From a virus (lineage: Duplodnaviria; Heunggongvirae; Uroviricota; Caudoviricetes), in the IMG/VR virus record IMGVR_UViG_2718218168_000003: a DNA stretch of 37,529 bases; one strand, 5' to 3'. How positions within the stretch are numbered: the first letter of the stretch is position 1; each line of letters begins with the position of its first letter. The notes beneath the pieces were generated by a model. It saw only the letters and a program-made list of their open reading frames with translations, was not told where the DNA came from and did not search any database. Positions 1 to 37,529 of the stretch are shown here, piece after piece. Position numbers and translations under genes: made by a program.

Positions 1-900
1 TTAACGCAATAATGGACAATCTGGTGGTAATCGACAATGCAACGCCGCCGGAAGTATTTCAATATGAAAGTTTTGTCCGCTCAACGGTTCGCCATCAAGA
101 TTAAAAGTGATTTCGTGTGGGGCTTGTATATCAAACCACGACGAAGCGCCTTCGATAATATTCGGGTTATCTTCGTCAGATTTTAAGGTTGATACGAGAG
201 CCGGAAGAATTTCATCGCCGGTAAAAATGCGCAGTTGCAGCAAGCCATCGTTAATTAACGCGTTCGGACACAATTGCTGACCGCCACCGGCCTGACGCCC
301 GTTACCAATACCAATGACCAGGGCGTCACCTTGCCAGTGAAAGTTTTCACCGCGGATTTCACAACGGTCCGGTTGCAGAGTATCCATGCGCATTAAGCCA
401 TGAATGATGTAAGAGACGCCACCCAGCGCGGCTTTTAATTTTTCCGGCGTTTCTGTGGTAATACGCGTCCCAAATCCGCCTGTCGCCATATTAATAAAAC
501 AGGTTTGTTTGTTGACCTGCGCCATATCTATCGCAATGGCGTTACCGGCAATTGCCAGTTTCAGCGCCTTATCCAGTGCCTCAGGAATCCCTACACTGGT
601 GGCAAAATCATTGGCGGTTCCTAATGGCAAAATTCCCAGCGCGGGTATGTCATCCCCCTCACACTGAATCAACGCCGTAGAAACTTCATTAATGGTGCCA
701 TCGCCACCACCGGCAATCACCGTTGCGACGCCCAACTTCCGGGCCTCCTCTACATATCGTGCGGCATCGCCTTTCTCCCAGGTGACCCGCACATGGATCG
801 TCATTCCTTCCTCACGCAACAGCATAATTGCTTCGCGCAAGGGTAGATTGTCAGTACTTTTGCCATTAAGAATCAGTAAGCTGGCGGGAAATTCTGCCAT
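1..900 (-). CDS. yegS: Lipid kinase YegS (diacylglycerol kinase catalytic domain family); complete 299 aa
   Basis: Full-length ORF with GGGDGT nucleotide-binding motif; sequence recalled as E. coli YegS; stop at 1..3, start at 898..900. Confidence 0.85.
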
Positions 901-1314
901 GATCGTATGTGCCTTTATGATTGGTCTGTAGATAGTGTAGAGCAGAAAACAAAAGGTGGAGTCAGAACAGGATGAAAGTCGGAGGATAAAAAGTCAGTTC
1001 AAGTATGGAGGATTCAGTGGTTACCACCAGGAGCTTGCAATGGGGACAGCGAATACTAACGGCTGCCACCGATAAATTTCAAAAAAGAGCATATGCCTAA
1101 TATTCAACCAAACAGTGGCATCTTAAATATACTATTCCAAATATATTAAAGCCCCCATGGAGTTACCCTGAAGGGCCTCAATGTCCGTAATTCCTACTTA
1201 TGTAGGAAATGTTGTACAGAACATTTATTATAATCCTATTCAATTATAATAATCATGCCATTATTATATTTAAACACTAGAGAGTGTCGTTGGTATTTAA
1301 TGGGGGAAGGTGAG

Positions 1315-1632
1315 ATGAAAAAGATAGCTGCTATATCATTAATTAGTATTTTTATTATGTCTGGTTGTGCTGTGCATAATGATGAGACAAGTATCGGTAA
1401 ATTTGGTCTTGCATATAAAAGTAATATTCAGCGTAAACTCGATAACCAATACTACACCGAAGCCGAAGCTTCTTTAGCCAGGGGCAGAATATCTGGTGCA
1501 GAAAATATAGTAAAAAATGATGCAGCCCATTTCTGTGTTACTCAGGGCAAAAAAATGCAGATAGTTGACCTGAAGACAGAAGGTGCAGGATTACATGGCG
1601 TCGCTCGTCTGACATTCAAATGTGGAGAGTGA
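1315..1632 (+). CDS. yegR: Small putative lipoprotein YegR (about 105 aa)
   Basis: In-frame ATG at 1315 preceded by GGAAGGTGAG Shine-Dalgarno; N-terminal hydrophobic signal ending in lipobox-like MSGC; matches recalled E. coli YegR; the upstream ATG at 1255 lacks an RBS. Confidence 0.7.
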   Translation: MKKIAAISLISIFIMSGCAVHNDETSIGKFGLAYKSNIQRKLDNQYYTEAEASLARGRISGAENIVKNDAAHFCVTQGKKMQIVDLKTEGAGLHGVARLTFKCGE

Positions 1633-1695
1633 GAATATTTTTTGGTAAGCGTCAAACATGCGCGTTCTGGTTGTGCTTAGCCGGAACCTGTGCGA

Positions 1696-1735
1696 GCACG
1701 ATGCCGTTACGTGAAAGGCATCGTGCTATGAAGGG
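1696..1735. repeat. Inverted repeat (11-bp stem AGCACGATGCC / GGCATCGTGCT, 11-nt loop) with no following U-tract
   Basis: Perfect dyad read directly from the sequence between yegR and attL. Confidence 0.4.
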
Positions 1736-1790
1736 AGATTCTATCGATGTGGTCAATGGAAGACGGTGACCAGGGATAGGGCTTATGCAT

Positions 1791-1817
1791 AAAAAATAAG
1801 CCCGTGTAAGGGAGATT
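1791..1817. repeat. attL core, 27 bp AAAAAATAAGCCCGTGTAAGGGAGATT (P2 att core)
   Basis: Exact direct repeat of 35997..36023; lies immediately outside int. Confidence 0.85.
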
Positions 1818-1896
1818 TAGGGTGTCACCAGTAGGGGCTTTCAACGGTACAATGCGGGTTTGAGCGGCATAAATTACCACTGAAAGCCCTTAAACG

Positions 1897-2910
1897 TTAC
1901 TCTACTGTGGACACTGTGTGGACACTCTCGACCTCAGTACCACCTCTTAGCGGATTAAGAGAAATGGCGTCCTGAAGGTACTCTGGCGCAAAATGAGCGT
2001 AAACCATAGTTTGCTCAATCCGCGTGTGACCTAGTATCCGTTGTAGCGTGATAATACTTCCTCCATTAATCATGAAATGAGTGGCAAAGCTGTGCCTTAG
2101 TGCATGTGTAGCTTGCCCCATTGGCAAATCCGGTTTTATTGCTTTCATTGTTCGTCTGAAGCGAGGGTAATCAGCATCAGGGAATAAAAAACCTCGTTTG
2201 TTATCCGCGATCATTTTGGCAACAGCCTCTGAGATCGGGACGGTGCGTGGTTTGTTTGTTTTCGTTTTAACAAACGTGACGCGGTTATGGATGATATTTT
2301 CTGCTTTCAAACGAGCTGCTTCTCCCCAACGTGCTCCAGTACTCAGGCAAAGAATCGCAATCTTTTTGTTGTCGCCGTCAAGAGCAGCAAGCAGTAAGGC
2401 AATTTCTTCCTGCGTGAGATAGCCTGTGTCTGGTTTTTCCTCCTTAAGCCTTTTTGTCCCTCTGATAGGGTGCTCACCAAAGAATAACTCCGCTTCAATC
2501 AGGGCTGTAAACATGCCGCTAATACATGTTAAATCACGATTGATACTCGAAGGTTTAATACCCTGACTTCTTCGGGTGGCGCAGTACTGGCTGATAAGCG
2601 ATTTCGTAATTTGAAATGCGCATGGGTCATTCGTTATTTTTGTGAAGATTTCAATTTTCCCAAGATTAGATTTCCCATGCTCTTCGTGTTTACCCTTTAA
2701 ATCCCACCAGATCTGTGTCAGCTCCGACAGACGTCGCTTGTCTGTTGGTTTTGATAGCCATTCTTTATTGTGGTGGTTGTACAACGTGTATTTCTCGAAA
2801 GCGACAGCTTCGCTTTTCTTATCAAACTTCCTACGGATGCGTTTTCCATTACGTCCAGTAGGGCGGATGTCCACTTCATATCGACCATCATCGAGTTTTT
2901 TGATTGCCAT
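1897..2910 (-). CDS. int: P2-type tyrosine integrase (337 aa)
   Basis: Full ORF; C-terminal HxLRHxxAT...Y tyrosine-recombinase signature (ALRHSFATHF, MVYAHF); adjacent to attL; recalled as P2 Int. Confidence 0.93.
   Translation of the reverse strand: MAIKKLDDGRYEVDIRPTGRNGKRIRRKFDKKSEAVAFEKYTLYNHHNKEWLSKPTDKRRLSELTQIWWDLKGKHEEHGKSNLGKIEIFTKITNDPCAFQITKSLISQYCATRRSQGIKPSSINRDLTCISGMFTALIEAELFFGEHPIRGTKRLKEEKPDTGYLTQEEIALLLAALDGDNKKIAILCLSTGARWGEAARLKAENIIHNRVTFVKTKTNKPRTVPISEAVAKMIADNKRGFLFPDADYPRFRRTMKAIKPDLPMGQATHALRHSFATHFMINGGSIITLQRILGHTRIEQTMVYAHFAPEYLQDAISLNPLRGGTEVESVHTVSTVE
1906..1926. promoter_or_regulatory. Two direct TGTGGACACT repeats (1906..1915, 1917..1926), candidate Int arm-type binding sites of the attP P-prime arm, overlapping the int 3-prime end
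   Basis: Direct repeats seen in sequence; a similar TGTGGAC motif occurs in the opposite arm at 35949..35956. Confidence 0.4.
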
Positions 2911-3025
2911 CAGAAAACCCTCCGAGTGGTGTGTTTTTTTGCGACTACTAATCGCTTTTTTCGTGGTGGCTGAAATTTAGCCACCAATAGTAGGCACTTG
3001 TGATGAATATATTCACGATGAATTG

Positions 3026-3325
3026 TTAACCAGTCTTTTGACCGGAGTGGGGCGACGTTGTTTCGTTTTGCCCAAAGTGTGCGAGAGCGGGCGCAATTTG
3101 CCCGGACTCAGGAGCGATCTGATTGGTCATGAACCATAAAGTGTATTTGGTGAATTGTGGGGTCTGCAGGATGTTCATCATGACATCTGTTGGAGGTGTT
3201 GAACGACCACTTTCATAGTAACTCAGCGTGCCATACGGAACCCCTGTTAAATCAGCAAGTTGTTGTCTGCTCAAATACTCTGATTTTCGCATTAAGACTA
3301 TCTTCTCGCTTATCGTGTTTGACAT
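3026..3325 (-). CDS. C: P2 immunity repressor C (99 aa, HTH)
   Basis: 99-aa ORF divergent from cox; HTH-like segment LSRQQLADLTGVPYGTLSYYE; recalled as P2 C. Confidence 0.9.
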   Translation of the reverse strand: MSNTISEKIVLMRKSEYLSRQQLADLTGVPYGTLSYYESGRSTPPTDVMMNILQTPQFTKYTLWFMTNQIAPESGQIAPALAHFGQNETTSPHSGQKTG

Positions 3326-3439
3326 GGTGTTTAGATCTCAATAGTATTTAGTTTAGATGTAGATTGTTTAGTGCTTGGATGTGGGCACTAAAAGGCATTA
3401 TAAGACATTAAACGCAATTCATGAGGGCTAGAGGACGAC
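3326..3439. promoter_or_regulatory. Early control region with Pe/Pc promoters and C-repressor operator; direct repeats GTTTAGAT at 3329 and 3351 (22-bp spacing) flanking a TAGTAT -10-like element
   Basis: Direct repeats and position between divergent C and cox; matches the known P2 operator layout of two direct repeats flanking the Pe -10. Confidence 0.55.
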
Positions 3440-3715
3440 ATGAGCAAGCAAGTAACACTCATGACTGATGCGATTCCTTATCAGGAGTTCGCAAAACTAA
3501 TAGGAAAATCGACAGGAGCGGTTCGTCGGATGATCGATAAAGGAAAGCTGCCTGTAATTGATATGACCGATCCACAATCAGCTTCAGGTCGTGCAGGTGA
3601 ATATTGGGTATACCTTCCGGCATGGAATAACGGACTAAAACTGGCTTATGAAAGCCGCCCTAAAGAGATTCGTGACGGCTGGTTGATGTGGTTAGGTCTC
3701 GGTGAACCACGTTAA
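3440..3715 (+). CDS. cox: P2 Cox (excisionase / Pc repressor, 91 aa)
   Basis: Full ORF in the canonical position; recalled as P2 Cox. Confidence 0.9.
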   Translation: MSKQVTLMTDAIPYQEFAKLIGKSTGAVRRMIDKGKLPVIDMTDPQSASGRAGEYWVYLPAWNNGLKLAYESRPKEIRDGWLMWLGLGEPR

Positions 3716-3725
3716 GGAGAACCGT

Positions 3726-3896
3726 ATGAATGAGCCTCGTTGTATTGCTCAGTTACTGCGTAACGAAAGCCCCAGGGCGATTGACTTCACCATCACCCAC
3801 GGTAAGGGGCGTAAGGGAATCATTATCCGCACCAAAAAACAGAGTCCGTTAAAAAAGGCTCTGACCTTTCTGAAAAGCCGGAGGGTATGGAAATGA
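3726..3896 (+). CDS. Small hypothetical early protein (P2 orf78-like position)
   Basis: ORF with AGGAG RBS before the ATG at 3726; located between cox and B; start uncertain (alternative ATG at 3702). Confidence 0.45.
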   Translation: MNEPRCIAQLLRNESPRAIDFTITHGKGRKGIIIRTKKQSPLKKALTFLKSRRVWK

Positions 3897-4393
3897 CAGT
3901 GATGACGCTCAATCTCGTTGAAAAACAGCCAGCAGCTATGCGCCGGATAATTGGCAAGCATCTTGCCGTCCCTCGCTGGCAGGATACATGTGATTATTAT
4001 AATCAGATGATGGAGCGCGAACGGCTAACGGTTTGCTTTCATGCACAGTTAAAACAGCGTCACGCAACGATGCGTTTTGAAGAAATGAACGACGTCGAAC
4101 GTGAACGGCTGGTTTGTGCAATTGATGAATTGCGTGGGGCATTCTCAAAACGCCGTCAGGTCGGTGCAAGTGAGTATGCATATATTAGTTTTTTAACAGT
4201 CAGCCAGCGACGTACTTTATTTATGCACGCACGACTGACAGAAAAAGAATTCAACCAGCCGTACTGGCGAATTAATGAAGAATCATGTTACTGGCGTGAT
4301 GCTTTATTCCGTGCATTAAGTGAATTATTCAGTCTGTTTGAGTATGCACCGACAATTCTGACGTCGGTAAAACCAGAGCAATATCTGCATTAA
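3887..4393 (+). CDS. B: P2 replication protein B (helicase loader)
   Basis: 168-aa ORF in the canonical position after cox; recalled as P2 B. Confidence 0.85.
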   Translation: MEMTVMTLNLVEKQPAAMRRIIGKHLAVPRWQDTCDYYNQMMERERLTVCFHAQLKQRHATMRFEEMNDVERERLVCAIDELRGAFSKRRQVGASEYAYISFLTVSQRRTLFMHARLTEKEFNQPYWRINEESCYWRDALFRALSELFSLFEYAPTILTSVKPEQYLH

Positions 4394-4456
4394 ATAATTA
4401 ACCAGAGTTTTTAACGCACTTAATCGTGCGGGGCTTCTTTTTGCCAGGAGAAAGTC

Positions 4457-4681
4457 ATGCATACAGTTTCTGAAAATCAGTGCGGTAAATACGCATTACT
4501 GCTGCAACAGGCCAGAACCGAAGCACAGGCCGACGCTGCGACGCGCTTTTCTTCTCATCTTGACGCCATGATTCGCCATATCACAAAGGCGGAGTTATCC
4601 CGCGTGGAGATAGTCGAGCTGCTCAGTCAGGAGTCGGAAAAATTTCACAATATCGGATTGTCTCGCGGGGAGGTGCTTTGA
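4457..4681 (+). CDS. Hypothetical early protein (P2 orf80-like)
   Basis: ORF in the B-to-A early operon; translationally coupled to the next ORF. Confidence 0.6.
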
Positions 4682-4983
4682 TGTCCTGTTCTCATTCAGT
4701 TGTATTACTGAATAACGCCTTAAAAATCGCCGTTATGGAAAATGGTGATTTATCTCTTATTCAACTTTGTCTTGATAAAGAAAAACGCGACATAACTGAA
4801 TCTGTTATCGCGATTTATCAGAATGAATTAAACCTCCTGTCTGATGTGGTCAATTTACTTGTTAAACGCGCTGTATTCCACAAGCAAATTTCCTCCGTGG
4901 ATGAACTGACAAAATTAACGACAGAAATCGTCAGCTATTGCGCTGATGAATTTAAGAAACTGAACGACAAAAGGAACTGGTAA
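4678..4983 (+). CDS. Hypothetical early protein (P2 orf81-like)
   Basis: ORF with ATGA overlap to its upstream neighbour; canonical position. Confidence 0.6.
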
Positions 4984-5207
4984 TGCCGGACAACGTAGAT
5001 TTCATTCAGGAACAACAGGCTGAATTACTGGAGCGCCAGATTAACGCGGCAAGGGTAAAACATTGCGGTGTTTCTGCGCTGGTTTGCGAAGAGTGTGACG
5101 TGCCAATACCTGCTGCCCGTCGTGCGGCTTATCCGTCAGCCACGCGTTGTGTTTCCTGTCAGTCAGTCTTTGAAGCAAAAAACAAACATTACCGGAGAAC
5201 GGCATGA
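4983..5207 (+). CDS. TraR/DksA-type C4 zinc-finger protein (P2 orf82-like)
   Basis: CxxC...CxxC motif (CEECD ... CVSCQ) in a 74-aa ORF. Confidence 0.7.
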   Translation: MPDNVDFIQEQQAELLERQINAARVKHCGVSALVCEECDVPIPAARRAAYPSATRCVSCQSVFEAKNKHYRRTA

Positions 5208-5479
5208 GTATTCGTATTGAAATTGGCGAACGTTATGTCGTTACCAGTGACAGCTTTCAGTTTATTCTCCACGAGAAAAAGAGAGCGGAAAGCGGTAAAA
5301 ACGCCGGTCAGGAATGGCTGTCGGTGGTTGGTTATTACCCGAAATTAAGCCAGCTCGTTTCCGGCATGATGCATCACGATATTCTGACCGGAAGCGCAAA
5401 GTCTTTTGCTGATTTAAACGCGCAGGTTGAGCAACTCAGCAAGCGTTGTTCAGAGGCTTTTGGCTCATATGGCCGTTAA
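5204..5479 (+). CDS. Hypothetical early protein (P2 orf83-like)
   Basis: ORF overlapping the start of A; canonical position. Confidence 0.55.
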   Translation: MSIRIEIGERYVVTSDSFQFILHEKKRAESGKNAGQEWLSVVGYYPKLSQLVSGMMHHDILTGSAKSFADLNAQVEQLSKRCSEAFGSYGR

Positions 5480-7748
5480 AGCCTCCGGGCGTTTTGTCCC
5501 TCCATCAGCATTTGCCGCAGGCACCGGTAAGGCGTTTACCGGTGCTTATGCATGGAACGCGCCACGCGAGGCTGTCGGGCGCGAAAGACCCCTTACACGT
5601 GACGAGATGCGTCAGGTGCAAGGTGTTTTATCCACGATTAACCGCCTGCCTTACTTTTTGCGCTCGCTGTTTACTTCACGCTATGACTACATCCGGCGCA
5701 ATAAAAGCCCGGTGCACGGGTTTTATTTCCTCACATCCACTTTTCAGCGTCGTTTATGGCCGCGCATTGAGCGCGTGAATCAGCGCCATGAAATGAACAC
5801 CGACGCGTCGTTGCTGTTTCTGGCAGAGCGTGACCATTATGCGCGTCTGCCGGGGATGAATGACAAGGAACTGAAAAAGTTTGCCGCCCGTATCTCATCG
5901 CAGCTTTTCATGATGTATGAGGAACTCTGCGATGCATGGGTTGATGCACATGGCGAGAAAGAATCGCTGTTTACGGATGAGGCTCAGGCGCATCTGTATG
6001 GTCATGTTGCTGGCGCTGCACGAGCTTTCAATATTTCCCCTCTCTACTGGAAAAAATACCGTAAAGGACAGATGACCACGAGGCAGGCATATTCTGCCAT
6101 TGCCCGTCTGTTTAACGATGAGTGGTGGACTCATCAGCTTAAAGGTCAGCGTATGCGCTGGCATGAGGCGTTACTGATTGCTGTCGGGGAGGTGAATAAA
6201 GACCGTTCTCCTTATGCCAGTAAACATGCCATTCGTGATGTGCGTGCGCGCCGCCAGGCAAATCTGGAATTTCTTAAATCGTGTGACCTTGAAAACAGGG
6301 AAACCGGCGAGCGCATCGACCTTATCAGTAAGGTGATGGGAAGTATTTCTAATCCTGAAATTCGCCGGATGGAGCTGATGAACACCATTGCCGGTATTGA
6401 GCGTTACGCCGCCGCAGAGGGTGATGTGGGGATGTTTATCACGCTGACCGCGCCGTCAAAGTATCACCCGACACGTCAGGTCGGAAAAGGCGAAAGTAAA
6501 ACCGTCCAGCTAAATCACGGCTGGAACGATGAGGCATTTAATCCAAAGGATGCGCAGCGTTATCTCTGCCGCATCTGGAGCCTGATGCGCACGGCATTCA
6601 AGGATAATGATTTACAGGTCTACGGTTTGCGTGTCGTCGAGCCACACCACGACGGAACGCCGCACTGGCATATGATGCTTTTTTGTAATCCACGTCAGCG
6701 TAACCAGATTATCGAAACCATGCGTCGCTACGCGCTCAAAGAGGATGGCGACGAAAGAGGAGCCGAGCGAAACCGTTTTCAGGCGAAACACCTTAACCGG
6801 GGCGGTGCTGCGGGGTATATCGCGAAATACATTTCAAAAAATATCGACGGCTATGCACTGGATGGTCAGCTCGATAACGATACCGGCAGACCTCTGAAAG
6901 ATACTGCCGCGGCTGTTACTGCATGGGCGTCAACGTGGCGCATCCCGCAATTTAAAACGGTTGGTCTGCCGACAATGGGGGCTTACCGTGAACTACGCAA
7001 ATTGCCTCGCGGCGTCAGCATTGCTGATGAGTTTGACGAACGCGTCGAGGCTGCACGCGCTGCCGCAGACAGTGGCGATTTTGCGTTGTATATCAGTGCG
7101 CAGGGTGGGTCAAATGTTCCGCGCGATTGCCAGACCGTCAGAGTCGCCCGTAGCCCGTCGGATGAAGTTAACGAGTACGAGGAAGAAGTCGAGAGAGTGG
7201 TCGGCATTTACGCGCCGCATCTCGGCGCGCGTCATATTCATATCACCAGAACGACGGACTGGCGCATTGTTCCGAAAGTTCCGGTCGTGGAGCCTTTAAC
7301 TTTAAAAAGCGGCATCGCCGCGCCTCGGAGTCCTGTCAATAACTGTGGAAAGCTCACCGGTGGTGATACTTCGTTACCGGCTCCCACACCTTCTGAGCAC
7401 GCAGCAGCAGTGCTTAATCTGGTTGATGACGGTGTTATCGAATGGAATGACCCGGAGGTCGTGAGGGCGCTCAGGGGCGCATTAAAACACGACCGGAGAA
7501 CGCCAAACCGTCAGCAAAGAAACGGAAGCCCGTTAAAACCACATGAAATTGCACCATCGGCCAGACTGACCCGGTCTGAACGATTGCAAATCACCCGTAT
7601 CCGTGTTGACCTTGCTCAAAACGGTATCAGGCCGCAGCGATGGGAGCTTGAGGCGTTAGTACGCGGTGCGATCGTCAATTACAATGAAAAGCAATTTTCA
7701 TATCCTAGTGTAGATGAGTGGAGTGGGTTTTCTGGTTATTCAGAGTAA
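5469..7748 (+). CDS. A: P2 replication initiation protein A (rolling-circle nicking endonuclease), about 759 aa
   Basis: Long ORF; chosen start MAVKASGRF at 5469 matches the recalled P2 gpA N-terminus; HxH-type motif (PHWHMMLF) and catalytic-tyrosine region (YIAKYISK). Confidence 0.9.
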   Translation: MAVKASGRFVPPSAFAAGTGKAFTGAYAWNAPREAVGRERPLTRDEMRQVQGVLSTINRLPYFLRSLFTSRYDYIRRNKSPVHGFYFLTSTFQRRLWPRIERVNQRHEMNTDASLLFLAERDHYARLPGMNDKELKKFAARISSQLFMMYEELCDAWVDAHGEKESLFTDEAQAHLYGHVAGAARAFNISPLYWKKYRKGQMTTRQAYSAIARLFNDEWWTHQLKGQRMRWHEALLIAVGEVNKDRSPYASKHAIRDVRARRQANLEFLKSCDLENRETGERIDLISKVMGSISNPEIRRMELMNTIAGIERYAAAEGDVGMFITLTAPSKYHPTRQVGKGESKTVQLNHGWNDEAFNPKDAQRYLCRIWSLMRTAFKDNDLQVYGLRVVEPHHDGTPHWHMMLFCNPRQRNQIIETMRRYALKEDGDERGAERNRFQAKHLNRGGAAGYIAKYISKNIDGYALDGQLDNDTGRPLKDTAAAVTAWASTWRIPQFKTVGLPTMGAYRELRKLPRGVSIADEFDERVEAARAAADSGDFALYISAQGGSNVPRDCQTVRVARSPSDEVNEYEEEVERVVGIYAPHLGARHIHITRTTDWRIVPKVPVVEPLTLKSGIAAPRSPVNNCGKLTGGDTSLPAPTPSEHAAAVLNLVDDGVIEWNDPEVVRALRGALKHDRRTPNRQQRNGSPLKPHEIAPSARLTRSERLQITRIRVDLAQNGIRPQRWELEALVRGAIVNYNEKQFSYPSVDEWSGFSGYSE

Positions 7749-7953
7749 TAAACATAATGTTTTAGATTGGTTGCATAATGGTAAGGTTGCTGTTTATCTG
7801 TATATGTTAATATGATTACGCTACGTACAAATAATCGACATTTCTTTTTTTCTATATATTAATATTGATGATTTTACTGGTGGTACAATAAGTCTATGTT
7901 GAAATTCGAGAATTGTATTATTAACAATAAAAACTGGTTCTTTTTATTATACA

Positions 7954-7982
7954 AGGACCACCTCCTTAGGAGGTGGTCTTTT
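7954..7982 (+). terminator. Rho-independent terminator (stem GACCACCTCC / GGAGGTGGTC, loop TTA, then TTTT) closing the early operon; also lies just 3-prime of the convergent cargo gene
   Basis: Perfect 10-bp hairpin plus T-run seen in sequence. Confidence 0.6.
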
Positions 7983-7987
7983 ACTGT

Positions 7988-10471
7988 TTAACGAGGGTTT
8001 CGCGTATAGGTTTCAACTATGTCTGATGCACGTAATTTACATGTGATCAATTGTTCTCTTATAAATATCTCATCGTGTCGTTTATCACTTGTACAAATGG
8101 CCGTGATAAAACTGAGGATAGATGCTTTAAAACGTTCAAGATCATTTATGGTCATTATTCGAGACCCTTCGTTTAGTGTTGCGGCATATTCAGGCATGTT
8201 AGAGTGATGTATCATTATAGGTGTGGCGGTAGCAGTTTGATCATACATGTTTCTGAACCATGCACCCGACCCATTTAACTGATTGCAGTCATGCTTACTT
8301 ATTCTTTCTGCGGTTGCTCCATTTTTGCATTCAATTACTAGATAATTGTTTTCTCCCATTGCCCATAAATTGTCAGGTCCTTTACCTGTATCATTTTCTG
8401 GCCGTTGGCTACGAAAACCGACCAAATATGCAACTTTTTCGATAGCATCTTCGAAGGGATTCGATGTGCCCTCGGAGAAAATAAGGTTTTCTATTATTGA
8501 ATTAGTATGCACAACGACTTGATTCGCCGATTCAAAATTACTTCTGAGATAGGAGCTACATTCCCTGGCCTGTTCAAGTGCCGCACCATTAAGTCTATTA
8601 TATGTTACGCCGATTAGTGGTTTTAATACCCGATAGTTATCGTTTGATGCAGACTGAAGCAATATCTGAGCTTCAGATTTGTCATATAAGTTTACATATT
8701 CCGCAGCATGTTCTTTTAGATAACCCTTATAAACTTTGTCAGCTGTACTACTATCATTTTTTAGAGTTAAAGCGGCTTGTTGAAACATATTTCGTGATGC
8801 TAAGTCATATGCCAATCTTTTGTTTATAGTATGCTGGTCAATCTGCTTATTTTCCAATGTTAAGCCAGTCAATATACCTTTGCTTTTTGAGACCCAGTCA
8901 GAATTGCGTAACAGACAATAATCAAGAGCACCTTTGATTGAATCAATAGTTGTATCCGGCAGTATCGATACCAATTGCTGTGAAAGTTGAATTTGTGCTT
9001 TCGTTGCTGGAGAAAACCTTTCTAAGGAGGAGCCAAGGAAAACAGCGCCATTTAATGCTTTGCCAAGTAAGATCACTCCGCAGAAGTCGTCGCTTGATCT
9101 CACTCCTCGCCCCATTCCTTGTTCAATTTTCTGGATAATTTCATCTTTGGTTTTTTCGCTTCCAAGCAATAAGCTTTGTGAGACTTTATCTATTAGTCTA
9201 CGAACGTCAGGAAGTCCATCTATTACTAATAGACGACATGCGGTATTTGGTAAATCAATACCATCATATCTATTAACTAGGACTACTAAGCCAACATGTT
9301 GTGTCCTTAATTCTTGTACACCTTGATAAATTGTATTTTTATCTAATATTCTGTCTGCAACATCTTGCCAAAATCTAGTTCTGTAATCGGATGGTACAAT
9401 TACAACAACATTATGTTTGGAGGATATCTCCTTGCACATAGCTTTGATATCTACATCAGAAAGACTAGGGTTTATAACCTGAGGCATTAGTATCATTCTA
9501 TCACCAATATCACCAATTGTTTTTGGTGTTATCGGATTAGAGAGTGATTCATCCGTTATTCCGAAGTGGCTCGCTAGAATGGATTCATCGACAAGAGTAG
9601 CTGTCATGAATATTTTTCTTCTTGCGTTTGATAGGCTTGGGATCATTTGGATTGGTATGCAATGAGGTGATATCTCTATTTTGGAAGCACTTACAACGCA
9701 TTTCGATAATATTAGATTGTCTTTTATCAATGGCCATTTGAAACTCAAGTCATCATGGTCTTTATTTTCTAACAAGATTGTCATTATATCATTTATGCTT
9801 TCTTGCCATTTCCAAAATGGAACTCTCACATAAGCATTTCTATCGCCGGATTTTATCTCTAGTGTTTTTGCACCAGCTTGTGTCATTAGTGAATTTTCAA
9901 AAATTCTGAATAATTTATCATAGGCAGGGTTATTTTTTTGAATGCTAATGGAGAATTGTTCTTCAATTGAAGAAAGGCAAGCGTGAGCATCGTCAATTAT
10001 TATAGAACCTATTGGTATTTTTTGTCCATCATCTCCAACGCCAAATGCAGAACGTCCATTAACCACTTTGAATATATTTGTAACTAAAATTTCTTTACCT
10101 GCAATAAATTTGGGGGACCTCTCATCTTGAGTTACAGGTATACCAAGTTGATTAGCCTCCAAAACCACTTGCTCAACTAGATAGTTGTCAGGAACAACAT
10201 ATACAGCGGGACCTTCTCCTTCATTTATACAGCTTTTAAGAATGATTAATCCAACTGAAGTTTTACCGCTTCCGGTATTCATTTTTATTACATTGGTTGG
10301 GCTTCTCCTTGCTTCATACCATTTTTCCCAGACCTCTGATTGCACATCTCGAGGGTATTGAAATTTGGTGTCTTTGCTCGGTAGAGCTGTAAATATATCT
10401 CGCGGTGGAATCGCTGTGTCGCTATTTACACTGGGCGAAAGCTTGGTTAAATCAAGGAAAAAACCAGACAT
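7988..10471 (-). CDS. Cargo gene at the P2 tin/old hotspot: 827-aa SF2 helicase (Walker A MNTGSGKT, DExH-like IIIDDAHA, TAT motif, QGMGRGVRS motif VI) fused to a C-terminal PD-(D/E)xK nuclease motif (GPDNLW...LVIECK); candidate single-gene anti-phage defence protein
   Basis: Motifs read directly from the translation; AT-rich relative to the flanking phage genes; opposite strand; AGAGGA RBS before the ATG at 10471; sits exactly where P2 carries tin/old. Confidence 0.8.
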   Translation of the reverse strand: MSGFFLDLTKLSPSVNSDTAIPPRDIFTALPSKDTKFQYPRDVQSEVWEKWYEARRSPTNVIKMNTGSGKTSVGLIILKSCINEGEGPAVYVVPDNYLVEQVVLEANQLGIPVTQDERSPKFIAGKEILVTNIFKVVNGRSAFGVGDDGQKIPIGSIIIDDAHACLSSIEEQFSISIQKNNPAYDKLFRIFENSLMTQAGAKTLEIKSGDRNAYVRVPFWKWQESINDIMTILLENKDHDDLSFKWPLIKDNLILSKCVVSASKIEISPHCIPIQMIPSLSNARRKIFMTATLVDESILASHFGITDESLSNPITPKTIGDIGDRMILMPQVINPSLSDVDIKAMCKEISSKHNVVVIVPSDYRTRFWQDVADRILDKNTIYQGVQELRTQHVGLVVLVNRYDGIDLPNTACRLLVIDGLPDVRRLIDKVSQSLLLGSEKTKDEIIQKIEQGMGRGVRSSDDFCGVILLGKALNGAVFLGSSLERFSPATKAQIQLSQQLVSILPDTTIDSIKGALDYCLLRNSDWVSKSKGILTGLTLENKQIDQHTINKRLAYDLASRNMFQQAALTLKNDSSTADKVYKGYLKEHAAEYVNLYDKSEAQILLQSASNDNYRVLKPLIGVTYNRLNGAALEQARECSSYLRSNFESANQVVVHTNSIIENLIFSEGTSNPFEDAIEKVAYLVGFRSQRPENDTGKGPDNLWAMGENNYLVIECKNGATAERISKHDCNQLNGSGAWFRNMYDQTATATPIMIHHSNMPEYAATLNEGSRIMTINDLERFKASILSFITAICTSDKRHDEIFIREQLITCKLRASDIVETYTRNPR

Positions 10472-10532
10472 TTTTTATCCTCTTACAGGTACATTAGTTT
10501 AATTGTTAACGCAGAATTATCATTACCATAAC

Positions 10533-10559
10533 TTGCATTAAGTTGCATTACATTGCATT
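10533..10559. promoter_or_regulatory. Three direct TTGCATT repeats phased at exactly 10 bp (10533, 10543, 10553) in the putative promoter region of the helicase-nuclease gene
   Basis: Seen in sequence; helical-turn phasing suggests a protein-binding array or bent DNA. Confidence 0.35.
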
Positions 10560-10654
10560 CATAAACGTTAGCTAGGGGCGAAGTCTGAGGTTTGATGGGC
10601 TATGGTGTCCCCTTTAATACGAGGTTGCATCAAAACCGCCCCATGAAGCGGGCG

Positions 10655-10673
10655 GGCGAGGCGGGGAAAGCAC
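10655..10673. other. cos site: 19-nt P2 cohesive-end sequence GGCGAGGCGGGGAAAGCAC
   Basis: Exact match to the recalled P2 cohesive end; positioned just beyond the 3-prime end of Q, as in P2. Confidence 0.8.
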
Positions 10674-10823
10674 TGCGCGCTGGCGGTGGTGCTGATTTTA
10701 TTTTTTCAGCGTCTCAGCGTCTCAGCGCGTCGTGACGGCGTTTGGATTGTGCGCCGGGGCGTTGGTGTGTCTGCGGGGTGTTTTGTGCGGTGGTGAGCGT
10801 GTGAGGGCGTGATGACGGGGTGT

Positions 10824-10845
10824 AAAAAAGCCGCCCGCAGGCGGC
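10824..10845 (-). terminator. Rho-independent terminator downstream of Q (stem GCCGCC / GGCGGC followed by U6 on the minus strand)
   Basis: GC hairpin and A6 run on the plus strand immediately 3-prime of the Q stop. Confidence 0.55.
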
Positions 10846-10850
10846 GATGT

Positions 10851-11885
10851 TCAGCCGTTGTCAGTGTCCAGTGAGTAGTTTTTAAAGCGGATGACCTCCT
10901 GACCGAGCCAGCCGTTTATCTCGCAGATCCTGTCCTGTAACGGGATAAGTTCATTGCGGACAAAGACCTTTGCCACTTTCTCAATATCACCCAGCGACCC
11001 GACGTTCTCCGGCTTGCCGCCCATCAACTGAAAGGGGATGCGGTGCGCGTCCAGCAGGTCAGCGGCGCTGGCTTTTTTGATATTAAAAAAATCGTCCTTC
11101 GTTGCCACTTCACTGAGCGGGATAATTTTAATGCCGTCAGCTTTCCCCTGCGGGGCATAGAGAAACAGGTTTTTAAAGTTGTTGCGGCCTTTCGACTTCA
11201 CCATGTTTTCGCGAAGCATTTCGATATCGTTGCGATCCTGCACGGCATCGGTGACGTACATGATGTATCCGGCATGTGCGCCGTTTTCGTAATACTTGCG
11301 GCGGAACAGCGTGGCCGACTCATTCAGCCAGGCAGAGTTAAGGGCGCTGAGATATTCCGGCAGGCCGTACAGCTCCTGATTAATATCCGGCTCCAGCAGG
11401 TGAAACACGGAACCGGGCGCGAAGGCTGTCGGCTCGTTGAAGGACGGCACCCACCAGTAAACATCCTCCTCCACGCCACGGCGGGTATATTTTGCCGGTG
11501 AGGTTTCCAGTCTGATGACCTTACCGGTGGTGCTGTAACGCTTTTCCAGAAATGCATTACCGAACACCAGAAAATCCAGCACAAAGCGGCTGAAATCCTG
11601 CTGGGAAAGCCACGGGTGCGGGATAAATGTCGAGGCCAGAATATTGCGTTTGACGTAAATCGGCGAGCTGTGATGCACGGCAGCACGCAGGCTTTTTGCC
11701 AGACCGGTAAAGCTGACCGGTGGCTCATACCATCTGCCGTTACTGATGCACTCGACATAATCCAGAATGTCACGGCGGTCGAGTACCGGCACCGGCTCAC
11801 CAAAGGTGAATGCCTCCATTTTCGGGGCGCTGGCGGTCATTTTTTTTGCCGCAGGTTGCGGTGTTTTCCCTTTTTTCTTGCTCAT
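10851..11885 (-). CDS. Q: Portal protein gpQ (344 aa)
   Basis: Full ORF; recalled as P2 gpQ; canonical position next to cos. Confidence 0.93.
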   Translation of the reverse strand: MSKKKGKTPQPAAKKMTASAPKMEAFTFGEPVPVLDRRDILDYVECISNGRWYEPPVSFTGLAKSLRAAVHHSSPIYVKRNILASTFIPHPWLSQQDFSRFVLDFLVFGNAFLEKRYSTTGKVIRLETSPAKYTRRGVEEDVYWWVPSFNEPTAFAPGSVFHLLEPDINQELYGLPEYLSALNSAWLNESATLFRRKYYENGAHAGYIMYVTDAVQDRNDIEMLRENMVKSKGRNNFKNLFLYAPQGKADGIKIIPLSEVATKDDFFNIKKASAADLLDAHRIPFQLMGGKPENVGSLGDIEKVAKVFVRNELIPLQDRICEINGWLGQEVIRFKNYSLDTDNG

Positions 11886-13657
11886 CAGTAAAACTCCAGA
11901 ATGGTGGATGTCAGCGGGGTGCTGATACCGGCGGTGAGTGGCTCATTTAACAGGGCGTGCATGGTCGCCCAGGCGAGGTCGGCGTGGCTGGCTTCCTCGC
12001 TGCGGCTGGCCTCATAGGTGGCGCTGCGTCCGCTGCTGGTCATGGTCTTGCGGATAGCCATAAACGAGCTGGTGATGTCGGTGGCGCTGACGTCATATTC
12101 CAGACAGCCACGGCGGATAACGTCTTTTGCCTTGAGCACCATTGCGGTTTTCATTTCCGGTGTGTAGCGGATATCGCGCGCGGCGGGATAGAACGAGCGC
12201 ACGAGCTGGAACACGCCGACACCGAGGCCGGTGGCATCAATACCGATGTATTCGACGTTGTATTTCTCGGTGAGTTTGCGGATGGATTCCGCCTGGGTGG
12301 CAAAGTCCATGCCTTTCCACTGGTGACGCTCAAGTATTCTGAATTTCCCACCGGCCACCACCGGCGGTGCCAGTACCACGCATCCGGCGCTGTCGCCACG
12401 GTGTGACGGGTCGTAACCAATCCATACCGGACGTGAGCCGAACGGATTGGCGGCAAACGGCGCATAGTCTTCCCATTCTTCCAGCGTGTCGACCATGCAG
12501 CGTTGCAGCTCCTCGAACGGGAACACCGACGCCTTGTCGTCAACAAATTCACACATGAACAGGTTTTTAAAATCGTCGGCGCTGTTTTCACGTTTGAGCT
12601 GCTCAATGTCGAACAGCGTGCAGCCGCCTTTCAGGGCATCCTCAATGGTGACAATCTGCCGCCACTGGCCGTCCGCACAGAGAAGACCTCCGGCAAGGGC
12701 GTTATGACTGACGTCGATTTCCACGCGTTCGGCGGCGCTGGCGCGTCCCCGGTTGAATAGTTCACCCGACCAGAACGGGTAGGCGTCGTGCGCCAGCGTG
12801 GACGGGGTGGAGAAATAGGTCGAGCGCAGGTGACTCTGTGAGGCCATACCTGATGCCACCTTACGCAGTACCTGAAAATTCGGGATCCAGAAAATCTCGT
12901 CGACGTACAGGTCGCCGTTATGGCTCTGTGCGGTGTTGGAGTTGGTGCCGAGAAAAATCAGTTTTGCGCCGTTATTGCCCAGGACAATCGGGTCACCGGT
13001 CAGGTCAACGTCAACCAGACGGGCAAAGGCGATGATGTATTCGCGGAACACATACGCCTGCGTTTTACTGGCCGACAGAAAAATCTGGTTATGACCGGTT
13101 TTCAGGGCGCGCAGCAGCGCCTCGCGGGAAAAATAAAACGTCGCGCCAATCTGGCGGGATTTCAGGATATCGCGGATGCGGTGCTCAAGCCCGGCGCGAT
13201 ACCAGTGCAACTGATAGTCGAAAGACTGCTCAAAGAAAATCTGCTCCAGCTTTTCGATGGCCTCGTCACTGAAAAAATTCTTTTTCGGTTTGCGCCGCCC
13301 GCCTTTGTTGCGGTTAGCGACGTTCGGATTAAGGTCTGCCTCGTTGCCGGTCTGGCTGTAGCGGTTTACCCGTGCCAGTCGTTCAATCTGGCGTCCGAGC
13401 AGGTCAATTTCCTTGAAGTCACCGCCGGTTTTCTGCGGTTTGATGATGAGCTGGGTCAGCCGCGCTTCCAGGCTCATTTCGACACGGCTGATGGGGGCAA
13501 CACTGTCCCAGCCGTCGCGCTGTTTCCAGCTCTGCACCGTCGGGCGTTTCATCTGCAACATGGCGGCAATCTGCGGCACGGAAAATCCCTGCCAGTACAG
13601 CAGCGCCGCCTGACGACGCGGGTCGTGTAAAAGAGTGGTGTCTGTGGTGATGGTCAT
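11885..13657 (-). CDS. P: Terminase large subunit (ATPase) gpP, about 590 aa
   Basis: Start chosen at MTITTDTTLLHDP (ATG complement at 13655..13657), matching the recalled P2 gpP N-terminus; the ORF track extends 10 codons further upstream. Confidence 0.9.
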   Translation of the reverse strand: MTITTDTTLLHDPRRQAALLYWQGFSVPQIAAMLQMKRPTVQSWKQRDGWDSVAPISRVEMSLEARLTQLIIKPQKTGGDFKEIDLLGRQIERLARVNRYSQTGNEADLNPNVANRNKGGRRKPKKNFFSDEAIEKLEQIFFEQSFDYQLHWYRAGLEHRIRDILKSRQIGATFYFSREALLRALKTGHNQIFLSASKTQAYVFREYIIAFARLVDVDLTGDPIVLGNNGAKLIFLGTNSNTAQSHNGDLYVDEIFWIPNFQVLRKVASGMASQSHLRSTYFSTPSTLAHDAYPFWSGELFNRGRASAAERVEIDVSHNALAGGLLCADGQWRQIVTIEDALKGGCTLFDIEQLKRENSADDFKNLFMCEFVDDKASVFPFEELQRCMVDTLEEWEDYAPFAANPFGSRPVWIGYDPSHRGDSAGCVVLAPPVVAGGKFRILERHQWKGMDFATQAESIRKLTEKYNVEYIGIDATGLGVGVFQLVRSFYPAARDIRYTPEMKTAMVLKAKDVIRRGCLEYDVSATDITSSFMAIRKTMTSSGRSATYEASRSEEASHADLAWATMHALLNEPLTAGISTPLTSTILEFY

Positions 13658-13830
13658 GAATACCTCGCCGTGATGAATACACGGCAAGGCTACTGAGTCG
13701 CGCCCCGCGATTCGCTAAGGTGCTGTTGTGTCAGTGATAAGCCATCCGGGACTGATGGCGGAGGATGCGCATCGTCGGGAAACTGATGCCGACATGTGAC
13801 TCCTCTAATCACTATTCAGGACTCCTGACA
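13658..13830. promoter_or_regulatory. Divergent late promoter region (P2 PP leftward, PO rightward); Ogr-dependent
   Basis: Intergenic region between divergent P and O; assignment by P2 architecture; contains the dyad CCATCCGGGACTGATGG; an exact TGT-N12-ACA element was not confirmed by eye. Confidence 0.45.
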
Positions 13831-14685
13831 ATGGCAAAAAAAGTCTCAAAATTCTTTCGTATCGGCGTTGAGGGTGACACCTGTGACGGGCGTGTCATCA
13901 GTGCGCAGGATATTCAGGAAATGGCCGAAACCTTTGACCCGCGTGTCTATGGTTGCCGCATTAACCTGGAACATCTGCGCGGCATCCTGCCTGACGGTAT
14001 TTTTAAACGTTATGGCGATGTGGCCGAACTGAAGGCCGAAAAGATTGACGATGATTCGGCGCTGAACGGCAAATGGGCGCTGTTTGCGAAAATCACCCCG
14101 ACCGATGACCTTATTGCGATGAACAAGGCCGCGCAGAAGGTCTATACCTCAATGGAAATTCAGCCGAACTTTGCCAATACAGGCAAATGTTATCTGGTGG
14201 GTCTGGCCGTCACCGATGACCCGGCAAGCCTCGGCACGGAATACCTGGAATTCTGCCGCACGGCAAAACACAACCCTCTGAACCGCTTCAAATTAAGCCC
14301 TGAAAACCTGATTTCAGTGGCAACGCCTGTTGAGCTGGAATTTGAAGACCTGCCTGAAACCGTGTTCACCGCCCTGACCGAAAAGGTGAAATCCATTTTT
14401 GGCCGCAAACAGGCCAGCGATGACGCCCGTCTGAATGATGTGCATGAAGCGGTGACCGCTGTTGCTGAACATGTGCAGGAAAAACTGAGCGCCACTGAGC
14501 AGCGCCTCGCTGAGATGGAAACCGCCTTTTCCGCACTTAAGCAGGATGTGACTGACAGGGCGGATGAAACCAGCCAGGCATTCACCCGCTTGAAAAACAG
14601 TCTCGACCACACCGAAAGTCTGACCCAGCAGCGCCGCAGCAAGGCCACTGGCGGTGGCGGTGATGCCCTGCTGACGAACTGCTGA
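13831..14685 (+). CDS. O: Capsid scaffolding protein gpO (284 aa)
   Basis: Start MAKKVSKFF at 13831 matches recalled P2 gpO; the ORF track starts further upstream at 13765. Confidence 0.9.
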   Translation: MAKKVSKFFRIGVEGDTCDGRVISAQDIQEMAETFDPRVYGCRINLEHLRGILPDGIFKRYGDVAELKAEKIDDDSALNGKWALFAKITPTDDLIAMNKAAQKVYTSMEIQPNFANTGKCYLVGLAVTDDPASLGTEYLEFCRTAKHNPLNRFKLSPENLISVATPVELEFEDLPETVFTALTEKVKSIFGRKQASDDARLNDVHEAVTAVAEHVQEKLSATEQRLAEMETAFSALKQDVTDRADETSQAFTRLKNSLDHTESLTQQRRSKATGGGGDALLTNC

Positions 14686-14743
14686 CCGGCGTCAGTCAGT
14701 CCGGGAAAACCTTCACGATTAACCCTTAATTTCAGGAAAAACT

Positions 14744-15817
14744 ATGCGCCAGGAAACCCGCTTTAAATTTAATGCTTACCTGTCCCGTGTTGCCGAACTG
14801 AACGGCATCGACGCCGGTGATGTGTCGAAAAAATTCACCGTTGAACCGTCGGTCACCCAGACCCTGATGAACACCATGCAGGAGTCCTCTGACTTTCTGA
14901 CCCGCATCAACATTGTGCCGGTCAGCGAAATGAAAGGGGAAAAAATTGGCATCGGTGTCACCGGCTCCATCGCCAGCACCACCGACACCGCCGGTGGCAC
15001 CGAGCGTCAGCCGAAGGACTTCTCGAAGCTGGCGTCTAACAAGTACGAATGCGACCAGATTAACTTCGATTTTTATATCCGCTACAAAACGCTGGACCTG
15101 TGGGCGCGTTATCAGGATTTCCAGCTCCGTATCCGTAACGCCATTATCAAACGCCAGTCCCTTGATTTAATCATGGCCGGTTTTAACGGCGTGAAGCGTG
15201 CCGAAACCTCTGACCGCAGCAGTAACCCGATGCTGCAGGATGTGGCGGTCGGCTGGCTGCAGAAATACCGCAATGAAGCCCCGGCGCGCGTGATGAGCAA
15301 GGTTACTGACGAGGAAGGTCACACGACCTCTGAGGTCATCCGCGTGGGTAAGGGCGGTGATTATGCCAGCCTCGATGCACTGGTGATGGATGCGACCAAC
15401 AACCTGATTGAACCGTGGTATCAGGAAGACCCTGACCTTGTGGTGATTGTGGGTCGTCAGCTACTGGCGGACAAGTATTTCCCCATCGTTAACAAGGAGC
15501 AGGACAACAGCGAAATGCTGGCCGCTGACGTCATCATCAGCCAGAAACGCATCGGTAACCTGCCGGCGGTACGCGTCCCGTACTTCCCGGCGGATGCGAT
15601 GCTCATCACGAAGCTGGAAAACCTGTCCATCTACTACATGGATGACAGCCATCGCCGCGTGATTGTGGAAAACCCGAAACTCGACCGCGTGGAGAACTAC
15701 GAGTCAATGAACATTGATTACGTGGTGGAAGACTACGCCGCCGGTTGTCTGGTGGAAAAAATTAAGGTCGGTGATTTCTCCACACCGGCTAAGGCGACCG
15801 CAGAGCCGGGAGCGTAA
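14744..15817 (+). CDS. N: Major capsid protein gpN (357 aa)
   Basis: Full ORF; recalled as P2 gpN. Confidence 0.95.
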   Translation: MRQETRFKFNAYLSRVAELNGIDAGDVSKKFTVEPSVTQTLMNTMQESSDFLTRINIVPVSEMKGEKIGIGVTGSIASTTDTAGGTERQPKDFSKLASNKYECDQINFDFYIRYKTLDLWARYQDFQLRIRNAIIKRQSLDLIMAGFNGVKRAETSDRSSNPMLQDVAVGWLQKYRNEAPARVMSKVTDEEGHTTSEVIRVGKGGDYASLDALVMDATNNLIEPWYQEDPDLVVIVGRQLLADKYFPIVNKEQDNSEMLAADVIISQKRIGNLPAVRVPYFPADAMLITKLENLSIYYMDDSHRRVIVENPKLDRVENYESMNIDYVVEDYAAGCLVEKIKVGDFSTPAKATAEPGA

Positions 15818-15820
15818 CCG

Positions 15821-16564
15821 ATGACGAGTCCCGCACAGCGCCACATGATGCGGGTCTCGGCAGCGATGACCGCGCAGCGGGAAGCCGCCCCGCTGCGACA
15901 TGCAACTGTCTATGAGCAGATGCTGGTCAAGCTGGCCGCAGACCAGCGCACACTGAAAGCGATTTATTCAAAAGAGCTTAAGGCCGCGAAAAAACGCGAA
16001 CTGTTGCCGTTCTGGTTGCCGTGGGTGAACGGCGTGCTGGAGCAGGGCAAAGGTGCACAGGATGACATTCTGATGACGGTCATGCTGTGGCGTCTGGATA
16101 CCGGCGATATTGCCGGTGCGCTGGAGATTGCCCGTTATGCCCTGAAGTACGGTCTGACCATGCCGGGTAAACACCGCCGCACCCCGCCGTACATGTTCAC
16201 CGAGGAGGTGGCGCTCGCGGCCATGCGCGCCCACGCTGCCGGTGAGTCTGTGGATCCCCGCCTGCTGACGGAGACCCTCGAACTGACCGCCACGGCTGAC
16301 ATGCCTGATGAAGTGCGCGCAAAGCTGCACAAAATCACCGGTCTGTTTCTGCGTGACGGTGGTGATGCCGCCGGTGCGCTGGCTCACCTGCAACGTGCGA
16401 CACAGCTCGACTGTCAGGCAGGCGTCAAAAAAGAGATTGAACGACTGGAGCGGGAGCTGAAACCGAAGCCGGAGCCGCAACCCAAAGCGGCCACCCGTGC
16501 CACGCGTAAGACCCGGAGCGTGACACCGGCAAAACGTGGACGCCCGAAAAAGAAAGCCAGTTAA
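15821..16564 (+). CDS. M: Terminase small (endonuclease) subunit gpM (247 aa)
   Basis: Full ORF; recalled as P2 gpM. Confidence 0.93.
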   Translation: MTSPAQRHMMRVSAAMTAQREAAPLRHATVYEQMLVKLAADQRTLKAIYSKELKAAKKRELLPFWLPWVNGVLEQGKGAQDDILMTVMLWRLDTGDIAGALEIARYALKYGLTMPGKHRRTPPYMFTEEVALAAMRAHAAGESVDPRLLTETLELTATADMPDEVRAKLHKITGLFLRDGGDAAGALAHLQRATQLDCQAGVKKEIERLERELKPKPEPQPKAATRATRKTRSVTPAKRGRPKKKAS

Positions 16565-16663
16565 CAACCGAATGCGCCCCGCGCCAGGGCGGCACGCCGG
16601 TCAGTGAGGGTGAATCACCTGACACTACACCGGCGTCCACCGCCCGACTTTTCAGAGGTAGTC

Positions 16664-17173
16664 ATGATGACGCTGATTATTCCGCGAAAGGAGGCTCCCG
16701 TGTCCGGTGAGGGTACGGTGGTCATCCCGCAACCGGCAGGCGACGAGCCGGTGATTAAAAACACGTTCTTTTTTCCCGATATCGACCCGAAGCGCGTCCG
16801 GGAACGTATGCGCCTTGAGCAGACCGTCGCCCCCGCCCGTCTGCGTGAGGCCATCAAGTCAGGCATGGCTGAAACGAATGCGGAGCTGTACGAGTACCGC
16901 GAACAGAAAATTGCTGCCGGTTTTACGCGTCTGGCGGACGTCCCGGCGGACGACATCGACGGTGAAAGCATCAAAGTTTTTTACTACGAGCGCGCCGTGT
17001 GTGCGATGGCGACCGCGTCGCTTTATGAGCGTTATCGCGGCGTGGATGCCAGTGCGAAAGGCGACAAGAAGGCTGACAGCATTGACAGCACCATTGATGA
17101 ACTGTGGCGGGATATGCGCTGGGCAGTGGCGCGCATCCAGGACAAGCCGCGCTGCATCGTGAGTCAAATCTGA
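16664..17173 (+). CDS. L: Head completion/stabilisation protein gpL (169 aa)
   Basis: Start MMTLIIPRKE at 16664 matches recalled P2 gpL. Confidence 0.88.
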   Translation: MMTLIIPRKEAPVSGEGTVVIPQPAGDEPVIKNTFFFPDIDPKRVRERMRLEQTVAPARLREAIKSGMAETNAELYEYREQKIAAGFTRLADVPADDIDGESIKVFYYERAVCAMATASLYERYRGVDASAKGDKKADSIDSTIDELWRDMRWAVARIQDKPRCIVSQI

Positions 17174-17376
17174 TGAAGACCTTTGCGCTACAGGGCGACA
17201 CGCTCGACGCCATTTGTGTCCGGTATTACGGGCGCACTGAGGGCGTGGTTGAAGCCGTGCTTGCCGCAAATCCGGGACTGGCTGAACTGGGTGCGGTGCT
17301 GCCGCACGGCACCGCCGTCGAACTGCCCGACGTTCAGACCGCGCCCGTGGCTGAAACTGTCAATCTGTGGGAGTAA
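17173..17376 (+). CDS. X: Tail protein gpX (67 aa)
   Basis: Start MKTFALQGD at 17173, overlapping the L stop; recalled as P2 gpX. Confidence 0.85.
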   Translation: MKTFALQGDTLDAICVRYYGRTEGVVEAVLAANPGLAELGAVLPHGTAVELPDVQTAPVAETVNLWE

Positions 17377-17379
17377 CGC

Positions 17380-17661
17380 ATGACAGCAGAAGAAAAAAGC
17401 GTCCTGTCGCTTTTCATGATTGGGGTGCTGATTGTTGTCGGCAAGGTGCTTGCCGGTGGTGAACCCATCACCCCGCGTCTGTTTATCGGGCGCATGTTGC
17501 TCGGTGGTTTTGTCTCGATGGTTGCCGGTGTTGTTCTGGTGCAGTTTCCTGACCTGTCACTGCCTGCGGTGTGCGGCATTGGCTCCATGCTGGGTATCGC
17601 CGGTTATCAGGTGATTGAGATTGCCATTCAGCGCCGCTTTAAGGGCAGGGGGAAACCGTAA
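17380..17661 (+). CDS. Y: Holin gpY (93 aa)
   Basis: Hydrophobic transmembrane-rich ORF in the lysis cassette; recalled as P2 Y. Confidence 0.88.
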   Translation: MTAEEKSVLSLFMIGVLIVVGKVLAGGEPITPRLFIGRMLLGGFVSMVAGVVLVQFPDLSLPAVCGIGSMLGIAGYQVIEIAIQRRFKGRGKP

Positions 17662-26705: not shown

Positions 26706-27896
26706 ATGAGTGACTATCATCACGGCGTGCAGGTGCTGGAGATTAACGACGGCACCCGCGTCATTTCCACCGTATCCACTGCCATTGTCGGCATGGTCTG
26801 CACGGCCAGCGATGCAGATGCGGAAACCTTCCCCCTCAATAAACCGGTGCTGATTACCAATGTGCAGAGCGCAATTGCAAAGGCTGGTAAAAAAGGCACG
26901 CTGGCGGCATCGTTGCAGGCCATCGCCGACCAGTCAAAACCGGTCACCGTTGTCGTACGTGTGGAAGACGGCACCGGCGACGACGAGGAAACGAAACTCG
27001 CACAGACCGTTTCCAATATCATCGGCACCACTGACGAAAACGGTCAGTACACCGGACTGAAAGCCCTGCTGGCGGCGGAGTCGGTAACCGGTGTTAAACC
27101 GCGTATTCTTGGTGTGCCGGGGCTGGATACCAAAGAGGTGGCTGTTGCACTGGCATCAGTCTGTCAGAAGCTGCGCGCTTTCGGATATATCAGCGCATGG
27201 GGCTGTAAAACCATTTCCGAGGTGAAAGCCTACCGCCAGAATTTCAGCCAGCGTGAGCTGATGGTCATCTGGCCGGATTTCCTCGCATGGGATACAGTCA
27301 CCAGTACCACCGCCACCGCGTATGCCACCGCCCGTGCGCTGGGTCTGCGTGCTAAAATCGACCAGGAGCAGGGCTGGCATAAAACGCTGTCCAACGTCGG
27401 GGTAAACGGTGTTACCGGCATCAGCGCATCTGTATTCTGGGATTTGCAGGAGTCCGGCACCGATGCTGACCTGCTTAACGAGTCAGGCGTCACTACGCTG
27501 ATTCGCCGCGACGGTTTCCGATTCTGGGGTAACCGTACCTGCTCTGATGACCCGCTGTTCCTCTTTGAAAACTACACCCGCACCGCGCAGGTGCTGGCCG
27601 ACACGATGGCTGAGGCGCACATGTGGGCGGTGGACAAGCCCATCACCGCAACGCTGATTCGCGACATCGTTGATGGCATCAATGCCAAATTCCGAGAGCT
27701 GAAAACAAACGGCTATATCGTGGATGCGACCTGCTGGTTCAGTGAAGAATCCAACGATGCGGAAACCCTCAAGGCCGGAAAACTGTATATCGACTACGAC
27801 TATACCCCAGTGCCTCCTCTTGAAAACCTGACCCTGCGCCAGCGTATTACCGATAAATACCTGGCAAATCTGGTCACCTCGGTTAACAGCAATTAA
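26706..27896 (+). CDS. FI: Tail sheath protein gpFI (396 aa)
   Basis: Full ORF; recalled as P2 FI. Confidence 0.95.
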   Translation: MSDYHHGVQVLEINDGTRVISTVSTAIVGMVCTASDADAETFPLNKPVLITNVQSAIAKAGKKGTLAASLQAIADQSKPVTVVVRVEDGTGDDEETKLAQTVSNIIGTTDENGQYTGLKALLAAESVTGVKPRILGVPGLDTKEVAVALASVCQKLRAFGYISAWGCKTISEVKAYRQNFSQRELMVIWPDFLAWDTVTSTTATAYATARALGLRAKIDQEQGWHKTLSNVGVNGVTGISASVFWDLQESGTDADLLNESGVTTLIRRDGFRFWGNRTCSDDPLFLFENYTRTAQVLADTMAEAHMWAVDKPITATLIRDIVDGINAKFRELKTNGYIVDATCWFSEESNDAETLKAGKLYIDYDYTPVPPLENLTLRQRITDKYLANLVTSVNSN

Positions 27897-27908
27897 GGAG
27901 CCTGACCG

Positions 27909-28427
27909 ATGGCAATGCCGCGCAAACTCAAGTTAATGAACGTCTTTCTGAACGGCTACAGCTATCAGGGCGTTGCAAAGTCCGTCACGCTGCCAAAACT
28001 GACCCGTAAGCTCGAAAACTATCGCGGTGCGGGGATGAACGGCAGCGCACCGGTAGACCTCGGCCTTGATGACGATGCGCTGTCAATGGAGTGGTCGCTC
28101 GGGGGCTTCCCGGATTCGGTTATCTGGGAGCTTTACGCCGCAACCGGTGTGGATGCCGTGCCGATTCGTTTTGCAGGCTCTTACCAGCGCGACGATACCG
28201 GCGAAACGGTGGCCGTCGAAGTGGTCATGCGTGGACGTCAGAAAGAAATCGACACCGGCGAGGGCAAACAGGGAGAAGACACCGAGTCGAAAATCTCCGT
28301 GGTCTGCACCTATTTCCGGCTGACGATGGACGGTAAGGAGCTGGTCGAAATCGATACCATCAACATGATTGAGAAGGTGAACGGCGTCGACCGGCTGGAG
28401 CAACACCGCCGCAATATCGGCCTGTGA
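27909..28427 (+). CDS. FII: Tail tube protein gpFII (172 aa)
   Basis: Full ORF; recalled as P2 FII. Confidence 0.95.
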   Translation: MAMPRKLKLMNVFLNGYSYQGVAKSVTLPKLTRKLENYRGAGMNGSAPVDLGLDDDALSMEWSLGGFPDSVIWELYAATGVDAVPIRFAGSYQRDDTGETVAVEVVMRGRQKEIDTGEGKQGEDTESKISVVCTYFRLTMDGKELVEIDTINMIEKVNGVDRLEQHRRNIGL

Positions 28428-28483
28428 TTTTCATCCGGTCAGCCAGGCTGACCGGTTAACCCCGATTCAGAAGTGAGAAAACC

Positions 28484-28729
28484 ATGAACAAAGAAAATGT
28501 CATTACCCTGGAAAATCCGGTCAAGCGTGGTGAGCAGGTCATCGAACAGGTCACGCTGATGAAACCCAGTGCCGGGACACTGCGCGGTGTCAGTCTGGCT
28601 GCGGTTGCAAACTCCGAAGTCGATGCACTGATTAAGGTACTGCCGCGCATGACGGCACCGATGCTGACCGAGCAGGAGGTCGCCGCGCTGGAACTGCTGC
28701 GTATTACCGTGAAGGAGATCGGTGAGTAA
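28484..28729 (+). pseudogene. E: Tail assembly chaperone gene E interrupted by an IS: P2-like E sequence up to 28697, then 10 codons of IS-derived sequence before a stop
   Basis: Translation matches recalled P2 gpE up to ...AALEL and then diverges exactly at the IS left inverted repeat; the rest of E resumes at 31279. Confidence 0.8.
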
Positions 28730-28782
28730 CATCGATGGAGATCGGTTCGTGTCACTTTCACAGAACCGTTTTTAAATTACCT

Positions 28783-29532
28783 TCACTGATCTCCTTCGGT
28801 CAACGGAGATTGTATTTTCCGCATTGATTCTCCTTTAAGTTCGATCTTGATACTGCCATGAACCAGTCGATCTAGGATGGCATCCGCATGTGTGGAGTCT
28901 CCGATCATTTTGTACCAGTTTTCCACCGGCAACTGGCTCACTACGATGATTGAGCCTCGTTGGTACATCAGATCCACTATTTCCAGCAGGTCGCTACGCT
29001 GTTCTGATGAGAGAGGTTCCAGCCCCCAGTCATCCAGAAGCAGCAGATCGCTATTATTCAGCCTGGTCAAAAGTTTGCTGTATCTTCCATCAGCATGCCC
29101 CTGATAGCACTGTTCCATCAGCGCTTTAAGGCGATAATAGTAGACCTTGTATCCCTGTCGGCAGGCATTATGACCAAGTGCACATGCCAGGAACGTTTTA
29201 CCGCTGCCGGTGGCCCCGGTCAGTAAAATATTTTGTTTCAGGGTTAACCAGTTTCCCTGACTGAGTGAACGGATGAGGGCCCTGTCCAGCCCTCTATTGT
29301 TACGATAATCCAGCTTTGATAACTCAGCATTAAGTCTGAACCGTGCATGTTTGATCAGACGCTCTGCCTTCCTGTTTTCACGGCAGGTTAGTTCTTCTGC
29401 TGTCAGTAATGACAGGCGTTCTTCGAAGCCCAGCTCCTGGTATGTGCCCGGCTGAGCAAGTTGCTTTTTAAGCGCATCACGGAAGCCGGTGAGTTTAAGT
29501 GCGGTCAGTTGTTCGTAAAGATGATTCATCAT
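28783..29532 (-). CDS. istB: IS21-family transposition helper ATPase IstB (249 aa)
   Basis: Walker A GATGSGKT and Walker B LLLLDD; typical IstB length. Confidence 0.9.
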   Translation of the reverse strand: MMNHLYEQLTALKLTGFRDALKKQLAQPGTYQELGFEERLSLLTAEELTCRENRKAERLIKHARFRLNAELSKLDYRNNRGLDRALIRSLSQGNWLTLKQNILLTGATGSGKTFLACALGHNACRQGYKVYYYRLKALMEQCYQGHADGRYSKLLTRLNNSDLLLLDDWGLEPLSSEQRSDLLEIVDLMYQRGSIIVVSQLPVENWYKMIGDSTHADAILDRLVHGSIKIELKGESMRKIQSPLTEGDQ

Positions 29533-29543
29533 TGGATCCCGTA

Positions 29544-31085
29544 TCAGTGGTAATACTCACTGCCGCGTACGTTTTCGTGTTCCATCGTGGATAACAGATC
29601 TGGTTTTGGATCCTGAACAGGTTGTTTATCCAGACCTTTTTCCAGGATCGATTTAATACCTGACAGACGCCATACCTTTGTTTTCAGAGCTCTTGCACAT
29701 GCTGCATTAAGTCTGGCTTTACTGTATTTTTTATGAAGGTTCAGGAGTCCAAGGCAGAAGCGATAGCTTTGTTCCGGATGTGGACGAGAGTTCAGTATAT
29801 GAAGCACATAACTATGAGTTTCACTGCCTATGTGCCCCGCCCATTCCAGAAGACGCTCTGGCGTCCAGGTGGCATGCTGTCGATGAGCTTCAGGCATGTG
29901 CTCGTTGCGGGTACTGTAGCCATAAGTACGCTTGCGCGGGTGCACAGCAACCTCCTGCCCCTGATTGAAGAGTCTTACCAGTTCTCCGGAGATCCATGCT
30001 TCCAGTTGCTGGCCTAACAGCGAACATGGAACCGAGTAGTAATGTTTGTCGATTTCCACGTGGTAATCGGCATGAACTCTGACTTTCTTCACCAGGGTGT
30101 AACTGTAACTGGCTTCAGGAAGAGGCTTCAGTGCGGGTTTATCAAGCTGGATGAAGAGTTCTGCACGTGAATAACCCAACTTCTGCATTATTTTGTTATT
30201 CAGTCTTTCCAGCAACTCCCGAATGCGCTGATTAAGCGATGCAAGGCTGTAGAAGATCTCATGCCTGATTCGGGCCATGATCCAGCGTTCAACAACCTGA
30301 ACGCCAACTTCAGCTTTGGCTTTATCTTTCGGTTTACGTGGCCGCGCAGGCAAAACTGCGACATTATAATGCTCAAGCATCTGCTGGTAGGTAGGGTTAA
30401 CGTCAGGATCATACTTACATGCCCTGGATGTGGCGCTTTTCAGATTGTCCGGAACAACAAGTTCAGGAACGCCACCCAACCACTGGAAGCAGCGAACATG
30501 ACTCATCACCCAGTCTTCAAGCTGCTGAGACCAGGTGGCCTCTGCCCATGTGTAACTTGATGCCCCGAGAACAGCTACGATGACCTGAGCAGTTCTTATT
30601 TCTCCGGTCTCAGGGTCGGTAACGCCAACGGTAGGTCCACAGTAATCAACGAAAAGTTTTTCGCCAGCTTTATGTACCTGACGCATTGATGGTGAAGTGG
30701 TTTTGAGCCATTCACGGTACATCCGGCAGTAATGGTTATAGCTGTAAAAACCGCCTGGATTACGCTCACAGTATTCTTCCCAGAGTAGCTGCAGCGTCAC
30801 GCATTTATTACGCAGTTCCCGGTGTACTGTAGCCCAGTCAGGCAGAGAGTGCTTCTTCATCTTAACCTGGGTCTGAAGGAACGCATGTTTTAGTTTTGTA
30901 TCATCCCATCCTGTAGGTAAGGGCCACTGCTTTATGCCAAGTTGAGCCGCCCGATTAGCATATCTGGATACAACGGAAGGGGAGATTGCAAGACTACGAC
31001 CAATTTGTCGATGGCTGAGTCCAACACCGTATTTAAGCCTAAGAATTTCTTTAAGTTTTCTCATAGAAATTGGAACTGTTGGCAT
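29544..31085 (-). CDS. istA: IS21-family transposase IstA (513 aa)
   Basis: N-terminal HTH followed by a DDE integrase-like core; immediately upstream of istB on the same strand. Confidence 0.88.
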   Translation of the reverse strand: MPTVPISMRKLKEILRLKYGVGLSHRQIGRSLAISPSVVSRYANRAAQLGIKQWPLPTGWDDTKLKHAFLQTQVKMKKHSLPDWATVHRELRNKCVTLQLLWEEYCERNPGGFYSYNHYCRMYREWLKTTSPSMRQVHKAGEKLFVDYCGPTVGVTDPETGEIRTAQVIVAVLGASSYTWAEATWSQQLEDWVMSHVRCFQWLGGVPELVVPDNLKSATSRACKYDPDVNPTYQQMLEHYNVAVLPARPRKPKDKAKAEVGVQVVERWIMARIRHEIFYSLASLNQRIRELLERLNNKIMQKLGYSRAELFIQLDKPALKPLPEASYSYTLVKKVRVHADYHVEIDKHYYSVPCSLLGQQLEAWISGELVRLFNQGQEVAVHPRKRTYGYSTRNEHMPEAHRQHATWTPERLLEWAGHIGSETHSYVLHILNSRPHPEQSYRFCLGLLNLHKKYSKARLNAACARALKTKVWRLSGIKSILEKGLDKQPVQDPKPDLLSTMEHENVRGSEYYH

Positions 31086-31278
31086 AGGTATCCTTTACCG
31101 GAATGGCAAAAGATACAGATCAACACACCTGTGAAGTTCCAATAACATTGATGGAGATCACTGAATAACAAAATGAGTCAAAAGTGATCTCCATCGATGT
31201 TATTCAGCGATCTGTTCAAATGTTATTACCCGATCTCGATGGAAGTTATTGAGTGATCTCCTTTCATGAAAATACGCA

Positions 31279-31495
31279 ACTGCCTGACCTTGTGGCGCTG
31301 GCCGGTAAGGTGGTCGGTTTTTTGTCGCCGAACTCGGTGCAGTGACGTTTCCGAAAAATCTGTCGGTCGATGACCTGATGGCAGATGTGGCAGTGATATT
31401 TCACTGGCCGCCATCAGAACTGTATCCCATGAGCCTGACCGAACTCATCACATGGCGCGAAAAGGCGCTCCGGCGAAGCGGAAACACGAATGAGT
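31279..31495 (+). pseudogene. E: Displaced 3-prime part of E (ends 31345) and the E-prime frameshift extension; the T6G slippery site GGTTTTTTG is at 31316..31324
   Basis: Translation from 31280 gives LPDLVALAGKVVGFLSPNSVQ, matching the recalled P2 gpE C-terminus; the -1 frame runs on to overlap the T start. Confidence 0.7.
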
Positions 31496-33937
31496 AACAA
31501 TGTAAAATTACAGGTATTGCTCAGGGCTGTTGACCAGGCATCCCGCCCGTTTAAATCCATCCGCACAGCGAGTAAGTCGCTGTCGGGGGATATCCGGGAA
31601 ACACAAAAATCACTGCGCGAGCTGAACGGTCAGGCATCCCGTATTGAGGGATTTCGCAAGACCAGTGCGCAGCTCGCCGTGACTGGTCATGCACTTGAAA
31701 AGGCACGGCAGGAAGCCGAAGCCCTTGCCACACAGTTTAAAAACACCGAACGTCCGACCCGTGCTCAGGCGAAAGTGCTGGAATCCGCAAAGCGAGCGGC
31801 GGAGGACTTACAGGCGAAATATAACCGCCTGACGGATTCCGTTAAACGCCAGCAGCGGGAACTGGCCGCTGTGGGAATTAATACCCGCAATCTTGCACAT
31901 GATGAGCAGGGACTGAAAAACCGTATCAGTGAAACCACCGCACAGCTTAACCGTCAGCGCGACGCGCTGGCGCGTGTCAGTGCGCAACAGGCAAAACTTA
32001 ACGCAGTCAAACAGCGTTATCAGGCCGGAAAGGAACTGGCCGGAAATATGGCCTCAGTGGGCGCTGCCGGTGTGGGGATTGCGGCGGCGGGAACGATGGC
32101 CGGAGTTAAGTTGCTGATGCCCGGTTATGAGTTTGCGCAGAAAAACTCAGAATTGCAGGCCGTGCTCGGAGTGGCAAAAGACTCCGCCGAAATGACCGCA
32201 CTACGCAAACAGGCGCGCCAGCTCGGCGACAATACCGCCGCCTCGGCGGATGATGCGGCCGGTGCACAGATAATCATCGCGAAAGCGGGTGGGGATGTTG
32301 ATGCCATTCAGGCGGCAACGCCGGTCACGCTGAATATGGCGCTGGCGAACCGCCGCACGATGGAAGAAAACGCCGCCCTGCTGATGGGGATGAAATCCGC
32401 CTTTCAGCTTTCAAACGATAAGGTCGCTCATATCGGGGATGTTCTCTCCATGACGATGAACAAAACCGCCGCCGATTTTGACGGCATGAGCGATGCGCTG
32501 ACCTATGCCGCACCTGTGGCAAAAAATGCCGGTGTCAGCATTGAAGAAACCGCCGCAATGGTCGGGGCGCTGCATGATGCAAAAATCACAGGCTCAATGG
32601 CGGGGACGGGAAGCCGTGCCGTGTTAAGCCGCCTGCAGGCACCGACGGGAAAAGCATGGGATGCACTCAAAGAGCTTGGAGTGAAAACCTCAGACAGCAA
32701 GGGAAACACCCGGCCAATATTTACCATTCTGAAAGAAATGCAGGCCAGTTTTGAGAAAAACCGGCTCGGTACTGCCCAGCAGGCTGAATACATGAAAACT
32801 ATTTTCGGGGAGGAGGCCAGCTCAGCCGCCGCCGTGCTGATGATTGCCGCCTCAACCGGAAAGCTGGACAAACTGACCGCTGCGTTTAAAGCCTCAGACG
32901 GGAAGACCGCCGAGCTGGTAAATATCATGCAGGACAACCTAGGCGGTGACTTTAAAGAGTTTCAGTCCGCTTATGAGGCAGTGGGGACTGACCTGTTTGA
33001 CCAGCAGGAAAGCGCACTGCGTAAGCTCACGCAGACGGCCACAAAGTATGTGTTAAAACTCGACGGCTGGATCCAGAAAAACAAATCACTGGCGTCAACC
33101 ATCGGCATCATTGCCGGTGGCGCGCTGGCGCTTACTGGCATCATCGGTGCCATTGGCCTCGTAGCCTGGCCGGTTATCACCGGCATCAATGCCATCATCG
33201 CGGCAGCAGGCGCAATGGGGGCAGTCTTCACGACGGTTGGCAGTGCTGTTATGACCGCCATCGGGGCTATTAGCTGGCCGATTGTGGCCGTGGTGGCCGC
33301 AATTGTCGCCGGGGCGTTGCTTATCCGTAAATACTGGGAGCCTGTCAGCGCATTCTTTGGCGGTGTGGTTGAAGGGCTGAAAGTGGCATTTGCGCCGGTG
33401 GGGGAACTGTTCACGCCACTTAAGCCGGTGTTTGACTGGCTGGGTGAAAAGTTACAGGCCGCGTGGCAGTGGTTTAAAAACCTGATTGCCCCGGTCAAAG
33501 CCACTCAGGATACCCTGAACCGTTGCCGTGACACGGGGGTCATGTTCGGGCAGGCACTGGCTGACGCGCTGATGCTGCCGCTTAATGCGTTCAACAAACT
33601 GCGCAGTGGTATTGACTGGGTACTGGAAAAACTCGGTGTTATCAACAAAGAGTCAGACACACTTGACCAGACCGCCGCCAGAACTCAAGCTGCCACGTAT
33701 GGCAGCGGTGGTTATATTCCGGCGACCAGCTCTTATGCAGGTTATCAGGCTTATCAGCCGGTCACGGCACCGGCTGGCCGCTCTTATGTGGACCAGAGTA
33801 AAAACGAATATCACATCAGCCTGACGGGTGGTACTGCGCCGGGGACACAGCTCGACCGCCAGTTACAGGATGCGCTCGAAAAATACGAGCGGGATAAACG
33901 TGCGCGCGCCCGTGCCAGCATGATGCATGACGGTTAA
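31490..33937 (+). CDS. T: Tail tape measure protein gpT (815 aa)
   Basis: Full ORF; recalled as P2 gpT; internal hydrophobic Gly/Ala-rich segment typical of tape measure proteins. Confidence 0.95.
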   Translation: MSNNVKLQVLLRAVDQASRPFKSIRTASKSLSGDIRETQKSLRELNGQASRIEGFRKTSAQLAVTGHALEKARQEAEALATQFKNTERPTRAQAKVLESAKRAAEDLQAKYNRLTDSVKRQQRELAAVGINTRNLAHDEQGLKNRISETTAQLNRQRDALARVSAQQAKLNAVKQRYQAGKELAGNMASVGAAGVGIAAAGTMAGVKLLMPGYEFAQKNSELQAVLGVAKDSAEMTALRKQARQLGDNTAASADDAAGAQIIIAKAGGDVDAIQAATPVTLNMALANRRTMEENAALLMGMKSAFQLSNDKVAHIGDVLSMTMNKTAADFDGMSDALTYAAPVAKNAGVSIEETAAMVGALHDAKITGSMAGTGSRAVLSRLQAPTGKAWDALKELGVKTSDSKGNTRPIFTILKEMQASFEKNRLGTAQQAEYMKTIFGEEASSAAAVLMIAASTGKLDKLTAAFKASDGKTAELVNIMQDNLGGDFKEFQSAYEAVGTDLFDQQESALRKLTQTATKYVLKLDGWIQKNKSLASTIGIIAGGALALTGIIGAIGLVAWPVITGINAIIAAAGAMGAVFTTVGSAVMTAIGAISWPIVAVVAAIVAGALLIRKYWEPVSAFFGGVVEGLKVAFAPVGELFTPLKPVFDWLGEKLQAAWQWFKNLIAPVKATQDTLNRCRDTGVMFGQALADALMLPLNAFNKLRSGIDWVLEKLGVINKESDTLDQTAARTQAATYGSGGYIPATSSYAGYQAYQPVTAPAGRSYVDQSKNEYHISLTGGTAPGTQLDRQLQDALEKYERDKRARARASMMHDG

Positions 33938-33951
33938 GGAGGTGACGAAAA

Positions 33952-34431
33952 ATGATGCTCGCGTTAGGTATGTTTGTTTTTATGCGCCAGACGCTGCCAC
34001 ACCAGACCATGCAGCGTGAATCAGATTATCGCTGGCCGTCAAATTCCCGTATCGGCAAACGGGATGCCTTTCAGTTTCTCGGTGTGGGTGAGGAAAACAT
34101 CACGCTGGCCGGTGTGCTTTATCCCGAACTGACCGGCGGCAAGCTGACGATGACCACGCTCAGGCTGATGGCAGAGGAAGGTCGGGCGTGGCCGTTGCTG
34201 GATGGCACCGGCATGATTTACGGCATGTATGTCATCAGTAAGGTGAGTGAAACAGGGAGTATTTTCTTTGCAGACGGCACACCCCGAAAAATTGATTTTA
34301 CGCTGTCGCTCACCCGCGTTGATGAATCACTGGCCGCGCTTTATGGCGATATCGGTAAACAGGCGGAATCGCTCATCGGTAAGGCTGGCAGTATGGCGAC
34401 TAAATTCACGGGTATGACGGGGGCGGGATAA
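33952..34431 (+). CDS. U: Tail protein gpU (159 aa)
   Basis: Full ORF; recalled as P2 gpU. Confidence 0.9.
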   Translation: MMLALGMFVFMRQTLPHQTMQRESDYRWPSNSRIGKRDAFQFLGVGEENITLAGVLYPELTGGKLTMTTLRLMAEEGRAWPLLDGTGMIYGMYVISKVSETGSIFFADGTPRKIDFTLSLTRVDESLAALYGDIGKQAESLIGKAGSMATKFTGMTGAG

Positions 34432-35594
34432 TGCTGGATGCGCTGACATTTGATGCAGGCAGTACGCTGACGCCGGATTACATGCTGATGCTCGACAGCA
34501 GGGATATTACCAGCAATATCAGTGACCGTCTGATGAGCATGACCCTGACGGATAACCGGGGCTTTGAGGCTGACCAGCTTGATATTGAACTGAACGATGC
34601 CGACGGGCAGGTCGGGCTGCCGGTTCGTGGCGCTGTCCTGACGGTGTATATCGGCTGGAAAGGTTTTGCCCTGGTATGCAAAGGGAAATTCACCGTTGAT
34701 GAGGTTGAACACCGGGGCGCGCCGGATGTGGTCACCATCCGCGCCCGGAGTGCAGATTTCCGCGGGACGCTCAATTCCCGCCGGGAAGGCTCATGGCATG
34801 ACACCACGCTCGGTGCGATTGTTGAGGCGATAGCCTCCCGTAACAGGCTGGAAGCCAGTGTCGCTCCGTCACTGGCCGGAATTAAAATCCCGCACATCGA
34901 CCAGTCGCAGGAGTCTGATGCGAAATTCCTGACCCGTCTTGCAGAACGCAACGGCGGTGAGGTCTCGGTAAAAATGGGAAAACTGTTGTTTCTCAAAGCG
35001 GGGCAGGGGGTGACGGCCAGCGGTAAAAAAATCCCGCAGGTCACCATAACCCGCAGCGACGGCGACCGCCATCATTTTGCGATTGCTGACCGTGGAGCCT
35101 ATACCGGTGTAACGGCAAAGTGGTTACACACCAAAGACCCGAAGCCGCAAAAGCAGAAGGTAAAACTGAAACGCAAAAAGAAAGAGAAACACCTGCGCGC
35201 ACTGGAGCACCCGAAAGCGAAACCGGTCACGCAGAAGAAAGCGCCAAAAGTACCGGAAGCACGCGAAGGTGAATACATGGCCGGTGAGGCTGACAACGTT
35301 TTTGCCCTGACCACGGTATATGCCACGAAAGCGCAGGCCATGCGCGCCGCTCAGGCGAAGTGGGATAAACTGCAACGGGGTGTAGCGGAGTTCTCCATCA
35401 GCCTGGCTACCGGTCGGGCAGATATTTACACGGAAACACCGGTCAAAGTGTCAGGCTTTAAGCGTGTCATAGACGAGCAGGACTGGACAATCACTAAGGT
35501 GACACATTTTCTGAATAATAGCGGCTTCACGACGTCCTTAGAGCTTGAGGTAAGGCTTTCTGATGTGGAGTACGAAACCGAAGATGATGAGTGA
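34431..35594 (+). CDS. D: Tail protein gpD (387 aa)
   Basis: Full ORF; recalled as P2 gpD. Confidence 0.93.
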   Translation: MLDALTFDAGSTLTPDYMLMLDSRDITSNISDRLMSMTLTDNRGFEADQLDIELNDADGQVGLPVRGAVLTVYIGWKGFALVCKGKFTVDEVEHRGAPDVVTIRARSADFRGTLNSRREGSWHDTTLGAIVEAIASRNRLEASVAPSLAGIKIPHIDQSQESDAKFLTRLAERNGGEVSVKMGKLLFLKAGQGVTASGKKIPQVTITRSDGDRHHFAIADRGAYTGVTAKWLHTKDPKPQKQKVKLKRKKKEKHLRALEHPKAKPVTQKKAPKVPEAREGEYMAGEADNVFALTTVYATKAQAMRAAQAKWDKLQRGVAEFSISLATGRADIYTETPVKVSGFKRVIDEQDWTITKVTHFLNNSGFTTSLELEVRLSDVEYETEDDE

Positions 35595-35676
35595 TGTGTT
35601 TTATTTTATCTGTTTGTTTTATAAGGATAAATTAACTAAAATGGCAACATCAACATAACCGGAAGAGGTGCTCGCG

Positions 35677-35895
35677 ATGTTTCATTGTCCTTTATGCCAG
35701 CATGCCGCACATGCGCGTACAAGTCGCTATATCACTGACACGACAAAAGAGCGTTATCACCAGTGTCAGAACGTGAATTGCAGCGCCACGTTCATCACTT
35801 ATGAGTCTGTACAGCGATACATTGTGAAGCCGGGAGAAGTCCACGCCGTGAGGCCGCACCCGTTGCCGTCAGGGCAGCAAATTATGTGGATGTAA
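35677..35895 (+). CDS. ogr: Late gene transcriptional activator Ogr (zinc finger, 72 aa)
   Basis: Start MFHCPLCQHAAHA at 35677; CxxC...C...C zinc-binding pattern; recalled as P2 Ogr. Confidence 0.9.
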   Translation: MFHCPLCQHAAHARTSRYITDTTKERYHQCQNVNCSATFITYESVQRYIVKPGEVHAVRPHPLPSGQQIMWM

Positions 35896-35906
35896 TTACA
35901 AACAGA

Positions 35907-35932
35907 AAGCCCCTCAGTCGAGGGGCTTTTTT
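35907..35932 (+). terminator. Rho-independent terminator after ogr (stem AGCCCCTC / GAGGGGCT, loop AGTC, then T6)
   Basis: Hairpin plus T-run seen in sequence. Confidence 0.65.
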
Positions 35933-35996
35933 GTCGATGTGGTCAATGTGTGGACGTGACCAGAAATAAATCCTTTTATTTCAATTTGTTGTACGT

Positions 35997-36023
35997 AAAA
36001 AATAAGCCCGTGTAAGGGAGATT
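35997..36023. repeat. attR core, 27 bp AAAAAATAAGCCCGTGTAAGGGAGATT
   Basis: Exact direct repeat of 1791..1817. Confidence 0.85.
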
Positions 36024-36083
36024 ACACAGGCTAAGGAGGTGGTTCCTGGTACAGCTAGCATTTTATGGGTTATGTTTTTCAGC
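35997..36083 (-). ncRNA. cyaR: CyaR (RyeE) Hfq-dependent sRNA, about 87 nt; its 3-prime 27 nt coincide with the prophage att core
   Basis: Minus-strand sequence GCTGAAAAACATAACCC...CACCTCCTTAGCC...CTTACACGGGCTTATTTTTT matches the recalled CyaR sequence, including the CCUCCUUA seed and the terminator U-tract. Confidence 0.75.
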
Positions 36084-36127
36084 GAAACGGATGATAACCT
36101 TAATAAATGCAGCTGTATGTGATCGGT

Positions 36128-36143
36128 TTCTAAGAATTTTCCA
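36128..36143. promoter_or_regulatory. Putative CRP-binding site (TGTGA-N6-TCTAA) centred about 40-45 bp upstream of the cyaR start (class II position)
   Basis: Half-site match to the CRP consensus; cyaR is known to be CRP-activated; coordinates approximate. Confidence 0.4.
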
Positions 36144-36167
36144 TCCGGGAAAAATAATCGAAATTAA

Positions 36168-37529
36168 TCACTTACCGTGGGGATTACGCGTGGTTTCCCC
36201 GGAGAAATTACGCATCAGCAGCGCGTAATTGAGCTCAAGATCCTGCGGGACCGGGAGCCACACAGTATAACCATCGCCTGGTGCTATCGGCATAGCTTCG
36301 CCTTTGGCGTTTTCCATGTGCTCAAGGGTAAAATTAATGTTGCCTTGCGGCGTCATCAGCTCAAGGCTGTCGCCAACGGAGAATTTATTTTTCACCGCTA
36401 CCGCCGCGAGGTCCCCCTTGCGCTCACCGGTAAACTCACCAACAAACTGCTGGCGGTCAGAAACTGAATAACCGTATTCGTAGTTCTGATAATCGTCGTG
36501 AGTATGACGACGCAGGAAACCTTCGGTATAGCCACGATGCGCCAGACCTTCCAGAGTTTCCAGCAGGCTGGTATCGAACGGTTTTCCCGCAGCGGCGTCA
36601 TCGATAGCTTTGCGGTAAACCTGTGCGGTGCGTGCACAATAGTAGAAAGATTTGGTACGACCTTCGATTTTCAGCGAATGCACGCCCATTTTGGTCAGGC
36701 GTTCTACATGGGCGATGGCGCGCAGATCTTTCGAGTTCATGATGTAAGTGCCGTGCTCATCTTCAAACGCGGTCATATACTCGCCCGGACGCTGGGCCTC
36801 TTCGATCATAAACACTTTGTCGGTTGGTGCGCCGATACCCAGCGTCGGCTCAACATTTTGCACCGGAATCGGCTCGTACTTGTGTACGATGTTGCCAACA
36901 TCATCTTCTTTCCCTTCCTGGACGTTGTACTCCCAGCGGCAGGCGTTGGTGCAGGTGCCCTGGTTCGGGTCGCGCTTGTTGATATAGCCAGAGAGCAGGC
37001 AGCGACCGGAGTAGGCCATGCACAGCGCGCCGTGAACGAAGATCTCGATCTCCATATCCGGCACCTGATTGCGGATCTCTTCAATCTCTTCCAGCGACAG
37101 CTCGCGAGAGAGGATCACGCGGGTCAGGCCCATTTGCTGCCAGAATTTCACCGTCGCCCAGTTCACGGCGTTAGCCTGCACCGAAAGGTGGATCGGCATT
37201 TCAGGGAAGTGCTCACGCACCAGCATAATCAGCCCTGGATCGGACATAATCAGCGCATCCGGCCCCATTTCCACCACCGGTTTCAGGTCACGGATAAAGG
37301 TTTTCAGCTTGGCGTTGTGCGGTGCAATGTTGACCACGACATAAAACTTTTTCCCCAGCGCGTGGGCTTCATTGATGCCGAGCTGAAGATTTTCGTGGTT
37401 GAATTCGTTGTTGCGCACACGCAGGGAATAACGCGGCTGGCCCGCATAAACAGCATCTGCGCCATAAGCGAAAGCGTAACGCATATTTTTCAGCGTTCCC
37501 GCCGGGGAAAGGAGTTCCGGTTTAAACAT
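36168..37529 (-). CDS. yegQ: U32-family peptidase YegQ (453 aa, complete; start codon at the window edge)
   Basis: Full ORF; recalled as E. coli YegQ; reverse complement of the last window bases gives ATGTTTAAACCGG (MFKP). Confidence 0.88.
   Translation of the reverse strand: MFKPELLSPAGTLKNMRYAFAYGADAVYAGQPRYSLRVRNNEFNHENLQLGINEAHALGKKFYVVVNIAPHNAKLKTFIRDLKPVVEMGPDALIMSDPGLIMLVREHFPEMPIHLSVQANAVNWATVKFWQQMGLTRVILSRELSLEEIEEIRNQVPDMEIEIFVHGALCMAYSGRCLLSGYINKRDPNQGTCTNACRWEYNVQEGKEDDVGNIVHKYEPIPVQNVEPTLGIGAPTDKVFMIEEAQRPGEYMTAFEDEHGTYIMNSKDLRAIAHVERLTKMGVHSLKIEGRTKSFYYCARTAQVYRKAIDDAAAGKPFDTSLLETLEGLAHRGYTEGFLRRHTHDDYQNYEYGYSVSDRQQFVGEFTGERKGDLAAVAVKNKFSVGDSLELMTPQGNINFTLEHMENAKGEAMPIAPGDGYTVWLPVPQDLELNYALLMRNFSGETTRNPHGK

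What the first reader, a model, noticed from the sequence alone, without database searches (positions are those of the whole stretch)
1633..1790. Left chromosomal flank looks like the ogr-distal end of an older P2-like element (serial integration at the same site)
The sequence just left of attL (1747..1775, TCGATGTGGTCAATGGAAGACGGTGACCAG) closely resembles the phage P-arm sequence just left of attR (35932..35960, TCGATGTGGTCAATGTGTGGACGTGACCAG), and is preceded by AAGGGAGATT, the 3-prime part of the att core. This suggests the present prophage integrated into the attR of a pre-existing, now largely deleted, P2-like element. E. coli K-12 is known to keep P2 remnants (ogrK, yegZ) at this locus, and here yegR abuts the remnant directly. 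The 11-bp-stem hairpin at 1696..1735 has no U-tract and is unexplained.
Basis: inference. Interest (0 to 1): 0.4.

Follow-up and report, generated by a model that had tools for sequence, protein, structure and literature searches.

The report
Fossil P2 attachment scar beside cyaR
The DNA just left of this P2 prophage is the worn-down right end of a much older P2-like prophage that almost all E. coli carry, so it is the ordinary flank of the P2 integration site, not a peculiarity of this strain.

Summary
Window 1744-1773 shares TCGATGTGGTCAATG, a 7-nt gap and GTGACCAG with 35934-35963. In phage P2 that stretch is the annotated P-arm binding site of integrase.

Over 1744-1790, 36 of 46 aligned bases match the P2 P arm. 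Eight of the 10 mismatches are transitions, and a 16-nt gap removes the IHF site. No shuffle reached the observed score.

The flank is not strain-specific. It runs up to the 27-nt core in 5387 of 5426 complete E. coli genomes. The reconstructed empty junction (flank + core + cyaR) occurs in 4572 of them.

The core is the 3' half of the CyaR sRNA terminator. In Citrobacter koseri and Kluyvera, yegS lies about 75-100 bp from that core, with no yegR and no arm-like sequence.

E. coli has a decayed core plus P' arm at 986-1043, exactly where the ancestral core should be. So 986-1790, including yegR, looks like an ancient P2-like relic. This part is weaker.

E. albertii (cdtABC) and Salmonella (sseK2) have comparable scars at the same site.

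The K-12 ogrK/yegZ remnant is a separate, younger layer in the slot the present prophage occupies. The hairpin (1695-1727) is real, single-copy and lacks a U-tract; its role is unresolved.

Verdict: ordinary, modest interest.

The parts
1..900 (-). yegS (lipid kinase), left chromosomal gene
   Evidence: ORF list; annotated as yegS in matching E. coli records.
901..985 (.). Ancestral bacterial arm: the yegS-cyaR spacer shared with species that have no insertion
   Evidence: It aligns collinearly with the yegS-to-core spacer of C. koseri, C. amalonaticus, Salmonella, E. albertii and Kluyvera. E. albertii matches window 1-992 at 86% identity.
986..1043 (+). Strongly decayed attL of an ancient P2-like element: core-like 988-1014 (18/27 by hand count), then P'-arm-like 1015-1043 (21/29 by hand count)
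   Evidence: Local alignment to the present attL (1789-1847) scores 26, against shuffles 17.3 +/- 2.2 (3/1000). It sits in the register where C. koseri and Kluyvera have the live core, and where E. albertii has a 90%-identical P2 core plus P' arm. BLASTN carries the E. coli / E. albertii alignment through that relic. The P' part alone is weak (69-178 of 2000 shuffles).
1044..1314 (.). AT-rich interior of the relic upstream of yegR (35% G+C), origin unknown
   Evidence: Composition. Absent from C. koseri and Kluyvera. No homology to the E. albertii island.
1315..1632 (+). yegR, a small orphan lipoprotein gene (PF27694) lying inside the proposed relic
   Evidence: ORF and annotation. Homologues are almost confined to Escherichia. 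More distant ones sit in unrelated loci, and DNA homology to those homologues is confined to 1305-1635, essentially the ORF. 38% G+C.
1664..1688 (+). First stem-loop downstream of yegR
   Evidence: Predicted in the fold of 1640-1789.
1695..1727 (+).
   Evidence: Centroid -20.8 kcal/mol; segment MFE -24.6 kcal/mol, z -4.35. Not called as a terminator. No Rfam match. Single copy per genome. In 11 strains the stem varies only at the two loop-proximal pairs; two or three of the 11 loop positions (1706, 1707, 1710) vary.
1731..1740 (+). AAGGGAGATT, identical to the last 10 nt of the core but polymorphic in E. coli
   Evidence: Alternative alignment with the tail of the ogr terminator.
1744..1790 (+). 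Fossil P arm of a P2-type attR. 1744-1771 corresponds to the Int arm-type binding site (first repeat TGTGGTCA intact, second TGTGGAC changed to GGAAGAC). The IHF site is largely deleted. 1783-1790 (TTATGCAT) is the core-proximal remainder.
1791..1817 (+). attL core of the present prophage, identical to the attR core
1818..2910 (-). P' arm and int of the present P2-type prophage (int 1897-2910)
   Evidence: ORF list. P2 annotation of the Cox and Int P'-arm sites. The prophage is 96.7% identical to P2 over about 80% of the query 1818-26000.
35677..35895 (+). ogr of the present prophage
   Evidence: Sequence; annotated as ogr in P2.
35906..35996 (+). ogr terminator (35906-35932), Int P-arm site (35934-35961) and IHF site (about 35965-35998) of the present prophage
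   Evidence: Transferred from the AF063097 features by 99.3% identity.
35997..36023 (+). attR core, the live copy that forms the 3' half of the CyaR terminator
36000..36085 (-). cyaR (RyeE) sRNA gene
   Evidence: Rfam RF00112, 100.7 bits, E = 3.6e-19.
36168..37529 (-). yegQ (trhP), right chromosomal gene
   Evidence: Position transferred from L001 annotation.

Best explanation
Window 1633-1790 is the bacterial arm of the P2 attachment site at the 3' end of cyaR. Its last 47 bp (1744-1790) are the fossil P arm of an ancient P2-like prophage.

Shown:
- P2-type phages recombine within a 27-nt core that is the 3' half of the CyaR terminator.
- Integration duplicates the core.
- The copy next to cyaR is intact in every genome examined.

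Inferred mechanism: the cyaR-proximal core stays under selection as the sRNA terminator and so remains a usable attB, while the distal copy and the prophage body are free to decay. An early Escherichia lineage took in such a phage, which then shrank to about 800 bp (986-1790). That relic has a decayed core plus P' arm next to yegS, an AT-rich interior holding yegR, and a half-preserved Int arm site next to the live core. This state became fixed in E. coli. Every later P2 integration, including the K-12 D'-ogrK remnant and the intact prophage in this window, has therefore gone into a fossil attR, and newer layers always lie on the cyaR side of older ones.

The fossil arm has lost one of two Int repeats and its IHF site, so it is most likely non-functional.

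The hairpin at 1695-1727 is most likely a 3' stem-loop of the yegR transcript. This is an inference of low confidence.
For: - P-arm homology: (score 38 against 15.0 +/- 2.3; 0/1000).
- The shared block equals the annotated Int P-arm site of P2.
- Species-wide presence: 5387/5426 genomes, and the empty junction in 4572/5426.
- The core is the CyaR terminator. cyaR is listed as a P2 insertion site in E. coli W, K-12 and B (PMC3032704).
- Unoccupied arrangement without yegR or arm-like sequence in C. koseri and Kluyvera. The C. koseri spacer scores at chance against the P arm.
- Decayed attL in E. coli in the expected register.
- Parallels. E. albertii has cdtABC bounded by a 90%-identical core plus P' arm next to yegS and a P-arm relic next to cyaR (score 48, 0/1000). 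Salmonella has a P-arm relic beside the sseK2 island (2/1000).
- The phage arm is phage-intrinsic. The first 104 nt of the query, ogr end through part of the IHF site, match at 97-100% in several P2-like phages that do not match the core-proximal part.
Against: - The E. coli attL relic is only about 70% identical. Its P' part alone is not significant, so the left boundary and the inclusion of yegR rest on position plus a 3/1000 score.
- No ogr, D or int similarity survives in 1044-1743, so the interior cannot be shown to be phage-derived. yegR could be a later insertion.
- The timing is unresolved. E. albertii shows a different island with no interior homology, so one shared event and separate events cannot be told apart.
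- No experiment bears on Int binding to the relic or on the hairpin.
Confidence: 0.75

Rival explanations
1. Recent, strain-specific serial integration: this strain, or a narrow lineage, carried an earlier P2-like prophage of the K-12 ogrK/yegZ kind. It was mostly deleted, and the present phage entered its attR.
For: The P-arm similarity itself. K-12 does keep a D'-ogrK remnant at this locus.
Against: The flank is present up to the core in 5387/5426 complete E. coli genomes, including prophage-free ones. The K-12 remnant lies to the right of this flank and begins inside the core. There is no ogr or D similarity in 1633-1790.
Confidence: 0.03
2. Chance, or convergence on a protein-binding motif: the flank resembles the P arm without common descent.
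For: The exact blocks are short (15 + 8 nt). The 10-mer AAGGGAGATT is polymorphic.
Against: No shuffle reaches the observed score (0/2000; 0/1000). The similarity keeps the same spacing and continues to the core with a strong transition bias. Unoccupied sites in C. koseri score at chance. Independent relics in E. albertii and Salmonella show the same decay pattern.
Confidence: 0.03
3. Reverse direction: P2-type phages picked up the host flank by imprecise excision, so the phage P arm derives from the chromosome.
For: Aberrant excision is a known route for phages to acquire flanking DNA (general knowledge).
Against: The stretch holds the Int arm-type repeats (TGTGGTCA / TGTGGAC), which recur in the P' arm. 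It is near-identical in P2-like phages whose core-proximal sequence differs. The host copy is the degenerate one: the second repeat is mutated and the IHF site deleted. Unoccupied host sites lack it.
Confidence: 0.04
4. The arm-like stretch is a fossil, but yegR and 1044-1743 are not part of it. A short attR scar was left after clean loss of the old phage, and yegR with its flanks arrived later by an unrelated insertion. The core-like stretch at 986-1043 is then a coincidence.
For: YegR homologues occur as lone genes in unrelated loci with homology confined to the ORF. The P'-like part alone is not significant. One strain has lost yegR by a simple deletion.
Against: The core-like plus P'-like stretch lies exactly where the ancestral core sits in C. 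koseri and Kluyvera, and where E. albertii has an unmistakable attL. The combined score is reached by 3/1000 shuffles before position is taken into account.
Confidence: 0.15

Closest known systems
P2 attR at the cyaR (locI) attachment site of E. coli, as in the intact prophage of this window and in P2 AF063097
   Same: The same 27-nt core follows it. It has the same first Int arm-type repeat and the same GTGACCAG block at the same spacing. The core-proximal octamer is related (TTATGCAT against TTGTACGT or TTACGCGT).
   Different: The second Int repeat is mutated, 16 nt of the IHF site are missing, and no ogr or ogr terminator lies upstream. It is fixed in the species rather than carried by a phage.
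K-12 cryptic P2 remnant (yegZ = D', ogrK, attR); title of Barreiro and Haggard-Ljungquist 1992, cited in PMC3091744; 'ogr-D'' in PMC3032704
   Same: It is also a decayed P2-type prophage at the cyaR core, and it shows that relics accumulate here.
   Different: It is a younger layer in a different position, to the right of the flank studied here, and it still holds recognisable D' and ogr. K-12 carries both layers.
E. albertii chromosomal cdtABC island between yegS and cyaR
   Same: It lies in the same interval and has the same architecture: B arm, decayed core plus P' arm, cargo, P-arm relic, live core, cyaR.
   Different: Its att relics are much better preserved (90% for core + P'; P-arm score 48). 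The cargo is cdtABC rather than yegR, and there is no interior homology with E. coli.
Prophage scars and tandem islands at tRNA, tmRNA and sRNA 3' ends in general
   Same: Integration regenerates the RNA's 3' end, so the site stays usable and successive elements stack beside it (general knowledge). rybB, ssrA and tRNA genes are listed as comparable sites in PMC3032704.
   Different: Nothing essential. This is one more instance, at an sRNA terminator.

Membership tests
P2-type attR junction (P arm + core) | 27-nt core identical to the attP core immediately to the right | tested here: met
   1791-1817 is identical to 35997-36023 and to the P2 attP core.
P2-type attR junction (P arm + core) | Two Int arm-type repeats in the P arm (annotated 'Int, P arm' in AF063097) | tested here: inconclusive
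   The block is recognisable (15/15 + 8/8), but only the first repeat (TGTGGTCA) is intact. The second (TGTGGAC) reads GGAAGAC. Binding was not tested.
P2-type attR junction (P arm + core) | IHF site between the arm site and the core | tested here: not met
   17 nt separate GTGACCAG from the core, against 33 nt in P2. A 16-nt gap covers the A/T-rich IHF region.
P2-type attR junction (P arm + core) | ogr and its terminator directly upstream of the arm | tested here: not met
   No phage similarity in 1633-1743. The only phage-database hits are records that include host flank, plus a chance-level hit to phage 186 (E = 0.5).
Integrated-element relic bounded by att direct repeats | A second copy of the core at the far end, joined to the ancestral flank | tested here: inconclusive
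   988-1014 matches the core at 18/27 (hand count), in the register of the C. koseri, Kluyvera and E. albertii cores. The combined core + P' score is reached by 3/1000 shuffles; P' alone is not significant.
Integrated-element relic bounded by att direct repeats | The interval is absent from related species that keep both flanking genes | tested here: met
   In C. koseri and two Kluyvera species, yegS is about 75-100 bp from the core, with no yegR.
K-12 ogrK/yegZ cryptic P2 remnant | Contains the D 3' fragment and ogr, and lies between the left flank and cyaR | tested here: not met
   In K-12 the remnant starts inside the core, to the right of the sequence homologous to 1633-1790.
Intrinsic (Rho-independent) terminator, for the hairpin 1695-1727 | G+C-rich stem followed by a U-tract | tested here: not met
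   The stem is present, but ATGAAGGGAG follows it. No terminator-like site was found in 850-1950.
REP/MITE-type repeated palindrome, for the hairpin | Many copies per genome | tested here: not met
   Median of one place per genome in 5417 genomes.
Known structured RNA family (Rfam), for 880-1900 | Match at or near the gathering score | tested here: not met
   Only cyaR passes in the window. The two sub-threshold hits in 880-1900 are eukaryotic families at E > 1.

The most novel reading that the evidence does not exclude
The fossil Int arm-type site in the bacterial arm is still bound by P2 integrase. The attB at cyaR, and the attL formed there, would then behave partly like an attP. This would contribute to P2's strong preference for this site, or to the poor excision of P2 from it.

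More broadly, the islands next to cyaR in E. coli (yegR), E. albertii (cdtABC) and Salmonella (sseK2) would all be cargo left behind by P2-family phages.
Probability: 0.1. Interest if true: 0.5.

Novelty: new member of a known kind. Interest (0 to 1): 0.3.

Why it matters
It turns a curiosity into ordinary, well-understood biology. The left flank of the classic P2 attachment site at cyaR is itself a prophage scar.

Three modest consequences follow:
- Prophage-boundary calls at this locus should stop at the core and should not count the arm-like flank as part of the element.
- The orphan gene yegR gets a plausible origin as phage-delivered or scar-resident DNA.
- The yegS-cyaR interval becomes a small, datable record of repeated P2-family integration across Escherichia and Salmonella, with different cargo (yegR, cdtABC, sseK2) left in each lineage.

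None of this changes what is known about P2 recombination, unless the fossil arm site proves to be bound by integrase.

Tried and rejected
- BLASTN of 1633-1790 against 50,697 phage records. The only real hits were 'Phage TP' AY639599 and vB_EcoM-720R8, and both records include E. coli host flank. A hit to the right end of phage 186 had E = 0.5 and was treated as chance.
- TBLASTN of YegR against phages found only those same two records, so no extant phage is known to carry yegR.
- I tried to build a profile of diverse cyaR-type attP sites. The five phage attP regions fetched are nearly identical, so a profile added nothing.
- The interior of the E. coli relic compared with the E. albertii island gave no hits at E <= 0.1.
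- Rfam at a permissive threshold on 880-1900 gave only chance-level eukaryotic families.
- Reading AAGGGAGATT as a truncated core was rejected as evidence, because it is polymorphic and has an equally good alternative alignment.
- Reading the hairpin as the old element's ogr terminator was rejected. The P2 terminator arms do not align with it, and it has no U-tract.
- Barreiro and Haggard-Ljungquist 1992 (PMC206120) and De Lay and Gottesman 2009 (PMC2620814) are not held. What they say about the flank could not be checked.
- L027 and L028 (YegR at 78-88% identity) turned out to be frameshift-ridden assemblies of the same locus and were not used.

Full report
**Layout of the window**

The window runs exactly from the stop codon of yegS (1-900, minus strand) to the start codon of yegQ (36168-37529, minus strand). 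Between them lie:
- yegR (1315-1632);
- a 158-bp flank (1633-1790);
- a 27-nt core (1791-1817);
- a prophage 96.7% identical to P2 over about 80% of the query 1818-26000, with int at 1897-2910 and ogr at 35677-35895;
- the phage P arm;
- a second identical core (35997-36023);
- the sRNA gene cyaR on the minus strand (36000-36085; Rfam RF00112, 100.7 bits).

 The core is therefore the 3' half of the CyaR terminator plus its U-tract. cyaR is a published insertion site for P2 prophages in E. coli W, K-12 ('ogr-D'') and B (PMC3032704).

**Checking the observation**

Window 1744-1773 and 35934-35963 share TCGATGTGGTCAATG and GTGACCAG with the same 7-nt spacing.
- The ungapped score exceeds all of 2000 shuffles.
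- The gapped local score of 1633-1790 against the P2 P arm is 38, against 15.0 +/- 2.3 for shuffles (0/1000).
- The homology continues to the core. Over 1744-1790, 36 of 46 aligned positions are identical and 8 of the 10 mismatches are transitions. One 16-nt gap falls in the A/T-rich region.

In the deposited P2 genome, the shared block is exactly the feature annotated 'protein_bind: Int, P arm', and the gapped region is the annotated IHF site. The relic keeps the first Int repeat (TGTGGTCA). It has lost the second (TGTGGAC has become GGAAGAC).

The 10-mer AAGGGAGATT at 1731-1740 is present. However, it reads AAGGAGGATT in K-12, Nissle, EC96 and S. flexneri, and AAGGGGGATT in strain 98232. It aligns about as well with the tail of the ogr terminator as with the core. 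I do not count it as evidence.

**Distribution within E. coli**

The flank up to the end of the core is present in 5387 of 5426 complete E. coli genomes. In prophage-free strains such as fECg99.1 and Nissle 1917 it adjoins cyaR directly. A reconstructed empty junction (flank + core + cyaR) is found as one place in 4572 of 5426 genomes. That count includes K-12-type genomes, whose 630-bp remnant is bridged by the search.

So this is the normal bacterial arm of the attachment site, not a property of this lysogen.

In K-12 the known D'-ogrK remnant lies to the right of this flank, starting inside the core. It occupies the slot that the intact prophage occupies here and is a separate, younger layer.

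**Direction of descent**

The first 104 nt of the query, ogr end through part of the IHF site, match at 97-100% in several P2-like phages that do not match the core-proximal part. The same Int repeat motif recurs in the P' arm. The host copy is the degenerate one. The arm is therefore phage-derived, and the chromosomal copy is a fossil.

**Other species**

A scan of species-representative genomes for core + cyaR, together with loci fetched through YegS homologues, gave the following.
- Unoccupied state. In two Kluyvera species and in Citrobacter koseri, the yegS start codon is only about 75-100 bp from the core, with no yegR and no arm-like sequence. The C. koseri spacer scores at chance against the P arm.
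- Ancestral spacer in E. coli. E. coli 901-985 aligns collinearly with that spacer.
- Decayed attL in E. coli. Where those species have the live core, E. coli has ATAAAAAGTCAGTTCAAGTATGGAGGATT followed by CAGTGGTTACCACCAGGAGCTTGCAATGG (986-1043). This aligns with the present attL core plus P' arm at 41 of 58 positions (my count from the alignment). The score is 26 against 17.3 +/- 2.2 (3/1000). Taken alone, the P' part is not significant, so this boundary rests on score plus exact position.

**E. albertii**

E. albertii gives a clear parallel (identity of the YegS cluster confirmed). Next to yegS it has the same B arm, then a slightly decayed core, then 64 bp of P' arm. Core and P' arm together are 90% identical to P2. 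cdtCBA follows. On the cyaR side, some strains keep ACAGTGGACGCGATCAGAAATAAACCCTCTTATTTCATTAAATTACGCGT plus the core (score 48, 0/1000), while others keep only the last 13 nt.

BLASTN aligns E. coli with E. albertii straight through the attL relic.

**Salmonella and the overall picture**

Salmonella has TGTGGTCAATTTTTGGA...ATTGATTGTACGC plus the core beside its sseK2 island (2/1000). cyaR lies between yegQ and STM2137 there (PMC2515195).

The interval next to cyaR therefore records repeated P2-family integrations, with different cargo left in different lineages.

**yegR**

YegR (PF27694) is almost confined to Escherichia. More distant homologues (47-81% identity) sit in unrelated loci, and DNA homology to those homologues is confined to 1305-1635, essentially the ORF. 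No phage record carries it apart from two records that include host flank.

The interval 1044-1632 is AT-rich (35-38% G+C, against about 50% around it). Whether yegR arrived with the old phage or was inserted later cannot be decided. One strain has lost most of it through a deletion of about 307 bp.

**The hairpin**

The stem-loop at 1695-1727 is stable. The centroid (the hairpin alone) is -20.8 kcal/mol; the 61-nt segment has an MFE of -24.6 kcal/mol, z = -4.35.
- It occurs once per genome.
- It has no Rfam match.
- No U-tract follows it, and the terminator scan does not call it.
- In 11 strains, the only stem changes are at the two loop-proximal pairs, while two or three of the 11 loop positions (1706, 1707, 1710) vary. 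No compensatory change was seen.
- It does not align with the P2 ogr terminator.

My best guess, held with low confidence, is a 3' stem-loop of the yegR transcript.

**Verdict**

The core of the interpretation (the flank is the ogr-distal end of an older P2-like element) is supported, with four corrections:
1. The event is ancient and species-wide.
2. It is unrelated to the K-12 ogrK/yegZ remnant.
3. yegR probably lies inside the relic.
4. The AAGGGAGATT argument does not hold.

This is an ordinary kind of feature: a prophage scar at an RNA-gene attachment site. I found no published description of this particular scar, but the key 1992 paper could not be read.

Noticed in passing
window 35380-35395 (gene D) and L002 3540-3575 (K-12): The K-12 D'-ogrK remnant joins the attL core to gene D at a core-like stretch. 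The core reads CCCGTGTAAGGGAG and D reads GGGGTGTAGCGGAG (shared GTGTA). The deletion that made the remnant may have used this microhomology, or a secondary Int site.
   Followed up: partly
L003 3384-3553 (Nissle 1917), equivalent to window 1636/1637: Nissle 1917 (L003) carries a 170-bp AT-rich insertion directly after the yegR stop codon. Six other records listed, including APEC O18 and ZJ3920, show the same 170-bp-longer, two-piece match. Its nature was not examined.
   Followed up: no
L048 (FDAARGOS_1077), equivalent to window about 1360-1664: One strain lacks most of yegR and its 3' flank through a deletion of about 307 bp. It keeps both hairpin 1695-1727 and the P-arm fossil.
   Followed up: partly
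L044 (FDAARGOS_1280), equivalent to window 1777/1778: A 12-nt insertion (TCAATCCGTCTC) plus several substitutions lie inside the P-arm fossil of a strain that also carries a P2-type prophage.
   Followed up: no
L041/L042 (C. amalonaticus), about 125 bp between the B arm and the core: An extra segment with terminal inverted repeats (TAAATCGCGATAC ... GTACCGCGATTTA) contains ATAGAAAACCAGGTGACCAGGG. This resembles E. coli 1756-1775 (score 23, 3/1000 shuffles) more than it resembles the P2 arm. It could be a related fossil or a coincidence.
   Followed up: partly
L049-L052 (E. albertii), core next to cyaR: The live core is polymorphic in E. albertii. It is P2/E. coli-type (GCCCGTGTAAGG) in L049 and L051, and Citrobacter/Salmonella-type (GCCTGCGTAAGG) in L050 and L052. 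This suggests that phage integration can overwrite the 3' half of the CyaR terminator.
   Followed up: no
L006, L011, L012, L013 (Enterobacter hormaechei, Kluyvera cryocrescens, K. ascorbata): The same core is adjoined on its left by sequences with no P2-arm similarity. In K. ascorbata this looks like the end of a small regulator gene. Other kinds of element may use this site.
   Followed up: no
phage-collection records AY639599.1 ('Phage TP') and ON470606.1 (vB_EcoM-720R8): Both 'phage' records contain E. coli chromosomal flank (yegR and its downstream region), so hits to them are host DNA, not phage genes.
   Followed up: yes
L023-L026, L029 (unidentified Enterobacteriaceae contigs): A YegR homologue (76-81% identity) sits between a glutaminase gene and a nitroreductase gene. 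It is followed by an unannotated 108-110-aa ORF that E. coli lacks.
   Followed up: no
window 23025-23531: Three overlapping 243-nt copies lie at 132-nt spacing (80-86% identity) inside the prophage late region. This is an internal tandem repeat in a structural gene.
   Followed up: no

What the first reader, a model, noticed from the sequence alone, without database searches (positions are those of the whole stretch)
28698..31278. IS21-family element inserted inside tail chaperone gene E, uncoupling the E/E-prime frameshift
The gpE reading frame matches P2 up to ...AALEL and then runs into the IS left inverted repeat; the remainder of E (LPDLVALAGKVVGFLSPNSVQ) and the T6G slippery site at 31316..31324 resume 2.58 kb downstream, after a 5-bp ACTGC target duplication. 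In P2 both gpE and the frameshift product gpE+E-prime are needed for tail assembly, so this prophage probably cannot make infectious particles by itself, yet it still carries two intact cargo genes. That fits domestication of the prophage as a defence carrier. The insertion may also be polar on T, U and D, or supply outward promoter activity.
Basis: partly seen in the sequence, partly recalled or inferred. Interest (0 to 1): 0.55.

Follow-up and report, generated by a model that had tools for sequence, protein, structure and literature searches.

The report
ISEc12 splits P2 prophage gene E
A common E. coli jumping gene (ISEc12) has recently landed inside an essential tail-assembly gene of an otherwise complete P2-type prophage, probably leaving it unable to build tails; this is an ordinary, often-repeated kind of prophage damage, not a new system.

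Summary
Window 28698..31278 is a 2,581-bp IS21-family element with istA and istB on the minus strand, TGCGT…ACGCA ends and a 5-bp ACTGC target duplication. It sits in codon 71/72 of the P2 tail-chaperone gene E. Removing the IS and one duplicate restores a 91-aa gpE, the TTTTTTG slip site and a 142-aa E+E′, and the repaired site aligns gap-free to P2.

The element is ISEc12, with no base differences from copies found in many E. coli genomes. The host element is a complete P2 prophage between yegS and yegQ. Every other P2 gene that the P2 reference does not mark non-essential is full length, both att cores are perfect and cos is intact, so E is the only lesion.

The exact junction was found in none of 5,426 complete E. 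coli genomes, nor in the genome and metagenome scans. Loss of E and E+E′, both annotated essential in P2, makes a tail-defective prophage the likely outcome.

The "domesticated defence carrier" reading is not supported. The insertion looks recent and private. ISEc12 hits P2-like tail genes in both orientations (39 and 72 genomes), without clustering, and hits head genes about as often (33 genomes).

By-product: ISEc12 shows a modest preference for duplications of the form N-C-W-G-N.

The parts
1791..1817 (+). attL: 27-bp core identical to the P2 attP core; left boundary of the prophage
   Evidence: Exact match to P2 24356-24382
26706..28427 (+). FI (tail sheath, 26706-27896) and FII (tail tube, 27909-28427), upstream genes of the FETUD late operon; both intact
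   Evidence: tblastn to P2: full length at 98.7% and 100%
28484..28729 (+). Truncated E ORF: 71 gpE codons (28484-28696) plus 10 IS-encoded codons and a stop (81 aa)
   Evidence: ORF list; Pfam Phage_TAC_7; tblastn to P2 E residues 1-71 at 98.6%
28693..28697 (.). [quoted passage not shown]
28698..31278 (-). ISEc12 (IS21 family), 2,581 bp, ends TGCGT...ACGCA, with several internal GGAGATC-type terminal repeats at both ends
   Evidence: 100% identity to annotated ISEc12 copies; exact full-length copies in 13 loci; repeats
28783..29532 (-). istB, AAA+ helper ATPase (249-aa ORF)
   Evidence: Pfam IstB_IS21 E=2e-67
29544..31085 (-). istA, DDE transposase (513 aa)
   Evidence: Pfam rve and Mu-transpos_C_2; RefSeq name 'IS21-like element ISEc12 family transposase' on identical copies
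31279..31283 (.). Right copy of the target-site duplication ACTGC
31280..31345 (+). Orphaned 3' end of E (codons 71-91 and stop). No usable upstream start, because the frame is closed by TGA at 31250 inside the IS
   Evidence: tblastn to P2 E residues 70-91; frame analysis
31318..31324 (+). TTTTTTG -1 slippery heptamer, identical in its 26-nt context to P2
   Evidence: P2 record annotates the frameshift site at 19685
31324..31497 (+). E' reading frame (-1 frame extension), now detached from the E start
   Evidence: Pfam Phage_P2_GpE E=1.6e-22; reconstructed 142-aa E+E'
31490..35594 (+). T (31490-33937), U (33952-34431) and D (34431-35594): intact downstream genes of the operon, exposed to possible polarity
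   Evidence: tblastn to P2: full length at 98.4-99.0%; Pfam
35997..36023 (+). attR: second perfect 27-bp att core; right boundary of the prophage

Best explanation
A single, recent, simple transposition of ISEc12 went into the tail-assembly-chaperone gene E of a P2 prophage integrated between yegS and yegQ of an E. coli strain. ISEc12 is an IS21-family insertion sequence made of the istA transposase and the istB helper ATPase.

Shown here:
- The IS made a 5-bp duplication (ACTGC) that fits the element's modest N-C-W-G-N target preference.
- It cut E after codon 71.
- The prophage can now encode only an 81-aa truncated E with a 10-residue IS-derived tail.
- The last 20 codons of E, the TTTTTTG slip site and the E' frame are stranded 2.6 kb downstream without a start codon, so neither gpE nor gpE+E' can be made.

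Inferred:
- Both proteins are essential for P2 tail assembly, so the prophage should produce heads but no functional tails unless E and E+E' are supplied in trans.
- Transcription from the late FETUD-operon (F) promoter upstream of FI must now cross 2.6 kb of untranslated IS sequence. Expression of T, U and D is therefore probably also reduced through Rho-dependent polarity.
- Everything else in the prophage is intact, including integration, immunity, replication, head, lysis, baseplate and cargo genes. This is an early stage of ordinary IS-mediated prophage decay.
For: - Boundaries, duplication and restoration of E and E+E'.
- Gap-free 98.2% alignment of the repaired site to P2-type phages.
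- IS protein domains.
- 100% identity to ISEc12, which is present in 1,760 of 5,426 complete E. coli genomes. Exact 2,581-bp copies elsewhere.
- All P2 genes other than the five the P2 reference marks non-essential are full length (most at 92-100% identity, the tail-fibre genes H and G more diverged), with only E split.
- Perfect attL and attR cores and cos.
- P2 record annotates E and E+E' as essential and linked by a -1 frameshift.
- No ORF bridges the right junction.
- The junction is absent from every collection searched.
- ISEc12 insertions in P2-like tail and head blocks are frequent. Tail-block insertions occur in both orientations and show no positional clustering.
- Target preference explains ACTGC.
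Against: - No expression or phage-production data exist for this strain.
- Essentiality of E and E+E' is taken from the P2 record's annotation and my recollection of Christie et al. 2002. I could not retrieve that paper.
- The rest of the source genome is unknown, so a second P2-like prophage could complement the defect. Many E. coli genomes carry more than one (several 'places' per record).
- Polarity is inferred. The terminator scan showed only weak hairpins.
Confidence: 0.85

Rival explanations
1. Domestication, the first reader's view: the tail knock-out is a selected step that grounds the prophage, so the host keeps its anti-phage cargo genes without the risk of lysis.
For: - Two intact cargo ORFs sit in the two known P2 variable loci.
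- A 2026 survey of P2 and P4 elements found defective P2 elements with conserved defence genes and raised domestication as an open question (PMC13586616).
Against: - The IS has zero divergence, and the junction is found in no other genome or contig. There is therefore no evidence of retention over time.
- A tail defect does not stop excision, replication or lysis. int, cox, A, B, Y and K are all intact, so it removes no cost to the host.
- Tail-block insertions are spread evenly and occur in both orientations.
- The head block is hit about as often: 33 genomes against 39 for the matching orientation. That fits neutral accumulation.
Confidence: 0.06
2. The prophage is still productive. E and E+E' may be supplied in trans by another P2-like prophage in the same genome, the 71-residue E fragment may keep enough function, or rare precise excision of the IS may restore E.
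For: - Many E. coli genomes hold several P2-like tail regions (multiple places per record).
- 71 of 91 gpE residues are retained.
- The 5-bp direct repeats could in principle allow precise excision.
Against: - E+E' cannot be made from this locus, and it is annotated as essential in its own right.
- Even if complemented, the packaged genome would still carry the defect.
- Precise excision of IS elements is rare (general knowledge).
Confidence: 0.1
3. Targeted insertion: the E/E'/T-5' region is a specific hot spot for ISEc12, or tail genes are preferentially hit.
For: - Five of 21 mapped tail-block insertions fall within 322 bp around E/E'/T-5'.
- The same ACTGC duplication occurs at the ST131 tssM insertion (PMC10711316).
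Against: - The scan statistic gives P=0.39 for that cluster.
- Both orientations occur.
- A head-gene block of equal length is hit at a similar rate.
- The ACTGC coincidence is explained by a general, weak N-C-W-G-N preference seen at 17 of 90 unrelated sites.
Confidence: 0.03
4. Assembly artefact: a repeat-induced mis-join placed an IS copy inside E.
For: ISEc12 is multi-copy, and assemblies often break at it. Many metagenome contigs end inside it.
Against: Both junctions are present, with a perfect 5-bp duplication. Exact restoration of E on removal is the signature of real transposition, not of a mis-join.
Confidence: 0.02

Closest known systems
ISEc12 (IS21 family insertion sequence of E. 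coli)
   Same: Identical sequence: 100% over the IS, with exact 2,581-bp copies in 13 other loci. It has the same istA/istB pair, the same TGCGT...ACGCA ends and a 5-bp duplication.
   Different: Only the insertion site differs. This junction was not found in any searched collection.
ISEc12 insertion in tssM of E. coli ST131 clade C/H30 (PMC10711316)
   Same: Same element, same 5-bp duplication ACTGC, and the same consequence: a multi-protein contractile machine is disabled by loss of one essential gene.
   Different: That insertion is fixed in a large clade, in about 99.8% of clade C genomes. The one here appears private to one strain. The target gene is also different.
Other ISEc12-disrupted P2-like prophages in E. 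coli
   Same: Same IS in the same FETUD operon. Examples: the Esc31 lineage (IS inside E', 7 bp past the E stop), strain 447 (T+35 bp), 21964, 23AR0885 and APEC O1 (FI). I mapped 21 independent sites. 39 genomes (window orientation) and 72 genomes (flipped) carry an ISEc12 in or within about 4.4 kb of the block.
   Different: Each has its own position and duplication. The window is the only mapped case that cuts inside E itself, upstream of the slip site.
Phage P2 genes E and E+E' (tail assembly chaperone with a programmed -1 frameshift; functional analogue of lambda G/GT)
   Same: The repaired gene is 98.6% identical to P2 E in its first 71 residues. The slippery context is identical over 26 nt, and the gene sits in the same position between FII and T.
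   Different: Here the gene is interrupted, so the frameshift product cannot be made.

Membership tests
IS21 family insertion sequence | Two consecutive genes: istA (DDE transposase with an rve core) followed by istB (AAA+ helper ATPase, IstB_IS21) | tested here: met
   Pfam rve plus Mu-transpos_C_2 on the 513-aa ORF; IstB_IS21 at E=2e-67 on the 249-aa ORF; same strand, 11 bp apart
IS21 family insertion sequence | Imperfect terminal inverted repeats ending 5'-TG...CA-3', with several repeated transposase-binding motifs near each end | tested here: met
   Ends are TGCGTATT... and ...AATACGCA. A 16-nt terminal inverted repeat is 81% complementary, and GGAGATC-type repeats occur in 2-3 copies at the left end and 4-5 at the right end
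IS21 family insertion sequence | Short target-site duplication (4-8 bp) flanking the element, with the target restored on removal | tested here: met
   ACTGC on both sides. Removal restores E and a gap-free match to P2. Twenty other ISEc12 insertions show 5-7 bp duplications
ISEc12 (named element) | Near-identity over the full length to the reference element | tested here: met
   100% identity to copies that RefSeq annotates as 'IS21-like element ISEc12 family'. The ISfinder reference itself was not available to compare
P2-like (Peduovirus) prophage | P2 gene content and order, P2 att core at both ends, and a cos site | tested here: met
   37 P2 proteins matched in P2 order: 35 over their full length (75-100% identity, most at 92-100%), H only in part, and E split in two. 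The five P2 genes with no match (orf30, fun, tin, old, orf91) are all marked or known as non-essential. Two perfect 27-bp att cores and an exact 19-bp cos
Tail assembly chaperone with programmed -1 frameshift (P2 E/E+E', lambda G/GT type) | Chaperone ORF between the tube and tape-measure genes, a slippery heptamer near its 3' end, and an overlapping -1 frame extension without its own start | tested here: met
In the window as it stands, the arrangement is broken by the IS
Tail assembly chaperone with programmed -1 frameshift (P2 E/E+E', lambda G/GT type) | Both products are required for tail assembly | not testable with these tools
   Taken from the annotation in NC_001895. The primary paper was not retrievable
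Domesticated or grounded prophage kept for its cargo | The inactivating lesion is shared by a clade, phage genes are decaying, and cargo genes are conserved | tested here: not met
   The junction is unique, all other phage genes are intact, and the IS is undiverged

The most novel reading that the evidence does not exclude
IS-mediated knock-outs of P2-like structural genes may not be purely neutral decay. ISEc12-disrupted P2-like tail or head regions occur in at least 2-3% of complete E. coli genomes. In that reading, such hits would be a recurrent first step that grounds defence-carrying P2 prophages, and this window would catch that step at time zero. Separately, ISEc12's N-C-W-G-N target preference may be undescribed.
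Probability: 0.07. Interest if true: 0.4.

Novelty: already known. Interest (0 to 1): 0.12.

Why it matters
The value is mostly practical.
- A prophage that gene-content tools would score as intact is probably tail-defective because of one IS. That matters for predicting lysogen behaviour, helper ability for P4-type satellites, and phage release.
- It is a clean, dated-to-zero example of how P2-like prophages begin to decay.
- The survey shows that such ISEc12 hits are frequent in E. coli and show no positional clustering in the tail block. This argues against reading any single hit as adaptive.
- It raises no new mechanism and does not open a long-standing question.

Tried and rejected
1. Same-orientation hot spot at E/E'/T-5'. 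My first junction search found three other lineages with ISEc12 35-115 bp into T, all in the window's orientation. This came from my query design. A flipped-IS control found 72 genomes against 39.
2. Positional clustering within FI..U. I mapped 21 independent sites, and the scan statistic gave P=0.39.
3. Tail-specific enrichment. A head-gene block of equal length gave 33 genomes against 39 in the matching orientation. I did not run the flipped head query.
4. Finding the same insertion elsewhere. None was found by junction megablast, exact fusion-protein look-up, or exact 34-mer scans of genome and metagenome contigs. The source genome is not in the 5,426-genome set; the best match for T..yegQ is 99.0%.
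5. A fusion ORF carrying the slip site out of the IS. None exists, because TGA at 31250 closes the frame.
6. An outward sigma-70 promoter towards T. No consensus match was found.
7. Reading Christie et al. 2002 for essentiality. The paper is not held, so I relied on the P2 RefSeq annotation.
8. PADLOC match for the 303-aa cargo protein. None was found.
Full report
**1. What is in the sequence**

Reading 28300..31700 and listing ORFs shows a + strand ORF starting at 28484. It encodes MNKENV...EQEVAALEL followed by LRITVKEIGE and a stop at 28727-28729. Two minus-strand ORFs follow, of 249 aa (29532..28783) and 513 aa (31085..29544). After them come the sequence ...CTGCCTGACCTTGTGGCGCTGGCCGGTAAGGTGGTCGGTTTTTTGTCGCCG... 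and the 815-aa tape-measure gene.

Pfam types the 513-aa protein as a DDE transposase (rve plus the Mu-transposase C-terminal domain). It types the 249-aa protein as IstB_IS21 (E=2e-67), the truncated ORF as a Phage_TAC_7 tail chaperone, and the frame 31342-31497 as Phage_P2_GpE.

The element runs from TGCGTATT at 28698 to AATACGCA at 31278, which is 2,581 bp. ACTGC lies directly outside both ends, at 28693-28697 and 31279-31283. My own first attempt misplaced the right end by 5 bp, and I corrected it. The ends carry several GGAGATC-type repeats, as IS21-family ends do.

Deleting the IS and one ACTGC restores a 91-aa gpE. A -1 slip on TTTTTTG (31318-31324) then gives a 142-aa E+E' ending ...RRSGNTNE. 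The repaired 995-bp site aligns as one ungapped piece, at 98.2% identity, to P2 and 80 other Peduovirus records. The only quibble is that the slippery heptamer starts at 31318, not 31316.

**2. Identity of the element**

The IS is 100% identical to copies that RefSeq names 'IS21-like element ISEc12'. Matches occur in 1,760 of 5,426 complete E. coli genomes, with a median of three copies per genome. Thirteen of the loci I fetched contain an exact 2,581-bp copy. The copy in the window has therefore not diverged at all.

**3. The host element**

The window is a whole P2 prophage.
- All 42 P2 proteins in my query set were compared by tblastn. 37 matched, in P2 order, and 35 of those matched over their full length. 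Most are 92-100% identical; G is at 75%, and H matches only in part because its C-terminal receptor-binding region has been replaced.
- E is the only gene that is broken, split into residues 1-71 and 70-91.
- The five with no match are orf30, fun, tin, old and orf91. The P2 record marks the first four non-essential. orf91 carries no such note there, and I take it as dispensable from general knowledge.
- C, cox, P, W, Y, FII and ogr are 100% identical to P2.
- Both ends carry the exact 27-bp P2 att core (1791-1817 and 35997-36023), and the 19-bp cos is at 10655.
- The flanks are yegS and yegQ/trhP of E. coli.
- The two P2 variable loci hold other cargo. One is an 827-aa DinG-like helicase that matches the PADLOC candidate PDC-S28 (E=0). 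The other is a 303-aa protein with a weak Mrr_cat match and no PADLOC hit.

E is the only lesion in the prophage.

**4. Consequence**

The P2 reference record annotates E as 'essential tail protein'. It annotates E+E' as 'shares amino terminus with gpE; -1 frameshift; essential tail protein', with the shift at 19685. That position is window 31325, in a 26-nt context identical to P2.

In the window, the E-3' frame is closed by TGA at 31250 inside the IS. The only in-frame starts after that stop are GTG or TTG codons without a Shine-Dalgarno sequence. Neither product can be made from this locus.

I infer that tails cannot be assembled without help in trans. I also infer polarity on T-U-D, because the late transcript must cross 2.6 kb of untranslated sequence. 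The consensus scan found only weak hairpins and no outward sigma-70 promoter. From what is known of IS21, its outward -35 lies at the istB-distal end. That end here faces antisense into E-5'/FII, so promoter supply to T-U-D is unlikely. That last point rests on my own knowledge, not on a test.

**5. Is the insertion shared, targeted or selected?**

*Shared?* The left-junction query found no genome with the same junction among the 5,426. The unique 81-aa fusion protein is not on record. A 34-nt junction string has no exact match in the genome or metagenome contig collections.

*Apparent hot spot.* One search did show three other lineages with ISEc12 just inside T, in the same orientation, each with its own duplication: CTCAG, GCGAG and ACACA. 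That looked like a hot spot, so I tested it.
- A query of FI..U with the IS as in the window gave 39 genomes at 80% coverage or more.
- The same query with the IS flipped gave 72. There is no orientation bias, and my first impression came from how I built the query.
- I mapped 21 independent insertion sites in the 5,140-bp block: 8 in FI, 1 in FII, 2 in E/E', 9 in T and 1 in U (with junctions verified).
- A scan statistic shows no clustering, with P=0.39 for the 322-bp window.
- One of these sites, in the Esc31 lineage, lies 7 bp past the E stop and inside E'. It is the closest analogue of the present case.

*Tail-specific?* A head-gene block of equal length (P-O-N-M-L), carrying the IS in the window's orientation, gave 33 genomes. 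That is about the same as the tail block's 39.

ISEc12 therefore lands in P2-like prophages often, with no orientation bias and no positional clustering in the tail block, and it hits head genes about as often. This is what neutral accumulation in dispensable DNA predicts.

**6. A by-product: target preference**

The window's ACTGC is the same 5-mer as at the well-known ISEc12 insertion in tssM of ST131 clade C (PMC10711316).
- Among the 18 five-bp duplications in the tail block, 6 have a central C-W-G, against a 5.3% background. I noticed this pattern after looking at the data.
- As an independent test I fetched ISEc12 left ends from metagenome contigs. Of 90 distinct sites, 17 have the central C-W-G, against a 5.1% background (P about 3e-6). 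Seven shifted registers give only 4-9.
- Position 4 of the duplication is G in 50% of sites, and position 5 is C or G in 74%.

The preference is real but weak. It explains the ACTGC coincidence without any link between tssM and E.

**7. Interpretation**

The 'domesticated defence carrier' reading is not supported.
- The lesion is private to this strain and undiverged, and nothing else in the prophage has decayed.
- A tail defect does not spare the host from excision, replication or lysis.
- The population pattern looks neutral.

A recent survey raised domestication of defective P2 elements as an open question (PMC13586616). This locus cannot answer it.

**8. Verdict**

This is a correctly described but ordinary event: a new insertion site of a known IS in a known phage gene. 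Interest is low.

Noticed in passing
ISEc12 junctions: window 28693-28697; L001-L022; 90 metagenome loci (L024 onward): ISEc12 shows a modest target preference. The 5-bp duplication has a central C-W-G at 17 of 90 independent sites against a 5.1% background (P about 3e-6). Position 4 is G in 50% of sites and position 5 is C or G in 74%. Two tail-block duplications, CCTGG and CCAGG, are Dcm (CCWGG) sites. I do not know whether this preference has been described.
   Followed up: yes
E. coli complete genomes: ISEc12-disrupted P2-like prophages are common. 39 genomes (window orientation) and 72 (flipped) have the IS in or within about 4.4 kb of the FI-U block, and 33 genomes (one orientation only) have it in or near the P-L head block, out of 5,426. 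Many of these are clonal, and I did not count independent events for the whole prophage.
   Followed up: partly
window 7988-10471 (-): An 827-aa DinG-like helicase (ResIII, DEAD and Helicase_C_2 domains) occupies the P2 old/tin locus. It matches the PADLOC candidate system PDC-S28 end to end (E=0). Its defence function is a candidate only.
   Followed up: partly
window 25445-26356 (+): A 303-aa ORF occupies the P2 Z/fun locus between G and FI. Only its N-terminus has a weak Mrr_cat nuclease match (E=4e-5), and it has no PADLOC hit. The remaining roughly 225 residues are uncharacterised.
   Followed up: partly
window 22524-24734 (+): The tail-fibre gene H is 736 aa against 669 aa in P2. It matches P2 only in residues 1-251 (95%) and weakly at the C-terminus. 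G is only 75% identical. The receptor-binding module has been swapped relative to P2.
   Followed up: no
L001-L022, and window 31342-31497: RefSeq annotates the E' frame as a free-standing 39-51 aa 'GpE family phage tail protein' CDS in every P2-like prophage I looked at, not as the -1 frameshift product E+E'. This is a systematic annotation artefact.
   Followed up: no
window 1255-1632 (+): A 125-aa ORF lies between yegS and attL, with no Pfam or PADLOC match. By position it is probably the host gene yegR.
   Followed up: no
L021 (E. coli Esc31, NZ_OZ369368.1) around 2056-2067 and 4643-4648: This ISEc12 copy, in the flipped orientation, lies 7 bp after the E stop and inside E'. Its 6-bp duplication differs at one base (GTTTAC against GTTTCC). 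It knocks out E+E' while leaving E intact, making it a natural E'-only mutant.
   Followed up: partly
window 1791-1817 and 35997-36023: Both att cores are identical to the full 27-bp P2 attP core, so the bacterial site at yegQ/yegS shares the whole core with the phage.
   Followed up: no

What the first reader, a model, noticed from the sequence alone, without database searches (positions are those of the whole stretch)
35997..36083. Prophage attachment core coincides with the 3-prime terminator end of the sRNA gene cyaR
The 27-bp att core at attR is the last 27 nt of the minus-strand CyaR sRNA, including its terminator U-tract; integration therefore regenerates an intact cyaR using phage-identical core sequence. 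The attL copy (1791..1817) is paired with phage P-prime arm sequence instead. P2-like phages thus use an sRNA 3-prime end the way other phages use tRNA 3-prime ends. The upstream half of the CyaR terminator stem (GCCTGTGTAA) is bacterial and only the downstream half lies in the core, so the attL copy lacks the native stem partner.
Basis: partly seen in the sequence, partly recalled or inferred. Interest (0 to 1): 0.45.

Follow-up and report, generated by a model that had tools for sequence, protein, structure and literature searches.

The report
P2 prophage integrated at cyaR end
A P2-type prophage sits at the classic P2 attachment site, whose 27-bp core is the last 27 nucleotides of the small RNA gene cyaR, so integration rebuilds the gene intact; this is correct but already documented and common in E. 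coli.

Summary
AAAAAATAAGCCCGTGTAAGGGAGATT occurs exactly twice (1791-1817 and 35997-36023; none expected by chance). The identity is really 28 bp, because the preceding T is also shared. It equals the annotated attP core of phage P2.

An Rfam CyaR hit (100.7 bits) lies at 36000-36085 on the minus strand. Window 35997-36083 is 87/87 identical to the annotated cyaR of E. coli K-12 MG1655, and the core is its last 27 nt: 2 nt of the 5' terminator arm, the loop, the whole 3' arm and the U-tract.

The 34.2 kb between the copies is about 97% identical to P2. attL and attR are exactly what attP x attB recombination predicts (0 and 1 mismatches over 129 nt each).

The attL copy lacks the stem partner: -3.5 against -15.9 kcal/mol, with no terminator predicted.

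Published work lists ryeE/cyaR as a P2-type integration target, and the MG1655 record annotates cryptic prophage PR-X overlapping cyaR by 18 nt. Of 5426 complete E. coli genomes, 1196 carry a P2-arm/cyaR junction and 4206 have the empty site.

Side observations: the "empty" bacterial flank is a relic P arm, and an IS21-family element disrupts tail gene E.

The parts
35997..36083 (-). cyaR (ryeE) sRNA gene, intact, 87 nt
   Evidence: Rfam RF00112 match at 100.7 bits over 36000-36085. 87/87 identical to the annotated MG1655 cyaR.
35997..36023 (.). attR core. It is the last 27 nt of cyaR. The exact repeat is 28 bp, starting at 35996.
   Evidence: Exact copy of the P2 attP core. P2 homology ends at 36023.
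1791..1817 (.). attL core, a duplicated 3' fragment of cyaR without its 5' stem arm. The exact repeat is 28 bp, starting at 1790.
   Evidence: P2 homology starts at 1790. The copy folds at -3.5 kcal/mol and no terminator is called.
36005..36032 (-). CyaR intrinsic terminator hairpin. 3' arm 36005-36015, loop 36016-36021, 5' arm 36022-36032. The U-tract follows at 35997-36004.
   Evidence: Terminator scan. Fold energy -15.9 kcal/mol, z = -6.5.
35934..35961 (+). P arm: Int arm-type binding site (TGTGGTCA / TGTGGACG repeats)
   Evidence: Identical to the P2 feature 'Int, P arm' at 24293-24320.
35965..35998 (+). IHF binding site of the P arm
   Evidence: Corresponds to the P2 feature at 24324-24357. 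One difference from P2, at 35988.
35677..35895 (+). ogr late-gene activator, the last phage gene before attR. Its terminator is at 35906-35929.
   Evidence: Pfam Ogr_Delta, E = 1.2e-21. P2 annotation. Terminator scan.
1897..2910 (-). int, the P2-type tyrosine integrase. It is transcribed towards attL.
   Evidence: Pfam Int_N and Phage_integrase. 99.2% DNA identity to P2 int.
1905..1931 (+). P' arm: Int arm-type sites (TGTGGACA x2)
   Evidence: Corresponds to the P2 feature at 24470-24496.
1834..1907 (+). Cox binding region (excision directionality)
   Evidence: Corresponds to the P2 feature at 24399-24472. The cox gene at 3440-3715 matches Pfam Phage_Cox, E = 5.5e-48.
1790..36023 (.). P2-like prophage, about 34.2 kb. 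Order: int-C-cox-B-A ... cos ... Q-P-O-N ... D-ogr.
   Evidence: blastn against P2 gives about 97% identity in collinear blocks.
1730..1778 (+). Bacterial flank next to the attL core that is homologous to the phage P arm (a relic arm site)
   Evidence: Repeat family D2, 71% identity. Local alignment score 22 against 7.6 +/- 1.3 in 2000 shuffles. Also present in unoccupied sites.
36118..36133 (-). CRP-box-like sequence TGTGAtcggttTCTAA, centred about 42 nt upstream of the cyaR start
   Evidence: Read from the sequence. CRP dependence of cyaR is taken from the literature (PMC3333887 introduction). Not tested here.

Best explanation
A P2-type temperate phage integrated by Int/IHF-mediated site-specific (Campbell) recombination. 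The exchange was between its attP core and the identical 27-bp bacterial core at the classical preferred P2 site; I identify that site as locI from my own knowledge of the P2 literature. The bacterial core is the 3' end of the CRP-dependent, Hfq-binding sRNA gene cyaR. It comprises the terminator loop, the 3' stem arm and the U-tail.

Because the phage carries the same 27 bp, the attR junction rebuilds a full-length cyaR with an intact terminator. The attL junction keeps only a non-functional 3' fragment, lying next to int. This is the same logic that lets elements integrate into tRNA and tmRNA 3' ends without inactivating them.

Shown here: the sequence identities, the junction structure, the intact gene and the predicted terminator. 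Inferred: the actual recombination chemistry, the crossover position inside the core, and normal CyaR expression in the lysogen.
For: - The core is an exact duplicate, not expected by chance.
- It equals the annotated P2 attP core, with the Int, IHF and Cox sites alongside.
- P2 homology breaks exactly at the core edges.
- attL and attR are reconstructed from an empty E. coli site plus P2 attP with 0 and 1 mismatches over 129 nt each.
- int, cox, C and ogr are present.
- CyaR is found by Rfam at 100.7 bits and is 87/87 identical to K-12 cyaR.
- The terminator is retained at attR only.
- Among 5426 E. coli genomes, 4206 have the empty site, 1196 have P arm-core-cyaR and 816 have flank-core-P'.
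- The same P arm abuts CyaR in E. ruysiae, Buttiauxella and Scandinavium.
- Literature: PMC3603311 states that ryeE in E. coli was previously known to be targeted by phages. PMC3032704 Table 2 lists 'cyaR RNA' as the insertion site of P2-type elements in strains W, K-12 and B.
Against: Nothing in the sequence contradicts it. Three limits apply. The crossover point cannot be located, because the core is identical in both partners. Expression and the 3' end of CyaR in this lysogen are not measured. The sequence downstream of the U-tract differs between the empty site and attR from the second base past the tract, which could in principle change termination efficiency.
Confidence: 0.96

Rival explanations
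1. The phage targets a generic intrinsic-terminator hairpin (dyad symmetry plus an A/T tract), not an sRNA gene as such. That the terminator belongs to cyaR would be incidental, so the parallel with tRNA genes is one of DNA shape and conservation rather than of RNA-gene identity.
For: In other species, P2-type P arms (arm site plus IHF site) are followed by unrelated cores. Many of these are G+C-rich hairpins flanked by A/T runs with no Rfam RNA gene next to them, for example L013, L031, L045, L046, L051, L070, L071 and L082. No RNA family match was found within 2.5 kb of the prophage end in 48 of 80 loci.
Against: 32 of 80 loci do have an RNA gene whose 3' end faces the prophage. The cyaR use recurs in three genera, with the core tracking each host's terminator sequence. 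This nuance does not change what happened in this window.
Confidence: 0.3
2. Integration is not neutral for CyaR. The new downstream context at attR (phage P arm instead of the bacterial flank) would change termination efficiency or read-through, altering CyaR levels or producing transcripts antisense to ogr.
For: The sequence after the U-tract differs between the empty site (AUGCAUAAGCCC, which can pair with GGGCUUAU of the core) and attR (ACGUACAACAAA). The CyaR terminator is reported to allow about 41% read-through in a reporter construct (PMC9765468). Some empty sites have U7 rather than U6.
Against: The 87-nt gene, the hairpin and the U6 tract are identical at attR and in empty sites with the A6 allele. 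About 22% of E. coli genomes, K-12 included, carry the P arm context, and CyaR has been studied as functional in K-12. The inverted ogr terminator hairpin at 35906-35929 could stop read-through.
Confidence: 0.15
3. The 27-bp repeat is a chance repeat or a transposon target-site duplication unrelated to site-specific recombination.
For: None beyond the bare existence of a direct repeat.
Against: 0 matches expected by chance. The repeat is identical to the experimentally annotated P2 attP core with its flanking Int, IHF and Cox sites. The junctions are reconstructed exactly from attP and attB.
Confidence: 0.01

Closest known systems
Bacteriophage P2 integration at its preferred E. coli site. From my own knowledge this is locI (Yu, Bertani and Haggard-Ljungquist 1989; Barreiro and Haggard-Ljungquist 1992); those papers were not readable here.
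   Same: Identical 27-bp core. The same Int, IHF and Cox sites, the same int gene (99.2% identity) and the same ogr-proximal attR.
   Different: The prophage differs from P2 in cargo. The old/tin, orf30 and fun(Z) regions are replaced or absent, and an IS21-family element lies in gene E.
Cryptic prophage PR-X (ogrK-yegZ remnant) of E. coli K-12
   Same: The same attR junction (P arm-core-cyaR). The MG1655 record annotates PR-X as overlapping the 3' end of cyaR.
   Different: In K-12 only about 630 bp survive (D'-ogrK). The left core is truncated to 18 nt and fused to gene D. Here the whole prophage and both full cores are present.
Integration of phages and islands into the 3' ends of tRNA and tmRNA genes. 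Reiter 1989 is cited in PMC13586616 and Williams 2002 in PMC3603311.
   Same: The core overlaps the 3' end of a structured, conserved RNA gene. The element carries the duplicate, so the gene is regenerated and a 3' fragment is left at the other end.
   Different: The target is an Hfq-dependent sRNA terminator rather than a tRNA stem-loop. Also, int lies at the end distal to the intact RNA gene. My recollection, not tested here, is that int usually lies next to the tRNA in P4-like and lambdoid islands.
The ryeA/ryeB (SraC/SdsR) sRNA locus as an insertion hot spot in Salmonella (Balbontin 2008, cited in PMC3603311)
   Same: An sRNA locus is used as an integration site. SdsR/RyeA loci also lie 1.6-2.4 kb downstream of the P2-like gpD gene in 5 of the 80 loci surveyed.
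   Different: It is a different sRNA and a different core. I did not map the att sites in those loci.

Membership tests
CyaR/RyeE sRNA (Rfam RF00112) | Covariance-model score above the curated gathering score, full length | tested here: met
   100.7 bits against 47, model positions 1-85 of 85.
CyaR/RyeE sRNA (Rfam RF00112) | Identity to the annotated E. coli cyaR and conserved position next to yegQ/trhP | tested here: met
   87/87 identical to MG1655 b4438. The yegQ/trhP ORF lies at 36168-37529 (-).
CyaR/RyeE sRNA (Rfam RF00112) | Rho-independent terminator with U-tail (the Hfq-binding module) | tested here: met
   11-bp stem, 6-nt loop and UAUUUUUU tail, at -15.9 kcal/mol.
CyaR/RyeE sRNA (Rfam RF00112) | cAMP-CRP-dependent promoter | tested here: inconclusive
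   A CRP-box-like TGTGAtcggttTCTAA lies at 36118-36133, about 42 nt upstream. It was read by eye only. No sigma-70 consensus promoter was called.
P2-type Int/attP site-specific recombination system | Tyrosine integrase gene adjacent to att | tested here: met
   Pfam Int_N and Phage_integrase. 99.2% DNA identity to P2 int.
P2-type Int/attP site-specific recombination system | 27-bp core identical in attP and at both prophage ends | tested here: met
P2-type Int/attP site-specific recombination system | Arm-type Int sites (P, P'), an IHF site, and Cox sites with a cox gene | tested here: met
   Sequence correspondence to the annotated P2 protein_bind features. Pfam Phage_Cox.
P2-type Int/attP site-specific recombination system | Junctions equal the reciprocal recombinants of attP and an unoccupied attB | tested here: met
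   attL 0/129 and attR 1/129 mismatches to the prediction from strain MB165 attB and P2 attP.
P2-type Int/attP site-specific recombination system | Int-catalysed strand exchange within the core, and excision competence | not testable with these tools
   This needs recombination or excision assays.
Integration into the 3' end of an RNA gene with regeneration | The core overlaps the 3' end of the RNA gene, the gene stays intact at one junction, and a 3' fragment lies at the other | tested here: met
Integration into the 3' end of an RNA gene with regeneration | Normal length and abundance of the RNA in the lysogen | not testable with these tools
   This needs a Northern blot or 3' end mapping.

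The most novel reading that the evidence does not exclude
The unoccupied E. coli site may itself be a fossil attR. The bacterial flank next to the core in every empty site examined carries a decayed P2-type P arm: an exact TCGATGTGGTCAATG match in register with the core, with the IHF region deleted.

If so, the present 3' end of cyaR in the species would be the product of ancient and repeated phage integration. Phage cores and the CyaR terminator would then co-evolve across genera; Buttiauxella and Scandinavium show host-specific core variants, one with an A.C mismatch in the chimeric stem.

A further speculative layer concerns int. Its mRNA runs through attL, so its 3' end structure differs between the attP and attL contexts. 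This could give a lambda-sib-like difference in int expression.
Probability: 0.4. Interest if true: 0.3.

Novelty: already known. Interest (0 to 1): 0.1.

Why it matters
It is a clean textbook instance of a phage using the 3' end of a regulatory RNA gene as its landing site while carrying the replacement sequence, so the host keeps a working sRNA.

It explains why the region downstream of cyaR is variable in E. coli: about 22% of complete genomes carry a P2-type arm there. It also explains why genome annotations show a prophage overlapping cyaR.

It adds no new biology. Its practical use is for annotation, namely prophage boundaries at 1790/36023 and cyaR left intact.

Tried and rejected
- **Primary papers not available.** I tried to read De Lay and Gottesman 2009 (PMC2620814), Wassarman 2001 (PMC312727) and Barreiro and Haggard-Ljungquist 1992 (PMC206120). 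None is held. The statement that this is known therefore rests on secondary citations, on the MG1655 annotation and on my own recollection.
- **Literature searches with little or no result.** 'cyaR + integration site + integrase' found nothing. 'PR-X / ogrK / P2 remnant' gave nothing directly useful. PMC3333887 and PMC3632133 contained the search terms only in unrelated passages.
- **A7 versus A6 as a sign of an imperfect core match: rejected.** Empty sites with A6 that are 100% identical to the window flank exist.
- **A functional truncated transcript or terminator at attL: not supported.** No terminator or promoter is called that would support one.
- **Chance repeat or target-site duplication: rejected**.

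Full report
**1. The observation**

The sequence AAAAAATAAGCCCGTGTAAGGGAGATT occurs exactly twice in the window, at 1791-1817 and 35997-36023. There is no further match at up to three mismatches, and none is expected in shuffled sequence. Reading the flanks and extending the match shows the exact identity is 28 bp, because the preceding T (1790 and 35996) is shared.

Rfam finds a single RNA family in the window: CyaR_RyeE at 36000-36085 on the minus strand, 100.7 bits against a gathering score of 47, full model length. The 27-mer corresponds to 2167174-2167200, exactly the last 27 nt of that gene.

**2. What lies between the repeats**

Window 1790-3000 matches phage P2 (AF063097) 24355-25565 at 99.2%. 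Window 35400-36023 matches P2 23760-24382 at 97.4%. The two matches overlap in P2 by 28 bp. P2's own annotation places attP at 24356-24382 there, flanked by the following sites:

- the P-arm Int site;
- an IHF site;
- the core Int site;
- a Cox-binding region;
- the P' arm.

A whole-genome comparison shows window 1790-36023 is collinear with P2 at about 97% identity, in prophage order: int-C-cox-B-A ... cos ... Q-P-O-N ... D-ogr. Pfam confirms the integrase, C-type repressor, Cox and Ogr.

**3. Junction test**

E. coli HS and strain MB165 have the unoccupied arrangement yegS-yegR-core-cyaR-yegQ. I built the two reciprocal recombinants from MB165 attB and P2 attP. attL is reproduced with 0/129 mismatches. 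attR is reproduced with 1/129, a phage polymorphism at 35988. This is the signature of Campbell-type site-specific integration.

**4. Anatomy relative to the RNA**

The CyaR terminator is an 11-bp stem (5' arm 36022-36032, 3' arm 36005-36015) with a 6-nt loop (36016-36021), followed by UAUUUUUU. The core therefore supplies the U-tail, the whole 3' arm, the loop and the last two bases of the 5' arm. The other nine bases of the 5' arm are bacterial only.

- At attR the hairpin folds at -15.9 kcal/mol (z = -6.5).
- At attL the same 3' fragment joined to the P' arm folds at -3.5 kcal/mol, no better than shuffles, and no terminator is called there.

**5. Mechanism**

- Shown: identical cores in phage and host; conserved Int, IHF and Cox sites; int and cox genes; exact recombinant junctions; an intact sRNA gene.
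- Inferred from established knowledge of P2 (the features annotated in AF063097, and my own knowledge of the P2 literature): Int with IHF recombines the attP and attB cores, and Cox directs excision. The crossover position cannot be read from the sequence because the core is identical in both partners.
- The phage carries a copy of the host terminator's loop, 3' arm and U-tail, which is the module that Hfq-dependent sRNAs need. Insertion therefore does not truncate CyaR.

**6. How common, and how general**

Among 5426 complete E. coli genomes:

| Junction type | Genomes |
|---|---|
| Empty site (flank-core-cyaR) | 4206 |
| P arm-core-cyaR (includes K-12-type remnants) | 1196 |
| Flank-core-P' (attL type) | 816 |

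In K-12 the remnant is D'-ogrK-P arm-core-cyaR, with a truncated left core.

I then surveyed 80 P2-like gpD loci from other species. An RNA gene whose 3' end faces the prophage end was found in 32 of them:

- a tRNA in 24; the 14 of these scanned with ARAGORN were 12 tRNA with anticodon CAT and 2 tRNA-Lys;
- the SdsR/RyeA locus in 5;
- CyaR in 3 (E. ruysiae, a Scandinavium MAG, Buttiauxella sp.).

In Buttiauxella and Scandinavium the same P arm abuts a CyaR whose terminator, and hence the core, has host-specific substitutions. So the parallel with tRNA targets holds within the P2 family itself.

**7. Comparison with what is known**

- Bobay et al. (PMC3603311) state that ryeE in E. coli was [quoted passage not shown].
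- The E. coli W genome paper (PMC3032704) lists "cyaR RNA" as the insertion site of Wphi2 (P2) in W, ogr-D' in K-12 and P2*B in B.
- The MG1655 record annotates cryptic prophage PR-X at 2167183-2167811, overlapping cyaR by 18 nt.
- From my own knowledge, this is the classical P2 site locI, and the K-12 remnant was described by Barreiro and Haggard-Ljungquist (1992). I could not open that paper, Wassarman 2001 or De Lay and Gottesman 2009.

The finding is therefore correct and already known.

**8. Rivals**

- Chance repeat or transposon duplication is excluded.
- A nuance with some support: P2-type integrases may recognise terminator-like dyads in general. Many P2-type P arms in other species are followed by unrelated hairpin-plus-A/T-tract cores with no Rfam gene nearby. 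This does not alter what happened here.
- A context effect on CyaR termination remains untested. The sequence beyond the U-tract differs between the empty site and attR, and the CyaR terminator is reported as leaky in a reporter (PMC9765468).

**9. Side observations**

- *Relic P arm in the "bacterial" flank.* The 49 nt at 1730-1778 next to attL are homologous to the phage P arm (71% identity). They include an exact TCGATGTGGTCAATG in register with the core. The local alignment score is 22, against 7.6 +/- 1.3 in 2000 shuffles. The same sequence is present in unoccupied sites. The empty site thus looks like a fossil attR.
- *Altered cargo.* A PDC-S28-type helicase replaces old/tin, and an Mrr-like protein replaces fun(Z).
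- *IS21-family insertion.* An element (IstA/IstB) with a 5-6 bp target duplication interrupts tail gene E upstream of the E/E' frameshift site. The prophage is therefore probably tail-defective.

**10. Verdict**

Novelty: already known. Interest: low.

Noticed in passing
window 1730-1778 (also L003 3441-3489 in E. coli HS): The bacterial flank beside the att core, in both occupied and unoccupied sites, is homologous to the P2 P arm. It has an exact TCGATGTGGTCAATG plus GTGACCAG, 71% identity over 49 nt, and a 16-nt deletion of the IHF region. The 'empty' attB therefore looks like a fossil attR of an ancient P2-like prophage. As a result, attL here is a relic P arm, the core and P', which resembles attP.
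   Followed up: partly
window 1731-1740: AAGGGAGATT, the right-hand 10 nt of the core, occurs again about 50 nt to the left of the attL core, just after the yegR-side hairpin (1695-1725). It could be chance or another relic core fragment.
   Followed up: no
window 28698-31278: An IS21-family element is inserted in tail gene E, upstream of the E/E' frameshift site. IstA is at 29544-31085 (-) and IstB at 28783-29532 (-). The terminal inverted repeats are TGCGTATT.../...AATACGCA, and the target duplication is 5-6 bp (A)ACTGC. Both gpE and gpE+E' are disrupted, so the prophage is probably unable to build tails.
   Followed up: partly
window 7682-10625: The P2 orf91/tin/old region is replaced by an 827-aa DinG/ResIII-like helicase (7988-10471, -). 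It matches the PADLOC candidate defence family PDC-S28 at 1055 bits. This is the known variable defence hotspot of P2-like phages.
   Followed up: partly
window 25350-26487: The fun(Z) region of P2 is replaced by a 303-aa ORF (25445-26356, +) with a weak Mrr_cat restriction-endonuclease domain (E = 4e-5). It has no PADLOC match.
   Followed up: partly
window 23025-23531: Tail-fibre gene H (22524-24734) contains three tandem copies with a 132-nt period (80-86% identical). P2 has one copy of this segment (13252-13459).
   Followed up: no
L003 3500-3506 versus window 1791-1796 and 35997-36002: The A-tract of the core, which is the U-tail of CyaR, is polymorphic among unoccupied E. coli sites. It is A7 in HS and in the K-12 left remnant, and A6 in MB165, P2 and this window. 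CyaR therefore has a U6 or U7 tail depending on the strain.
   Followed up: partly
window 1776-1806 (- strand) and L003 3484-3515: GGGCTTAT in the core and ATAAGCCC in the bacterial flank form an 8-bp hairpin just past the CyaR U-tract. It is present in the empty site and at attL but absent at attR. At attL it lies in the 3' untranslated path of int, which is transcribed towards attL. Any effect on int mRNA or CyaR read-through is untested.
   Followed up: no
L018 4598-4682, L055 1461-1545, L034 about 4840-4870: P2-type P arms abut CyaR in Scandinavium and Buttiauxella, with host-specific terminator and core variants. The Scandinavium stem has an A.C mismatch, as expected for a chimeric phage/host hairpin. 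In L034 (Buttiauxella MAG) a CyaR-like core fragment follows the P arm but the body of CyaR does not.
   Followed up: partly
loci L007-L086: Among 80 P2-like gpD loci from other species, the gene facing the prophage end is a tRNA in 24, the SdsR/RyeA locus in 5 and CyaR in 3. The 14 tRNAs typed with ARAGORN were 12 with anticodon CAT and 2 tRNA-Lys. Several loci without an RNA gene have terminator-like hairpin cores after a P2-type P arm. L056 (Pectobacterium) has P4-type C4 and isrK RNAs immediately after gpD/ogr, suggesting a satellite integrated in tandem.
   Followed up: partly
NZ_CP134387.1 11335-11418 (88-kb plasmid; hits H60 and H72): The ogr terminator and P-arm segment (window about 35900-35983) also occurs on a few E. 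coli plasmids, in 6 places in total. I did not look at its context.
   Followed up: no
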